From a virus: 64,000 nucleotides of DNA. Numbering within the stretch: position 1 is the first letter of the stretch; each line of letters begins with the position of its first letter. The notes under the pieces were generated by a model that saw only the letters and a program-made list of their open reading frames with translations, had not been told where the DNA came from and searched no databases. This document shows, piece after piece, positions 1 to 64,000 of this stretch. Both the position numbers and the translations under genes were made by a program. The stretch is from positions 5,145 through 69,144 of IMG/VR virus record IMGVR_UViG_3300037104_000892; one strand, given 5' to 3'.

Positions 1-362
1 GACGATTTGTTGTCGTTTCGATTTGTGTTTTCATAATGGTCTAAATTAGGTTAGTTAAACCTAATGACCATATAATGTGTATTTCATATTATTTAATATT
101 GTTTTTTATAAATTAAAATACTGATTCACTAATTGCATAACACTTTTTTCTCCATGTTCATGCTCGAAATTTTTAACAAACACTAAAAAGTGCACGTATT
201 CAGTAATCTTTTCTAAAGGTACATCTTTTTTTTCTATAGTTTTATAAAGATCCTTTATGTCATCAGCTCCTCCGATTGCATTTAACGCACTTTGAAATGC
301 GTTTTTCCCCTCTTCCGAATTAAGGAATCCTAGTAATTTCTTTTTTAAATTTTTTTCCATTT

Positions 363-1004
363 TCATTCAATACTGTTATTTTCTCCATATAAAGCTCGAA
401 CTTTATTAAGCCATTCTTGTGTTTTAACTTTTACCATCCAGACCTTACCCTCAGATACTCCCTTTAACACTATGCCTTCTTTAAGGCAGTAGATATTGGA
501 TATTATATCCTCTATCATTTTGTCATCCAAGAGACCTTGTGTGATTAATTTCTGAACTTTAAGGTGACCAAAAATGTCAATAAAATCTGCCGGTTTGACA
601 AAATCTTTTTTGTACATAAACATGTCAAATATAGTTACGTCGAAATCATCGAGATCATTTATCCAATCATGTTGTCCTGCAAAAGAACGAGGTCCAGCAA
701 ATTCTCCGTAGACTGTAATCATATCTACACCTCGAAATAGTTTATTTTCGCAAAATATCTTATCTAAAGGTCCTGAATATTTATCCATGAAAATATTTAC
801 AGCTTCTGTAAAGGGATTGCTCGCATTTTTAATCGTTTCTGTACGAGTTCCAAACTTTCCAAAGCCATTTGTGAATTGACTTTTCTTTGAAAGTTTTTTA
901 TTCCATTCAGCACAGAAATTTGAGCCATCGACTTTATCAAATCCAAAGGCGTGTTGTCCGATATAATCTTGAACATTTTTTTCTATGGTGCGATAATGCT
1001 TCAT
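363..1004 (-). CDS. RNA ligase (Rnl2-like nucleotidyltransferase)
   Basis: Motif I KVDGSN, then YGEFAG, IFDM, EGIVLK, VKVK in ligase order. Confidence 0.75.
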   Translation of the reverse strand: MKHYRTIEKNVQDYIGQHAFGFDKVDGSNFCAEWNKKLSKKSQFTNGFGKFGTRTETIKNASNPFTEAVNIFMDKYSGPLDKIFCENKLFRGVDMITVYGEFAGPRSFAGQHDWINDLDDFDVTIFDMFMYKKDFVKPADFIDIFGHLKVQKLITQGLLDDKMIEDIISNIYCLKEGIVLKGVSEGKVWMVKVKTQEWLNKVRALYGENNSIE

Positions 1005-1971
1005 TTTTTAATGTGTTTTTCAAAGAAATCTTTAGGAATGTTATTCATTATGATGAACTCTTCTTCAGTTTGTCCACCTCCATTAGCTTCCCACATTGCT
1101 TTGATTGTTTCAAAAAAATCTTTTCCGTATTTAGAACACATAGTTTTGAAAGAATATTTCCAATTGGAAGTGTTACTTTCAAAATCCATTGCTTCTATGA
1201 TTCTATTCGAACTCATTTTTATTTTAATTCACTCTGCAATTTTTTAGCTTCTTCAATCGTTAGATTTTTAAGCCACTTTGTAAATTTTTCTTGTTCTGCA
1301 GGAGATAATTTTTCGTATATCTCAATAATTATCCACAAATCTTTTATTGTCATTTTTATTTTGGATTCTGTGTTAATAGCCACTGTCCTAATGTTTGATT
1401 GCACTTTGTACATCTAAATATTCCTTTAATTAATGTGAAATTACATGCACACGTTGCTTTATCAACTTTTATTTTCGTGGGTTTCCTGATTTTAGTTGTA
1501 AATAAAATCTCAAGTTCCTCAACGGCTTTTTCAAAATCACCGTAATGATGAAGATGATTCTTCTTTAATATTGCGATAATCTTTTCTCTCATCTATTAAA
1601 CCAAATAATTGTATCAAATTCTTTTCTAACTGCTTTATGTTTAACGTCACTTGGAAGTATAGTGATATTTGTTTCTTGACCATCTTTTACATAATAACCA
1701 AAACCGTCATAATCAATGAATCCTTCACACTTAACACAACCAATAAATTCTTTAAGTGTCATAACATCGCCAAAATCAGATAATTCGGATAATTTGTATG
1801 GCATAATCATTCTTTTTTCACGAGATAATTCACCTAATTTGTTTATTTCAGGCCCGGCATATTTTAAAAAATCATCCCACGAACGACCATCATTATCTTC
1901 ATTGAATTTTTTGTCGTAAAGGTCTTGATATTTTTCAAGTTCAGCCTCTATGTCCTCAAAGTTTCTTTTCA

Positions 1972-2382
1972 TTATTTTATTTCTATCACTCCACCAAATA
2001 ATTCAAATTCTCTTTTAAGATTTTCAGCTACTTCTATTGAAACTTTTCCTTTCATTTTACAAGGAGCACTTTCGATAAGATTTTTTGCTTCAATAAGAGT
2101 TAAGCCAAACAATTCTTTTGCTTTTTTAATCATCTGCAATTTCTGTCCGCCTATTTCTTTAAGGCAAACATCAAATTCAGTTTGTTTAACTTCTGCAACT
2201 TCTTCAATAGGAACGATTCCTACGGGAGCAATTGCTTGTACACCTTTAATCCCATAATCTTCTTCAAGAATACGGACTAATTCTTTTGCTTCTAACACTG
2301 TCAATTTTGAAAGTGTATCGGCGATTGCGAATAATTTTGGATCTGTAGCCATTTTTTCTGTTGTTTTATTTGTGAATTTCAT
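1972..2382 (-). CDS. rplL: Ribosomal protein bL12 (L7/L12) homolog
   Basis: LTVLEAKELVRILEEDYGI N-domain; EFDVCL...K...IK...GL.L.EAK.LIESAP...V..E.AE.LK...E..GG.IEIK C-domain. Confidence 0.9.
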   Translation of the reverse strand: MKFTNKTTEKMATDPKLFAIADTLSKLTVLEAKELVRILEEDYGIKGVQAIAPVGIVPIEEVAEVKQTEFDVCLKEIGGQKLQMIKKAKELFGLTLIEAKNLIESAPCKMKGKVSIEVAENLKREFELFGGVIEIK

Positions 2383-2920
2383 TATTTTATTTGTATAAAT
2401 TTTTCATTATCCATTCCTTTACGTATCCATCTCATTAATTCAATAGCTTTGAATCGAGGTACGATATAAGTGTTTTTCCATTCTTCAGCATTAGAATCAA
2501 TTTCTAATTGATAAGTACTTTCACCTACATGTATTTGATAATATACTTTACCTTCACAAACATGTGTCATAAGTGCATCATTACCATTTACAATTTCTTT
2601 TAATGTATGAGTCATTTTATTTTCTTTTTCTTGAAATATTTCTTTAAAAATTGGTACTGCTTTTCTAAGATGTTCATATAAAGATTGATGTGTAGTACAA
2701 AACCAAACATCATTTCTTAAATCGGCCCTTTGACCAGTTTCTGCTATGAACCCACCATTATATCCTTCAGTTCCTTTGATGTATGTTTTACATCCAGGAT
2801 GTTCACAGTATATACGAATATCATGAACTTCATTTTCAAAATGTCTTTCAGGTTTAACGTATTTTTCACCTTCTTTGTCGTTGTATTCTATAAAGTCTAA
2901 CATAATTGTGATTTTAAATC

Positions 2921-2960
2921 AAATATAATCAAAAAATCCGAAAAATAAAAATATTTGACG
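2921..2960 (-). promoter_or_regulatory. Class I promoter (Bacteroidota-type TAnnTTTG element); repeated upstream of many minus-strand genes
   Basis: Minus strand ...TTTTGATTATATTTG; similar copies near 9050, 9640, 11120, 17465, 18960, 22850, 27390, 27685, 35850, 38360, 42012, 47675, 48900, 57230, 63228, 63668. Confidence 0.75.
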
Positions 2961-2972
2961 GATTATTTTTAG

Positions 2973-3045
2973 TGACTCCATTGAGAATCAAACTCAAATC
3001 GTGAATTTAGGAAATTCACATTCTATTCATTTAAACTATGAAGTC
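2973..3045 (-). tRNA. tRNA-Arg(CCT), AT-rich
   Basis: Acceptor GACTTCA/TGGAGTC; TGAAT-TT CCT AA-ATTCA. Confidence 0.75.
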
Positions 3046-3054
3046 AAATTTTAG

Positions 3055-3129
3055 AACCCCGGAAGGGAGTCGAACCCTCATCGTTCCATTACACTACTAC
3101 GCCTTAGAAGGGCGTTGTGATACCGGGGC
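3055..3129 (-). tRNA. tRNA-Arg(TCT)-like with no D-arm and a D-loop-like variable region
   Basis: Acceptor GCCCCGG/CCGGGGT; ACGCC-CT TCT AA-GGCGT; T-arm GAGGG TTCGACT CCCTT. Confidence 0.75.
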
Positions 3130-3244
3130 GTATAGTATCATTTATGATCCTTGTGAATCATATGTGAATCACCCGAGTGACACTATGCTGCTCGGGACAG
3201 TTTGTGTATCATATGTGATACATTGTGTGTGAATAATACATTAG

Positions 3245-3320
3245 AACGCCTGAAGGGATTCGAACCCTCATGTGTCCAATTACACTTCTCCTCGTTCGTA
3301 GCGAGGCGTGATACAAGCGC
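3245..3320 (-). tRNA. tRNA-Arg(ACG)-like with no D-arm and a D-loop-like variable region
   Basis: Acceptor GCGCTTG/CAGGCGT; CCTCG-CT ACG AA-CGAGG; T-arm GAGGG TTCGAAT CCCTT. Confidence 0.75.
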
Positions 3321-3417
3321 ATTTTCTTTTAAAACATTTTTTTCTTATCATGTAGTTTTTATTTTATATGCATAAAAAGTACAAAAGTTTCATCCTGTGC
3401 AATATTGAACTATAATT

Positions 3418-3492
3418 GGGTGAAATTTGGGATTCGAACCCAAGCTTTATGTTCCACAGACATACGTGCTAACCGCTAACACTAAAATCACC
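3418..3492 (-). tRNA. tRNA-His(GTG)
   Basis: TATGT-CT GTG GA-ACATA; GGTTCGAATCC. Confidence 0.85.
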
Positions 3493-3567
3493 ATGTTAAG
3501 AATAAAAGTGTACTTCGTTATACTAGAAACTCTGTGGGTATGACCACAACTTCTTTTATTCTTGAGT

Positions 3568-3654
3568 GGGTGTACGAAGGGACTCGAACCCTCACCTACA
3601 TGTTTCACAGACATGCACTCTCCGCCTTTCAGCACCAATTAAGCTACGTACACC
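3568..3654 (-). tRNA. tRNA-His(GTG) with an extra hairpin in the D-loop
   Basis: CATGT-CT GTG AA-ACATG; D-loop contains GCT GAAA GGC. Confidence 0.8.
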
Positions 3655-4017
3655 ATTTCAATTTTTAATCAATTGTATTAAGCGCCTTATTCCTAATATT
3701 GCAATTATAAAACCTATTATTGCTACTAATTTTATGGGCATTATCATAAATGATATAAAACTTAATACAAATAAACTAATTTTCATCATTTCATTTTTTC
3801 AAAAAACGTATTTTAACAGAATTAACTTCTCCTGTTGAAGGGTCGGGCACACTTGAAATATAGAAGAATGCCTCTTCCTTATTAATAGTCTCAAATACTT
3901 GACTATTTTCCATGTTGATAATTACTTGACCATTTATTTCTACAGCTGCTTTAACCTTTTCGTTTTGTTTGACTTCCATTTTTAATTCTTATATGTATCT
4001 TCATTAAAAAAGATTTG

Positions 4018-4101
4018 TACCGTCGACAGGTTTCGAACCTGTGAGGCTGTAAAAGCCAAGGGATATGAGCCCTCCCCAATTGACCACTCTGGCACGACGA
4101 T
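4018..4101 (-). tRNA. tRNA with CAT anticodon on a long-variable-arm body (Met/Ile2 uncertain)
   Basis: GAGGG-CT CAT AT-CCCTT; variable arm GGCT TTTAC AGCC. Confidence 0.75.
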
Positions 4102-4106
4102 ATTAG

Positions 4107-4179
4107 TAGCGGACACCGGTACTGCCCCGGCAACTTTGGGTTATGAGCCCAATGAGATGACTAGTTTCTCTAATCCGCA
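4107..4179 (-). tRNA. tRNA-fMet(CAT)-like
   Basis: TTGGG-CT CAT AA-CCCAA with three G-C pairs; 1:72 mismatch. Confidence 0.75.
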
Positions 4180-4182
4180 ATG

Positions 4183-4258
4183 TGCTCTCTGAGGGAGTCG
4201 AACCCTCGATCTTATGGATGTAGGCCATACGCTTTAAAACCAACTAAGCGAAGAGAGC
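4183..4258 (-). tRNA. tRNA-Val(TAC)
   Basis: TATGG-CC TAC AT-CCATA; cloverleaf intact. Confidence 0.85.
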
Positions 4259-4355
4259 ATTTTTAGATAAGTAGACAAACCTGGGATGACTATCTGCAGA
4301 TGTAGCAGGGCCGTATATGTCCTTTAGGCTCGAAAAGGAACTTATCTAAAAATTG

Positions 4356-4428
4356 TGGGCAATGAAGAATTCGAATCTTCATTACAGGTGTATCAGACCT
4401 GCGTCCTTACCGGTTAGACGAAATGCCC
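4356..4428 (-). tRNA. tRNA-Ile(GAT)
   Basis: CAGGT-CT GAT AC-ACCTG. Confidence 0.85.
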
Positions 4429-4439
4429 AAATTGTTTTG

Positions 4440-4587
4440 CGGGGGCAGAGGGATTCGAACCCACGACCTAGTGATTAGCAGATGAAGAGGATTTCGATTC
4501 CTTTAACTTCATAAGACTTCATCTATAGTGTTTTTAGATACTTCTATCTTGTACAGTCACTTGCTCTACGCGCTGAGCTATACCCCC
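4440..4587 (-). tRNA. tRNA (probably Asn GTT) with a 75-nt insertion in the anticodon loop (4478-4552)
   Basis: Acceptor GGGGGTA/TGCCCCC, G73, intact D and T arms; AGTGA-CTGT[75 nt]TAA-TCACT. Confidence 0.75.
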
Positions 4588-4594
4588 TAATTTG

Positions 4595-4672
4595 CGTTCC
4601 CGGTAGGATTCGAACCTACATCTTCATCCGGTTAACGGCCGGGCGTCTGACCAATTATAGTACGACAGGAAC
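4595..4672 (-). tRNA. tRNA-Asn(GTT)
   Basis: CCGG-CC GTT AA-CCGG; T-arm GTAGG TTCGAAT CCTAC. Confidence 0.8.
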
Positions 4673-4675
4673 ATT

Positions 4676-4779
4676 ATCTGAGAAATGTGAGAAGAGTATT
4701 TGTATACTAAGCAATGCGCTTGGTACAGGATTCGAACCTGTGATTAACCAACGATGTAACTCTTCTGCTTACTACAGAT
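4676..4779 (-). ncRNA. Y-RNA-like element 1 (YrlA-like: terminal stem, T-arm, looped acceptor-like stem)
   Basis: TGTAGTAAG-CAGAAGAGTTACATCG ... ACTCTTCT-CACATTTCTCAGAT; internal ACAGG TTCGAAT CCTGT. Confidence 0.7.
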
Positions 4780-4781
4780 TG

Positions 4782-4854
4782 CGGTGTGTACGGGGATCGA
4801 ACCCGTGAGCTCCTGAGTGACAGTCAGGAATGATAACCACTTCACTAACACACC
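4782..4854 (-). tRNA. tRNA-Asp(GTC)
   Basis: CCTGA-CT GTC AC-TCAGG. Confidence 0.88.
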
Positions 4855-4947
4855 ATTTAATCTATCTACTGCACTGGCATGCAGCCTTCCCAGTGCCAGC
4901 CGAGAGATGTACTCCAGACCATTCGTCCTTCATACATCTTGGATTAG

Positions 4948-5022
4948 TGCCCCTAAAGGGATTCGAACCCTTAACCTTCTCCTTAAGAGGGAGTAGCGCT
5001 TATCCAGTTGCGCCATAGAGGC
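4948..5022 (-). tRNA. tRNA-Lys(CTT)
   Basis: CTCC-CT CTT AA-GGAG. Confidence 0.85.
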
Positions 5023-5092
5023 ATATAAATTTTTCTGTTTGAATTCCTATTACTCAGTTCATTGAAAAATTTTAAAATCGTCTACCCTATCG

Positions 5093-5149
5093 TGCAAATG
5101 GAGGTTCTCGATACCCCAGACTAACCAAGTTATTCGTTAGATCATTTGC
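5093..5149 (-). ncRNA. Minimal tRNA-like RNA (acceptor, one hairpin, T-arm)
   Basis: GCAAATG/CATTTGC; CTAAC..GTTAG; GGGGT ATCGAGA ACCTC. Confidence 0.5.
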
Positions 5150-5154
5150 GTTTG

Positions 5155-5228
5155 TGGAGAATGAGGAATTCGAATCCTCGACCCCCTGCTTGCAGGGCAG
5201 GTGCTCTGGCCATCTGAGCTAATCCCCC
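5155..5228 (-). tRNA. tRNA-Ala(TGC)
   Basis: CCTGC-CC TGC AA-GCAGG; G3:U70. Confidence 0.88.
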
Positions 5229-5308
5229 AAATAAGTAGCAGGAGAGACAATACCTGCAAGTTTTTATCCAGTCTTCCTGGCGCCATCATTTTTTATTTGT
5301 TACTGAAT

Positions 5309-5384
5309 TGGCAGGGGTACCAGGATTCGAACCCGGAACTCAGGATTTGGAGTCGCGCATTTTACCAATTTCTACTATACCCCT
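5309..5384 (-). tRNA. tRNA-Trp(CCA), encoded CCA end
   Basis: AGGGGTA/TACCCCT G CCA; loop CT CCA AA; anticodon stem imperfect. Confidence 0.8.
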
Positions 5385-5388
5385 ATAG

Positions 5389-5417
5389 AAAAGGACTATA
5401 CTTTCATATAGTCCTTT
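5389..5417 (-). terminator. Intrinsic terminator-like hairpin after the His-rich ORF
   Basis: AAAGGACTATA-tgaaag-TATAGTCCTTTT. Confidence 0.6.
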
Positions 5418-5443
5418 AATCAATTAATTGTTTGAAATTTATT

Positions 5444-5854
5444 TTAAGTAATGTCTGTAGCCTTTTTAGTTATAACTATTGGCTTTCGTTTTTTCTCGTG
5501 ATGATGGTGATGATGATGGTGGTGGTGATCGTGATGGTGGTGACCATGATTGTGATGATCGTGATGTTCATCATCGTCATCATCTATAATAATTATCACT
5601 TCATCTCCGTTTTCATCTTCTTCAATAATTATCACTTCATCTTTGTTTTCATCGTCTTCAATGATTATCAATTCATCTTCATTTTGATCTTGATGATCGC
5701 GTTTCTGATCATCTTCATCAATGATTATCAATTCATCTTCATCATGATTATCTTCATCATGATTATCTTCGTTATGATTATTACGATCGTTGTAATTGTT
5801 GTAATCATTGTAATCATTTGGATCGTCATATTGACGAGATTGATCTTTTTTCAT
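5444..5854 (-). CDS. His/Asp-rich low-complexity protein ending in a PIVITKKATDIT strand
   Basis: Repeats E(L/V)IIIxEDE and a poly-His tract; likely start ATG 5854 just after the upstream stop. Confidence 0.65.
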   Translation of the reverse strand: MKKDQSRQYDDPNDYNDYNNYNDRNNHNEDNHDEDNHDEDELIIIDEDDQKRDHQDQNEDELIIIEDDENKDEVIIIEEDENGDEVIIIIDDDDDEHHDHHNHGHHHHDHHHHHHHHHHEKKRKPIVITKKATDIT

Positions 5855-5855
5855 A

Positions 5856-6188
5856 TTATACGACGTCTGTAGCTGGAAGAGTTTCAACGACTGGAATAGC
5901 TGTAACAACTTCATCTGCAAGAGTAGTGAATGAAAGAATTGCTCCTTCTGCTGTTCCTAATGAGTTTGTTGCATTTACTTTGAAAAAGTAAACTGTTGTT
6001 GCTAGTAAGTCGGTTACTGGTACTGATACAGGTACTACTGCATTTCCTGCAGGTACTGGTGTAGCGTCCAATGTTAAAGTTGTTGAATCTAATAAAGCTG
6101 CGTCGGTGCCATATACAAATTGTACTGTTGTATCTAAGTTACCTGGGTTTACTGATCCGTTTAATGTTGCTCCGTGTAATGTTGCCAT
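5856..6188 (-). CDS. FN3/Ig-like repeat protein with circularly permuted first strand
   Basis: ATLNGSVNP...F.YG...YFFKVNATNSLGT.EG....FTT core; C-terminal PVVETLPATDVV; likely start 6188. Confidence 0.6.
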   Translation of the reverse strand: MATLHGATLNGSVNPGNLDTTVQFVYGTDAALLDSTTLTLDATPVPAGNAVVPVSVPVTDLLATTVYFFKVNATNSLGTAEGAILSFTTLADEVVTAIPVVETLPATDVV

Positions 6189-6292
6189 AATATAATTATT
6201 TATTTTTTGTTGTATATTCAAATATTCGAATACATAATATATATTCACGAAAATATTTCATATATAGCCTGTGAGTGTACTGAAAATTATTG

Positions 6293-6366
6293 CGGTCCAT
6301 AGGGGTTACGATCCCCTCTTTTACCTGGGTGACAGCCAGGTTCCCATCCATAGGGCCCAATGAACC
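6293..6366 (-). tRNA. tRNA-Asp(GTC), atypical T-loop
   Basis: CCTGG-CT GTC AC-CCAGG. Confidence 0.7.
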
Positions 6367-6368
6367 AT

Positions 6369-6480
6369 AAAACAAAGAAAATCGGAAGAGGAAACAGCCG
6401 GAATTGAACCGGTAATTCAAATTAAAAGTCTGATGCCCCACCATGGGGCGCGAAGTAACTCTTTCCTTCACTATTGTTTT
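6369..6480 (-). ncRNA. Y-RNA-like element 2: conserved stem replaces the acceptor of a tRNA-Lys(TTT) body
   Basis: ATAGTGAAGGAAAGAGTTACTTCG; GCCCC ATGGT GGGGC; TCAGA-CT TTT AA-TTTGA; CCGG TTCAATT CCGG; CTCTTCCGATTTTCTTTGTT. Confidence 0.7.
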
Positions 6481-6481
6481 G

Positions 6482-6562
6482 TGCAGGTAGGGGGAATCGA
6501 ACCCCCATCCTCAGTTTGGAAGACTGAAACACTTTGCGTTATGCCCGTTGTGCTATACCTGC
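6482..6562 (-). tRNA. tRNA-Gly(TCC), enlarged D-loop
   Basis: TCAGT-CT TCC AA-ACTGA. Confidence 0.8.
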
Positions 6563-6645
6563 ATTTTAAATTTCTATGATGCTTCAGTCTGAAGTCCTAT
6601 GAAATTTTAACAGTCTCATAACCGATTTGATTTAAATCAGCAGGG

Positions 6646-6719
6646 TGGATACATACGGGCCTCGAACCCGTGACTCCTGGGTGCAAACCAAGTGTGTTAG
6701 CCATCTATACCAATGACCC
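6646..6719 (-). tRNA. tRNA-Ala(TGC)-like, bulged acceptor
   Basis: CTTGG-TT TGC AC-CCAGG; overlaps the 3' end of the endonuclease ORF. Confidence 0.65.
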
Positions 6720-7430
6720 ATTTTCGTATTTTTCTAAATCTTTTTTATATACTATTTCTAAATTTTTTAATGAACTTACAAAATTCTTTTTTTCTTCATC
6801 ATCTTTTTTCCAAAATCCTTTTATTTCAAAATATTTTTGTAATTTTGGACTCCAAAAATCCGGTGTATACCAATGAGATTTTCCATTTTTATCAAACCAA
6901 TTAAATTGGTGTTCTCTATTCCATATAGAAGGTTTAATCCAATTTTCATCAAGTTTGTTTAAAATTTTTGTAAAACGTAATTCATAAGAACCTTGAATTT
7001 TTATTATATCGCCATTAAGTTTTTCTACTTCGTACCAAGAACATCTTCCTCCTTTATTATTTAAAGATATTTTTTTCTTTGCTTCTTCAGATTGTGTTTT
7101 TCCTGTCATTCCTGAAGTACATCTGGAATGTTCAGAGTAATATATTTCTAATGTTTTTAAAAATCTTTGTGACAATATTTCTATATTCAATCTATTGTTA
7201 TATGTAACTGAACAAGAACATGAACAAAATTTTTGAAATCTTTTTTTTGTAGAAAATTTAAATTTACATTCTAAACATATTTTTTGAATAAGTGGTTTTC
7301 TTATTTTTTCATTTATTTCTTTTCTTTTTGCTTTTGTGCTAAATCCTCTTGCACATTTTGAAGAACAAAATCTTCCAGAAGCATAATTTCCTTCATGTTC
7401 TTTTCCACAATTTTCACAAACTTTCATCAT
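6705..7430 (-). CDS. Free-standing PD-(D/E)XK endonuclease with N-terminal Cys-rich module
   Basis: CENCGKEH..Y.SGRFCS..C; GSYE...YTPDF...EIKG. Confidence 0.7.
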   Translation of the reverse strand: MMKVCENCGKEHEGNYASGRFCSSKCARGFSTKAKRKEINEKIRKPLIQKICLECKFKFSTKKRFQKFCSCSCSVTYNNRLNIEILSQRFLKTLEIYYSEHSRCTSGMTGKTQSEEAKKKISLNNKGGRCSWYEVEKLNGDIIKIQGSYELRFTKILNKLDENWIKPSIWNREHQFNWFDKNGKSHWYTPDFWSPKLQKYFEIKGFWKKDDEEKKNFVSSLKNLEIVYKKDLEKYENGSLV

Positions 7431-7436
7431 TTAATT

Positions 7437-7468
7437 ATTATATGCATAAACAAGATAAAAGTTTTGAA
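7437..7468 (-). promoter_or_regulatory. Class II promoter-like motif AAAACTTTT-N~12-ATATAA, recurrent
   Basis: Similar copies near 3365, 8735, 12450, 26985, 34230, 40562, 41686, 43333, 45187, 46760, 47975, 54335, mostly just upstream of minus-strand genes or RNAs. Confidence 0.6.
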
Positions 7469-7495
7469 CTTATTCTTTTTGATTAGAATACTTAA

Positions 7496-7522
7496 TAGTA
7501 ACTCGTTGTTTTACTACAGTTT
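7496..7522 (-). ncRNA. Y-RNA-like element 3, 5' arm only (truncated at the endonuclease cassette)
   Basis: AAACTGTAGTAAAACAACGAGTTACTA with no matching 3' arm. Confidence 0.5.
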
Positions 7523-7524
7523 AG

Positions 7525-7596
7525 TGACCCCGGTGGGACTCGAACCCACATCTTCGGATTAAAAGTCCGAGGCGATTCCAATTTTGCTACAAGGTC
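7525..7596 (-). tRNA. tRNA-Lys(TTT)
   Basis: TCGGA-CT TTT AA-TCCGA. Confidence 0.88.
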
Positions 7597-7600
7597 AAAT

Positions 7601-7686
7601 CATGATCATTGGACTTTAACCAATACTTCAGATGCGGATTTATGCTTTCGCTACCCTATGTCTGCGTTCTCATTAAACTATTTCAT
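7601..7686 (-). ncRNA. Degenerate tRNA-like RNA with an expanded anticodon loop
   Basis: D-arm TAGTTTAATGAGAAC; CAGA..TCTG stem enclosing ~28 nt; T-arm ATTGG TTAAAGT CCAAT. Confidence 0.5.
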
Positions 7687-7693
7687 AATTATG

Positions 7694-7818
7694 TGGCGGG
7701 AAGAGTTGGATTTTCACCTCCAACTTTCAATTTATGAGATTGACATTCGATGTAATTCTGATCATCACTACATTGCTGAGAAATTCGAAAAGAATATTGT
7801 TTTTGAATTTTCTCGCCA
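7694..7818 (-). ncRNA. Y-RNA-like element 4, circularly permuted, with a CAT anticodon arm
   Basis: tRNA-like ends TGGCGAGA/TCCCGCCA; internal ATTTCTCA-GCAA-TGTAGTGATGATCAGAATTACATCG; TCAAT-CT CAT AA-ATTGA. Confidence 0.65.
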
Positions 7819-7823
7819 TTATG

Positions 7824-7898
7824 TCCCTCCGGTGGGATTCGAACCCACAACCTTCTCCTTAAAGGGGAGTAGCTCTGCGCAATTGGAGCTACGAAGGG
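7824..7898 (-). tRNA. tRNA-Lys(TTT)
   Basis: CTCC-CC TTT AA-GGAG. Confidence 0.82.
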
Positions 7899-7946
7899 AA
7901 ATTATCAACATGTCAAAGATCGTTATTCTTTTAAAGTAGGATGCTG

Positions 7947-8504
7947 CTAACTGGCTTTATACATTTTGCATTTTTTTCCATGCCAGTGATAATAATTCCC
8001 TAAATTAAAAATTTTATGACAGTATTCACATTCAATATTAATACTGTTAATTTTTGGAGATTTTCCTTTTTTTATTTTACTTAAAATATCTAAAGTATTT
8101 TTATCATATACATTTATTTTTCCTTTATTCCATGGAATTTTGCCACTCATTTTTTCCTTTGTTTCTTCAGATACAGGAGTTGTTTTAATTAATTCTATAG
8201 CATATGAATAATCTCTTGATGATTTAATATGATTTCCGTTTTTACAATATGTAATTCTATGAAAAGCATATGCTATTTTTCTGTTTCCTTTGTAAATGTA
8301 CGTTAACAATTTATGACAAATAAAATGTTCTCTTGCTGTTAATAAAATTTTATTACTTGTATCATTATTTCCGCCTAAACATTTTGGAAGTATGTGATGA
8401 TCTTCGTAATAAAAGTAAGAAGGATTATTTTTATTTCTTATTTTTTTTCTATTTTCTAGTTTTGCATTTTTAATTATACTGTCATATATTTTCTGATGAT
8501 CCAT
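7947..8504 (-). CDS. HNH homing endonuclease
   Basis: EDHHILPKCLGG.N...N...LTAREHFICH. Confidence 0.85.
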   Translation of the reverse strand: MDHQKIYDSIIKNAKLENRKKIRNKNNPSYFYYEDHHILPKCLGGNNDTSNKILLTAREHFICHKLLTYIYKGNRKIAYAFHRITYCKNGNHIKSSRDYSYAIELIKTTPVSEETKEKMSGKIPWNKGKINVYDKNTLDILSKIKKGKSPKINSINIECEYCHKIFNLGNYYHWHGKKCKMYKAS

Positions 8505-8529
8505 TTTTATGTTTTAAAAATTTATTCAT

Positions 8530-8567
8530 AAAAAAAGCGGGTAACTTGTTAAAGGTCGCCCGCTTTT
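8530..8567 (-). terminator. Intrinsic terminator upstream of tRNA array 1 (candidate attenuator)
   Basis: AAAAGCGGGCGAC-loop-GTTACCCGCTTTTTTT. Confidence 0.75.
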
Positions 8568-8587
8568 CTATATATTGTGGTGTATTA

Positions 8588-8692
8588 TCAATCGATTATA
8601 TCATGATATGCGAGCGTAAGTTTTCCTCTAATGCCTTTATCATTGGCATTCCATTTATTATCCACGTTCATATGTCGCGCTGTGCGTATCAT
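8588..8692 (-). CDS. Putative 34-aa leader peptide MIRTARHMNVDNKWNANDKGIRGKLTLAYHDIID
   Basis: Lies between a class II promoter and the terminator; composition matches array-1 tRNAs. Confidence 0.7.
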   Translation of the reverse strand: MIRTARHMNVDNKWNANDKGIRGKLTLAYHDIID

Positions 8693-9111
8693 TTGTTTTT
8701 GCGTTTTCAAAATTATTGTTTGTTTATTCTTTTATTATATATTATGACAAAAGTTTTCGATTTTGCCACTTATTGTTTAAAAAAGATTCCGTAGGTTATC
8801 GCCAACATTACTTGGTGTCATCAGCCTCTTTTTCGCCGGAATCAATATTGTTTTGTTCTTTTCTTTTTAATGCTTCTACTTTGTTATAAATTTCTTTACA
8901 ATCATCGTTGCAAATATTCCACCAAAGTGCTCCACCCATTTGATCTCGAATACTTAAAGCTTTTTGTAAAAACTTTTCGCCTTCTTCAACTGTATCAAAT
9001 TTTAAAAAATCGTGAAGGTTGTTCATTCTGTTAAAGTTTTAATTAAGACAAATATAATCAAAATACTTGAATAAAAAAAATATTTTAACACTTATTTTCA
9101 AATTATTTTTA

Positions 9112-9600
9112 GGCAAATTCTCTCGTCCATAATCGGGTTTCCATCCATGCCCTTGCATCCTGTTACTTCGTGAGAGATGAGTCTATATTATTGGCATCAT
9201 CTATATATTAGTGTTTTAAACTATGTCCCGGAAAGAGGACACTACGACAACCATCTGTTTAAAACATATTGCTAATTTGCCATGTTCCCTATAGTAGCAT
9301 AAGGACTAACGGTGCAAAGAATCGTATTAGGTCGTTGGACTCAGCAACTGAGGAGCCAAAAACCCTGACTTTTATTTCTTCCACTCTACGAGCAAAGCTT
9401 TAAGATCTGAAAAAGTGTAAACAGAAAACTTTTGTGAATTGTAATTAGAGCCTTAATAGCACTGATAATTAAGATAAGATGATCATCCGTATGAAGGACC
9501 TCTACAACTAAATGCCTTGCCTAAGGGCGGTAGAGCATAATACAGAGTCAAATCCCCTCCGTTAGGGTTGAACCTTTAGGGCTTTCAGTTACAATTTACA
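9112..9600 (-). ncRNA. Candidate large (~490 nt) structured ncRNA
   Basis: No ORF in the track; GC-richer than flanks; long-range stems TGTAAATTGTAA/TTACAATTCACA and GGCAAATT/AATTTGCC; promoter directly upstream. Confidence 0.6.
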
Positions 9601-9667
9601 AATATTTTTAAGAACGTTTGTTTTATTTATTAAGGCAAATATAACAAAAAGTTTTGACAAAATAAAA

Positions 9668-10084
9668 TTATTTGCTATTTATTTTTCCAACATTTGTATA
9701 ATGATACTCTCGTACCTTATTCCAATCAACGAGAGCTTTTACTTCTAAGTAAGGAACTAAAGCAAATCTCATATTATTTTCTTTGCAATAGTCTTCTGCT
9801 GCTTTACACTTGAAAGGAAGTTCTGGTTTATCATTGCTTCCTTTTATTTCTATGATAGAAGTTCTGTCTCTTTCTTTTACAATAAAATCAGGAATATAAT
9901 GTCGAATTTTGCCTTCAAATAAATATGGAATACGTAATGCAGTGTTTTTCTGCCAAATAAATGACATTGAATCGAAATGCATCATCATTGCTAATTCTGT
10001 CATAGAATCGTAACGAAATACTCTTCCTATATTAGATTTGTAATACCCTTTTAATGACGGTATTCCTTTACGTTTTTCTAGCAT
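9668..10084 (-). CDS. TnsA-like PD-(D/E)XK endonuclease
   Basis: YDSMTE...IPY......YIPDF...IIEIKG. Confidence 0.7.
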   Translation of the reverse strand: MLEKRKGIPSLKGYYKSNIGRVFRYDSMTELAMMMHFDSMSFIWQKNTALRIPYLFEGKIRHYIPDFIVKERDRTSIIEIKGSNDKPELPFKCKAAEDYCKENNMRFALVPYLEVKALVDWNKVREYHYTNVGKINSK

Positions 10085-11390
10085 ATTTTTAATTTAAGCA
10101 AACTCGTAATTGAACATCTGTTTCAAATGTTTCATATTTTTTGAATAAACGATATTGTCTCTGAACGGCTTTTTGAAAAGCTTTATTTTGAACTTCAAAA
10201 AACTCTTTTACAGTTGATTCCTGTTCATCGATATAATAAAAAAATATATCAAATGGCTGAACATCTATTATACGTGTGTAATATGGTTTTGTTTGTTTCA
10301 TACTTTAAGAGTGTTTTTTCTGTAAAATACTTTTTTTATTCTCCAATTACTTCCAACCATAGCTGTAGGTATTCGAGTATCAAAAATTAATGACGCATTA
10401 AGATCATAATTTGGGTACAATTTCTTATACTTTTTAGCATCTCTGATTAATCGATTCTTTTCAAGAACAGCACTTTCTTTGGTTTCAAAACCGATATTCA
10501 TATAGGTTTTTCGCGCACCTGTAATAAGGTTTGTGTATGTTATTTGAAAACAATAGTTCATGATTAGAATGAAAAATCGTAATATTCTCTTTTAACTCCG
10601 AAAATGATATTAACTGAACTCCATTCGGTAGTCATTTTTGTTATACCTGGGATTACTGCATTGATAAAGGCACTTTGTTCTCCGTATGTTCCGCCGGCAT
10701 TTTTATATGCTTCGTGAAGTTCTTTTCCAAAATCACCATATTTTTTTCTGGCTTCGTCTGTAAAACGAACTACATTATGTTTCTGTTTCCAGCTACCCCA
10801 TTTGTAAAAAAGGGTTATTTTTTCTTCGGTAAAGTCTTTGTATTCATAATCCTGAGAATCTGACATTCCCAACTTATCAAGTCTGGTAGGAGCGTATCTC
10901 TGAATTACGGCCATCTTTTTCTTTTCGTCAGCTTCAATGACTTCATATGCGTGACGATCACTGTAAAATAACATTGTAGCACCTTCACCAACAACCGGTA
11001 CCGAAGCATTATGACTCATAAGTTGATTAAAAAATCCACCTGCTGAACCAATTCTTTTTCCTTTTTGTTTAAATTGTAGGTCGTTTTTCATGACTATATT
11101 ATTTAATTCTATAGTAAATATAATCAATTTCTCTGACAATAAAAAATATTTTATGGATTATTTTCATCTTTTATGTAACAAGATTTAACTCGTACATTTT
11201 TTTTCATGGCATTAATAAATTGAAAGGGATTTGTGATCCCATATATCTCTTTTCTAAAATTGTTATCGTAGATAATAACAACACAATATGTTACTGGCTT
11301 TAATGGAATGTACCCGTCAAAAAATTTATTTGGGTGTAAATCAAAACCTCTCTTTATGAATTTGTTGTCTTCTCCAAACATATTTGGCCT

Positions 11391-12095
11391 TTATTTTTTT
11401 AATTTTCTTCCATATATCCACCCCTTAATTAGATATTGATCAACATTTTCCTTTTTAGTTGCTAAAGTTTCTGATGTTAAAGGATTTATTAACCATTTTA
11501 TACCAAATTGGGAATTTAATTCACCACATTGTCGTTTATGTCCTGTGTTAAATTTTTTTAATTTTTCTTTATGTTTTTTATTTAAAGGTTTTCGTTTTAT
11601 ACCCTTTGTTTTTCCTATAAGAGATTTACTTATTTTTTCCTTTGTTTCTTGAACTTGCTTTTTTCTTGTTAATGGATATTTTCTATTTTTATATAATCTT
11701 GTTTTTTCTTCTGCAGAATAATGCTTATCTTTCATGTACCCGGTTTTTCCGGTTTGAGTTTTTCTACATTTTTCTTTTGATTCTTCACTCCAACAATCTT
11801 TAACATTATGCCCACCCTTCCAACTAATATTATAACCTCCTTGTGATATGTGTGTTTTGTATAATCTTATGTATTTTTCTTGAGCATCAAATGCTTCTTT
11901 TCTTGTTGGAAACAATTCTAAAATTTCTTTTTTAAAATTTTCTTTTCCATATTCATTAACTTTTTGCCCGAATAAAATTCCGCTCCCTAAATATTTATCT
12001 TCTTTGGGCTCACAAATAGATGATCTATCACCAACATATTGGTGTCCGTTAATGATATTTGTTGTTATGTAAACGTAATGAAATTGTTGAGACAT
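11391..12095 (-). CDS. GIY-YIG homing endonuclease
   Basis: YVYITTN..NG..YVG...YLGSG...NF.KEILE...GYN. Confidence 0.85.
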   Translation of the reverse strand: MSQQFHYVYITTNIINGHQYVGDRSSICEPKEDKYLGSGILFGQKVNEYGKENFKKEILELFPTRKEAFDAQEKYIRLYKTHISQGGYNISWKGGHNVKDCWSEESKEKCRKTQTGKTGYMKDKHYSAEEKTRLYKNRKYPLTRKKQVQETKEKISKSLIGKTKGIKRKPLNKKHKEKLKKFNTGHKRQCGELNSQFGIKWLINPLTSETLATKKENVDQYLIKGWIYGRKLKK

Positions 12096-12174
12096 ATATT
12101 ATTTTATTTATATATTCATAAAAAAACCGTAGTAAAAGATTAGTGATAAAATTTTATTACGGTTGTTTAAAATT

Positions 12175-12414
12175 AACTGAGAACTACTGTTTTGTGCGTT
12201 TTTAACGAGTTTTCTCTCGGAAAAAGTTTAAGGTGTTTTTCGATACCTTGCCGTATTGTTTAGGCCGAAGCCGCAAATACATGAGCGTTATTTACCAATT
12301 TAGGTTTGCATTTCTGCATTTCTAATAGTACATTACTTGCGTAATGAGATTCTTCCGAAGAAGCTTGTTTGCCTTGCGGCATTTTTGCGAAGTATCACAA
12401 AACTTACTACAGTT
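12175..12414 (-). ncRNA. Y-RNA-like element 5, long (~240 nt) with many tetraloop hairpins
   Basis: AACTGTAGTAAGTTTTGTGATACTTCG ... CACAAAACAGTAGTTCTCAGTT; GCAA, TTCG and GAAA hairpins; own promoter and terminator (12121-12164). Confidence 0.7.
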
Positions 12415-12500
12415 TGATTAATCCAAAAATATAAAAGAACTCTTGTAGATTATATATTGTTCTAAAAAGCATTAGTTTTCCAACTTAATGCACAAAGTTG

Positions 12501-13532
12501 TTAAAATTTTGTTATAAATGCCTCAAGATATTGTTTTATCTGTCGATACCTATCAACATAAGCATAATTTATTTTCATCTTTTGTTTATCTTCACTATCT
12601 TCTTCTTTGATATAAGTATGAGGAAATGGAAACATGTGAAGACTTTTATGGCCGACAAATATATTCTTATAATGGAAATCGTCAAGTTTATCTCGTTCTT
12701 CTTTAGGTAATCGTGATCCATCATCGACATAAGGAGCATCTTTCATAAGATAAATGTAAAGATCAACTTCATTAGCTTTTTCAACCCATGGGTCAACTTT
12801 CAATTCCTGATTAAATGCATATTGAGCGTATCCTTTTGTGATTAACAAATCTGTATCAATAAATAACAATTTGTTTGCTAATCTTGTATGTTTTATGATA
12901 TTTTTAGCATGTTCTGTAGCAATTAACTGTAAATCATCCATTGAAAAGTTTGTGCTTCCAATGTTCAAATCTCTTGCTGTTTCAGGACACCAAACTGTAT
13001 TGTAATGTTCCGCTAAGTGTTGCGCTAATGTTGTTTTGCCAGTTGATTCTGTTCCAACAATTGCAATTTTCTTTACGTAATAGTCTTTGGCAAAGTTACT
13101 AAGATAGTCCCAATTGGTAAGAGGTTTGTTTCTTATCATTGTAGCTGAAACGGGAATGATGTTTCTTGATTTGTCAAAAACCCAATTTTCAGCACCAGCT
13201 ATTTCGGCAAACACTTTTCCGTAATCTTCAGATGTAAAAATTCTGTCAATCTTTCCAAAACGTTCTCTGACTAAATGACCCCAAAATGCTGATAATTCGT
13301 CGCTTGTTTCAAATTTCGGTTCTTCTGCATTGAGGCCAAACACTTCAACTTTAGGGTCATCAAGATAAGTAGATAAAACCCATTTAAGTCGATATTTATA
13401 TGGGATAGGTTCATCGGGACTTGCTGCAACAAGAATAAGTAATTTGTCGCAATTTGATTTGGCATACTCTATAAGAGCCATGTGGCCTTTATGAAAAGGC
13501 ATGAATTTTCCAAGTACGAATCCTGTTACCAT
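12501..13532 (-). CDS. nadR: NadR-type NMN adenylyltransferase / ribosylnicotinamide kinase (no HTH)
   Basis: GKFMPFHKGH; VSATMIR; Walker A GTESTGKTT; FIDTD; DDGSR. Confidence 0.88.
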   Translation of the reverse strand: MVTGFVLGKFMPFHKGHMALIEYAKSNCDKLLILVAASPDEPIPYKYRLKWVLSTYLDDPKVEVFGLNAEEPKFETSDELSAFWGHLVRERFGKIDRIFTSEDYGKVFAEIAGAENWVFDKSRNIIPVSATMIRNKPLTNWDYLSNFAKDYYVKKIAIVGTESTGKTTLAQHLAEHYNTVWCPETARDLNIGSTNFSMDDLQLIATEHAKNIIKHTRLANKLLFIDTDLLITKGYAQYAFNQELKVDPWVEKANEVDLYIYLMKDAPYVDDGSRLPKEERDKLDDFHYKNIFVGHKSLHMFPFPHTYIKEEDSEDKQKMKINYAYVDRYRQIKQYLEAFITKF

Positions 13533-14002
13533 TTTCCAGGGTTATGATAATTAACGACTACAACATGACAATCTTTCATTTCTGTATCGATAATTTTGCT
13601 TATTCTATCCCAATCTCCACCGGCTAATCCTGCTCCAATTTTGGGCATTCCAATTGTTTGACCTTTGAAATTGTAGTTAATTTTTCTCATTACTAATGTG
13701 ATAGCTTCGTAATCAACGGGATTAGCACTGCCATCAATATGATTTAGACCATAATTGAATTGCGTATAACCATTTATGATAATAAAATCATAATGTCTGG
13801 CTTTACGATATGTGTAACTTCCAAGTTTAAGAATATCTCCTCTTGTAGTTTTACAATCAGCTTCATAAGCTTCAGGAAACTGCTCTTTAATTTGTTTGGC
13901 AATTCCAGCACCCATTGTACAAAAACAATTAGCGCCATGAACTATGGCATCAAATTGCCTTATTTTTGCGTATTCGAGTAAATCTCCGTTAATGATTGTC
14001 AT
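13526..14002 (-). CDS. Macrodomain (ADP-ribose processing) protein
   Basis: GDLL...IVHGANCFCTMGAGIA...MPKIGAGLAGGDW. Confidence 0.88.
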   Translation of the reverse strand: MTIINGDLLEYAKIRQFDAIVHGANCFCTMGAGIAKQIKEQFPEAYEADCKTTRGDILKLGSYTYRKARHYDFIIINGYTQFNYGLNHIDGSANPVDYEAITLVMRKINYNFKGQTIGMPKIGAGLAGGDWDRISKIIDTEMKDCHVVVVNYHNPGKW

Positions 14003-14876
14003 ATAAATGATTGTTAATAATATACATTAAAACTTTTGAATCCATTTTATGTTCTGTTAAAAGCTCATAATTAGGAAATGATTTTGTCATTAAAATTTCT
14101 CTAACTTCAGAAGATGAAATTTCCAATATATCAGTTTCTTTGTTAAGAAAAATATGAGGGGCTTTTAAGTACCAATCAACTTTTAAATCTCTATTTATAC
14201 CTTTTCTAGGAACTACAACAAATCGTACCATTCTCTCAAGTTCTTCAAAATTTACCCACTTGTCAAAACTATTAGCATTATCAAGTCCAATTATCATACT
14301 AAAATTGAATTTTTCGTTCAATTCTTTATCCATTTTCAATCTTTTGAAAAAATTGAAAGTTTCTCCGGCCAATTCATTTTTTATTTCGTAATCAAAGACT
14401 TTTATTCTTCCATCAACTTCTGCAGCTAATTTACACATTTCCAAACGATCTTTCGCAGATGCCATGTGTTTTCCATACATGTGTTTATAAGCTGGCATTA
14501 TCCAAACTTCGTCAAATTCTCCTGAAGTATTCAAAACGAATTGAGCAGTTTGAATGTGACCTAATGTGATGGGATCAAATGCTCCTCCAAATATTGCAAC
14601 TTTAGTTTTTCTTCCTAAAGATTTGTATTGCAAACTTCTTGATTTAATTTTTTCTAATGTAGTCTTAATTCCTTCGGCAACATCCCAACCACTTTCATTA
14701 TACAATTGAATTAAAGAACACATTAAATCAGCAGATTCCTCTTTAAGATTCTGGATATCATTCCACTTCATAAGTTCAAAGAATTCGTTTTGAATATCTT
14801 TAAGTCTTTCATTTAATGGCGTATATCCGAAGTTATCTTCAAAAACTTTTTTAACGTTCTTTTGTAATTCTTTCAT
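13989..14876 (-). CDS. nadD: Nicotinate-nucleotide adenylyltransferase with N-terminal MazG-like helical domain
   Basis: FGGAFDPITLGH; IIGLDN..SF.KW; ISSSEVR; N-terminal E..EL...EE.AD. Confidence 0.85.
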   Translation of the reverse strand: MKELQKNVKKVFEDNFGYTPLNERLKDIQNEFFELMKWNDIQNLKEESADLMCSLIQLYNESGWDVAEGIKTTLEKIKSRSLQYKSLGRKTKVAIFGGAFDPITLGHIQTAQFVLNTSGEFDEVWIMPAYKHMYGKHMASAKDRLEMCKLAAEVDGRIKVFDYEIKNELAGETFNFFKRLKMDKELNEKFNFSMIIGLDNANSFDKWVNFEELERMVRFVVVPRKGINRDLKVDWYLKAPHIFLNKETDILEISSSEVREILMTKSFPNYELLTEHKMDSKVLMYIINNHLYDNH

Positions 14877-15311
14877 AATTCAAATATTTCAAGTGTTCCT
14901 CTTTGTTCTAATCTTTGTATCAAATTTCTCCACTCAATTGTATCAACCGGAGCTGGATAATTAAAGACTATTAAATCGTCTTCATCCATATTAGCAACAA
15001 AATCTCCATCTTGTATTTTTTCAATTATTTTTGATACTTTTTCTCTATCCATGAGAGGTGCAGCCATAAAGTGGCCGTCTCCATCCATTGCAATTATTAT
15101 TTTCATAACTCAATCATATAACGATTTTTCAATAAATGTAAGCTTCCATTTTTCTTTTCAAGGAAAACTAATCCTGCCATGAGAATATCACCTGAGTGTT
15201 CTCTAACAACATTGTGATATTTTATTTCTTTGTAATTTTCAACATCCCAAAATGATTTTCCATCAGCATTAAGATCATCTTTTTCAATTATTATACAATC
15301 AACTTTTTTCA

Positions 15312-17252
15312 TTAAAATGTGTATTTAAGTGATACCATTGCGTTTCTATTACCCATTACCCAATATTTTGGTGTTCCATCAAATCCTATAATTCCATTCG
15401 ACAATATCAGAGAATTAAATAAGTTGTTGGCGTTAACTCGTAAATCAATTCCCTTTAAATGTATTCCGGCATAAGCACTAAATAGCGTAAAATTGGGCAA
15501 TTTATATTCCTTTGTATTTGCTAAGTCAATATAACTTGACCCATTATATCTTATGTTTAATCCAACATATCCTAATTTCTTATAGTTGTAAATTCCATCA
15601 ACATTTATGATAACATTTGGAGTTAAAATGGGTTGGAATATAACATTTTGATCTCGTATTTGATTTATTGAAAAATTTTCATTTGTTTTAACTTCAAATC
15701 CATTAAACCAACGATATCTAAAGTCCAATTCAATTCCACTTCTATATGAATTATCTACATTTTGATGTAATAATATTGAGTTTGGACCCATTTTCCCATT
15801 AAGAACAATTTCATCTTTAAAGTCCATGTAATAGAAATTACCTTTGAATGTACACCATTCATCTAAGTATTTGTAACCTATTTCATGATCGAATACTACT
15901 TCAGGTTTTACATAGTTTTCGTCAGCGAGTATGAAATTATCATTTCCATTAAATAAATCAGTTCTCGTAGGTTCTCTGTGTGTTTTTCCAATTCCGTAAT
16001 AAACTACAGATTTATCTGTAACTCTTAGTGTTGCTCCACCAGACCAATTCCAAAAATTGTATGTTTTTGGAAGCATAGTTTGATCTCCATGATAAATAAA
16101 CAAATTATAACGATATTGTATATCTCCAAATAAAATGAACTTTTTATTATCACCAAAAATCAATTCACCTTTAGCGTAAGGACTTGTTTCACATATATAA
16201 CCTGTGTTTTTGTAATCTCGAATCAAATCTGTATAGCCATAATGAGTTCGAAAATATTCATATCCATTTACTCCTAAATTGAAATTCGTATGATCACCAT
16301 GAAAATTGTAATTCATTGTGCTTCCTAGCCAATTTGATAAAACGTTTAATCTACCGATTCCTGAAGCTCTATAATGAGCATTGTCTGTATCATACCATCC
16401 ATCTAAATATGTGTCATAAAGTATAAACGAAAAATTTCCTTTGTTGTAATGTGCTTGATTATGTATCTGATAAAAATGATCTGTTTCAGCACTATTTTGG
16501 GTATTAAATCTGGGATTTTTCCTGATACTGTCAAGAGATTCTCCCATCCATGCCATTTGATTTCGAGCATTTCCCACAAAACCATAAAACTTCCAGTTTC
16601 CAAGTTTTAAACCATAGAAAGCCGATTGTGATTTATTGCCTGAATTGTATTTATAACCATCGGTTTGAATGGATGAAGCTTTAATGAAAAAATTCTTCGA
16701 GTTAACTCCTGCTGATAACTGAAACGTATTGTATGATCCATAAACAGTTGAAACTTCTCCAGAAAATTTATCTGCAAATTGATATGAATCAAAACTAATA
16801 CTTCCACCATAAGAGGAAACACCACTTTTTGTAAGTCCTGCACCACGAATAATTTGTACATCACTAACTGAATTTAAAAAATCAGGATAGTTATTGAAAT
16901 AAACTCCTTGATCTTCAGGTTCATTCATTGGAACACCATTTAAAGTAACATTTATGCGAGTTTGATCAATACCTCTTAAACGATAATAAATGTAGCCAAA
17001 ACCTGTGCCATTATCCGAATAAAAAGAGACAGATGGTGAAGTACTAAAAAGTATAGCTGGTTCTGAATTTTGTGATTTTAAAGTAATGTCCGCTTTTTCC
17101 ATGTTTGTAAAAGAAAAAGGAGCAACTTTAGGTGCTGTATAAGTTCCTTTAACTGAAACATCAGAAAGTTGAATTGTATCTCTAATTGTATGCTGAGCAC
17201 TAATCAACAAACAACTTAATAAAATAAATAAAGTTAATGCAATTTTTTTCAT
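15312..17252 (-). CDS. TonB-dependent outer-membrane receptor (vitamin-uptake type)
   Basis: Signal peptide from MKKIALT (17252); plug motif RLRGIDQTRINVTLNGVPMN; C-terminal YTF. Confidence 0.85.
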   Translation of the reverse strand: MKKIALTLFILLSCLLISAQHTIRDTIQLSDVSVKGTYTAPKVAPFSFTNMEKADITLKSQNSEPAILFSTSPSVSFYSDNGTGFGYIYYRLRGIDQTRINVTLNGVPMNEPEDQGVYFNNYPDFLNSVSDVQIIRGAGLTKSGVSSYGGSISFDSYQFADKFSGEVSTVYGSYNTFQLSAGVNSKNFFIKASSIQTDGYKYNSGNKSQSAFYGLKLGNWKFYGFVGNARNQMAWMGESLDSIRKNPRFNTQNSAETDHFYQIHNQAHYNKGNFSFILYDTYLDGWYDTDNAHYRASGIGRLNVLSNWLGSTMNYNFHGDHTNFNLGVNGYEYFRTHYGYTDLIRDYKNTGYICETSPYAKGELIFGDNKKFILFGDIQYRYNLFIYHGDQTMLPKTYNFWNWSGGATLRVTDKSVVYYGIGKTHREPTRTDLFNGNDNFILADENYVKPEVVFDHEIGYKYLDEWCTFKGNFYYMDFKDEIVLNGKMGPNSILLHQNVDNSYRSGIELDFRYRWFNGFEVKTNENFSINQIRDQNVIFQPILTPNVIINVDGIYNYKKLGYVGLNIRYNGSSYIDLANTKEYKLPNFTLFSAYAGIHLKGIDLRVNANNLFNSLILSNGIIGFDGTPKYWVMGNRNAMVSLKYTF

Positions 17253-17441
17253 TATTTTTCGTGTATAGTAATTAGTACAAGTGTTTACTCCATTCATGAC
17301 TGCGTATTTAATACGCTTAGTAATCTGAAATTCGTCGAAAGTATTTTCGTACTTGTTTTCGTGCATACAAGATACACAGAATTTGCACTTGTTAACGCAA
17401 CCTTTTGTTGGAACTACGATTGAAATTGTCTGAATGTCCAT
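17253..17441 (-). pseudogene. Radical SAM N-terminal fragment in frame with the TBDR
   Basis: GCVNKCKFCVS (CxxxCxxC); only ~55 aa. Confidence 0.65.
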
Positions 17442-17496
17442 ATTGATTTTCTGTTACAATACTAATATAATCAAAATAACTGATATAAAAAAATAT

Positions 17497-18057
17497 TTAG
17501 GCAACTTTTTTCTGCCAATCATAAAATCCTTTAACAGCTAATCCTAAAAGAATCAAATAAAGAAATGAAGAAACGAATAATCCTTTGAAAAGAAACATCC
17601 CAACATATACGAGATCAACAAAAATCCAAAGGTACCAATTTTCAATTTTTCTCTTTACAAGTAATTGATTTGCGACTAAACTTAATACAGCTGTCATAGA
17701 ATCAATATAAGGAAGAGATGCATTTGTGTATGTCTTAAAAATATAAGCTATGATTAAATAAGCTATAAGGATGGGTATAAGATAAATGACTCTTTGTTTG
17801 TTTGTGAGCTTTTCAACTTTAGTGATACTATTATCTTTAACTTCGCCTTTATAATACCAAAGAAGGAATCCAATGACACCTTGTATTGCAAATATGCCTT
17901 GCAATATGAAATCAGCATATAGTTTTGTATGCCAAAATACAACAGCATATAAAATCACTGCCCATATTCCTACAGGCCATGAGAGTAGTTTTCCTTTAGT
18001 CGTTAAGTATACACACAAAAGAGTTAAAAGAGCTGCAAAAATTTCTATCGTTAGCAT
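17497..18057 (-). CDS. pnuC: PnuC-family nicotinamide riboside transporter
   Basis: WPVG...LYAD..LQ...G...W; PYIDS...LS..A..L..K..IENW.LWI.VD. Confidence 0.88.
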   Translation of the reverse strand: MLTIEIFAALLTLLCVYLTTKGKLLSWPVGIWAVILYAVVFWHTKLYADFILQGIFAIQGVIGFLLWYYKGEVKDNSITKVEKLTNKQRVIYLIPILIAYLIIAYIFKTYTNASLPYIDSMTAVLSLVANQLLVKRKIENWYLWIFVDLVYVGMFLFKGLFVSSFLYLILLGLAVKGFYDWQKKVA

Positions 18058-19064
18058 AACTTATTCAGTATAAATTTCCCAATCACTGTCCCATTCTTTT
18101 TCTGATCTCCATTTCCAAAATTCAGCCGGTGAACAAACTACGCTATCTTCCAATAAGTACATGCCTTTAGATGTCATTGACATCCATTCGTCTGGTGAAA
18201 AATAGTAATGTCTTACTTTTTTGCCTTCACGCATTGCGCGTATTGCTTCCAGTTTTGTCATTGAATAAATTTTCTAAATTCTGTATATGTTTTTCAATAT
18301 ATTCTTTGTCAGCTTTTAAATTCTGAATTTTGTAAAAAATCCAAGAATCTGCAAGAGGTTTCGTATAATCTAATGTATTCATTACTACACGATACGTATC
18401 ACCCATTTCTAAATCTTCTAATGTGGCCCAACGCATAAAAGGTTCAGGAGAAATTGAAATAAGTCTGCTCGGGACGTAAATTATACGTTTTGAGTTAAAA
18501 TAACGCTTACAGAGAAATGTATCTCCTATATTTGGGCGTGGTAAATATTTCATGCTGCTAATGATTTTCTGACCATTTTTTCAAGTTTATCTTTGTCAGA
18601 TATTTTGATAACCTGCATCCAATATTTTGGCATTTTTTTGAATACTAAAGCCATCTGTTTAGGAGATAAAAATCCGCGGGAGATGTAATGTGTTGCAAAA
18701 GAAGACAGAATTTCACCATCAACTCCACTAAAACCTACACCATTTGCGTCGCGTGTTTCTTCATGTTCCTTTTCCATTGAAGTCTGGAATTCATAAATCT
18801 TCAAAAGAGCTTGGGTAGCCCAAGTCTTATTCGTAGATAACTGTTTCTTTACGAAATTACGAGTTTCACCTTTTGTAATTTTGTGTCCGATTCCAAGTGA
18901 TACAATAGGGTCTTCATTTTCTACAAACATGATGTTTAATTTTGATTGTATAGTAAATATAATCAAAATTTCTGACATAAAAAAATATTTTGCCATTTAT
19001 TTTAACAAAAACTTAACAATTTTAACACAATAATCAGATGCCTCGATGAATATATAAAATAAAG

Positions 19065-19781
19065 ATGAATCACTTAAAAATATACGAGCTAATAATTCAA
19101 AAAGTAAAATCTGAAAATAGAATTAAAAGTAAGCAAATCTATTATGAAAATCATCACATAATTCCTCGTTGTATGGGAGGATTGAATGTTAAAGAAAATT
19201 TAGTATTGTTAACTGCTCGTGAACATTTTATTTGTCATAAATTATTAGTATGCATTTATCCTAAAAATAGAAAACTTGTATGTGCATTGCATAAAATGAT
19301 ATATGGCAATACAAATAAATATGTTAAAACATCTAGAGACTATGCATATATACGAGAATTAATTTCGAAAATTCCTTTTTCAAAAGAAACTCTTGAAAAA
19401 TTTCATAAAAGAATTCCCTGGAATAAAAATAAAAAAGGATTACAGCATCATACCGAAAATTCTAAAAAAATATTAAGCGAAAAAAATACAGGCGAAAATA
19501 ATGCAATGTATGGCAAAAAAGGAGAAAAATCACCTTCCTTTGGTCTTAAACGTTCTGTTAAAGTAAAACAAAAATTATCAGAAGGAAAACTTGGTAAAAA
19601 TAATCCTAATGCTGGAAAATATGAAATTCACACTCCAGATAATTTTTATTTTATTGCTGAAGGCGCTACTACATTTATCAATGAACATCCTGAATATAAC
19701 ATAAATAGACATTTCATTTATTCTGCTGCATCTGTTAATGGAAATTTGTATAAAGGTTGGCGTGTTAAAAAATTAAATTAA
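19065..19781 (+). CDS. HNH homing endonuclease with NUMOD-type repeats
   Basis: ENHHIIPRCMGG.N..EN.V.LTAREHFICH. Confidence 0.85.
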   Translation: MNHLKIYELIIQKVKSENRIKSKQIYYENHHIIPRCMGGLNVKENLVLLTAREHFICHKLLVCIYPKNRKLVCALHKMIYGNTNKYVKTSRDYAYIRELISKIPFSKETLEKFHKRIPWNKNKKGLQHHTENSKKILSEKNTGENNAMYGKKGEKSPSFGLKRSVKVKQKLSEGKLGKNNPNAGKYEIHTPDNFYFIAEGATTFINEHPEYNINRHFIYSAASVNGNLYKGWRVKKLN

Positions 19782-20408
19782 GGGCAATACCCAACTTTCC
19801 AAAATATAAACTCCTGCTTCTTTAAGAAGCTCAAATGTTTCTTCTTTTTCTCCGATAAATTTTATTGCGTCAATGATAAAATATGTGTCAAACCCAGCCA
19901 TTGCTGAATCGATTGCAGTTTCTTTGCAACAATAATCGCCCGCAAGACCTGTGATATAAGTTTCAGTTACTTTACGTTCATCAAGAAACTCTTTTAAGCC
20001 AGTTTCTCTAAATCCACTGTACCCTTGATCGGCATTATCTGTGCCTTTTTTGAAGATATAGAAGTCTTTCTTACATAATGTTAAATCGAGATCAGGATGA
20101 AATTCTGCACCTGGTGTATCTTGCACGCAATGGTCTGGCCAAAGAGTTTCTTGCGTATCAGGATGAAAATCACTGCCATTTCTTAATGTAGGCCAATATT
20201 TATCAAAAGGTTTTGTTCCAGGGTGTTGTGAAGCGAAGCCTTCATGATCAACTGGATGCCAATCTTTTGTAAATATAATGAGGTCAAATTTTTCAAGAAG
20301 AGAATTAATTACTTGCACAACCGCGTCCCCCTCTGGTACTGCTAAACTTCCGCCTGGACAGAAGTCGTTCTGTACGTCCACCACGATCAGTGCTTTTTGT
20401 TTTTTCAT
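19773..20408 (-). CDS. pncA: Nicotinamidase
   Basis: VVDVQNDFCPGGSLAV; DWHP; WPDHCVQ; KG...YSGF; GLAGDYC. Confidence 0.92.
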   Translation of the reverse strand: MKKQKALIVVDVQNDFCPGGSLAVPEGDAVVQVINSLLEKFDLIIFTKDWHPVDHEGFASQHPGTKPFDKYWPTLRNGSDFHPDTQETLWPDHCVQDTPGAEFHPDLDLTLCKKDFYIFKKGTDNADQGYSGFRETGLKEFLDERKVTETYITGLAGDYCCKETAIDSAMAGFDTYFIIDAIKFIGEKEETFELLKEAGVYILESWVLPLI

Positions 20409-20610
20409 ATTATTTATTGTTAGGTTTTGCTATTGAAGCCGTTCTTACATCTGGGTTGTCCATCAATTTTTGAATATAAGCGTGTGGGCTTTTAATGTTG
20501 TCATAAATTAAGATGTTGCCATCTTTAAATTCTACCATTACTGAATATCCTCCTGGGACTAAAGATAATGGATTTGTGCGATATTCATCGCCTACTACTA
20601 ATGCCATATT

Positions 20611-21111
20611 TTAATTATTTGCTAATGTTTCTAATGCTGTCCAAAGTTCTTCATACTTATGACTTTTAAGATGCCAAGCAAACGAATCCATTTCTTTTTG
20701 ATACATTTTAAACATTGTACTGCCTGTATCTTTTGAATATTTCATGTTTGCATATCTGTCACAAAGTTTTATGAAAGTTGCGTGTTTATATCGATCTATA
20801 CCTGAATAATACGCATGATTCGCTCTTTCTTCTCGATTTCTCCCTTTTTCATTTGTTAAAGCAAAAGCATATTCTGCAATAGTTTCATTGGTTGCTTTTT
20901 TAACATCATTGTAAGTTTTTCCAGTATCTTCGATAACGTCATGAACCCAACATCCTGCGATTACATCTTCTCTATCTTTTTCTGGAATTAAATGAATAAA
21001 GCGTTCAGCTATTTCAACCACCATTTTAAGATGAAATTCATAAGGTTTGTCTTGATATCTTTGATTAACATCCCTGTGACAACTGATTGCATATGTTTTT
21101 ACGTCGACCAT
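20611..21111 (-). CDS. HD-domain small alarmone hydrolase (Mesh1/SpoT-like)
   Basis: H..Q....PY..H...V; HDVIEDT; LT; IKLCDR..N. Confidence 0.75.
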   Translation of the reverse strand: MVDVKTYAISCHRDVNQRYQDKPYEFHLKMVVEIAERFIHLIPEKDREDVIAGCWVHDVIEDTGKTYNDVKKATNETIAEYAFALTNEKGRNREERANHAYYSGIDRYKHATFIKLCDRYANMKYSKDTGSTMFKMYQKEMDSFAWHLKSHKYEELWTALETLANN

Positions 21112-21112
21112 A

Positions 21113-22828
21113 CTAAATGTTGTAATAGTTTATAAGTGTTTCTCTGTTACTGAATCCTCTACTTCTTGGAGAAATAATGACTGTTGGAGCATGCTGGCCA
21201 GCTTTAAAAACTGATCTCTTCATGCATTTAACTGCAAAATCAATTTGTCCTTCAAGTCCTTTTTTATCATATTTTCTAACTTCATCAATTTTTGGAAAAT
21301 AATCAGGATTGGGTTCTTCTTCGTATAATTCTTTGAGAATCTGAACTTTATTTTTCCTGTCTCTTATTAACATTGCGCATATTCCACTCTGAACCCAATA
21401 ATCAATCGGGTCTTCCATCGCGTCAGGTAATTCTGCAGCTGGAGCGAATTTTCCATTAAATAAATCAACAGGAATAACTTCTTTCTGATAAATATATTTA
21501 TTGATGTAATCAGCCAATTCATATATTTCAACTTTGGTTAAATCACCAATCAAAGCGTGAACTCCAATTGATCCAATATCATGGAATGCACACCATCCTA
21601 AAACTATTTCTGTATGATTTGCTGTAGCTACAATTCCTGAATCGAATATGTGTGTAGCACCAAGGCCTTGAACAGTCCTTAATGTTGCCTGGATTGCTGC
21701 TTTTCCAATTAATGAAAGTTCTTGTCCAAAAGCTTTGTCACTTTCTTTAACAATCTTTTCATATATTTTTTGGATTGGATTTGTATAGTAAGTTACTTCC
21801 AAATTATTAGCCAATTGTTTAACATATTTTAACGATTTTGTGTTTAAACTAGAAGGGTTCGTAATAAATATGCAATTTTCTTTTCCCATCGATTTGATAA
21901 CTAAAGCAGCTACTACAGCTGAATCGATACCACCGGAAAGATGAACTTGAGCTTTAGGAGTTCTTGATAATTTGAAAAATTCTTTTTGTTCGAATATTAA
22001 AGCATCAGTTATTTCTTTGTATTTTGAAGGAGGAGAATATGTAGTTTTATGCATATCAACTAACCCACTATATTCTTTGAATGATGGAGCAATGAACATG
22101 CATTCACCTTTTTCATCAAAAATAGATGAATGACCATCAAAAATGACCACATTTTTTAAAATATCACCAACACCGACGGCATTGACGGAAATAAATGGAA
22201 TTTTTAATCCTTTTGAGATCGTTTTCCATAATTTCATTCTTTTTGCCTGTTTTCCGTAATAAAAGTAGGATTGATTGATATGAACTAACAATTCAGCTCC
22301 TTTTTTCACCATTTCTTCCGGAATATTACGACTATGATCGTATATCCAAGCATCTTCACATATTAGAATTCCGATATTTACATTTTCATTTCCAATACGA
22401 CATTTGAAAACTTTTGATTCGTGTCCAGGATCGAAGTATTTTTTATCTTCGTGGTGATCTGCAGATGCAAGAAGTTGTTTATGATATGTGCGTATTTGAT
22501 CACAATCTATAATTGCAGCTGCATTTTTAAGTTTTGGAAAACCATTTGCATGCATACCAAGATAATCAATGTAACCAATGATTACAGTACCGGTGTAATT
22601 TATTTCCTGTATGTATTCCTGAAGTTCATTTATTTTTGAATACTGATCTTTTATAAAATCTTCACGATCCCATAATGATCCGCACATATATCCAGTTATT
22701 GCTGTTTCTGGAAAGATAGAAAGATTGGCACCGTCTCCTTTATCACGTAATATACATGCACGTATTTTCTCGAAGTTACGGTTAATGTCTCCAGTGATTG
22801 TGTTAATCTGATGAATTGATGGTGTCAT
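21113..22828 (-). CDS. nadE: Glutamine-dependent NAD+ synthetase
   Basis: Nitrilase domain (FPE, K, ICED) plus SGGIDS synthetase; DLTK..IY; P.AEL. Confidence 0.9.
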   Translation of the reverse strand: MTPSIHQINTITGDINRNFEKIRACILRDKGDGANLSIFPETAITGYMCGSLWDREDFIKDQYSKINELQEYIQEINYTGTVIIGYIDYLGMHANGFPKLKNAAAIIDCDQIRTYHKQLLASADHHEDKKYFDPGHESKVFKCRIGNENVNIGILICEDAWIYDHSRNIPEEMVKKGAELLVHINQSYFYYGKQAKRMKLWKTISKGLKIPFISVNAVGVGDILKNVVIFDGHSSIFDEKGECMFIAPSFKEYSGLVDMHKTTYSPPSKYKEITDALIFEQKEFFKLSRTPKAQVHLSGGIDSAVVAALVIKSMGKENCIFITNPSSLNTKSLKYVKQLANNLEVTYYTNPIQKIYEKIVKESDKAFGQELSLIGKAAIQATLRTVQGLGATHIFDSGIVATANHTEIVLGWCAFHDIGSIGVHALIGDLTKVEIYELADYINKYIYQKEVIPVDLFNGKFAPAAELPDAMEDPIDYWVQSGICAMLIRDRKNKVQILKELYEEEPNPDYFPKIDEVRKYDKKGLEGQIDFAVKCMKRSVFKAGQHAPTVIISPRSRGFSNRETLINYYNI

Positions 22829-22921
22829 ATATCTATTTTTGTATATTTGAATATAACAATAATTTCTGACAAATAAAAATTATTGATCAACTATTTTTAC
22901 TAAAACAATAAGTATTTCATT

Positions 22922-23425
22922 TTATTTGTCTTTTGCTTTGTGTGCACGCCACGTTAAATGTTCGTCTTCATGTTTAAGCCATTCTAATAACTCAGGATCA
23001 TTTACTTGTTCGTGCTCAATTAACGACCAAAGCTGATTATCTTGAGTTGCTTTATCATAAGCAACTACGTAATATATCTTTTTTATTCCTGATGCAATTA
23101 TGTTTTTAAGGCATTCGTCACAAGGTTGTAATATCGTGTATATTTCAGAACCTTCAATTGCTTTTCCTTCTTTAGCTGCAAATAAAATTGCATTCATTTC
23201 AGCATGAACCTCATTCATTTTTGACCACGTATGATGTTCTTCACGTTGAGTTTTATAATCGTAATTTGGGAAGTGTTCTTTGCAATTTTCAAATCCCGGA
23301 GGTGTTCCATTTATGCCTGTAGATATGATTCTTTTGTGGTCTGCGATAACAGCACCAACTTGACGAGAAACACATTTGGATTCTTGGCCAAGTAAATAGG
23401 CTGTCTTTAAGAAAAAATTCTTCAT
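22922..23425 (-). CDS. dCMP deaminase
   Basis: HAEMNA; PCDEC; VGAVI; G.NG.P. Confidence 0.9.
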   Translation of the reverse strand: MKNFFLKTAYLLGQESKCVSRQVGAVIADHKRIISTGINGTPPGFENCKEHFPNYDYKTQREEHHTWSKMNEVHAEMNAILFAAKEGKAIEGSEIYTILQPCDECLKNIIASGIKKIYYVVAYDKATQDNQLWSLIEHEQVNDPELLEWLKHEDEHLTWRAHKAKDK

Positions 23426-24235
23426 GTTATTATTTTTTTCGCTATTTGTGATATTGATGTAACTTCTTCAATATCTTCGCGTCTTTTATTTATTAATGAG
23501 CCATCGGAATCAAAAAGGCCTTTAGCTTTTTCTTCATCCGCCATTTCATTTTCAACTTTTCTTTTAGCTGAATTGTAATCCTCAGCCATTACATAATAAG
23601 TCTTATACTTATTTGTTTTAACTTCAAATAGCATATTCATATTATCCTAAGGTTATCCCACCCTTATTAGCGGCATCCGGGTCATCGGTCAATGTATTAA
23701 CTAAATTGACACAATCAATTATAGATTTTTGAAGTGTGTTAATAAAGTTTATGTAATCATTAAGATTGCCTAATTGCGGTTTTCTTGTTGCATTTTGCAA
23801 GTTATTCATCGCTGATTTAAGAAATTTTCTTTCTAGTGCTTCCATATTATGTTAGTTTTATATCTTCAGATTTTTCAGGACCCGAACCATGAGTAACGAT
23901 GGTGTTTATCATTGCTACGTTATCCTTAACGAGCTTTCGTACGTTTTTTACCAAATTGAGCAATTCAGTATTGTCCAATTCTTCAGGTTCATCATATTCA
24001 TCAGGTAAATCAGCACAATGGTTCAAATTTTGTGCTATTGTCATTAACATTTGTTTTTCTAGCTTTTCCATAGTTTTATCTTTATATACTAAAATAATCA
24101 AAAAAGTAATACGATTTACAAAAATGTTGTTAAATGTTTGTTAAAAAACAAAAGCCCGAATTTCTTCGAGCTTTCAATTCCCTTATTTCGAAGGGCACCT
24201 AGTTACGTTCTTTCGAAGAGGCTTTACTAAGCATA

Positions 24236-25906
24236 TTAGATTTCAATAGCGTTAATCTGGTGAATAACAGCATCTAAGTCTATTTCTATTCTCTTAGCTG
24301 TTTCATAGATATCTGCAGTATACCCGTAAAGACGGTGTACCTTCGTTCCTTCCTTTATCATAGTAGGAGCGTATCCACACATATTGATAACGAAAACGTT
24401 AGGTGTTCCATGTCTCTGGCAGTAACCCTTGTAAGATGTTTCTACTTGGTCTGCTCCCTGTTCGTCAGAGATGATGAATACTCTGTCAAACTTTCCGTAC
24501 TGGTCAAGCATTGGGAAGATTGTACCCCATGAGGTACCTCCACCTACATGATGTCCGCGCATTAAAGCGTTCTTAAGTGAGTTAATGCTGTCAAGAGGGT
24601 TGTATGTAACCTTACCAGCTGAGCTAGCGAATACGAACATTTCTGCTCCAATTCCCTTAGCTAAAGTAGCTGCTACTAAAGCACCCTTGTCAAGTGCTGA
24701 AGTACGTCCGCTTACACCCTTACCAGTTTGAATTGTTGAACTCATTGACCCTGATACGTCTAATACAACTGCGGTTCTGCCGTCGTTGAAAAGTTCTGCA
24801 AGGTTTGGAATTGAACGTTCGTAAGCAGTGTTAAGTGCTAATGCTACCTGTGAAAGTACACGACCGTTAAATTCTACCAACATTATTTCTAATGCAAGGT
24901 CGATCTGGTGTGGGAATACAAGAGACTTCTTGATGAAAGCTTCATCTTGTAATTGTTCGCATGCCATTGTAAGCAATGCGTTATCGTTAGTCTTAAGAAT
25001 ATTTCTTACGTTACGAAGTAATGCAAGGTACCCAATTTTCTTAGTCTTGATAAGCTCTGCATAGTTTTCAGTCTTAGATTCGTTAAGTTCAACCTTAGCT
25101 TGTTCAGTTGTGATTGCGCCTGACTTAACCTTTGCTGCTACAGTCTTACCTGCGTCAGTGTTTTTGTCTTCAACAGTATTGAACTGCTTAAGCAAACCAA
25201 GCACAAGTGCCTTGATGGTTGAGATTCCAACTTTACCATTTTCTGGTGCATCTAAAAGATATTTGTCCTTTTCGAACTTCGTACCCTTTACTGCTTTAAG
25301 GTAGTCTGCTTCAGTTACGAATACAGTACCGTTAATAGGAGTTTCATGTGGGTGCACAAGGTTAACGATGTCAACCAATGATACACCTTTTCCAGACATT
25401 TGATATTTAGCTAATGAATATGTGTCACTATGTTCTATTGCATCTCTGAATCCTTTTTTTATTGCATTTGGGATAGGTGCATCTTCTCCATTTTTCAATT
25501 TGTATATAGCTAATATTTCAGCCATATCATCAAGTCTGAAAATTATTCCTCCTTTGTTAATTTTACGATCTCTTTTTGAGAAAAATCTTTTTGCTAATTC
25601 TGTTCCGGACAAAATTGGTATCATATTAACAGCTCCGATATGTGTGACAGTACGTTGGCCAAAAATAGTACGTGCATAAACTAATGCTTTTGCAGCAAAA
25701 GTTGCATTTTTATTGGCTACAGTTTCTAGAACTGTTTCAAATCTTTTAATTCTTTCATTTTCTTTTTCATAAAATGAATTCTGAATTCCTGTTGCTAAAA
25801 TTCCGACGAGTTCTTTTTCTGATTTCTGAGTATATCCTACTCCATTTTCAAAAGTTGCAGTTACTTTAACTTCACTTTTACTTTCTTTTTTTACATTGTA
25901 CTTCAT
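24236..25906 (-). CDS. Ro60/Rsr TROVE-domain RNA-binding protein with vWA domain
   Basis: N..G..; R...G.RT; KYQ; L.D.V.L.HP; ALLRN.RN; DVSGSM MIDAS; GGT; IISDEQ. Confidence 0.9.
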   Translation of the reverse strand: MKYNVKKESKSEVKVTATFENGVGYTQKSEKELVGILATGIQNSFYEKENERIKRFETVLETVANKNATFAAKALVYARTIFGQRTVTHIGAVNMIPILSGTELAKRFFSKRDRKINKGGIIFRLDDMAEILAIYKLKNGEDAPIPNAIKKGFRDAIEHSDTYSLAKYQMSGKGVSLVDIVNLVHPHETPINGTVFVTEADYLKAVKGTKFEKDKYLLDAPENGKVGISTIKALVLGLLKQFNTVEDKNTDAGKTVAAKVKSGAITTEQAKVELNESKTENYAELIKTKKIGYLALLRNVRNILKTNDNALLTMACEQLQDEAFIKKSLVFPHQIDLALEIMLVEFNGRVLSQVALALNTAYERSIPNLAELFNDGRTAVVLDVSGSMSSTIQTGKGVSGRTSALDKGALVAATLAKGIGAEMFVFASSAGKVTYNPLDSINSLKNALMRGHHVGGGTSWGTIFPMLDQYGKFDRVFIISDEQGADQVETSYKGYCQRHGTPNVFVINMCGYAPTMIKEGTKVHRLYGYTADIYETAKRIEIDLDAVIHQINAIEI

Positions 25907-25946
25907 TTTGTGCCTCCTTTTTACTATTAATTTATTATTAAAGAAA

Positions 25947-26618
25947 TTATTTTTTATGTTTACAGTTTTCTCCGTGCCATTTTTTAAAGTTGCCCGGTAT
26001 TATTTCTCTATTACAATAAGGACATTTTATTTTAATATACGAACCTCGTTTAACTCCAGTTCGTGTTTTAATCATTTGTTCTTTTGTTTCTTTAGAATGA
26101 TGTGAATCTTTTCTTGATATTTTAACTAATTCTTCTTTAGATTTTTTTCTTCCTGTTACTGCTTTTAAAAGAGCAGCTTTACATTTTTCTGAAGCTTTTC
26201 GTCCTTCACCTAGTTTACTTAATTTTGTTTTTGTTTCTTCTTTTACAGGTGGTCTATTTTTTGCCGCTTCTTTTGATCGTTTTCTTTGTTCATCATTAAA
26301 TTTATATCCCGTATTTCCTTCTCCACCCCAAGTTTGATTATATCCCCATTTACTTACATGAGAATTCATTTCTTTTATCCAAAATGATTCTTTTTCTTTC
26401 CATTCAACAAAATCGATATATTCTATTATGCCCATAATAAAATTATCAATACCATACTTTTTTATTGCTTTTCCAATTATGATTCCACTTCCAAAATAAT
26501 TATCTTTATCATATTCCTTATTTGTTGCATGAAAACCCACATAACATTTTTTATTCACTAAATTTGCAATTTTGTATATGTAAAAGTATTTATATGAACT
26601 ATTTCTATGATTTCCCAA
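25947..26618 (-). CDS. GIY-YIG homing endonuclease
   Basis: YIYKI.N..N.K.YVG; YFGSG; GYN...GG. Confidence 0.85.
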   Translation of the reverse strand: MGNHRNSSYKYFYIYKIANLVNKKCYVGFHATNKEYDKDNYFGSGIIIGKAIKKYGIDNFIMGIIEYIDFVEWKEKESFWIKEMNSHVSKWGYNQTWGGEGNTGYKFNDEQRKRSKEAAKNRPPVKEETKTKLSKLGEGRKASEKCKAALLKAVTGRKKSKEELVKISRKDSHHSKETKEQMIKTRTGVKRGSYIKIKCPYCNREIIPGNFKKWHGENCKHKK

Positions 26619-26913
26619 AATTATTTTTATTTTCGTTATTTATTTCGTCTAATTTCTTTTGCATCATCAAATAATTTCTGACAATTCTTGCAAATTTATA
26701 AATTGCTGGTTGTTCCCAAACTTCGAATTGATCAAGTATTGCGTAACTTCCAAAAGCTTCTTTAATATCATCGTTATGATTAATGATAAACATTTCGTCG
26801 TTATGTGTCATATTCATAGTTTTAAAAACAAAAATCCCGGTGAATTTATGATTCCCGGGCTAATTTAATGTAAGTCTTGAATCATGAGCATCATGAAACA
26901 AGTTAGATTAAAA

Positions 26914-26976
26914 AATTGGGAAATGTGATTAGAGTGTTTTTTCCTAAGCGAAGTAACTCTTTATCTTACCACAATC
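26914..26976 (-). ncRNA. Y-RNA-like element 6, minimal (stem only), upstream of the Ro60 gene
   Basis: ATTGTGGTAAGATAAAGAGTTACTTCG-loop-ACTCTAATCACATTTCCCAAT. Confidence 0.7.
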
Positions 26977-27041
26977 AATTATATTATATATACAGTCAAA
27001 TAACAATAGTTTTGTTACTTAATGTTAAGCTTTTGTTAAAA

Positions 27042-27347
27042 TTACATTAATATGATTAAGATAAGTAATAAAAGAAGTAATGCTCCACCGTAGGTATAGC
27101 CATAATCTCTTTTAACTTTTTCCTTCATTTCTTTAGCTTCTTTTTTCAAGCTTTTCTTTTCAGTTGCGTTCATTTTTGTTTTATCCATCGCTTTGATTTC
27201 GGATATTCTTAATTCCATAGCTTTAATTTCAGCTGTTTTTTCAGCAGTTAAAGCAGTAGCTGGTTTTGGAGATGTAGCACTTGCCTGAATTGGCATAAAA
27301 GTTAATGACAATAATACTGCCATAATACAGAATACAATTTTTTTCAT
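27042..27347 (-). CDS. Small secreted/membrane protein of Bacteroidota type
   Basis: Signal peptide; RI.EIK.MDK..M...EKK.L; C-terminal hydrophobic GGALLLLLL. Confidence 0.6.
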   Translation of the reverse strand: MKKIVFCIMAVLLSLTFMPIQASATSPKPATALTAEKTAEIKAMELRISEIKAMDKTKMNATEKKSLKKEAKEMKEKVKRDYGYTYGGALLLLLLILIILM

Positions 27348-28010
27348 TTTGATTAATTTTTTTTAGTTTATTTATTTATTTTATATGTCAAATATAATCA
27401 AAAAATTTCGTTTAATAACATTGTTGTTGTTAAAGTTTTGTTAAAAATCTTCGATTTCAGGACGAGGTTTCATTTTGTAAACATGTGGGTGTCCATCTGG
27501 CGGAGTCCATGTAGTCGTTGATATAGTTTTTTTATGACCACAACTTGTACATTTTCTAATTTTTTTCTGGCCATTCAATATAGGTTTTGTGACAATTTCA
27601 AAATTGTCTATTGCTCCACATTTTGAACATCTTTGTTTTGGGGCTGGTGTGTGAATGTACATATTGATTGATTTGAGTATGAATATAATCAAAATAATTG
27701 ACAATAAAAAATTAAATTTGTTAAAAAATTGTTAATGTTGTAAAATAAGCATATATATCTTGTTTTTAAGAGATTTTTCAACAAATAGTAATAATTATGC
27801 AACATTTAGGTATATATCGGATAATAAAATAAATTAAAATGAAGATATATATTCAGATATACATGGTCATATAATGCATTCATTCGAATGACTTGCATGA
27901 TAAAACAAAAAGTGAAACTGAAGAATAATTCTTCCTTTCGATGCTAAAAGTCTTTAGCAAATTGATAATCAGTACAATTATCAAGACACCAAACAAATTA
28001 ATAACTTAGC

Positions 28011-29264
28011 GTGAAAAAAAGAATCATAGCTTTCATAGCCATCATGATGATAGTATTGTCAGCTATAATCACATGTAAAAAAGACGACTTTAAAGAATTA
28101 GTCGGAACATGCCCTACTCCCGTAAAAATTGAATATACAGTTCAATTATCTTCTAATCCTGTATTAGGCGGAAACGTATTAGGCGCAGGAACTTTCTCAA
28201 AAGATACTACATTAACAGTATCTGCAACTCCTAACTCAGGATTCACTTTTGTAAATTGGACTGAAGGAGCAATTGCTCTTACTACCAGTGCAAATTATAC
28301 TTTTACATTAGATACTGACAAAGTATTTATTGCTAACTTTACTGCAGTGATTCCCAATACATTTACTTTAACTGCTACTGGAGTTAACGGGACAGTTTTA
28401 AAATTTGCGGATAAATTGGCTTATAATTTGAATGAGGTAGTTCAAATCACAGCAATTCCGGACGCAGGATATCAATTTGATTCTTGGAGTGGAGACGCTA
28501 CAGGAATTTTAAATCCTCAAAACGTTACAATGGATGCAAACAAAAGTGTTACAGCTAATTTCTCGTTAATCGCAGCATCACTTTGTCCTACAGTCGTAGA
28601 CTTAGGATTATCTGGTAATTTTGCAATATTTGCTGAATCAGGAATTTCTACAACAGGTGTTACTTTAGTTACTGGTGATATCGGTGTAAACCCTGTAACG
28701 GCAACATCAATAACAGGATTTGGATTAATTCTCCCTGCAAACGGTGCCTTTTCAACATCAAGTTTAGTTGTTGGTAAAGTATATGCCCCTGATTATGCTG
28801 CTCCATCACCAGCAAATATGGTTACAACGAGTGGTAATATGCATACAGCATTTACAACTGCTAATGGATTAGTAGTACCAGCACCTGTAACAGAATTTAT
28901 GGCCGGTAATCTTAATGGTCAGACTTTAACAGCAGGTATTTACAAATGGAGTTCAGGTGTTTCAATTACAAACGGCATCGTATTAGACGGTGGCGGAGAC
29001 AATTGTGCAACCTTTATATTCCAAATAGCACAAGACCTTACAGTAGCTAACAGCGCTATAATTACATTACAAAATGGTGCTGATGCTAAAAATATCTTTT
29101 GGGTAGTAGCTGGATCAGGCGCAGTACTTGGAACAGACGTTAACTTCAAAGGAAACATTCTTTGTAAAACTTTAATTTCAGTTAATACCGGAGGAAAAGT
29201 ATTAGGACGTTTATTAGCACAAACTGCAGTAACATTAAATGCAGCAACTGTAACTAAACCATAA
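28011..29264 (+). CDS. Ice-binding (DUF3494) lipoprotein with N-terminal repeat domains
   Basis: Lipobox-like TCKK; ATP..G..F..W repeats; VDLG...FAI.A..GIS...GDIGV.P; L.AG.YKW; FIFQI; NIFW.V; GRLLAQTAVTL. Confidence 0.88.
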   Translation: MKKRIIAFIAIMMIVLSAIITCKKDDFKELVGTCPTPVKIEYTVQLSSNPVLGGNVLGAGTFSKDTTLTVSATPNSGFTFVNWTEGAIALTTSANYTFTLDTDKVFIANFTAVIPNTFTLTATGVNGTVLKFADKLAYNLNEVVQITAIPDAGYQFDSWSGDATGILNPQNVTMDANKSVTANFSLIAASLCPTVVDLGLSGNFAIFAESGISTTGVTLVTGDIGVNPVTATSITGFGLILPANGAFSTSSLVVGKVYAPDYAAPSPANMVTTSGNMHTAFTTANGLVVPAPVTEFMAGNLNGQTLTAGIYKWSSGVSITNGIVLDGGGDNCATFIFQIAQDLTVANSAIITLQNGADAKNIFWVVAGSGAVLGTDVNFKGNILCKTLISVNTGGKVLGRLLAQTAVTLNAATVTKP

Positions 29265-29281
29265 AATTATAAAGAAAAATA

Positions 29282-29593
29282 ATGAAAAAAATAATTATAT
29301 CTTTAATAATTGCGATAGCAATGATATTTACAACCTCATGTGGATCTTTACTAGTAAGTACTACATATGATCCAAATGATTCGTATTACATTGAAACATC
29401 TCCTTATTATCATCATCAACATTATTATAATGATTACTATTATGATAGACAGTCAAATTACTATCAAAACCATCATGTTTATCGTAATGAATCTCCTACA
29501 ATAATATTAAAACAAAGGGGTAATAATGGCAATAATGGTTATCGCAATAACAATGGTAACAAATCGAATAATCGTAATAAAAATAAAAAATAA
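29282..29593 (+). CDS. Small Tyr/Asn-rich lipoprotein
   Basis: Lipobox TSC. Confidence 0.5.
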   Translation: MKKIIISLIIAIAMIFTTSCGSLLVSTTYDPNDSYYIETSPYYHHQHYYNDYYYDRQSNYYQNHHVYRNESPTIILKQRGNNGNNGYRNNNGNKSNNRNKNKK

Positions 29594-29598
29594 TAGTA

Positions 29599-30831
29599 AT
29601 GAAAACAAAAAATATATTTAGTAAAGTTAGCTTACTTATTAAAAGCATCTTAATTGGTGCTTTTATTATAGTGACCATGAATTCTACTCTTTCAGCTCAA
29701 GACACAACAAAATACACTAAACCATCATGGTATTTTGGAGCAGCTGTAGGAGCCAACTTTAATTTCTATCGTGGAAGCACACAGCAAATTAATTCGACAC
29801 TCATATCTTATCCAGCATTTCATAACGGAACTGGAATAGGATTATATCTTGCACCTCTCGTAGAATTTCATAAGCCTGATTCAAGATTTGGCGGAATGCT
29901 ACAGATAGGATACGATAACAGAAAAGGAAAATTTGATCAGGTAACAACTCCATGCGATTGTCCTGCTGATTTAAAAGCTAATCTAAGTTATTTAACAATT
30001 GAACCCAGCCTTCGTGTTCAACCTTTCAAAGGAAACTTTTATGTATACGCTGGTCCAAGAATTGCTTTAGATTTAAGCAAGTCATTTAAATATGATAAGG
30101 GAGCTAGCGCAGATGGAACTTTATCTGCTGATCCTGAATTAAAAGGAGATTTCTCAAATGTACGTCAATCAGTATTTTCTATGCAAATTGGTGCAGGATA
30201 TGATATTCCAGTTTCTTCTCAAAATAAAGCAACTCAATATGTAATATCTCCATTTGTTGCAATTCATCCTTATTTTGGTCAAAATCCACGTTCAATTGAA
30301 ACATGGAATGTGACCACAGTAAGAGCAGGAATCGCAATTAAATTTGGCAAAGGTAAAGAAATAAAACATGAAAAACCAGTTGCAGTAGTAATTGTTCCGG
30401 AAAAACCAAAACCAGAACCAGTTGTTATTGTAGAACCTAAACCTGTAGTTGTTGTAGTAGCTCCTGTAGCAATTACTACCGAATACGCATTATATTACAA
30501 ATTTGATAAATCTAATTTAGATAATACTTCTATTAAAAATTTGGATGAATTAGTTGCAACACTTAAAGCAGATTTAACTTTAACAGTTGTAATAAAATCA
30601 TATGCAGATTTAAGAGGTTCAGTAAAATACAATATAGCTCTTTCACAAAGACGTGGTAAAGCAGTAGTAGATTATATGGTCAGTAAAGATATTGACATAA
30701 AACGAATAGATTCACAGGGGTTAGGAGAAACAAAGGTATTTGATAAAGACAATAACGGAAAAGTTAATGAGTCTAATTACGCTTTAAATCGTAGATCACA
30801 AATCGTTGTTAACATTATTTCAAAAAAGTAA
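29599..30831 (+). CDS. OmpA-family outer-membrane protein
   Basis: Beta-barrel N-terminus, Pro/Val linker, FDKS...YAD.RG...YN..LS.RR...NRR. Confidence 0.88.
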   Translation: MKTKNIFSKVSLLIKSILIGAFIIVTMNSTLSAQDTTKYTKPSWYFGAAVGANFNFYRGSTQQINSTLISYPAFHNGTGIGLYLAPLVEFHKPDSRFGGMLQIGYDNRKGKFDQVTTPCDCPADLKANLSYLTIEPSLRVQPFKGNFYVYAGPRIALDLSKSFKYDKGASADGTLSADPELKGDFSNVRQSVFSMQIGAGYDIPVSSQNKATQYVISPFVAIHPYFGQNPRSIETWNVTTVRAGIAIKFGKGKEIKHEKPVAVVIVPEKPKPEPVVIVEPKPVVVVVAPVAITTEYALYYKFDKSNLDNTSIKNLDELVATLKADLTLTVVIKSYADLRGSVKYNIALSQRRGKAVVDYMVSKDIDIKRIDSQGLGETKVFDKDNNGKVNESNYALNRRSQIVVNIISKK

Positions 30832-30999
30832 TTACAATAATCTAATAGAGAATTATTTACAAATTATTATCAGTTCTCTTGTCACCTAGATTAATCTGCT
30901 GTATTACTCAGGAAGATAATACCTCTGTAACCCAACTATACCTAGCATAAAAGATGATGGTCAGACCATCATCTTTTTTAAAATAAAAAAAACAGTATT

Positions 31000-31185
31000 A
31001 TGCCACTATTAACAATTTTAATCGTATTGATTGTTGCAGGTCTTCTTCTATGGCTTGCTAATAATTACATTCCAATGGATCAAAAGATAAAAAATATCTT
31101 AAATGTAGTTATCGTAGTTGTAGTAATCGTATGGTTACTAAAAGTGTTCGGTATTTTTGCTTATTTAAGCAAAGCTCGAATTTAA
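31000..31185 (+). CDS. Small two-TM membrane protein (Thivi_2564-like)
   Basis: L.V.GLLLWL.N.YIPM..KIK.ILN.V. Confidence 0.7.
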   Translation: MPLLTILIVLIVAGLLLWLANNYIPMDQKIKNILNVVIVVVVIVWLLKVFGIFAYLSKARI

Positions 31186-31395
31186 AATAAAATAAATTCG
31201 TTTAAAACTTTTACAAGGATAGCTTATGCTATCCTTTTGTTTTGAAAATTTTTATGCACGAAGCTAAAACTAAAAGTTTGCAGTGATATATAAATTATAA
31301 TAACCTTGTGATTGGGGATTTAGTGTTCATTTTGAACATTTGAATTGGAGAAATACCAATGAATAAATTCTCAAATATAAAATAACGTAAGGAAA

Positions 31396-32298
31396 ATGTA
31401 CTCACACACCAATTACCAAATGGCATCTGTGCCTGCAGTATTTGTCACCAAAGGTAGACAACGACTAAAACAGTATAGCGGATACGGAAACGGAACCGTT
31501 TATCTTAGAAATGGAGATGAATTCGAATTAGAACTCTTCAATCCAACCCAAAACAAAGTTTTAGCAAAAATCAGTATGAATGGGAAATCACTCGGTTCAG
31601 GTATCGTTTTGAGACCTGCCGAAAGAGTATTTCTTGAGAGATATCTTGATGATGCTAGAAAATTCCTTTTTGAAACTTATGAAGTTAATGGAGCTGATCC
31701 AGAAGTTAAACAAGCTATCAAATTAAATGGAGTTATAGATGTTGAATTTTTTGATGAACAAAAGCCAAGCAATTTGATTTGGAATTCATCAACAATTACA
31801 TACACAAATTATCCTGTATGGACAAACAATAACCCACGCCCAGGAATTTTCTTCACTAATACTGGTGGAACGATTGGATCTTCAAGTCCTAATAAAGATG
31901 AAGTTAACGACAACAACACTCTTAAAACAAGAGGAGCTCAAACAAAAGGAATAAATCGAGAAGATTTCCAATGCTATTCAGCAAATATAGGTGAAGCAAA
32001 TCTTTTCTCCGAACCTATTGCATTTGCAGATAATTTTGCGAACGCCGTTCCATGTTCTGCAAAAGTAGAACCATTAGAAACAGGAAGAGTTGAAAAAGGG
32101 GGAACCTCAAATCAAGAATTTGTATATGACAACACTTCATTTAATTCATGGTATTCATGGAAAACTCAATGGAATATTATTCCAGAATCTCAACGACCAC
32201 TAGTTGCTGAAGACTTAAGTGTCTATTGCTCAAATTGCGGTGCAAAAAGAAAAAAATCAACACACAAGTTCTGCCCAAATTGCGGAGCTAAATTCTAA
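31396..32298 (+). CDS. Hypothetical phage protein with C-terminal zinc ribbon
   Basis: YCSNCG...FCPNCG. Confidence 0.6.
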   Translation: MYSHTNYQMASVPAVFVTKGRQRLKQYSGYGNGTVYLRNGDEFELELFNPTQNKVLAKISMNGKSLGSGIVLRPAERVFLERYLDDARKFLFETYEVNGADPEVKQAIKLNGVIDVEFFDEQKPSNLIWNSSTITYTNYPVWTNNNPRPGIFFTNTGGTIGSSSPNKDEVNDNNTLKTRGAQTKGINREDFQCYSANIGEANLFSEPIAFADNFANAVPCSAKVEPLETGRVEKGGTSNQEFVYDNTSFNSWYSWKTQWNIIPESQRPLVAEDLSVYCSNCGAKRKKSTHKFCPNCGAKF

Positions 32299-32375
32299 TC
32301 AATAAAATATCGTCACAAGGTTATATACGACAAAAGAGCATTAAAAATGCTCTTTGTTGTGTTGATATAGTTTTC

Positions 32376-32693
32376 TTATACTCTTTCGTAAAGTTGATTG
32401 ATTTTTTTAGCAAATGTGCCTTTAGAAGCAGCCCCAACTTGAATCTCTAATAATTGGCCCTCTTTAAAGTATAATAGGGTAGGGATGTTTCGAATGCTAA
32501 AACGAGTTGCAAGTTCTGGATTTTCATCAATATTGCATTTAACAAATTCGATATTTGAGTTTTCATCTGATAGTTCTTCAAGAATTGGAGTAATTGCTCG
32601 ACATGGCGCACACCAATCAGCTTCAAATTTAACGATTAATCTAGGAGAATTTTTGAGAATATCATCAAAATTTTCATTAGTTACTTTTTTCAT
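32376..32693 (-). CDS. trxA: Thioredoxin
   Basis: F.ADWCAPCR; IPT. Confidence 0.9.
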   Translation of the reverse strand: MKKVTNENFDDILKNSPRLIVKFEADWCAPCRAITPILEELSDENSNIEFVKCNIDENPELATRFSIRNIPTLLYFKEGQLLEIQVGAASKGTFAKKINQLYERV

Positions 32694-32864
32694 ATTATTG
32701 CGTTTATAGTTAGTTCAGCTGTTGTTTCTGCATTTTCAACATTCTTATAAGGATGAGTACTTGCTGAAATTACTTTTCCGTCTATAGATTTAATCACAAA
32801 TTCAAAATCAAGATAAATGGGATGTTGAAATATTTCTATTTTATGACCGCGATATTCATATTCG

Positions 32865-33554
32865 TTAATTAGCATAACAATTTTGTTTACATTTTTCTCC
32901 ATGCCATTTATTAAAATTATTTTTTGCAATTTCTTTATTACAATGAGGGCATGTTCGTTTTTTATATTTATTCCCGGTGAGAGATTTACTTATATTTTGT
33001 TTGTGTATTTCCGTAAAAGAATTTCGAGGACCGCGCATCTTTTCTAATTCTTTCTCTGTATGATAATATAATCCTGTTAAGCCTTTATTCGCCGGAATTT
33101 TTCCTTTCATGCTTTTTCCTTGTATTATCTTTGCTTCTAGTGTATGATGTTTGCCAAACATTGGATTCTTTTCGCCTGTTATATCTATATGATTGGTTTT
33201 TATAAGTTTTTTAGTTTTATCCGATATAGGTATAGACACAAATAATTCTCGGGCATATGCATAATCTCTAGAAGAAACATTGTATTTATTTTTTCCAGCA
33301 CTACACATTAAATAAAAAGCATTATAAATTGATTTATTTTGAGGATAAATGTATACTAACAATTTATGACAAACAAAATGTTCTTTTGCTGTTAACAAAA
33401 CTTTATTACTTTTATCATTATTTTCATTTATACATTTTGGAATAATGTGGTGTTCTTCATAATAAGCCCAATCTGAACTAGTCTTTCTTAACTTTTTTCT
33501 GTTTTCAGATTTTGCTTTGCGAATTATAGATTCATAGACTTTTTGATGATTCAT
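32865..33554 (-). CDS. HNH homing endonuclease
   Basis: EEHHIIPKC...N...LTAKEHFVCH; NPMFGKHH. Confidence 0.85.
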   Translation of the reverse strand: MNHQKVYESIIRKAKSENRKKLRKTSSDWAYYEEHHIIPKCINENNDKSNKVLLTAKEHFVCHKLLVYIYPQNKSIYNAFYLMCSAGKNKYNVSSRDYAYARELFVSIPISDKTKKLIKTNHIDITGEKNPMFGKHHTLEAKIIQGKSMKGKIPANKGLTGLYYHTEKELEKMRGPRNSFTEIHKQNISKSLTGNKYKKRTCPHCNKEIAKNNFNKWHGEKCKQNCYAN

Positions 33555-33739
33555 AATTTTTTTATGATATTATCCAACCATCTTTACTTCCGATTAAACG
33601 GTTAATGTAAAGTTTAGCGTGTATTTCAGCTTCATTAGGAAATGGGAATTCGTGTTTTCCTTCCACGACAAGTTTCATATCTTTATAGATATTGTACTTA
33701 TAAGCAGTAGGTGCTGTAACAATTTCAATTACATAACCT

Positions 33740-34057
33740 TCATGGTGAATGTTGTTCATAGTCAAATGATAATATTTTAGTTATTTTTCCAAATACAGTT
33801 TTAGTCCAACCGTTAATATGTCCGTGATTGTTTCCGATTTGTACTCCTCGTTTATCATTTTTGGCTTTTACCAAATGCGTATAAAAGTGACCTCTTACTT
33901 TGCAATAAACGATATCTCCTATTTCAACTTTTTCCCATGTAGTTGGAGTTATTTCTACTGGTTGTCTGGATTCTAATAATGGAGTCATTGAATTACCGGG
34001 CTCCTTTGAGATAATTGTCTCTCCAGCGAGCAATTTCTCCATTTTGTAATTTATCAT
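33740..34057 (-). CDS. S24/S26 peptidase-like protein
   Basis: GNSMTP; GDIV; H.VK; start moved to 34057 to avoid tRNA overlap. Confidence 0.55.
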   Translation of the reverse strand: MINYKMEKLLAGETIISKEPGNSMTPLLESRQPVEITPTTWEKVEIGDIVYCKVRGHFYTHLVKAKNDKRGVQIGNNHGHINGWTKTVFGKITKILSFDYEQHSP

Positions 34058-34061
34058 ATTG

Positions 34062-34132
34062 CTGGCCTTTAAGGATTCGAACCTTAACTGCATCCTCCAA
34101 AGGGATGTGTGCTCCCATTACACCAAAGGCCA
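34062..34132 (-). tRNA. tRNA-Gln(TTG)
   Basis: CATCC-CT TTG GA-GGATG; U1-A72. Confidence 0.88.
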
Positions 34133-34137
34133 ATTAG

Positions 34138-34212
34138 TAGCGGGAGGAGGAATTGCACCTCCGTGGTTCGGGTTATGAGCCCGGGCTGGAACTGTCTCCA
34201 GACGACCCCGCA
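34138..34212 (-). tRNA. tRNA-fMet(CAT)-like
   Basis: CGGG-CT CAT AA-CCCG; 1:72 mismatch. Confidence 0.72.
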
Positions 34213-34274
34213 TATACTTTCTTATAGATTATATATCAAACTCAGATAAGAGTTTTGATGGTTTTGAAAATTTG

Positions 34275-34346
34275 TGGCGATGGAGGGAGTCGAACCCTCG
34301 TCCCCGGTTTTAGAGACCGTTACACTAGTCGTTGTGCTACAAAGCC
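34275..34346 (-). tRNA. Amber suppressor-type tRNA(CTA)
   Basis: CGGT-CT CTA AA-ACCG; T-arm GAGGG TTCGACT CCCTC; acceptor GGCTTTG/CATCGCC with two mismatches. Confidence 0.78.
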
Positions 34347-34374
34347 GTATTGAGGGCATTTCGCCCTCAATGTG

Positions 34375-34722
34375 TTATTCTTTAATTTGACTCATTTGTT
34401 TAAACCCTTCAAGAGTTTTTGCAATTTTCAATTTTCGACAATTAAGAAAATTATTTGGGTCATTTTCGTCGTAGTTGAATTCAGCGTCTTTTAATGATTT
34501 TTCTCTTAATAATGCATATGCTGCATAAAAGATTCTTAATTCAAAAGATTGATAATACGCTTTATGTTGTGCGTCTTTAGGTTCGATTGTTCTTGTAAGT
34601 TTATTGTTGACCATTTTTCTTTGGTCTTTGTAGATTTTTTGTTTTTCTACTTCTGCTTTGATAAAGTCTTTAACAGGTCTTGTGTTAATTTTTACGATTG
34701 TTGTTTCAATTGTTGTTTCCAT
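34375..34722 (-). CDS. Hypothetical protein between the amber leader and tRNA(CTA)
   Basis: ORF track 115 aa. Confidence 0.6.
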   Translation of the reverse strand: METTIETTIVKINTRPVKDFIKAEVEKQKIYKDQRKMVNNKLTRTIEPKDAQHKAYYQSFELRIFYAAYALLREKSLKDAEFNYDENDPNNFLNCRKLKIAKTLEGFKQMSQIKE

Positions 34723-34811
34723 AATGATTATTTATTTATTTTAAGTTATTTTTTAATTCTTTAACTTATGGGACAAAATGTCCCATAAAGTGTCCCATAA
34801 AATAACAATCA

Positions 34812-34847
34812 TTAAGGTGGTCTAGTGTGGTTCTAACGGTTTTTCAT
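34812..34847 (-). CDS. Putative leader micro-ORF MKNR(amber)NHTRPP-stop
   Basis: ATG AAA AAC CGT TAG AAC CAC ACT AGA CCA CCT TAA. Confidence 0.55.
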
Positions 34848-35882
34848 AGTTTCTAATTATTTAAGTTCATTGTTTCCCATGTGGATTTCCCACATATTTC
34901 GCTTATTATTATTTCCATATCCATTGCAAGCGTTTCCTTCCAGTTCCAAGTTATTGTACTGAAAACAATAGATAGTATGAATACGATTACCCATGCAATC
35001 CATCCAAAGATGAATTTAAAAAGAGTTCGTAAGCAATTAAGTAGTAGTTTTGGCAGTTTCATTTAATTTTTTATTTAAATTAGTCACACAATCAAGTATC
35101 ATTTGTTTTCTCCATTTCCAAGATGCAGGATGTGGTAAATTCATAAAGGGTTCAAATCCTATCTTTTTTAATCCTTCTTCCGCTTTTTTACAACAGGCGA
35201 CTACTGCAAACCAGTCTGCACATTCTATTGTATTTTTCAACCATTCCAAATCAACCGGAAATTTGTCATCTTTGGATTTTCCAATCAACCCAGTTGTCTC
35301 TCCAAAGTATAATTTAAAAGGAGTATCGTTAAAGTAAGGTATTATTCGAGAATATGTAGCATTTTTCTTGTTAATTAAACCTGCTCCATAAACAGGAAAT
35401 TTTAATCTTGCTCTTCCCATTCGATATCCATAGAAATTCTCTAATATGAATAATACTTTGAGTTCTTTCATCTATTTTAAAGCTTCTAATTGTTTGTTGA
35501 AATACTCATTTAAAAGAGCTTTTTTCAATTCAACAACTTCTTCTCTTTTTCTTGAAACAAAATCACTTCTCAATTGGCTAAGAGTAATCCATTCATTCTG
35601 TGTAACAAATACTGAAATTGGGTATGAACATAATTGAGTTTCATAACATCTTTTTTCTGAAGAACTATTAAGAATATGCCCTACAACAGTCCATGCTTTT
35701 ACTTCATGATCATTGACAGCTTTTGATACAGAGTAAATAACATCAAACATTTCATATTCTTTGTTGAGGTTAAAGTCTTCTGCTGTTAATGAAGTTATTA
35801 TGCCATTTTCGTCTCTCATGATATTTTTGTAATTTTAATTGTATAGCTAATATAATCATTATTTCTGACACGGAAAAATATT

Positions 35883-36239
35883 TTAGCAACTTTTTTCATA
35901 TTCTAGTTCTTTTAATGCTAAAGGTAATCTTGAGACTAACTTTTGGGTTCTTTCACTTGGCTCAATAGCGATCGCGGTGAGCTGATTGTCAATGTCTGGC
36001 TCAGTAAAAATTGTGTGCTTTAAGTCGTAAAATTTGATTTTTTCAAGATATTGATATAATGCCTCTTCATTTTCTACAGATAAGAAAACGAGATACTTTG
36101 AATTTGTATTCCAATTTTGTGAAATTTGTGGATGTTCATGTTGAAATTCAATAGCGGCATGCGCTGCTTGTAACATTTGTTGTCCCGGTATCAAATCACG
36201 TCTTGTGATTACATACAATTTTTGATTAGTCTATTTCAT
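35883..36239 (-). CDS. Peptidyl-tRNA hydrolase type 2 (Pth2)-like protein with in-frame TAG at codon 3
   Basis: KLYVITRRDL..GQQ..QAAHAA..W..LV.L.V..E..L..EPD...TAIA..P..LPL; ATG 36239 overlaps the HNH stop (ATGA). Confidence 0.75.
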
Positions 36240-36898
36240 AATATTATAATTATTTGATTTTTAATTTTGCATCTTTCACCGTGCCAATGTTTATAACAAG
36301 GAATAGTAAATGATTTATGGCAATATTCACATTCCTTTTTCATAGAATTTATTTTTGGCGATTTTCCTTCCATGCTTTTACTTAAGTTTTTTCTTTGTTG
36401 CTCAGTAAAAGAATATGTTTTTCCTTTATTAGGACTTATTTTTCCAAACATTGGATTTTTTTCTCCTAACTTTTGTTCCCGCATTTTTTCTTTTGATGTA
36501 GTAGTATGCTTTCTATCTTTCCATACATTACTTAATTTATCTCTTGTTTCTTTAGATATTGCTGTGTTACTTAAATTTTCTTTCGCTCTAGCATAATCTC
36601 TTGCAGATACTTTATATTTTGTTCTATAACCAGACATTCTCATAAGCGCAACTGCCAGATTTCTATTTTTAGGATAGATATATGTTAGTAATTCATGACA
36701 AATATAATGTTCTTTTGCTGTTAATAAAATTAAATTTTCTTTGCTATTAATGCCGCCTACACACTTTGGGATAATGTGATGATTTTCATAATATGCGCCA
36801 TTATGTTTAATCCTATTTTCAGATGTAGCTTTCTGAATGATTAAATTATAGACTTTTTCGTGATTCATTTGGTTGAATATATTTAGATATATATTCAT
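36236..36898 (-). CDS. HNH homing endonuclease
   Basis: ENHHIIPKCVGG.N..EN...LTAKEHYICH. Confidence 0.85.
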   Translation of the reverse strand: MNIYLNIFNQMNHEKVYNLIIQKATSENRIKHNGAYYENHHIIPKCVGGINSKENLILLTAKEHYICHELLTYIYPKNRNLAVALMRMSGYRTKYKVSARDYARAKENLSNTAISKETRDKLSNVWKDRKHTTTSKEKMREQKLGEKNPMFGKISPNKGKTYSFTEQQRKNLSKSMEGKSPKINSMKKECEYCHKSFTIPCYKHWHGERCKIKNQIIIIL

Positions 36899-37018
36899 GA
36901 ATTTTTTTGCAGCTTGAACTGCCTGATAACCCGGAGATAAATCTCTACGGGTAATAACGATTAATTTTGAGCCAATCTACATTGGTGTTCCTGTTCCTCC
37001 GTCTGTGTAATTTTTCAT
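36899..37018 (-). pseudogene. Second Pth2-like N-terminus with in-frame TAG (36977-36979), in frame with the HNH ORF
   Basis: MKNYTDGGTGTPM*IGSKLIVITRRDLSPGYQAVQAAKKF then the HNH ATG. Confidence 0.72.
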
Positions 37019-37338
37019 TTTAATAAAGTTTTTTTTCTTGGTGGTACTTTGTTACTTCTTTCGCGTGCAACTAATAAAGCTACAATCGCTAAAACTGCTA
37101 TGACTAAAATAATTCCTGCCATATCTCTTATAATTTATATATCTACTTATTCAAAAAGTTTTTTAAAACATCAAAAAGTGTGTTCCAAAGATTAGTTTGA
37201 GCTTCTTTTATCGTTTCTCCTTGTGTTACAATATTTGAAAATTCTAAGAAAAAAGCAGTATAACCGCCTTGTTTTTCATCCAAAACATAAATTTCTTTTC
37301 CGAGTTTTCCTGACCTCGTGTAGTGTTTTATCTTCATT

Positions 37339-38308
37339 TTAATGGTACATATATCCTGTTATACTTGTTCCATAGAGAGGCATCAGATTCATCATGTTAT
37401 ATACTTCGATGTAATCTACCATCTCCCAACTTTCTCTCTTATCATCGAAACGAAATTCTCTTTTATCACCCATTAAAGCAGTTGGGATAGGACTTCCTGT
37501 ATAAATAATTCTGAATTTGCCTTCATCATTTTTCCAAACTTCAATAATTCCTGTGCCTACTGTATGCACATCAAAATTTGGGCCGGTTCCTTTTACATAA
37601 CGTTTGTCACCGTTCTGATCGAGAAGAATGCAATATTCAAGTCTTTCAAGAGTTACAGCGTCACGTGTATACTTTCCGTTTTCTTCAAGTACTTCAATAC
37701 CTGTTGGAGGAATGTAGAAAGAAACATCAGTACCTTTGATGATAAGTAAATTACCAGTACGGATTTCTTTTTCTTCGAATAAGTTGGATGATTTTTTTGC
37801 GACCTTTTCTTCGGTACCTTCTGCAGCTTTTACAACTGAGTTCTTAAGGTTTTCTTTTGCTTCTTTTTCGTTATAAACACGAATCAAAAGATATTCATTT
37901 GATTTAAGTTGGTGTCCATCAACTACTTCAGCAACCTGGCCTGGATATAATGCGAAAACAGTAGGTCCTTGAATGTTTATTTTACGACCCATCGTAAGAT
38001 CAATCGTATTTTGTTTTCCTTTTCCTGGGTGTCTTAAACCATTTTCATCCTTAGAAGGATTGGTTAATACAAGATACTGACCTTCGTCAGCAGCTGGACA
38101 AACTCCGATTGCTTTTTCGGATGTTGTTGGAGTGAATCTGCGTGTATCTTTTTCATACACTACTGGTTTATCAGTGTCTGCAAGAGAAACTTTAAAAGGA
38201 CCAGTTACAACTTCTACTTGTCCTGTAGCTCCATCCTGTAGCTCCATCCTGTAGTAATACGTATGTGCCCTGTGATAATACAAGGTCACCACTTCTGCCT
38301 TCTGCCAT
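37339..38308 (-). pseudogene. Major-vault-protein-like gene, frameshifted by a 13-nt duplication and apparently truncated/fused
   Basis: Repeats with V.GP, G..INI.GP..FALYPGQ, L..NEYLL.RV, G.....G....YIPP.G.EV, A..L...EYC...D..G..R.V.G. Confidence 0.55.
38221..38254. repeat. Tandem 13-nt repeat (2.6 copies)
   Basis: tcctgtag ctccatcctgtag ctccatcctgtag. Confidence 0.9.
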
Positions 38309-38615
38309 GTTGTTTTAAATGTTTAGTGATTAATTATTGTTTATTGTTTATATGTCAAATATAATCAAAATATTTCATTTGATAACATATTTGTTGTTAA
38401 TTGTCTGTTAAAGTTAACTCAAAGAATAAGGACGTTCATCATTTTTAAATTGTACTACTGTACATTCATAAACGAATTCTCTAATAGATAATTCATAAAT
38501 ATCATCGACAATAAAAATTCGTATAGAAGATAAATCTTCGACATTAGACATAGTTAAATGTTTATCGCCAACATTTACAGGTGAATTACGTATAGCGCCT
38601 TTTATTTTATACATC

Positions 38616-38840
38616 TTATCGAATTTTATTTTTTATAAGTTGAAAAATATTATCGACTACAATTTTTTCATGAATCCAAGTACATTTACTACAATCCCAA
38701 TATCCATTTTCTAAATATTTTCCTCTTTCTTTAACTTCACATGGATATAAAGGACAATAACAAAATGTACAATCTTCTAATTTATTAATATCGTGACAAG
38801 GATACGATGAACAATTTTTGTTTATTCTTCTGGTTTCCAT
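38616..38840 (-). CDS. Cysteine-rich small domain protein (paralog of 42059-42283)
   Basis: C..YPCH...EDCTFCYCPLYPC...WDCSKCTWIH. Confidence 0.75.
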   Translation of the reverse strand: METRRINKNCSSYPCHDINKLEDCTFCYCPLYPCEVKERGKYLENGYWDCSKCTWIHEKIVVDNIFQLIKNKIR

Positions 38841-39547
38841 TCATTCGGCCAGTTATTTTTATCAAGTACGGGTTTTTCAAAAGCAGATGCTAACATATCA
38901 TATGTTCCTTTAAGGTCTTTAAGAGTTTCCCAACCTGACATAACATTCATATCCATTCCATACGCTACTGGTTTGTCATCTTCATAATGTACTTCAGTAA
39001 TAGAAAAGACACGAAATGATTTGCTTATAAACTTTGTATTGCCAAGTGAATCTCTATCCATTACATCGGGTTTCATTTCAGTAACAATTCTGTGATTCCA
39101 GTAATGTTTAGGTGTTTCTTTATCTTTTTTCATTTGTTGGAGTATAATCGTAAATGTCTGCTACTTCTTTATTTTCGTGACATACATCACAAGTATCTTC
39201 CCATGCAGAATAAACTGTATCAGGTAATATTTCTAAAAACATTTTAGAAGCGCAATCTTCACAGATTTGTTGAATTTGTTTCTTAAGCATTGCCGAAACG
39301 TTGTAGAAGAAGATTAAAATTTTCTTTGATCTTTTTTGGTGTGAACATTTTAAGAATGCCAGTCGGATCAAACACAATATGCCAAATTATAAAGACTGTT
39401 AAGATTAATCTTAGACCAGTTTCATCCTTTGGTATTAAAATAGCTAACATTACGCAAACTGCAATAACGATTAATTCTGCAAAGATAGCTAACCCTGTCA
39501 AAACATAGGGCATTTTTGATTTTTTCATGTGTTTATGTATTAAAGTG

Positions 39548-39630
39548 TGCCCGGAGAGGGACTCGAACCCTCACGCATTTTCAGCGCATGCTTTTGAGGC
39601 ATGTGCGTCTACCAGTTCCGCCATCCGGGC
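39548..39630 (-). tRNA. tRNA-Leu(CAA)
   Basis: CATGC-CT CAA AA-GCATG; long variable arm. Confidence 0.9.
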
Positions 39631-39728
39631 GGTCTAGCCTCCGCCGGTCTTTCACCGATAACCCACCCTTTATGATCAATATTGTGATGAGCGCAACTTT
39701 TTTTGTTGTTGCCAGAGGCCGTGTAAAT

Positions 39729-40547
39729 TTAAAGAACGTTTATTTTTTTCAAATCTGATTTAAATAAAACTTTTAAATTGGGTATAGATTTCCATTTTAA
39801 ATTATCTAATTCAGTTTTATAGCCTTTTATTTCAATAAATAGATTATCTTTTTCAAGATAAAAATCTGGAACGTAATAATGTTCTTTATTATTTGAATCG
39901 AAATAATTAAAATGTTTTGTATTTCGTTGCCATTTAATGTTATTTTCGTCCAAATATTTTGCATATGCTAATTCCCAACTACTTTGTAGATAAACTCTTC
40001 CTGCATATATACTATCATACCATCCTTGTTTACCTCTACCTGAGTTTTCTCTATATCCACCACATTTTCCAGAACACGCCTTTGATAATTTTTCGGAATA
40101 TTCTAATGTTTTGTAATAAGCCCTACTACATTTAAGAGAACAATATTTTTTATTTTTTAATTTTGTAGTAAATTCATTACCACAATTTTTACACTTTTTA
40201 ACATGTGGTTGTTTTGTTAAAGCATTTTTTATTTTTTCATTTATATCTTTTCTTTTTGCTTTTGTACTAAAACTTTTAGCGCATTCATTCGAACAAAATC
40301 TTCCTGAACCGTATTTTTCAAAAACTTCTTTTCCGCAATTTTCGCAAAAATAATGATATTGTTTTATTTCATGTATTTTTAAATGTTGTTTGTAATTTCT
40401 TAGTATTATTTCTTTATCACAATATTCACATTTAATTTTTTGATATGCATTATTTGCTCCATGTTTATGGATGCATTTCATAGAACAAAACTTATCACTT
40501 TGTATTTTAAAATTTTCAGAACCGCATATAATGCAAACTTTATTCAT
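39729..40547 (-). CDS. PD-(D/E)XK endonuclease with Cys-rich modules
   Basis: SSWE...YVPDFY...IEIKG; start likely 40547. Confidence 0.72.
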   Translation of the reverse strand: MNKVCIICGSENFKIQSDKFCSMKCIHKHGANNAYQKIKCEYCDKEIILRNYKQHLKIHEIKQYHYFCENCGKEVFEKYGSGRFCSNECAKSFSTKAKRKDINEKIKNALTKQPHVKKCKNCGNEFTTKLKNKKYCSLKCSRAYYKTLEYSEKLSKACSGKCGGYRENSGRGKQGWYDSIYAGRVYLQSSWELAYAKYLDENNIKWQRNTKHFNYFDSNNKEHYYVPDFYLEKDNLFIEIKGYKTELDNLKWKSIPNLKVLFKSDLKKINVL

Positions 40548-40614
40548 TAATAGTTTTGATATTATATACTTTTCTAATGCAAAAGTTTTCGATTCTATAA
40601 AAATAGTTTGATTG

Positions 40615-40698
40615 TACGGCGTGTGGGATTCGAACCCACGAATCATAAATGAACCAGCTTGAAGGGCTGGGTACTTTGAGCCGCTTGTATAACGCCGC
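40615..40698 (-). tRNA. tRNA-Glu(TTC) with long variable region
   Basis: CCAGC-CC TTC AA-GCTGG. Confidence 0.75.
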
Positions 40699-40857
40699 AT
40701 ATAATTTCAGTGTATCTTAAGAAGGTAGATACACCGTGGAACTTTTGTCTACCACAAGAAAGCCAACCCTTTCTTTGACTGTTTGGACGCCGGGTTGGGG
40801 TCGCGTTATCAGTCTATTACCTTTTAAAGGAGTTTTTCTGTTTTTTGCCTACCATGC

Positions 40858-40932
40858 ACTGGCCAGAATCGAACTGACCAGTTCGGGGTCACGATCCCCT
40901 CCGCACCAGAAGCCAACATTCCAATCGGCTAC
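40858..40932 (-). ncRNA. Degenerate tRNA-like element with a CGT (Thr) anticodon arm
   Basis: GGGG-AT CGT GA-CCCC; T-arm GTCAG TTCGATT CTGGC; no clear acceptor. Confidence 0.45.
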
Positions 40933-40979
40933 TTACTCCAATGTTAAAGAACTTTTATGTTGTTGGATATCGTCTTGCC

Positions 40980-41672
40980 CTAGCCGAAGCAATAGAGTAG
41001 ATACAGCATATCCATTGTTTTGTTGGGACCTTTCAGTCCCTTATTTTTTCTTCCTGGTTTCCATCCTTGATTTAACCAGAAATTTAAATCTTCTTTTTTA
41101 ATTTTTTTAACTTCATTGTTTTTTATTATCCAACGTATGCCGTACATTGAATTATTTTCTCCAACGTGATTATGTTTTCCTTTATGAGCTTTACGCCATT
41201 GTTCTTTTGTTTTTTCTGAATGTTTTTTATTTTTCATTCCCCAATTTTCGGGTTTATTTTTATTTAATTCAGAAAATCTTTTCGCTTGTCTATCTTTATG
41301 CCATTTAATATATTCAGGGTTATTCCATTGTGATTTCAATCCTGCTATTGTGCATTTTTTCCTATGTTCTTCATTAGAAAATCCTCCTTCACCTCCAATT
41401 TTTAAATTCATGCATAAAGGGTCATGTAATAAAGCTTCATTAACAAGTTCTATTTCTCTATTTTTTAAATCTTTTCGTATTTCAAAAAACTCTATTCTTT
41501 CAATTTGATGATTTTCTCTTCCATGTTTATTAAGAGAATATCCTAATCTTTTTCCACTACCTAAATAACCATCATCTAAGTTATTCGTAGAGTGCATTCC
41601 AACATAAAACTTATTTGTAATTAAACAAGTAGTTTTGTATATGAAATGATATTGCTTTTGTTGTCTTGGCAT
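40980..41672 (-). CDS. GIY-YIG homing endonuclease
   Basis: FIYKTT.....FYVGMHST..L.DGYLGSG. Confidence 0.85.
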   Translation of the reverse strand: MPRQQKQYHFIYKTTCLITNKFYVGMHSTNNLDDGYLGSGKRLGYSLNKHGRENHQIERIEFFEIRKDLKNREIELVNEALLHDPLCMNLKIGGEGGFSNEEHRKKCTIAGLKSQWNNPEYIKWHKDRQAKRFSELNKNKPENWGMKNKKHSEKTKEQWRKAHKGKHNHVGENNSMYGIRWIIKNNEVKKIKKEDLNFWLNQGWKPGRKNKGLKGPNKTMDMLYLLYCFG

Positions 41673-41717
41673 GCATATTTTTATATTATATACATAAGAA
41701 GAACAAAAGTTTCACAG

Positions 41718-41785
41718 TGCCGCCGGGAAGGATCGAACTTCCTCGCTAATGTTTTACAGACATGTCGTCTACCCTGATCGTCGGC
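41718..41785 (-). tRNA. Compact tRNA-Tyr(GTA)-like
   Basis: ATGT-CT GTA AA-ACAT; same acceptor sequence as 42298-42378; reduced D-arm. Confidence 0.6.
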
Positions 41786-42058
41786 TTATTTATTTGAATC
41801 GACAAATTCTTTCCATAATGTATCAACATCAATTTCTTTATTTAAATTTCCTTTGTATTTTAAAATAAGCCATTTAACAAAATTGATATCTCTATTCATT
41901 ATTACTACATCTGTAGTATTCATAGATAATGTTTCTTGTAAATCACTTAAATGACTCATTACAACCATTGATGCTTTTGTTTTCATGTCTTTATTTAATT
42001 GATATAGTGTTAATATAACAATAATTTCTGACAAATAAAAATTTCAATGAACTTATTT

Positions 42059-42283
42059 TCAAATTATTTTTGTATTTCTTATAACTTCAAATATTTTATC
42101 AACAGTTTCCTTTTTATGAATCCAAGTACATTTACTACAATCCCATATTTTTCCTTCAGTTCCATTTATGTAATTTCCTCTTTCTTTATTTTCACAAGGA
42201 TAAAAAGGACAATAACAAAATGTGCAATCTTCTAATTCACTGTGACATGGAAAATGTCTGCATGCCTTATTTTTTCTTTTCAT
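42059..42283 (-). CDS. Cysteine-rich small domain protein
   Basis: C..FPCH..LEDCTFCYCPFYPC...WDCSKCTWIH. Confidence 0.75.
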   Translation of the reverse strand: MKRKNKACRHFPCHSELEDCTFCYCPFYPCENKERGNYINGTEGKIWDCSKCTWIHKKETVDKIFEVIRNTKII

Positions 42284-42297
42284 TTTTTTAACTTTTG

Positions 42298-42378
42298 TGC
42301 CGCCGGAGGGACTCGAACCCCCATGCCCTAAGGACCTGATCTACAGTCAGGCGAGCCAACCAATTGCTCAACGTCGGC
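42298..42378 (-). tRNA. tRNA-Tyr(GTA)
   Basis: CCTGA-CT GTA GA-TCAGG; long variable arm. Confidence 0.85.
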
Positions 42379-42414
42379 ATTTGGCTGTCTTTCCAGCCTG
42401 TCATTATCGTTGAA

Positions 42415-42606
42415 TTATATTAATTTCACATTAATTGCACTCAATCCTCTTGGTCCGTCTTTAAGTTCGAAACTAACTTCGTCATTTTCGTTAATCTTAT
42501 CGATACAGCCTGTAACATGTACAAAATACTCTTTTGTTGATGTTTTGTCTTTGATAAATCCAAATCCCTTAACTGTGTTAAAGAATTTTACTGTTCCTTC
42601 ATTCAT
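42415..42606 (-). CDS. Cold-shock domain protein
   Basis: GTVKFFN..KGFGFI...FVH. Confidence 0.92.
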   Translation of the reverse strand: MNEGTVKFFNTVKGFGFIKDKTSTKEYFVHVTGCIDKINENDEVSFELKDGPRGLSAINVKLI

Positions 42607-42642
42607 AATCTATTATTTATTTTAATTCACTCTAATAATATA

Positions 42643-43323
42643 TTAGAGTTTGTCGTTAAGAATTATTTTCAATTCTTCTATCTCTTTATATAATTTTTCT
42701 TTATTATTATCATTTATTGGATTGTACCATTTAATTCTCAACACTTTCCAATCATTTTTTTCTAAAAACTTATCTTTAATTTGGTCTTTTTCTTTTCGTT
42801 CTTCGTGTTGTTTTCCGTCTATTTCTAACGCTAGCTTTTTATCAATGAACGCAAAATCAATGAACCATCGTCCTACTTTGTAATCTCGTTTCCAACCTTC
42901 AATTTTTTCATTTTCAAATAATGATATAAAATATTTTTCAGGATACGAAGGTTCTTTATCTTTTCGAGATTTCCATCCTGAAAAAGTTCCATTTTTTAAT
43001 CTTTCTTGCGCTTTTTTAGAAATTTTTTCTCTGGCTGATTCACAAGAACCATTATTTTTTCTTGCACAATTTCGTGAACAATATAGTTGATTCTTTTTTC
43101 TTGAGGCAAATGTTTCTTTACATTCAGGACATATTTTTGTTTCTTTATGTTTTGTTAATTTTAATGTTTCATTTGATCGACCCTTAAGTTTTTTACTTAT
43201 TTCACGATTAATTTCTTTTCTTTTGGCTTTTGTACTAAATCCTCTTGCACATTTACATGAACAAAATCTTCCTGAGCCATAAGTTACTTCATGTTCTTTA
43301 CCACAGTTTTCACAAACTTTCAT
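42643..43323 (-). CDS. DUF559/Vsr-like endonuclease with Cys-rich N-terminus
   Basis: SYPE...IDFA...LEIDG..H...D..KD..L...W.VLRI. Confidence 0.78.
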   Translation of the reverse strand: MKVCENCGKEHEVTYGSGRFCSCKCARGFSTKAKRKEINREISKKLKGRSNETLKLTKHKETKICPECKETFASRKKNQLYCSRNCARKNNGSCESAREKISKKAQERLKNGTFSGWKSRKDKEPSYPEKYFISLFENEKIEGWKRDYKVGRWFIDFAFIDKKLALEIDGKQHEERKEKDQIKDKFLEKNDWKVLRIKWYNPINDNNKEKLYKEIEELKIILNDKL

Positions 43324-43383
43324 CGTTTAATTATTATATGCATAATCAAGACAAAAGTTTTTGAACTTATGATCTCATGCTTG

Positions 43384-43456
43384 TCGAGGATGCCAGATTC
43401 GAACTGTTATTAATGCTCCCAAAGCACTCGTGTTACCGGGTTACACCACATCCTCG
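43384..43456 (-). tRNA. tRNA-Pro(TGG)
   Basis: AGTGC-TT TGG GA-GCATT. Confidence 0.78.
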
Positions 43457-43461
43457 AAATT

Positions 43462-43650
43462 AAATGTTTGTTCCTTACCAAGCGGAAATAAAGCCGCAAA
43501 TCTTAATGCGCAATTTCCAATCACTTTATCTTACAACGAATATCATCCTCTTGGAAGGATTGTAATTTAGCGCAACCAAGCGCATCTGATATAATCTCGG
43601 TCCTGTCAATTCAGGTTTCACTCATTACTATTCGCCTTCAGCAAACATTT
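43462..43650 (-). ncRNA. Candidate ~190-nt structured RNA between tRNAs
   Basis: Closed by AAATGTTTG/CAAACATTT; internal hairpins CCTG/CAGG, GCGC/GCGC, ATCCT/AGGAT, GCGG/CCGC. Confidence 0.5.
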
Positions 43651-43652
43651 TG

Positions 43653-43736
43653 TGCCCAGAGGGGGACTCGAACCCCCAAACCCTTTCGGACATCGGCTCC
43701 TTGGGCCGACGCGTCTACCATTTCCGCCATCTGGGC
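43653..43736 (-). tRNA. tRNA-Leu(AAG)
   Basis: TCGGC-CC AAG GA-GCCGA; long variable arm. Confidence 0.85.
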
Positions 43737-43742
43737 AAATTG

Positions 43743-43813
43743 TAATGCATGACAGAATCGAACTGTCATTTTCAGATTGAGGGTCTGACCTCCTGCCGTT
43801 AGAGGAATGCATC
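43743..43813 (-). tRNA. tRNA-Glu(CTC)
   Basis: TCAGA-CC CTC AA-TCTGA. Confidence 0.82.
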
Positions 43814-43934
43814 ATTTTAAAAAACATAACCTTGTCTTATTTCCTTTAACCCAATTGGGACATCCATCATGATCTATTCGGATGATGATAAAGTGGTCTG
43901 CTAATAGCTTTTTAGCAGGGCTATGTTTAATTTG

Positions 43935-44014
43935 TGGCCCTGAAGGGATTCGAACCCTCAAGAGCTCCGGGTTTAAGCCGGTGAACTGTGCCAGTTTGTA
44001 TAAGCCACAGGGCC
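43935..44014 (-). tRNA. tRNA-Leu(TAA), atypical D-arm
   Basis: CCGG-CT TAA AC-CCGG. Confidence 0.7.
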
Positions 44015-44018
44015 AATT

Positions 44019-44142
44019 AAGTAGAGAAAGCCTAAGAGAATGTGTACAGTGAATTTCGAGTTCACAATGATCTTTCGATCACCAGTTTTGAGCTAGTTGC
44101 ATTTACCATTTTGCGATGTAATTCTCTAAATTACTACTACTT
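44019..44142 (-). ncRNA. Y-RNA-like element 7: conserved stem replaces the acceptor of a tRNA-Leu(CAA) body
   Basis: AGTAGTAATTTAGAGAATTACATCG; D-arm; ACTAG-CT CAA AA-CTGGT; GATC GAAA GATC; T-arm; ATTCTCT..CTTTCTCTACTT. Confidence 0.7.
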
Positions 44143-44144
44143 TG

Positions 44145-44216
44145 TACCCCCGATGGGATTCGAACCCATAAAATCTTGGTTCTAGGCCAAGCGGTTTACC
44201 ATTTTCCTACAGGGGC
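44145..44216 (-). tRNA. tRNA-Leu(TAG), short variable arm
   Basis: CTTGG-CC TAG AA-CCAAG. Confidence 0.75.
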
Positions 44217-44221
44217 GTATG

Positions 44222-44290
44222 TGATCAACTGGACTTGAACCGTATCCTGAGCGCTTAATGCCCTCCGTGCTACCATTACACTATTTGATC
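44222..44290 (-). tRNA. Degenerate tRNA-like RNA with TTA at the anticodon position
   Basis: D-arm TAGTGTAATGGTAGCAC; GAGGG-CA TTA AG-CGCTC; GGTTCAAGTCC. Confidence 0.45.
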
Positions 44291-44421
44291 CCTACATTTA
44301 TGTTTACTAATGAGTGACCAGCTTTTCGTAGATTAAAATGTAGTTCTGATACCGGGATGTCTCTGACTTAGGTTATCGCCATAGCATCTCTTTTAAGGAA
44401 CTCTAGTCCGGGTATTCATAG

Positions 44422-44495
44422 TCGGAATGGTGGAACTCGAATCCACGACCTCCTGAACCCGAATCAGGTAATCTAGCCAACTGATATACATTCCG
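44422..44495 (-). tRNA. tRNA-Pro(CGG)
   Basis: CCTGA-TT CGG GT-TCAGG. Confidence 0.85.
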
Positions 44496-44508
44496 TGGAT
44501 CTGGATAA

Positions 44509-45177
44509 TTATAGTCCTCCAGTTATGAGACTTTTAAAATTTTCTATTTGTGGATATAATTTTTCTTTATTATTTTCATTTATAGGGTTAAACCATTTTA
44601 TTCTAATAACTTGCCAATTATTTTTTTTCAAAAAATCATCTTTGATTTTATCATGTTCTTTTCGTTGTTCATGCTGGCTTCCATCTATTTCTAATGCAAT
44701 CATTTTATTTTCAAACGCAAAATCAATAAACCATCTACCAACTTTGTAATCTCGTTTCCAACCTTCAATTTTTTCATTTTCAAATAATGATATAAAATAT
44801 TTTTCAGGATACGAAGGTTTTTTATCTTTTCGAGATTTCCAACCTTTACATGTGCCATTTTTAATTCCTTGTTTTATAGCTTTAGATAAGTTTTCTCTTG
44901 TTTCTGTAGAAATAGTTCTTGTTGAACAATAGTTAGAACAATAAATTCTATCTCTATCATTCCAATTAACTATAAATTCTTTTTTACATTCTAAACATAT
45001 TTTTTTAATTTTACGTTCATGACCTAAATCTCTAGTTTTTAAAGTTTCACTTACTAATGCATTTATTTCTTTTCGTTTTGCTTTAGTGCTAAATCCTCTT
45101 GCACATGTTTTTGAACAAAATCTTCCTGAACCATACGTTCCTTCATGTTCTTTATTGCAATTTTTGCAAGCTTTCAT
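44509..45177 (-). CDS. DUF559/Vsr-like endonuclease (paralog of 42643-43323)
   Basis: Near-identical GWKSRKDK.PSYPEKYFISLFENEKIEGWKRDYKVGRWFIDFAF. Confidence 0.78.
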   Translation of the reverse strand: MKACKNCNKEHEGTYGSGRFCSKTCARGFSTKAKRKEINALVSETLKTRDLGHERKIKKICLECKKEFIVNWNDRDRIYCSNYCSTRTISTETRENLSKAIKQGIKNGTCKGWKSRKDKKPSYPEKYFISLFENEKIEGWKRDYKVGRWFIDFAFENKMIALEIDGSQHEQRKEHDKIKDDFLKKNNWQVIRIKWFNPINENNKEKLYPQIENFKSLITGGL

Positions 45178-45233
45178 CGTTTAATTATTATATGCACAAA
45201 TAAGATAAAAGTTTTTGAACCAATATACTGTTG

Positions 45234-45308
45234 TCTAGATGGAGGGACTCGAACCCCCAATAATCCGGCTTCCAATGCCGGCAACCTCACCATGTGGATC
45301 GCACCTAG
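45234..45308 (-). tRNA. tRNA-Pro(TGG)
   Basis: CCGGC-AT TGG AA-GCCGG. Confidence 0.75.
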
Positions 45309-45732
45309 TTATTCCGCCTTCAGATTATAGTGCTGTTTGCGTTTTCACCTGTGATTACAGGAAGCACTTTATATTAACAATATGTCAAAGACCGTTTATA
45401 AATATTTCATCCAAGCATAATGCTTGCGATTTGTTAAATAATTTTCATCATTTTGATTTTGATAAGATTCTTGTTCAAATGATATTTTATAATATCCTCT
45501 TAGTAAATGTTCTATTTCATACCAAATATAAAATGGAATAATTAACATTTCAATTTGTTGTTTCCAATGTATCTTTTCATGATTTAATGTAGTTTTATCA
45601 TTCAAATCCATAACATATATACCAAAAGGAGCTAAAGTAATTCCAGTTACGTTTTTTCCAAAAAGCTGCAAAAATTTATTCATCTTTCTTATTCTCATCT
45701 TAACAATTTATATGTTTTACTCAAAATATTTG

Positions 45733-45807
45733 TGTGGAATGAGGGAATCGAACCCTCCTACTCTGGCTCTTCGGGCCAGCGCTTGAACGCTACTCAGCTA
45801 TTTCCAC
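45733..45807 (-). tRNA. tRNA-Phe(GAA)
   Basis: CTGGC-CC GAA GA-GCCAG. Confidence 0.82.
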
Positions 45808-45868
45808 GTTTTGGCTGGTGATTTGAATCCCATTTAATCGTTACGCCTAACGAACCATTTTTTAATTG

Positions 45869-45949
45869 CTACCCCAAGTGGATTCGAACCACTATCCCAA
45901 GTTTCAAAGACTCAGATAATTAGCGTTAGCACCTTTATACGATGGGGCA
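45869..45949 (-). tRNA. tRNA-Gln(TTG), enlarged D-loop
   Basis: TGAGT-CT TTG AA-ACTTG. Confidence 0.72.
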
Positions 45950-45955
45950 ATATTG

Positions 45956-46027
45956 TTGTTCTTCCGGGACTCGAACCCAGATTACTTGCTTCAGAGGCAA
46001 GTGTGGTAGCCGTTACACTAAAGAACA
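45956..46027 (-). tRNA. tRNA-Gln(CTG)
   Basis: CTTGC-CT CTG AA-GCAAG. Confidence 0.85.
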
Positions 46028-46031
46028 GTTT

Positions 46032-46112
46032 AAGTTGAGAAATGCGAAGTGAGCTGTTTGGTTTAAAATTTTTCTGATTTCTACGAAGTAACTCATTTTC
46101 TTACTACAACTT
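46032..46112 (-). ncRNA. Y-RNA-like element 8 (short)
   Basis: AAGTTGTAGTAAGAAAATGAGTTACTTCG ... GCTCACTTCGCATTTCTCAACTT. Confidence 0.7.
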
Positions 46113-46745
46113 TTTTCTTCCTTGAAGCCATCCATTTGTTAAATACAAATGTAGTTCTTCAACTCTTATTCTTTTTATTTCATTGATACGACTAACCCAT
46201 CTAAAATTTTTATTTTCCGGGTGTTTATTTTTATGAGATTTTTTCATAATTTTTATTGTATCTTCAGAATGCTTTTTATTTATCCACCAATCATGATTTT
46301 TTCTTGCTTTTTTAACTCCTTTTGATATATTATCTTTCCATTGAGTTAACCATTCTTTATCATTTTCACGTAACCAAGATAACTGTTTATTTCCTTTTAG
46401 ACTTTTTTCTTGTTGTATACGACTATTTGAATTTAAACTCCAACATACGTTTCTTCCATCATTTCCGCCTAATTGAATATTCATACAAAGAGGGTGGCGA
46501 AGCATATTTTCATTAACTAATTCAATTTCTCGATTTTTTAATTTTTCTCTTGTTTCAAAGAACTCTGTTTTTTCACAAATATGATTTTCTTTTCCATGTT
46601 TATTTAAAGAATACCATAAATGCTTTCCACTACCCAAATACCCATCTTCTAAATTGTTCGTAGAGTGCATTCCTATGTAAAACTTATTTGTAATTAAACA
46701 AGTAGTTTTATATATGAAATGATATTTCTTTTGTAGTCTTGGCAT
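46104..46745 (-). CDS. GIY-YIG homing endonuclease (paralog of 40980-41672)
   Basis: FIYKTTCLITNKFYIGMHST. Confidence 0.85.
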   Translation of the reverse strand: MPRLQKKYHFIYKTTCLITNKFYIGMHSTNNLEDGYLGSGKHLWYSLNKHGKENHICEKTEFFETREKLKNREIELVNENMLRHPLCMNIQLGGNDGRNVCWSLNSNSRIQQEKSLKGNKQLSWLRENDKEWLTQWKDNISKGVKKARKNHDWWINKKHSEDTIKIMKKSHKNKHPENKNFRWVSRINEIKRIRVEELHLYLTNGWLQGRKKL

Positions 46746-46790
46746 GTATAGTTTTGTTTTATATGCATGCCAAGTACAAAAGTTTCACTG

Positions 46791-46910
46791 TGGGGGAGGC
46801 TGGAATTGCACCAACTTTTTGAGATTTTACCGATCTGATTTCGAAGTATCTCTATTCGTCACTATGATTTTGCAATCAAGAAAAGTGAAAGAGCATTTTA
46901 TTGCTCCCCC
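46791..46910 (-). ncRNA. Y-RNA-like element 9, circularly permuted inside tRNA ends
   Basis: Acceptor GGGGGAG/CTCCCCC; CTCTTTCACTTTTCTTGATT-GCAA-AATCATAGTGACGAATAGAGATACTTCG; AGAT-CG GTA AA-ATCT; T-arm GTTGG TGCAATT CCAGC. Confidence 0.7.
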
Positions 46911-46943
46911 TTATACATTTTATTCAAAGAACATTTTATTTTG

Positions 46944-47023
46944 AGCACTTGGTTGGATTCGAACCAACGGTGTGGATTTTACGCTTTGCAGGCGCATGCC
47001 TTCGACCACTCGACCACAAGTGC
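46944..47023 (-). tRNA. tRNA-Cys(GCA)
   Basis: TGCGC-CT GCA AA-GCGTA; U73. Confidence 0.85.
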
Positions 47024-47024
47024 A

Positions 47025-47651
47025 TTATGTTTTAATTTTTTTATTCAAAAGAACTTCTTTATTCCAAATTTCAACTATTACTTGAGGATATTTAGCAGAA
47101 AATTCATTAAATTTTTCTTTATTTTCTTTTCTCCGATAACCCTTAACTTCAATATGTTTAACTAAAATATCGTTTTCGTATATTGAAAAATCTGGAGTAT
47201 ATGATCTTGTATCACTTAATGAATATGATTTATCTTCATATTTCCAGTTTATTTGGTTTTCATTTAAAAATTGAGCAACATTTATTTCCCAAGACGATTT
47301 AAAAGTTAATCCATCGTATATGATATTTCTTCTTCTAAAAGATGTAGCTCCGTTTTTATTTCCTTTCATAGAAAGGGCAATCTTGTGTTTTCTATTTACT
47401 TCTTCAATTGGGTCCGAAGCTTTTCCGGTTGCCACGCCTGTTAAACTTTTCGAAATTTTGTCACCTATTTCTTTAGCTCGTTTTTCTCCATAAGTTTCTT
47501 TAAATGTTTTTCCTTTATTGATGGGAATAAGTCCTAACAAAGGATTTTTAAAATTTTTTCCTTCTTCAGTATGTTTTCTCCAAATATGACCTTTAATTCC
47601 CATTTTTGAAAAAGATTTTTCGCAATAAGGACATTTGATTTTATTTTCCAT
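47025..47651 (-). CDS. PD-(D/E)XK endonuclease
   Basis: FKSSWE...W.YE...YTPDF...IEVKG. Confidence 0.75.
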   Translation of the reverse strand: MENKIKCPYCEKSFSKMGIKGHIWRKHTEEGKNFKNPLLGLIPINKGKTFKETYGEKRAKEIGDKISKSLTGVATGKASDPIEEVNRKHKIALSMKGNKNGATSFRRRNIIYDGLTFKSSWEINVAQFLNENQINWKYEDKSYSLSDTRSYTPDFSIYENDILVKHIEVKGYRRKENKEKFNEFSAKYPQVIVEIWNKEVLLNKKIKT

Positions 47652-47749
47652 TTAATAAAGAACATTTAACTAAATATAATCAAAATACTTGACATAAAAA
47701 AATATTTTAGCATTTATTTTCAAACTTTTTTCTTTTTTTTACTCCATTC

Positions 47750-47781
47750 AAACACGAAACCCTCTGTTTTGCAGAGGGTTC
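47750..47781 (-). terminator. Terminator-like hairpin upstream of tRNA array 2 (candidate attenuator)
   Basis: GAACCCTCTG-CAAAA-CAGAGGGTTT CGTGTTT. Confidence 0.65.
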
Positions 47782-47818
47782 AGAAAGGAGTATATAATAA
47801 ATGACTTTATTCCATACC

Positions 47819-47917
47819 TTATCTTTGACCCTCCGTAATAGTTTCATAACACAACGGTAGCTGCTCACTAAATTGTGGGAGTTGTGAAAAGGGTAAATAT
47901 GTAAAGTACAAAGTCAT
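47819..47917 (-). CDS. Putative 32-aa leader peptide MTLYFTYLPFSQLPQFSEQLPLCYETITEGQR
   Basis: Lies between a class II promoter and the terminator; codons match array-2 tRNAs. Confidence 0.72.
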   Translation of the reverse strand: MTLYFTYLPFSQLPQFSEQLPLCYETITEGQR

Positions 47918-48008
47918 CTTCTTAATTTCTTTAATTTATTTATATATCAATTGCTGATTCTGTAATTATATTAACTTAATGTAAAAAGTTTCGTAAATTA
48001 ATGTATAT

Positions 48009-48647
48009 TTAACAATTTTTTAATTTTCTTCCTCTACGCCATCCATCGGGTATTTTATCTTCCTTATGAATTCGCATTTCTAATGATTCGTTTGTTATCC
48101 AACATCTTTTAATAAAAATAGTTGGATTATTTTTATAGAACAATTTTATTGATTCGTTTTTATTTTCTTTTGTTTTATCTGATTGTTTTAATCCTTCATG
48201 TGATTTACTTATCCGATCTTTTAATTCTTGATCTAAAACTACTCCTTTTCTTGGAGAAGTTCTTCCTGTCATAAATTCACTATGTCGTTTATTAGGTTTT
48301 CGTAGTTTTGATTTTTGATCTTCTGTCCACTGTAATCCTAAACAACCATCTCCTCCAAATGTTAAATTATATCCTTCTCGAGATACATGTGAATTCATTT
48401 CTTTAATCCAAAATTGTTCTTTTTCTCTCCATTCTTTTGGGTTGATGTATTCTATTATTCCCATTACAAATTTTTGCGCGCCATGTTTATCGATCAAGTC
48501 TTTAACGATATTACTGCTTCCGTAATAATTATCGTTTTCGTACTCTTTGTTTGTGGCGTGAAAACCTACATAACATTTTTTATTGTAAAGATTTACTATT
48601 TTGTAAATGTAGTAATATTTGTTATGATAATTTTTTAAATTTGACAC
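48009..48647 (-). CDS. GIY-YIG homing endonuclease
   Basis: YIYKI.N..N.K.YVG; GYNLT.GG. Confidence 0.85.
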   Translation of the reverse strand: MSNLKNYHNKYYYIYKIVNLYNKKCYVGFHATNKEYENDNYYGSSNIVKDLIDKHGAQKFVMGIIEYINPKEWREKEQFWIKEMNSHVSREGYNLTFGGDGCLGLQWTEDQKSKLRKPNKRHSEFMTGRTSPRKGVVLDQELKDRISKSHEGLKQSDKTKENKNESIKLFYKNNPTIFIKRCWITNESLEMRIHKEDKIPDGWRRGRKLKNC

Positions 48648-48965
48648 AAATTATTTTTTATTTTTATAGGGTGTTAGTTTGTTGTAAGGTTTGTACGCAA
48701 TATAATAGTAATGTCTACAATAGGGATAATATTCATTATAGTGATATTTATATTGTTTGTAATTTTCATGCGTAGGATAAGATTCAATTGGAGTATTAAA
48801 TGCGTACTTTACAAAAGAACATCCTGTCAAAGATAACAAACATATTATGATTACGAACAACTTTTTCATTGTTGTTAAAAAGTGTTAATTACAGTACTAA
48901 TATAACAATAATCTTTGACAAAAAAAAATTTTAATGGAAAAAAATGAATATATAAATTAAAAAAT

Positions 48966-49355
48966 ATGTCATTCACTTCTTTCAGTAACTATTTGTTTGA
49001 AAATGAAGAACTTGGGAATAAGAAAGTTTCTAAAGTTGGAAAAATTGAATCTATTTACGGATGGATTGATTACTGTTATGAACGATCTGATGAATATCCT
49101 AACGGCGTGGTTGTTGATTTGGGTGGTTATGTTTACAAACAATATCGTGGAAAAGGAAAATTGAAAGACATGTTAAAGAAACTTTTATCTTCTGTGCCGC
49201 CAGGCACTACAGTTCAAATGGCTGTTTCGAATCGTCATCTTATGAGTATGTTTAAAAGATTGGGATTTAAGAAAGTTAAAAGAATAGTGTATTGGGGTGA
49301 GAATTCTCACGCTATGGAAAATATTATAACTCCTGAATTAATCGATTCTATCTAA
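48966..49355 (+). CDS. GNAT-like acetyltransferase
   Basis: YV...YRGKG; N......FKRLGF. Confidence 0.55.
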   Translation: MSFTSFSNYLFENEELGNKKVSKVGKIESIYGWIDYCYERSDEYPNGVVVDLGGYVYKQYRGKGKLKDMLKKLLSSVPPGTTVQMAVSNRHLMSMFKRLGFKKVKRIVYWGENSHAMENIITPELIDSI

Positions 49356-50318
49356 TTTATTGCACAGTCTTCCAAAATGCTTTATGAAATTCCTCTTCAT
49401 TATATTTCGTTATATCTATGTTTTTGGTTATGATAAAATTATGCCACAAATTTTCCCATTGGTCTACTTGTTGTAACTTTCCTGATCTATGTCTTTTCAT
49501 TAAGTCTTGAACAAATTCCCAATTGTTCATTATTTCGAGAACTGTTTCATTATGAATTATGTATTCAGGTATTTGTTGTTCCTGTTGTACATTCTGAGGC
49601 CCAAAGAAGGCTTGAAAGATGTGTTGTTGTGCCATATTATAAGTTTATTAATCTCCTGTGTAACCTCCACTCGGTGTATCGCCATAAAATCTACTTACAG
49701 CATCAGAACCTGATTCGGATTCAGAATCCCATTTTCTATTTCCAACAAGACTCCAGAAAGTAGGTCTTGTTTCAACTAATTCACCTTCAGTTCCCCATTC
49801 TTTGATAAATTTTTGGAACCATCTTTCAAATTGTTCTTCACCTTTTATTCTTGATGATGACATAAAATCTTTTGGTAAATCGACTGTATCTTTTTGCCAT
49901 TTCCATTTTGGAGCATCTGGATCGATTTCAGGTGCTATTTTGTCCCATGTTAATTTTGATAGTGGGATACGTTTTTGTTCGTCTATTGATTCATATAAGT
50001 ATTTCATTTTAATTAATTATTTTCTTAATTTAAATCTAAGAATTATGCGATAATAAGGACCTTGTTGTTCATGTTTTAATGAGATAAATTTAAAATTAAG
50101 ATCATTTTTAAAAAAATCTTTTATTGGTTCTTGTTTTATATCATTAACGATTAGAAAGTTTTTATAAATAGCAGCATTATCAAAACCAGAAATAAAATTA
50201 GGGAATTTTTCTCTTAATTGTTTTTCAAGATTATCATAAAGAAATTTCATTCCTATTTCCATGTCTTTTATTGGATCAGTTTCCTCGGCAAATTTTTCGT
50301 TGATAAATCGAGCTCTCA

Positions 50319-50624
50319 TTATCTTCTCCCATATTTTAAGTCAAATATATTTGATAACACTTGTATCAAATTACTTGGTGATGTATTTTTGCCCGAAACT
50401 TTTTTTCCAAAACTACCTGGCCTTGAAGGACTACTAATTGAAATTTCGGATTCCCATTTAGGACCCATATCCATTACTCGACTTACATCTCGTAATGAAA
50501 AATAAATGTTAGGAGCAATTCGAATATAGTTTTTCATGAGTACTGAGATCAATCCGATCAATACAATTACTGATACGAGAACGATTGAACCAACGATTAA
50601 AAGTGATTTTACTTCGGGTGTCAT
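50319..50624 (-). pseudogene. Probable truncated flotillin/SPFH N-terminus fused to unrelated sequence
   Basis: N-terminal TM then YIRIAPN; directly downstream of an NfeD-like gene. Confidence 0.45.
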
Positions 50625-50667
50625 TGTTTGTTTGTTTTAAAATTAATAATTATGTTTATGTTTATGT

Positions 50668-51207
50668 TTAAATTTTTTCGACTATTAAAAGGCCGTCTTG
50701 TGATGATACAACTTTAACAATTTCGTTTAAATAAACTTTGTTGTTTGCAACTTCTCGAAATGTGTAATGAAAATTATCGATACTACATTCTCCAATTCCT
50801 TGTGTACCTGTTGCTGTGGTTACAAGAGCAGTTTTTCCGCTGAATGTGGCTGCATCTCTAACTCCACCTGCCTGTTGACTATAAAAACCAAGCATAATAA
50901 GATAAGCAACTCCTGCAAGAAATATGCCTGTTCCAAATCCTAAAAGAAGTTGTCCACCTATACCCCATCCAAGAAGTAATTTTGCTACAAGTCCGGCGAC
51001 ACCAAATCCTGCAAATAATGCAGATATCGTTCGAACTGAAAAAAGACCAGGTGTTGCGTTTCCATCGGTATCATGATCTCCATGAAAATCGTGGCCACCT
51101 CCTAAATCATGATCACCTATGCTTAGGTCATGATCTATATTTCCAAAGATTGCTAATGCGAATATAGCCAATCCTAAAAATAAGAGTACTAAATAAAATC
51201 CTACCAT
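50668..51207 (-). CDS. NfeD-like membrane protein
   Basis: TM, D/H-rich loop, FS.R....F..GFG..G, C-terminal OB-like domain ending LIVEK. Confidence 0.7.
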   Translation of the reverse strand: MVGFYLVLLFLGLAIFALAIFGNIDHDLSIGDHDLGGGHDFHGDHDTDGNATPGLFSVRTISALFAGFGVAGLVAKLLLGWGIGGQLLLGFGTGIFLAGVAYLIMLGFYSQQAGGVRDAATFSGKTALVTTATGTQGIGECSIDNFHYTFREVANNKVYLNEIVKVVSSQDGLLIVEKI

Positions 51208-51292
51208 TTTGTGTTTTGTTTAATTGTTAATGAATAAAGTTAAATATAATTAAAAAAAATGAACTAAAAAAATGTTTGAAGTTAATGTTTTG

Positions 51293-51904
51293 TTAAGAAT
51301 TTTTAAGGTCTTTTTGTTCTTCAATACTCAATGTAAGCATATCAGCACTTATAATAAGATTTACCAAAGGGTAATCACGTGATGCATTATATGCATAATT
51401 TTGAGGGGTATTCATAATCATTGTACTAATTTCTGTAGCACCCATGTGCCAACGAATTGCCAATGCTTCTTGATCTGTAAGTTTAATGAATTTAGAAATC
51501 AAAAATATTGATTTTTCGCCATGGCCAAGTGGAAATGCATCTCGAACTTCATAACCGATGTAATCTTTCCATTTACCAGCATCATCTTTGGTCCATTTCT
51601 TAGTAACGAAATAGTTATTTGTTTTACAAACATCATGAAATAATCCACATATAATGGCAGATTCTCTCAAAGATTCGAGTTCAGGTTTTTCTTTTACAAT
51701 CATATTCAAATTATGAAGAGCGAATCTTGTAACATTCAATGAATGGGCCAAAAGTCCACCTTCAAAATTTCCATGAAAGTTAGTTGATGCCGGAGCTGTA
51801 AAGTAATCCGTTTCAGTTTCTAGCCAATTAACTAATTGGTCAATGCCTTCTCTTTTAATAAAACCAATTGCTTTGTTAAAACTTTCTCTTCTTTGTGTTG
51901 TCAT
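51293..51904 (-). CDS. HD-domain phosphohydrolase
   Basis: APAST.FHG...GGL..HS; LFHDVCK; GHGEKS; IRWHM; AD. Confidence 0.8.
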   Translation of the reverse strand: MTTQRRESFNKAIGFIKREGIDQLVNWLETETDYFTAPASTNFHGNFEGGLLAHSLNVTRFALHNLNMIVKEKPELESLRESAIICGLFHDVCKTNNYFVTKKWTKDDAGKWKDYIGYEVRDAFPLGHGEKSIFLISKFIKLTDQEALAIRWHMGATEISTMIMNTPQNYAYNASRDYPLVNLIISADMLTLSIEEQKDLKNS

Positions 51905-51917
51905 TATGTTATGTTTG

Positions 51918-52703
51918 TTAGGATGTTTGTTTCTTTTCGTTTTTCTTTATTATAGTAGCATAAAAACTTGGATTTGAATGTGGTTTAAGTATAAATGCAA
52001 CAAAATCTTGTGTTTCTTTATAAGGAGGAACACCACTATATTTTATTACGTTTGCATAACCAGCATTATATGCTGCAACTGCCAATCGTAATAAATTCTT
52101 TTCTGAATTTCCTCTTTCTCTCCAAAATTCTTGTAAGCCATTCAAATAACATAAGCCTATGTAAATATCTTCTTGTGTTTTATCCAATTTCATTGTGTCA
52201 ACACGAAGTTCATCATAATATATTTTTCGTGTATCTGGCATTAATTGAGTTAAGCCTGTTGCGCCTACAGGAGATTGTACTGCTTCATTAAAAGAAGATT
52301 CTTTAAATATTAATCTAAATGCAACTCTAGGTGATATTTTGAGTTCTTGAGAAAGTTTATATGTGTATTCTACATATTTAAAATCAATACAATCAGGTAT
52401 TAAAATTTCAGATTCAAATTCAATCTGTTGAATTACACTTTGTTTATAAATTTCTTCATACATCTGAACGTATTTATCGTATTCTGCTTTTGCTACCATA
52501 GATTCTTCGATCGAATTTCCGGATGCTTGTGTTTCTGACATAGCTGGATATTTTGCTCCAACATTTAAGTACATCAACATGAAAATGAGTAGTAGAGATT
52601 TACTGAATTTTTTTAAGGCATTTTTAAAAATTAGCAAATAACTTGTCGAGACCTCGATTTTTTTGTCCGTCTCAATAGACATTTGGTTCTTTTCTTTCAT
52701 CAT
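51918..52703 (-). CDS. Lytic transglycosylase (SLT domain), membrane-anchored
   Basis: ESSF...SPVGA.GL.QLMP.T; AAYNAG; PPY.ETQ.FV. Confidence 0.88.
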   Translation of the reverse strand: MMKEKNQMSIETDKKIEVSTSYLLIFKNALKKFSKSLLLIFMLMYLNVGAKYPAMSETQASGNSIEESMVAKAEYDKYVQMYEEIYKQSVIQQIEFESEILIPDCIDFKYVEYTYKLSQELKISPRVAFRLIFKESSFNEAVQSPVGATGLTQLMPDTRKIYYDELRVDTMKLDKTQEDIYIGLCYLNGLQEFWRERGNSEKNLLRLAVAAYNAGYANVIKYSGVPPYKETQDFVAFILKPHSNPSFYATIIKKNEKKQTS

Positions 52704-54818
52704 TAAATTTTTTAATTAGACATTAATCACTCGTAAAGAGCGATACACTTCCAACATGATGATCAACGTCATCATCTTGTGAAATTACTAGCGGAGGAGT
52801 AACAAAAATGTTATCCTCAGGTTCCATATCCTTTTCATTTATATATCTTTGGGTGCTTGATATTTTTTCACCTGGTTGAAGATTTTTAAGGATCATATAT
52901 GGTCTATCTTTTATTTGTCCGTCAACTAATTTCAATGTTTTAAACTGTAACTCTTCTTCTTCAGTTACTATTCTTGCGACACAATTTAATGTTGTACCTT
53001 TTATTAAAATATACTTTCCGCAAGGCTTGTTAAGACTAAAATTCAAAACATCTTTTGAAAAGACTCCGCCTTTACTTTTGTTCCAAACTCTAAAAACCTG
53101 TCCATTAATATGCATGGGAAGTGCTAATGTGTGGTGATTTTCGAAAATTGTAACGATGATATTGTCGATCACATTAGGTATTAAAAGTTCAATTTTAATA
53201 TCCGTAACTGTATCGTTTATCAATTCAGGGGATTCTTGTATTTTATTTTTTCGTTTCATTTAATTTCTTTTTAGATATAAATTTATATGCGGTTGTTTCT
53301 ATCAATATTTTTACTGAATAAAATTCTTTTTTATCAATCATTTTTTTTACTTGTGCTGACCATGTACTTGGATCGATAACCATATCAGGCTGTGAAAGAT
53401 ATTCATCCACTTGTTTGATATTTCCTTTAATATAATTATCAATGATCTCTTTAACTCTTGGTTCTTTCATAATGTTTTCTGTTCTCCTAATCCATCATCT
53501 GCAACTATTAACCAACGTCCTCTCATGTCATCTTTTGATGAACGAACTTCCTGTGGGTTAACACTTACGATAAATCCTGACTTACCTATAAAGGCATTCA
53601 CTAAATGAAAACTTCCTCCTTCAGTTTCTGAGCAATTGTAATCGCTATGTACTATGAATATTTTCTGCATTTTGTTCTTTATTACAAAGTTTAAAAGTTT
53701 CGTCAAAGCACATTTGCAATACTGTAGTTACATTTGCTCTTGACATGTATTTGTATGTTTCTTCACAGCTTCCTTCAACTTGTACGTCAAATTCTTCAAA
53801 AGCTGCTTTACAGAACTCGTTGCATTTTTTTACAACTTCCGCATACACTTCTTGTTTTTCCATTACTTTTGTTTTAATATTGCTTCAAAATCTTTAAGTT
53901 CTTTAACCATATCGCCTGGATAAAATTCGAGAGCGTCATAAACAGATTTGGAATCAACTTTATAATATCTGCAATATTCTTTTATTACTTCTTTACTAAT
54001 TGGAATCTGTTTTTCTTTAACTGCTTGAGCTTTTTTAACTCCCTTTGTATACATCCACCCTGGCACAAATTTGTATTGCTTTCGCAAAAATATTTGCCAA
54101 AAGTCCATTACTGCTGCTTGATTAATTTTCAAATTTTGTAGAGCGTTTGCTTGCATTGGAAAATTTATTGCAAATCTGCGTTGACACATGAAGTAGTGTT
54201 TTCTTTTCTCGCCAGGAGTTAATGAAGAATAAGTTACTGGGTCTGTAAATACTACTTTGATAAAATCAAATAATTCCATTTATAGTCTGTTTTCGCTCTA
54301 GAGTCTCTATTTCCTTTGAAGTACTCTGGATTTATTATATGGTGAAAATTAAAAAAGTTTTCAAATTTCCTTTAAGTTTTTGTTAAATTTACGACCATGG
54401 TAAGTTGGTCTTGGGGAATAACGTTGAGTTACCGGGTTCAATTTTTTCGTAATCTGGAACATCTTCTACCGTTTCGCGAGCTGTCTGAGAATTCTTAGCC
54501 GGTGCTTTTGTCTTCTTAGGTGTACTGGGTGATGATTCGAGTTCATTCTGAGCATAAGGTCTGGTTTCATACTGTTTTTCGCTTGTTAAGCGATCGCTTG
54601 AACGTACAGGTTTTTCTCTTACTATAAAAAGTGAAGGATTTCCTTGAATATACTGAACAAATTCCCAGCATCCTGATTTTTCAGTTTGTTCAATAACATT
54701 TGAAAGCAATTGTCTGAGGTTAGTAAAATTTATTCCCTCTAACGATCTTGTTTCAGGTATTAATGAATACAACTCCTGAATGTTAACTAATTTTGTCATG
54801 TGTTTATGTATTTAAATG

Positions 54819-56006
54819 TTAAAATAATGCAGTTCCTTTTATGCGATCAATCTGTTTAAAGATTGGCGCTTCGTTGTTTCTTTTTGATTCTGTAACATAA
54901 CGAGTTCCTTCAAGTAAATCACGCATATTAACGCTTCCATAATTAATACGTGGTTTATCTAATTGAGCTTGTTTTAAGTTGTTGAAAGTATCAACTATTT
55001 TTTCTGGAAAGAAATGTTGATCAAGAACTACAAGTTTTACTTGTCTCATAATTCTTTCTGCCATCATTTCTTTAGTGAATGGAAGTTTTACTTTAATTAC
55101 TTTTTCAATGGCTGTCTGAACTTTTTCAGTTCGACTAAGTAGATCATATTGATCCATTAATTCTGTTGGAGAAATAAGAAGAGATTCATAAATTTTTTCA
55201 AATTTTGAATTTGTTACTCTTACTTCAACACCTTTATCATTTAACCATGAATAGATTGCTGGAATATTATCTCCATCATCACCACAAAACATTTTACGAA
55301 GTGCTATCATTCTTCCATCGACTACTTCCATTCGTGTTCTTTCTGAAGTTATGATTTTGTGAAAGTCTTCTTTGTCAACGTTGATAGTCCCTCTCATATT
55401 CATAAAATCAACGGCATCTGCTTCATTTATCCATTGTTCGAAATATTTGGGGACGTAAAGTTTACGCGAAGCATTTTTTCCTTGCATGAATGGATTGTAC
55501 ACCGTTACGAAAGCAAATTTCTTATTGGGAGCATCATACGGCCAAAATTTAACTAATTGGCGTAAATCTTCATCACCAGATACAATTATTGTATGCTGAT
55601 CGTGCTGAAATGTTAATTCATAAGCCCAAAGTGCTATAACATCATCAGCTTCTGCGTTTTCAATTTTGGTAACGATCATTCCATTTTTTTCCATTAACTC
55701 ACAGAATTCAGTTAATGAGTTATAAACATTATTCCAATTTATGATACTCGATTTGACTCTTTGTGCTTTGTAACCATCATTTTCGTCAATCTTAATATCT
55801 TTTCTCCATGATTTTGCGTCAAGCGCGAATATGATGCGAGATGGATTAACGATACGAACAATGAACGCGATGTCCATTGCCATTTTACGTATTAACTGAT
55901 CAACTTCGGATTGTGAATCGAATGTAAATTGTTTACTCCCGTAACCTCCAACGACAAAAAGACTTCTATGTGCTATATTGCTTAAATCAAATATTAAATT
56001 TGTCAT
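54819..56006 (-). CDS. 5'-3' exonuclease / T4 RNase H-like flap nuclease
   Basis: D.SN; D..SWRK; YK..R; EADD; SGD.D..QL; GD..DNIP. Confidence 0.85.
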   Translation of the reverse strand: MTNLIFDLSNIAHRSLFVVGGYGSKQFTFDSQSEVDQLIRKMAMDIAFIVRIVNPSRIIFALDAKSWRKDIKIDENDGYKAQRVKSSIINWNNVYNSLTEFCELMEKNGMIVTKIENAEADDVIALWAYELTFQHDQHTIIVSGDEDLRQLVKFWPYDAPNKKFAFVTVYNPFMQGKNASRKLYVPKYFEQWINEADAVDFMNMRGTINVDKEDFHKIITSERTRMEVVDGRMIALRKMFCGDDGDNIPAIYSWLNDKGVEVRVTNSKFEKIYESLLISPTELMDQYDLLSRTEKVQTAIEKVIKVKLPFTKEMMAERIMRQVKLVVLDQHFFPEKIVDTFNNLKQAQLDKPRINYGSVNMRDLLEGTRYVTESKRNNEAPIFKQIDRIKGTALF

Positions 56007-56485
56007 ATTTTATTTTCTAATTGTTTGTACTTTATACCTTTTTTATTTTTATTCCAAGGCGTTTTTCCTGTATTACCTATTGATATTTTTGATTTCCTCG
56101 TTTCACTACACCCTTTTATACGTTTTTTAGATAATCTCTGTTTAGTTATGTTTTGTTCTTCCTGAGAACGATATGAAAAAGTATCACCTCCATCTCCTCC
56201 TAGTGTTAAATTATAACCTTTTTCTGATACATGGGATTTCATTTCTTTTATCCAAAACTTTTCTTTTTCTTTCCATGTGTCGAAATTAATATATTCGATT
56301 ATGCCAGTAATAAAATTATCTTCGCCATATTCTTTAATTTTTCTTTTGAGTAAAATACCACTGCCTCGGTATGTATCTTTTTCGTATTCACTATTTGAAG
56401 CATGAAAACCTACATATTTTTTTCCATTTAACATGTTTTTTGTCATGTAAATAAAATAATATTTGTGGGCTTTGGTTTTTCTCAT
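56003..56485 (-). CDS. GIY-YIG homing endonuclease
   Basis: FIYMT.N..NGK.YVG; GSG; GYNLT.GG. Confidence 0.82.
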   Translation of the reverse strand: MRKTKAHKYYFIYMTKNMLNGKKYVGFHASNSEYEKDTYRGSGILLKRKIKEYGEDNFITGIIEYINFDTWKEKEKFWIKEMKSHVSEKGYNLTLGGDGGDTFSYRSQEEQNITKQRLSKKRIKGCSETRKSKISIGNTGKTPWNKNKKGIKYKQLENKI

Positions 56486-56743
56486 TATTTAGAATTTTTG
56501 TATTCGTACCAATTTTTGTAATGAGGGTATGCTAGTTTCCTTAAAGTACGAGATGTTAATCCCACATAAGGAGTTTTTACTACTTCATAAAATCCAGCTT
56601 TTACCCATTTAAGATAACCGGCTTTTGTAAACCAATTCCTGTAATTATCTACAGTAGTCATTGTGCCAAATTCCTGAGCCAATATTTCGTGACGTCTAAT
56701 TACATCACCAATTACTGCATGGCCTAAGTAATTGTTAAATTTA

Positions 56744-57238
56744 TCAAATGTTGTCATTGCTATTCAATTTTTCGATTATTTCTTCTTTTTTGTGTGATTG
56801 TTTTATTCCTTCGTATATTCGTGTAACAATAACGAAATGTTCATCCGGAATCCAGGGTGTTAAATACAAATCATCTATTGCAACCCATGCATCTGGTTTA
56901 AATTCAGCTACATGTTCCAATATTTCTTTGGCCCTAAATTCATCCAACCTTTGCATATTTGTTTTGTAGGTAGTTGTAACTCCTATTGGAGGTTTGATGA
57001 TTCCGGCCCATTCTGTAAATATTCCTTGTAATTCTTCCAAAGAAAATCTATTTCTCCAATCGCTGGAAACAACTATCTCAGTTCCGGTTTTTTCAAGTAT
57101 CTCATTATATACAGAAACTGCTTTAGGGTTAAATCTATGAATCGAACCCCATTTTGATTGTTTTGCGTTGATCTCGGATGCCAACGTCAATACATAATCT
57201 ATGTCTGTATATAAAATTTTCATAGTTAAATATAACAA
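56744..57238 (-). CDS. HAD-family phosphatase (RNA-repair-associated type)
   Basis: DIDYV; IVVSSDWR; R..EI; WVAIDD. Confidence 0.72.
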   Translation of the reverse strand: MLYLTMKILYTDIDYVLTLASEINAKQSKWGSIHRFNPKAVSVYNEILEKTGTEIVVSSDWRNRFSLEELQGIFTEWAGIIKPPIGVTTTYKTNMQRLDEFRAKEILEHVAEFKPDAWVAIDDLYLTPWIPDEHFVIVTRIYEGIKQSHKKEEIIEKLNSNDNI

Positions 57239-57278
57239 TAATTTCTGACACTAAAAAACTTTATGGATTAAAATTTTG

Positions 57279-57828
57279 TTAAATTTTTAACCCAGCATTA
57301 TCGTCGTATAGTATTGCTATGTATCTATTGCTATTATCATCCATTGCCAAATCTACTGAAATGATATCTGGTTTAATTTCATCAATCCATTTATCAATTT
57401 CCTTTTGCATGCCATCGACGCTGGAACCATAAACAAGTTTTATTCTTTTCATAATTGTATTGTATTAGGAGCTTCGGGTTCTGTATAAACTATCATTACT
57501 TGACAATATATGCTTCCTGATGGAGTCATAGAAGATGAGAGTTTAATATCTTCGATAGTTACGTTTTTGTTTTTTTCTAACCACTTATTTGCTGTGTCTT
57601 TAGCGCCAGTGCCAAATTCATTAAAAAGTTCTATTTTCATAATTTTAGGGTATTTTTATCTTCTTCAATAGTATCATAAACTATCATCGCGTATGTATAG
57701 CCATCATCATGAACAATATACTTAATATCAACATATTTTACTTTATCTTTATTTATTTTAAAGAAGTTATTTATTTGTTTTTCAACTTCTGCTTGATCTT
57801 TGGTTACACAAATAGATACTTGTATCAT
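57279..57828 (-). repeat. Three tandem paralogous ~57-63 aa ORFs (57637-57828, 57449-57640, 57279-57452)
   Basis: Shared E..IN.F/W....DIK.....(M/I)(I/L)VY pattern; ATGA overlaps; third ORF is below the track cut-off. Confidence 0.6.
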
Positions 57829-57831
57829 TTC

Positions 57832-58785
57832 TTATGAGTTTATGATAAGCTGTATTTTGTAAACACAACTTAAAAGGGTTATTAAAGGATCGATGACTAA
57901 AGTTCTTTGAGATTGATGTTCTGCCACAGCAATGATTATCATAGGAATTTTATCCGCTTTAGTCGGAACATTTGATTTAATATACTCTATTAAATCCTGA
58001 CCAAGTGCATTGAGTGCATCGTCTATCCTACTGGCATATTCTCCAACTATAAACTTGTAGTTTTGATATGCTTTATCAGGTTTGTTAAAACATATTTTGA
58101 AAAGATCTTCATAATCGTAGTTGATATTGTAGTTCTTTTCTGTAAGTTCATGAACTTCTTGAAGATACAGAGATTGAATTTTGGTCATCAACTGCCTCAT
58201 ATCCGGAAATTCATTCTTAACAAATTTATGAAGAATTTCGTCTGTATAAGTTATTTTGGCTGCGGTTAATATCAATGCAATTCTTTTCTTATATTCTGTC
58301 ATCAAATATTCTTCTTCTTGAGCATTTAAAGGATCGAATGATATACGATCAAAACGAGAAAATACTCCTTCAGGAATTTTCTGTACATAGTTTGTCGCAA
58401 CTATGAAACGAGCCATATTTGAATACTTTTCGATTGGAACTTTGATTGCATCAAAAAAGGCTGCTGTTGCTCCATCAACCTCATCAATCAAAACACATTT
58501 AAGTCTTTCTTTGCCTCCATCAAGCGAAATAGTTGAACAAAATCTTGCTAATTGGCCACCTACAAATTCCGCTTTTGCATCCCTGCCATTTATGTATAGC
58601 GTTGGATGTCCTTTAGCTATTATCCACATTGTACTTGTTTTTCCAGTACCTGGACTTCCATACAATAGCGTGTTTAAAACTAAACCTTTAGATAAAGTTC
58701 TTTTAATTCTATCTGGAGCTATTAAATTTGCAAAGTCTTTGGGACGAAATTTTTCTGTGAATAGTTGTTCTAAACTACTGTTCAT
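57832..58785 (-). CDS. Clamp loader subunit (RFC / T4 gp44-like AAA+)
   Basis: EKFRP; GSPGTGKT; IDEVD; SRF; FPDMR. Confidence 0.88.
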   Translation of the reverse strand: MNSSLEQLFTEKFRPKDFANLIAPDRIKRTLSKGLVLNTLLYGSPGTGKTSTMWIIAKGHPTLYINGRDAKAEFVGGQLARFCSTISLDGGKERLKCVLIDEVDGATAAFFDAIKVPIEKYSNMARFIVATNYVQKIPEGVFSRFDRISFDPLNAQEEEYLMTEYKKRIALILTAAKITYTDEILHKFVKNEFPDMRQLMTKIQSLYLQEVHELTEKNYNINYDYEDLFKICFNKPDKAYQNYKFIVGEYASRIDDALNALGQDLIEYIKSNVPTKADKIPMIIIAVAEHQSQRTLVIDPLITLLSCVYKIQLIINS

Positions 58786-59133
58786 ATCTATGTTTATCTA
58801 TTGTATGTACGAAAATATTCAAAGTTTTTTAAAAAAGTGTTAATTAACACTGGAAAGTAACCTCAGTACCATTATCAAGTAATACAGTAGCCAAAGAATT
58901 TTCATCTATTTTCAATAATCTTCCTTCGAAATGTTCATTTGAAATTGTATTCCATTGAACCCTTTCTCCGATCATACATTGATAATCAAGATAGGAAATT
59001 TTCTTTTGTGTTTTTGTTTTTTTCATTTTTTTAGGTTTCGATTTATGAGATTCTTCATCAAATAAATCATTGACAGTTTTCCCACATATAACACATGGTC
59101 CGCCATCAGTTTCAAAATAATGTTCGTGTTTTT

Positions 59134-59682
59134 TCATTCTGCAAGATAATTTTCAAATTTAGTTGCTGCTTTTTCAATTCTTTCATCGTGATTAAAAGCC
59201 CAATCGTATTTTCCGCTGAAAACCTGATCAAGCGGAATCCATTTAACTATGTCTACTTCATGATCTTTGTATTTTTCAATATCTCTCGGCAATTCTGCAC
59301 CAGAAAAATCATAAATCATACAATACCAAACTACAATGTTTTGTCTATTTTCGCCGGGTTTTGTATGTGTATAAAAAGAATCTTCATCATTATTAAATGT
59401 TAAATATCTTTTATAATCATTTAGATAAAATGAAGTTTCTTCATAAATTTCTCTGGTTATAGCTTCGAATCCATCTTCATCGTAATCGATATAGCCTGAA
59501 GGACATGCCCATTTTCCGGGTCCATCTGGCATCATTATTGATCTTTTTTCGGCTAAGACAAAGATGTTATCTTTGTATATCCCGAAGATAACTGCGCCAA
59601 TGGCTGTAGAACGGGATTCCCATACTTCTCGATTGCCAATTTTATGGACGATATTAGGACGATTTTTAAATGTAGGTTTCAT
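59134..59682 (-). CDS. Nudix hydrolase
   Basis: W..P.GYID.DE....A..RE..EET; AF.H. Confidence 0.82.
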   Translation of the reverse strand: MKPTFKNRPNIVHKIGNREVWESRSTAIGAVIFGIYKDNIFVLAEKRSIMMPDGPGKWACPSGYIDYDEDGFEAITREIYEETSFYLNDYKRYLTFNNDEDSFYTHTKPGENRQNIVVWYCMIYDFSGAELPRDIEKYKDHEVDIVKWIPLDQVFSGKYDWAFNHDERIEKAATKFENYLAE

Positions 59683-59801
59683 AAAATTAAATTTTATTAA
59701 ATTCGATAATAGCTTTATCAGCTCTGTGTTGTGCTATTTTTTTATTAATTGTTAATCCGATAGCAATTACTGCTAATATAATTAGTCTAATTACAATAAT
59801 T

Positions 59802-60509
59802 TTAATTTTTTTGTTCATAATCATGATATTTAAATATAACTGTTTTAATTTTATTTTTTCTGTTTTTACACATGTTGCATATTTCCCATGATGAATATCC
59901 TGTTTCCTTTGAAGCCTGCGCTATAGATATAAATGGCTGTAAATAATTTCCTTCAAGATCATACATGTCTATAGCTTTTTGATTATATGTTGGTTTTCCT
60001 ACTTTTGCTTCTGTAACTGCTTTTATCATATTAGCTTTATGTGTTACAGACATTTTCTTTCCCGTTTTTCCTTTACTTATATTTTTACAAGTTTCTTCAG
60101 AACGTTTTTTATTTCTTATTAAATTTATTCTTGTTTCTTTATCTTTTTCGTTTAAATTATCCCAATATTTTTTAACAGCTTTACTTCTGTTTGTTCGTGT
60201 GTTTTCTTTATTAACACTAAAAGAAAATGTATCGCCTCCCGTTCCTCCTTCTGTTAAGTTGTAACCATTTGGCTGTAATGTATTTTTTTCTTTAATCCAG
60301 AAAATTTCTTGTATGTTTAAAATTTCATCCGTTTCACAAAATTCAAGAATTTCTTTTTTAAAATTTTCTTTTCCATATTTTGTTACAGCTTTATGTAATA
60401 AATAGCCTGAACCTATATACGTATCTTTTTTATTATCTTCTAGATGTTGTTTTCCGACGTATTGTTTTTTGTTAACCAAATTTGTTGTTAAATAAATTAT
60501 TTTTTTCAT
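59802..60509 (-). CDS. GIY-YIG homing endonuclease with NUMOD1
   Basis: IIYLTTN..N.K.YVG; C-terminal YDLEG.....F.SI..A. Confidence 0.85.
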   Translation of the reverse strand: MKKIIYLTTNLVNKKQYVGKQHLEDNKKDTYIGSGYLLHKAVTKYGKENFKKEILEFCETDEILNIQEIFWIKEKNTLQPNGYNLTEGGTGGDTFSFSVNKENTRTNRSKAVKKYWDNLNEKDKETRINLIRNKKRSEETCKNISKGKTGKKMSVTHKANMIKAVTEAKVGKPTYNQKAIDMYDLEGNYLQPFISIAQASKETGYSSWEICNMCKNRKNKIKTVIFKYHDYEQKN

Positions 60510-60570
60510 AATATAAAGTGATGCAATGTTTTATTTTATTTATTCATTGCATCATCTTAGGTTTATATAC

Positions 60571-61662
60571 TTATTGCAAATTGTAGAAGTGTTTTCTTAA
60601 TTCAAGAAGTAAATTTAACGTAAACTCTATATCTACTTTTTCAGGAAGAGAACTTTTGGCACATTTTTCATCAAGAGATGCTATTTTGTCTTCTGCCATT
60701 TTAAGAAGATATTCATATTCCATTTCGCCTCTACGTATAGTCATCAAAAGTTCTATGTGTTCTTTGGGCCTTCTAACTATTAGTTCACCCTTATCAAGCA
60801 TTTCTGCAACCATTTCTAATAATCTCATACAATGCATAAGATTTTTACTATCATAGTTCTTACCATGATCTTTGTTCATTTTGAACCTGTTCGGATTGCG
60901 TTCCTTAAGCCAAGTAGTAAATTCAAGATACTTTTTGCAATGAGTTGAATATCCATCAGCATTAAAATACAAATTTGCAACTAAATCCAAACCTTTAGGT
61001 ATTGAAAATAATTGAACTTGATTAGCTTTTTCTTCATCTGAAACAAGTCCCCAAACTGGTTCTTCATTATAAAACATGGCAAATAAATTGTGACCATGAT
61101 CTACTGCAGCAAGACCGTAGTTTTTCTGAGTATCATTTCTATGAAGACGAGTTAATTGCATCCAATCATTAAATAGCATTGAACCATTTCCATGAAGAAC
61201 GTAGCAAAAATCAAGAACGTTTTTACGAACCATTTCATTTTCTTCCCAGTTCATTTTCTTGTTATAACCACGAGCTTTCTGTATTTGATCTATTGCATAA
61301 CCTGCAAAAGTCCAACGAACTCTTTTGGTAAGAAATTTATCTTTTGCATTTTCAAGTAATTTGAACATGTCATCACGATATATAACGCAATCTTCAGGAG
61401 CTGCAAGAAGTTCGAGTATGTTAGGATTGTTTCCTATAAGAAGAAACATAAAACGTCCAAGTTCATAAAAGGTTGTGTCATTAGTTTCATCAGAAACTTG
61501 ATCAACATAACCATACTTAAGGGCATCTTCAAGAGGCTGAACAAAAACTCCCCTTATGTCAGTGTCTGACTGAGGGGTGTTAGTTCCATAAGCCTGTGAA
61601 CCCATTATAGCTTCGAATATTATGAGACCTTTGTCTCGAAGTTCTTGTATTGTATAAGTCAT
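60571..61662 (-). CDS. Pol-beta superfamily nucleotidyltransferase (RlaP/YcgL-like)
   Basis: GSQAYGT.TP.SDTD.RG; NPN.LE.L; YD.KN.MH..RLL. Confidence 0.82.
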   Translation of the reverse strand: MTYTIQELRDKGLIIFEAIMGSQAYGTNTPQSDTDIRGVFVQPLEDALKYGYVDQVSDETNDTTFYELGRFMFLLIGNNPNILELLAAPEDCVIYRDDMFKLLENAKDKFLTKRVRWTFAGYAIDQIQKARGYNKKMNWEENEMVRKNVLDFCYVLHGNGSMLFNDWMQLTRLHRNDTQKNYGLAAVDHGHNLFAMFYNEEPVWGLVSDEEKANQVQLFSIPKGLDLVANLYFNADGYSTHCKKYLEFTTWLKERNPNRFKMNKDHGKNYDSKNLMHCMRLLEMVAEMLDKGELIVRRPKEHIELLMTIRRGEMEYEYLLKMAEDKIASLDEKCAKSSLPEKVDIEFTLNLLLELRKHFYNLQ

Positions 61663-64000
61663 ATTATATTATTGTAGGATATATCGGTTTATACTTACGA
61701 CATTGATATCTAAACTCTGTATTACCGTATGTAACAGTTATTAATACTGTTCCAGATATGTATTTCATAATCGTTAATTTTACCATTAGGCCATCACTAT
61801 CTGTGCCTATTGCTATAAAACCATTCCATCTATCATTATCATTATTAGTACCATCAGACCATTCCAATATTTTATTCAATTTATACGTATCTTTCCATTC
61901 GTTACCAATTGCAAATATACTGTCTGTTTTAAAGGTTATTAATGTACTATCTTTTTGCACTTTATTCCAATTTGGCCATTCCATTGTAGTATCGGCGCGT
62001 GAACGCTCTTTATACAAATCAGCTTTTAAGATAAATTGCGCACTAATTGATGCACATAAAATTAATAAATTAAACAATACCAGTAATTTTTTCATTAGTT
62101 TTAATTTTAATCCGAATAATTTGTATTATGTCCGAAATAACGATATATATCATTAAACATTCTGTTGCATTTAATGCGTGTATATCTTATTTTGACCTTT
62201 ATATTTTTTTTAACTTTTTTAGGTTTAACAGGATCATTTTCGTGTTGCATGTTATGACACAAAACTGCAAATCCTATTGCAATTCCAAATGCAACTATTG
62301 TTAAAACGATCATCAATTCATTAAGAGTTGCTGTCATTTCTTTTTTGTTTTAGGATTTTTCATCAAATCTGAAAACAAATCCGTTTTGTACTGTTGTTTG
62401 TCTCCAAATTTGCCTGATCCGAAAATGTCATCAAACATCCCCATTACATTGTCTTCTACAGTACATTTTGTAACTATAATGCACTGATATTCAATTCCGT
62501 ATATTTTTCTGCAATAATTGTCAAGTTTTGCTTTTGCGTGTAATCCGCTTAAACAATTTTTAACAATTATTTCTTTGTTGAAAAAATTCTGAAGTTTGCA
62601 ATGAACTTCATATTTCAATCTGTATGATTTTGGTGCGTCTGACATTTAAATTTCCTCCTGACTTGCATAAAATTTGTCCCAAGCTTCTGCTTCTGTATTT
62701 CCCCACTGTAAAACGATTTCAGCATCGATTTCCGAATGATAAGGGCTTACAAAAGCATAAATATTATCGCCTTTGGAAAAACGTTTCAAAAAGTTTTCCT
62801 GATCATCAATTCTCGCAATACCTTGTTTGTCAAGGAGATTTTGCAGTGTGCCTACCTTCTTAAAAGAAGTGTTGTATTTAAAGTATAGCATCTTAAAGAT
62901 GGTTTATGTCTGACATAACTTCTGCGTATGCAGTAAGTTTTCCTTCAATGAAATTTTTGAGAACCGGCTGGTCTTCATCAACTTTGTCCATTTCTTTAGA
63001 CATTTCTTCCTGACGAGCAAGAACTGCATCAATAACTTTTCCAGTTATTTGATCACTTTTTGAAGTTGTATAAGTTTTTTCAAAATCAACTTTTGCAGCT
63101 ATTGCGTCAGCAATATCGTGAAGATTAATGTTGGCGCAAAGTTTGCCGGCTAAAGACTTTTGAAGTACTTCAACCATGATTTCGTGTGCTCTATTATTTT
63201 CCATAATTAGTTTGATTACAAGATAAATATAATCATTTTTTCTGACACTAAAAAATTTTGATGGACTTATTTTTCGGGTTTATCATTACCTTTCTGAACT
63301 TCTTCGAAAGATTTAATTAAGCCAATTTCAAGGGCTCTTTCAAAATTGATAGTTGAGGTTTTTGTTTTAACGAAAACGTTAAAGCCGGTTGTTTTATTTC
63401 CAACAACAGAAAAGCTAACTATTTCAACTTTCTCATAATTTGCGGTTGATGTAATCTTTGCCTGTAATACATCGCCGGCAAAATATACTGTACCATCTTT
63501 GGCCATGTAAGAAGTATATGAACCTTTAAGATTTACGGAATCTTTACTCAAGTCATTGTACTTCAAATCCTGTGCAGAAACTGTTAATGTTAACACGAAG
63601 ATAGCTGATAATAAACATAACATCTTTTTCATTTTCTTTGTTTTTAATTGTTGTTAATTACAAGATAAATATAATCATTTTTTCTGACACGAAAAAATAT
63701 TTTTAACAGTTTTTTAACAGAAAATGAAAAATAATATAGCAGATACAACAATGATAAGGAATGCAAATTTTCCCCAAGAGAAACGATATCGTTTCCATGA
63801 ATAATATCCCGGGCCAAAGATTCCGTTATTTCCACGGGCTTCTACTTCTGTTAAGAATGTATCATAAAACCATCTAAGGCCTTTCCATCCATAATAAAGA
63901 GGAGCTAGAAGGCAAATTAAAAAGAAACGCCCTACAGTTGCTAATTTCTCCTGGGGCGTTGTTTTTCTTTTTTTGCGTTTTATACGTGGAATTTTTGTAT

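What the first reader, a model, noticed from the sequence alone, without database searches (positions are those of the whole stretch)
47750..47917. Leader-peptide attenuator whose codons list the tRNAs of downstream array 2
Seen: an unannotated 32-codon ORF (47917-47819) follows a class II promoter. Its 3' end ACGGAGGGTCA can pair (~10 bp) with the 5' arm of the adjacent terminator hairpin (TGAACCCTCTG), which is antiterminator geometry. 22 of 32 residues are Leu/Tyr/Phe/Pro/Gln/Glu/Cys, the amino acids of the tRNAs at 39.5-47.0 kb. The match extends to isoacceptors: TTG/TTA/CTC/CTA vs Leu CAA/TAA/AAG/TAG; CCA/CCG vs Pro TGG/CGG; CAA/CAG vs Gln TTG/CTG; GAA/GAG vs Glu TTC/CTC. It contains no His/Asn/Val/Asp/Lys/Trp/Ala, which belong to array 1. 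Ser (2) and Thr (4) codons are matched only by a degenerate CGT element at ~40.9 kb. Established: ribosome-stalling attenuation controls amino-acid biosynthesis operons, and host anticodon nucleases deplete tRNAs during infection. Inference: the phage senses loss of any of these tRNAs by ribosome stalling and switches on the replacement array. I know of no description of this for phage tRNA arrays. Caveat: other promoter motifs lie between the terminator and the tRNAs (~47675) and inside the array.
Basis: partly seen in the sequence, partly recalled or inferred. Interest (0 to 1): 0.95.

Follow-up and report, generated by a model that had tools for sequence, protein, structure and literature searches.

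The report
Leader-peptide attenuator gating phage tRNA array
A giant phage places each of its two blocks of tRNA genes behind a tiny conserved test gene, spelled in the amino acids those tRNAs carry and wired to a switchable transcription stop, so it probably makes the tRNAs when ribosomes read those codons slowly.

Summary
The 32-codon ORF at 47917-47819 (-) exists, and 22 of its 32 residues belong to the seven amino acids served by the downstream tRNA array.

It is not a chance ORF:
- It is conserved, in frame, just upstream of the same Cys-Gln-Phe-Leu-Pro-Tyr-Glu array in 8 other distinct phage contigs. The ORF frame has 0 stops; the other two frames have 20 and 28.
- A G-rich box at the ORF's 3' end is, in 9 of 9 sequences, the best alternative partner of the terminator's 5' arm.
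- In folding models this antiterminator forms only while a ribosome sits at codons 2 to about 24, which is where the matching codons lie.

A second, unrelated leader ORF heads array 1 at 8692-8588. It has the same wiring and the complementary amino-acid set. The real tRNA partition ranks among the best 10 of 77,520 possible partitions.

Best reading: trp/ilv-style ribosome-mediated attenuation applied to tRNA genes.

Nothing is shown experimentally. A promoter-like element lies behind the terminator.

Seven literature searches found no published account. This scan has noted the same kind of element on other giant-phage DNA; those are AI notes that I did not check.

The parts
47966..47991 (-).
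   Evidence: 11 copies in the window, all on the minus strand, against 0.2 expected by chance. The motif is conserved in relatives. Promoter function is inferred.
47819..47917 (-). Leader ORF B: 32 codons plus a TAA stop. Codons 2-25 form the sensing track (20 of 24 are array-2 amino acids). Codons 26-32 overlap the antiterminator box.
   Evidence: The ORF is conserved in 9 distinct sequences. The ORF frame has 0 stops; the other two frames have 20 and 28.
47901..47918 (-). 5' strand of the long-range helices P1/P2. It includes the start codon.
   Evidence: RNAalifold consensus. 7 of the 14 P1/P2 pairs show compensatory changes.
47826..47836 (-). Antiterminator box: a G-rich copy of the terminator's 3' arm, in ORF codons 28-31.
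   Evidence: Best alternative partner of the terminator 5' arm in 9 of 9 sequences. 90.5% of cells are paired, against 36-74% in the slid controls. The duplex is stronger than nearly all shuffles in 7 of 9 sequences.
47800..47818 (-). 3' strand of P1/P2, just behind the stop codon. It can also fold into a local hairpin with the conserved spacer.
   Evidence: covariation. For the local hairpin, 81.7% of cells pair but there is no covariation.
47784..47796 (-). Nearly invariant non-coding spacer block between the ORF and the terminator.
   Evidence: Alignments A2 and A4. Its role is not resolved.
47749..47781 (-). Terminator hairpin (47781-47757, 10 pairs, 5-nt loop) with a T-rich tract (47759-47749).
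   Evidence: The stem is conserved, with compensatory changes at the top two pairs. The T tract is weak in this window and better in relatives. The simple scan does not list it.
47670..47731 (-). Second promoter-like region behind the terminator. It contains a Bacteroidota-type -7-like element; that consensus is recalled, not from a call.
   Evidence: Conserved in L001, L002, L003 and L085. The stretch 47672-47731 recurs in many other contigs of the same metagenomes.
47025..47651 (-). Homing-endonuclease-like gene (zinc finger plus DUF1064 nuclease domain), inserted between the attenuator and the first tRNA.
   Evidence: Pfam hits. No such gene sits between the leader and tRNA-Cys in L001, L002, L004 or L086.
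39547..47023 (-). tRNA array 2: Cys, Gln, Phe, Pro x3, Leu x4, Glu x2 and Tyr, interspersed with homing-endonuclease genes.
   Evidence: ARAGORN finds 12 tRNAs. Rfam adds one with anticodon TAA at 43935-44014. The order is shared with relatives.
8530..8756 (-). Sister attenuator of array 1. Promoter-like motif 8756-8735, 34-codon leader ORF A 8692-8588, antiterminator box 8617-8609, terminator 8566-8530.
   Evidence: Homologues occur in G001 and L116, directly in front of tRNA-Lys.
2972..7898 (-). tRNA array 1: Lys, Ala, Gly, Asp, Trp, Asn, Ile, Val, Met, His and Arg. An HNH gene (8504-7947) is inserted behind the terminator.
   Evidence: ARAGORN finds 16 tRNAs. Rfam adds 3. The Asn tRNA carries an insert.

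Best explanation
The element is a ribosome-mediated (leader-peptide) transcription attenuator in front of phage tRNA array 2.

Proposed sequence of events:
1. Transcription starts at the phage promoter-like motif (47991-47966), and the 32-codon leader is translated as it is made.
2. Codons 2-25 are almost all codons for Leu, Tyr, Phe, Pro, Gln, Glu and Cys, the amino acids of the tRNAs encoded downstream, and they cover every Leu, Pro, Gln and Glu anticodon class.
3. If any of these codons is decoded slowly, the ribosome waits inside this track. The G-rich box at the ORF's 3' end (47836-47826) stays free and pairs with the 5' arm of the terminator as it emerges. The terminator cannot form, and RNA polymerase reads on into the array. 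In this window it also reads into an inserted homing-endonuclease gene.
4. If decoding is fast, the ribosome reaches the last codons and covers the box. The terminator forms and transcription stops.
5. With no translation at all, the long-range helices P1/P2 (start-codon region paired with the post-stop region) interleave with the antiterminator and should favour termination.

Array 1 has its own, unrelated leader with the complementary amino-acid set and the same wiring. Each block would therefore be under negative feedback from its own products, and would respond to shortage of the host's tRNAs.

Shown here: conservation of the ORF and the hairpin, covariation, the alternative pairing, and the composition statistics.
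Inferred: translation of the leader, the kinetic switch, and the physiological trigger.
For: (1) Conservation. Contigs fetched through a neighbouring gene, not through the ORF itself, carry a homologous 32-36-codon ORF 70-400 nt upstream of a tRNA-Cys that heads the same array. This holds in 9 distinct sequences plus 1 partial.

(2) Reading frame. Over the 9 sequences the ORF frame has 0 stops, and the other two frames have 20 and 28. Indels are codon-sized and the ATG is invariant.

(3) Composition.
- 22 of 32 residues are from the array's set. The ORF ranks 2nd of 242 and 1st of 169 among small ORFs, and 0 of 1508 windows of real proteins reach this value.
- All 7 set members are present in 9 of 9 relatives. 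165 of 216 residues at positions 2-25 are from the set.

(4) Second, independent leader. ORF A has 0/21, 0/21 and 1/21 array-2 residues at positions 2-22 in its three homologues.
- Fisher test of A against B: p = 4e-7.
- The real 7/13 split of tRNAs is among the best 10 of 77,520 possible splits.
- Amino-acid pairs that differ only in the third codon base (Asp/Glu, His/Gln, Trp/Cys) sort 15 of 15 the right way, joint p about 2-3e-5.

(5) Isoacceptors. All 10 Leu/Pro/Gln/Glu anticodon classes are covered, using codons that are rare in this genome, p = 0.0014.

(6) Switch.
- The best alternative partner of the terminator's 5' arm is the ORF-end box in 9 of 9 B sequences (-9.0 to -19.8 kcal/mol, next best -3.2 to -9.2) and 3 of 3 A sequences (-12.4 to -13.8, next best -6.7 to -7.5).
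- Out of 500 shuffles, the number reaching the observed duplex was 7, 1, 88, 3, 0, 5, 0, 0 and 16 for the 9 B sequences.
- Where the top of the stem changes (L001, L003, L088), the box changes with it.

(7) Ribosome masking on the nascent transcript. In 8 of 9 B sequences the antiterminator is mostly formed (P 0.5-1.0) with the A site at codons 2 to about 24, and falls to about 0-0.3 from codon 25-27 on. That switch point is the border of the matching codons. In L004 the fall is only gradual, from 0.8 to 0.3.

(8) Structure. The consensus structure has 9 of 24 pairs with compensatory changes, and 0 of 500 shuffles reach its covariation score.

(9) In G001 and L116 only about 45 nt separate terminator A from the first tRNA.
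Against: - No expression data: no RNA run holds the stretch.
- Once the whole terminator is transcribed it wins at equilibrium in almost every masked state. The switch must therefore be kinetic, which cannot be shown here.
- A conserved promoter-like region lies between terminator B and the array. Array 2 may be transcribed regardless of the attenuator.
- The T tract is weak in this window, and the simple scan does not list the hairpin.
- Ser/Thr codons fill 4 of 24 sensing positions here and 28 of 216 in the family. A further 23 of 216 are other non-set residues. No Ser/Thr tRNA lies in array 2.
- Covariation of the antiterminator itself is modest: 2 pairs compensatory, and 29 of 500 shuffles reach the score.
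- In L094 the duplex is not better than 88 of 500 shuffles.
- In L002 and L003 the stop codon lies well behind the box. A ribosome at the stop then does not cover the box, and the model's antiterminator probability returns to 1.0 there.
- Without a ribosome the model gives the antiterminator P = 0.33-1.0, so the 'no translation means termination' default is not uniform.
- Substitutions show no three-base periodicity (0.335, 0.394, 0.390). Translation cannot be argued from synonymous change, and an RNA-level constraint could explain the conserved third positions.
- Only 3 homologues of ORF A were found.
- ARAGORN also calls a Cys tRNA inside array 1.
Confidence: 0.7

Rival explanations
1. The unit is a separate small gene or small RNA with its own promoter and terminator, which happens to lie in front of the array. 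The tRNAs are transcribed from the promoter-like element behind the terminator. The match in composition has another cause, or none.
For: A conserved promoter-like region lies behind the terminator. A well-conserved peptide core and non-coding block are present. The terminator dominates at equilibrium. The long-range helix buries the start codon.
Against: Two unrelated ORFs show complementary compositions that match their own arrays: 10 of 77,520 partitions, and a third-base test at about 2-3e-5. The box that competes with the terminator sits in the ORF's last codons in 12 of 12 sequences. Third codon positions are not freer than the others, unlike a peptide under ordinary purifying selection. 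In front of array 1 in G001 and L116 there are only about 45 nt between the terminator and the first tRNA.
Confidence: 0.12
2. The element is an attenuator that senses something other than the supply of these particular tRNAs. Candidates are general translation capacity, a nascent-peptide arrest by the conserved core motif, or a small molecule or factor acting on the ribosome.
For: The order of residues in the core, not only its composition, is conserved. Arrest peptides with switchable terminators are known (TnaC and erm-type leaders, recalled from memory). Any slowing of translation would give read-through in this geometry.
Against: Leader A shares no motif with leader B yet has the same wiring. 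Both list the amino acids of their own array and avoid those of the other. Rare codons cover every isoacceptor class.
Confidence: 0.12
3. The hairpin is only an insulating terminator for the upstream gene or for the homing-endonuclease gene behind it, and the ORF is a chance frame in a 3' untranslated region.
For: In this window both leaders are followed by homing-endonuclease genes. Terminators in front of free-standing endonuclease genes are known from phage Aeh1 mobE (recalled from memory).
Against: The ORF and hairpin are kept in relatives that have no endonuclease gene there. The ORF frame has 0 stops; the other frames have 20 and 28. The unit has its own promoter-like motif.
Confidence: 0.03

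Closest known systems
Multivalent leader-peptide attenuators of amino-acid operons (thr: Thr+Ile; ilvGMEDA/ilvBN: Leu, Val, Ile; also trp, his, leu, pheA). Recalled from textbook knowledge.
   Same: A short translated leader between promoter and regulated genes. Regulatory codons for several amino acids sit in the stretch where a stalled ribosome frees an antiterminator. The stop codon lies close to the antiterminator strand. An intrinsic terminator follows. An extra pairing favours termination without translation.
   Different: The regulated genes are tRNA genes, not biosynthetic enzymes. The roster covers 7 (array 2) or about 12 (array 1) amino acids, mostly once to five times each rather than in runs. 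It samples different isoacceptor codons. There is no sequence or structure match to any Rfam leader family.
pheST (pheM) attenuator, which controls an aminoacyl-tRNA synthetase operon in E. coli. Recalled from memory.
   Same: Leader-peptide attenuation applied to a gene of the translation apparatus. It senses the charged tRNA that the product acts on.
   Different: It has one amino acid and protein products. Here the products are the tRNAs themselves, which closes a direct feedback loop.
Stress-induced tRNA L-array (trn operon) of Anabaena PCC 7120. PMC8421152: passages read. PMC10272220: search listing and word search only.
   Same: A supernumerary tRNA array that is silent by default and switched on when translation is impaired.
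   Different: [quoted passage not shown] The words 'leader peptide', 'attenuat' and 'terminator' do not occur in either main text. That system is cellular and plasmid-borne, not a phage, and it has no codon roster.
T-box riboswitches. Recalled from memory.
   Same: A terminator/antiterminator switch in a leader that reads the state of a specific tRNA.
   Different: A T-box binds the tRNA directly without translation and controls synthetase and amino-acid genes. No T-box match was found at E<=1, and here an ORF is maintained.
Polycysteine leaderless short ORFs as cysteine-responsive attenuators in mycobacteria. 10.1101/834739: search listing only.
   Same: A short ORF rich in one codon type governs downstream operon expression.
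   Different: It uses a single amino acid, controls biosynthetic targets, and is cellular.

Membership tests
Ribosome-mediated leader-peptide transcription attenuators (trp/his/thr/ilv type) | A short ORF in the leader, between a promoter and the regulated genes | tested here: met
   A 32-codon ORF lies 48 nt behind a recurrent promoter-like motif. It is conserved in 9 distinct sequences with 0 in-frame stops.
Ribosome-mediated leader-peptide transcription attenuators (trp/his/thr/ilv type) | Regulatory codons that correspond to the product of the regulated genes | tested here: met
   22 of 32 residues, and 20 of 24 at positions 2-25, come from the array's seven amino acids. Partition test: 10 of 77,520. 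Isoacceptor coverage: p = 0.0014. Ser/Thr are exceptions.
Ribosome-mediated leader-peptide transcription attenuators (trp/his/thr/ilv type) | An intrinsic terminator between the leader ORF and the regulated genes | tested here: inconclusive
   The hairpin is conserved with compensatory changes, and T tracts are good in most relatives. The tract is weak in this window, the simple scan does not list the hairpin, and termination was not measured.
Ribosome-mediated leader-peptide transcription attenuators (trp/his/thr/ilv type) | A mutually exclusive antiterminator whose upstream strand lies at the end of the ORF | tested here: met
   The box is the best alternative partner in 9 of 9 B sequences and 3 of 3 A sequences. 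90.5% of cells are paired.
Ribosome-mediated leader-peptide transcription attenuators (trp/his/thr/ilv type) | Ribosome position decides between the two structures | tested here: inconclusive
   Only modelled. On the nascent transcript the antiterminator forms with the A site at codons 2 to about 24 and is lost beyond that. At equilibrium the terminator always wins.
Ribosome-mediated leader-peptide transcription attenuators (trp/his/thr/ilv type) | The leader is translated, and read-through responds to charged-tRNA supply | not testable with these tools
   No RNA run holds the stretch. This needs reporters, Ribo-seq and Term-seq.
Ribosome-mediated leader-peptide transcription attenuators (trp/his/thr/ilv type) | The regulated genes are amino-acid biosynthesis or synthetase genes | tested here: not met
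   Downstream lie tRNA genes and homing-endonuclease genes. The element works like the family but is not a member of any described one.
Rfam leader families and T-box (sequence and structure models) | A match to a curated covariance model | tested here: not met
   No match over 47.7-48.0 kb at E<=1. Only chance-level hits over 8.3-8.9 kb at E<=5. Only tRNA matches in L111 and L116 at gathering score.
Insulating terminators in front of free-standing homing-endonuclease genes | The terminator travels with the endonuclease gene | tested here: not met
   The leader and terminator are present in relatives that have no endonuclease gene behind them.

The most novel reading that the evidence does not exclude
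Every tRNA block of this roughly 400-kb phage lineage is gated by its own translated sensor that lists, at isoacceptor resolution, the codons its tRNAs read. Array 2 has leader B, array 1 has leader A, and the amber-suppressor unit may have a micro-ORF with an in-frame amber codon. The phage would then measure decoding speed codon by codon. It would transcribe only the block that is short, whether the shortage comes from a mismatch with the host's tRNA pool, from host anticodon nucleases, or from the switch to amber read-through late in infection.
Probability: 0.35. Interest if true: 0.95.

Novelty: new variant of a known kind. Interest (0 to 1): 0.85.

Why it matters
How phages regulate their tRNA genes is largely unknown. 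These genes are usually treated as constitutive codon-usage helpers or as spare parts against tRNA-cleaving defences.

A leader-peptide attenuator that lists the array's own codons would be a direct supply-and-demand controller for tRNAs. It would extend the classic trp/his logic from amino-acid synthesis to the decoding machinery itself.

It gives a simple, testable prediction: omit or cleave one tRNA and read-through rises. It offers a way to read from sequence which tRNAs a phage treats as limiting. It also provides compact natural parts for synthetic circuits that report decoding speed of chosen codons.

The two-array partition with complementary leaders inside one genome is an unusually clean internal control.

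Tried and rejected
Searches that found nothing:
- Close relatives by exact hairpin pattern, and by two neighbouring proteins, in viral contigs.
- blastn of the region against the phage collection gave only a homing-endonuclease hit in a Bacillus phage.
- No second copy of the element in the 69-kb genome.
- More family members through the peptide alignment: the 9-row alignment was too variable. A 6-row alignment returned only contigs already known.

Tools and data that were unavailable:
The closest relatives of the neighbouring HD protein (76-90% identity) therefore could not be looked at in context.
- Paper supplements were not consulted.

Tests that could not be run or gave no support:
Among 117 loci, only this clade has arrays.
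- Equilibrium folding with ribosome masks gave no switch.
- The local hairpin behind the stop codon has no covariation support.
- A degenerate-tRNA reading of the region was considered and dropped: neither ARAGORN nor Rfam gives a tRNA-like hit there.

Sequencing runs:
- No RNA holder was listed.
- Laying 4 DNA runs gave contigs only. These show no transcripts. They show few differences over the leader in one strain, which I do not use as evidence.
Full report
**What is there.** On the minus strand at 47917-47819 lies an ATG-started ORF of 32 codons. 22 of its 32 residues are Leu, Tyr, Phe, Pro, Gln, Glu or Cys. It has no His, Asn, Val, Asp, Lys, Trp or Ala.

- 48 nt upstream lies a motif that occurs 11 times in the window, always on the minus strand, against 0.2 expected.
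- 37 nt behind the stop codon lies a 10-pair hairpin (47781-47757) followed by a T-rich tract.
- The simple terminator scan does not list this hairpin, because the tract is weak in this window.
- Further downstream come a second promoter-like stretch, a homing-endonuclease-like gene at 47651-47025, and then tRNA-Cys at 47023 as the first gene of the array.
- ARAGORN finds 12 tRNAs between 39.5 and 47.0 kb, for Cys, Gln, Phe, Pro, Leu, Glu and Tyr.
- Rfam adds one at 43935-44014. I read its anticodon loop as TAA.

**The genome.** The window is part of a 69-kb virus record. It carries clamp loader, exonuclease, CCA-adding enzyme, NAD-salvage and Ro-like genes. A relative, G001, is a complete 405-kb genome with terminal repeats. 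All of its 39 tRNA hits lie within 313-361 kb on one strand.

**Is the composition more than chance?**
- Among 242 ATG ORFs of 25-45 codons in the window the ORF ranks second. With GTG and TTG starts allowed, 5 of 393 reach it.
- Among 169 ORFs of 28-40 codons in the whole 69-kb genome it ranks first.
- 0 of 1508 32-residue windows from the phage's own proteins of 120 residues or more reach 22/32. Their mean is 0.316.

**Conservation.**
- The HD-domain protein 3.4 kb upstream has many homologues.
I therefore fetched loci through alignments of that protein and of a 92-residue neighbour.
- In these loci the array is syntenic and starts with Cys, Gln and Phe.
- A profile of the element finds it in every locus that reaches far enough. 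This gives 9 distinct sequences plus one cut by a contig end.
- All have an ATG ORF of 32-36 codons. Identity to the window's peptide is 34-94%. The neighbouring 92-residue protein is 32-82% identical.
- Over the ORF span the ORF frame has 0 stops in 9 sequences, and the other two frames have 20 and 28. Gaps in the codon alignment are whole codons.
- Substitutions show no three-base periodicity (0.335, 0.394, 0.390 by codon position). This fits selection on codon identity or on RNA, and does not fit ordinary selection on a peptide.
- All seven amino acids of the set are present in 9 of 9 leaders. At positions 2-25, 165 of 216 residues are from the set, 28 are Ser or Thr and 23 are others. In the tails, 2-3 of 7-11 residues are from the set.

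**The switch.**
- In each of the 9 sequences the strongest alternative partner of the terminator's 5' arm anywhere in the leader is a G-rich box in the last codons of the ORF. Duplexes are -9.0 to -19.8 kcal/mol, hairpins are -13.8 to -22.1, and next-best partners are -3.2 to -9.2.
- Against 500 dinucleotide shuffles of each leader, the number reaching the observed duplex is 7, 1, 88, 3, 0, 5, 0, 0 and 16.
- Where the upper stem differs (L001, L003, L088), the box differs in the same way.
- On alignment A4 the seven core antiterminator pairs are formed in 90.5% of cells, against 36-74% when slid. Covariation is only modest: 2 pairs compensatory, and 29 of 500 shuffles reach the score.
- RNAalifold predicts the terminator and two long-range helices that pair the start-codon region with the stretch just behind the stop codon. 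9 of 24 pairs have compensatory changes, 92.6% of cells are paired, and 0 of 500 shuffles reach the covariation score.
- These long-range helices interleave with the antiterminator. I infer that they favour termination when the leader is not translated.
- Folding the nascent transcript (3' arm not yet made) with a 29-nt ribosome mask gives the expected behaviour in 8 of 9 sequences. The 5' arm is mostly paired (P 0.5-1.0) with the A site at codons 2 to about 24, with the box as its partner in the unmasked fold. Pairing falls to about 0-0.3 from codon 25-27 on, once the mask covers the box. That is the border of the matching codons. In L004 the fall is only gradual, from 0.8 to 0.3.
- With the whole terminator present, the terminator wins at equilibrium. 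The choice would have to be kinetic, as it is in classical attenuators.

**A second, independent case in the same genome.** I checked it.
- It has the same promoter-like motif, a clear terminator at 8566-8530, an inserted HNH gene and then array 1.
- Homologues in G001 and L116 lie directly (about 45 nt) in front of tRNA-Lys, with no endonuclease gene. Their indels are codon-sized.
- Array 1 in G001 and L116 serves Lys, Gly, Asp, Trp, Ala, Asn, Val, Met, His, Arg, Ile, Thr and Ser. This is the exact complement of array 2.
- In the window Rfam adds three tRNAs to array 1. One is an Asn tRNA with an insert of about 75 nt.
- Positions 2-22 of the three A leaders hold 0, 0 and 1 array-2 residues out of 21.
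- Their terminator arm again has its best partner in the ORF's 3' part (-12.4 to -13.8, next best -6.7 to -7.5).
- Fisher's test of leader A against leader B on the partition gives p = 4e-7. Of all 77,520 ways to choose 7 amino acids, only 10 separate the two leaders as well as the real tRNA partition does.
- Composition bias cannot explain this. Asp/Glu, His/Gln and Trp/Cys differ only in the third codon base, and they sort 15 of 15 the right way, joint p about 2-3e-5.
- Leader B also uses codons that are rare in this genome, so that all ten Leu, Pro, Gln and Glu anticodon classes are sampled, p = 0.0014 given the peptide and the genome's synonymous usage.

**What does not fit.**
- Ser and Thr codons in leader B have no tRNA in array 2. 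In the four relatives with good coverage of array 2, none has a Ser or Thr tRNA there. In G001 and L116 these tRNAs sit at the far end of array 1.
- A conserved promoter-like region lies between terminator B and the array. Its sequence recurs in many other contigs of the same metagenomes. Array 2 may have attenuator-independent transcription.
- In L002 and L003 the stop codon lies well behind the box.
- Without a ribosome the model is not uniform.
- L094's duplex is unremarkable against shuffles.
- Only three A homologues exist.
- ARAGORN calls a Cys tRNA in array 1.
- No RNA data exist.

**Comparison with what is known.**
- The wiring is that of the multivalent leader-peptide attenuators of the thr and ilv operons, and of the pheST attenuator. 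Both are recalled from memory.
- The element matches no Rfam leader or T-box model, and the regulated genes are tRNAs.
- Seven full-text searches returned no paper describing leader-peptide attenuation of tRNA genes.
- The nearest is the Anabaena trn array, which is silent until translation is impaired. It is controlled through promoter repeats and a repressor (PMC8421152, passages read; PMC10272220, listing and word search only).
- Earlier notes of this scan report the same kind of element on at least eight other giant-phage genomes. None is similar in sequence to this one. These are unchecked AI notes and I do not count them as evidence.

**Verdict.** The central reading is well supported by comparative and statistical evidence: a translated roster leader wired to a terminator/antiterminator switch in front of the tRNA array. 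The physiological trigger is inference, one side prediction failed, and no experiment exists. It is a new variant of a known kind of control.

Noticed in passing
window 34812-34847 (-), and L113 about 4436-4462 (-): A micro-ORF of 8-11 codons with an in-frame amber codon at codon 4-5. It is followed by duplicated arms and a hairpin, and lies upstream of a roughly 115-residue ORF and the amber-suppressor tRNA (anticodon CTA). The architecture, including the in-frame amber, recurs in the 405-kb relative G001. It is a possible third sensor, for suppressor supply.
   Followed up: partly
window 4440-4587 (-): A tRNA found by Rfam (50.8 bits, 148 nt) but missed by ARAGORN. I read the anticodon loop as Asn GTT, interrupted by an insert of about 75 nt.
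   Followed up: partly
window 47025-47651 (-) and 7947-8504 (-): In this window a homing-endonuclease-like gene sits at the same relative place in both arrays, between the attenuator's terminator and the first tRNA. Relatives have none there.
   Followed up: partly
L111 about 700-1110 (-), and L116 about 11370-11760 (+): A conserved, G+C-richer stretch directly upstream of the Thr/Ser tRNAs in two relatives. It looks like a structured RNA and has no Rfam match at gathering score.
   Followed up: no
L001 12433-12435, and L085 5374-5376: 2 of the 9 B leaders end in TAG and the other 7 in TAA. In a phage that carries an amber suppressor tRNA, read-through would carry the ribosome up to or through the terminator.
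   Followed up: no
window 47672-47731: This stretch behind the terminator is present, with 3-7 differences, in many otherwise unrelated contigs of four metagenome runs. That suggests a widely repeated promoter-like element of this phage group.
   Followed up: no
window 3055-3129 and 3245-3320 (-): Two weak Rfam tRNA hits (34.7 and 31.2 bits) that ARAGORN does not call.
   Followed up: no
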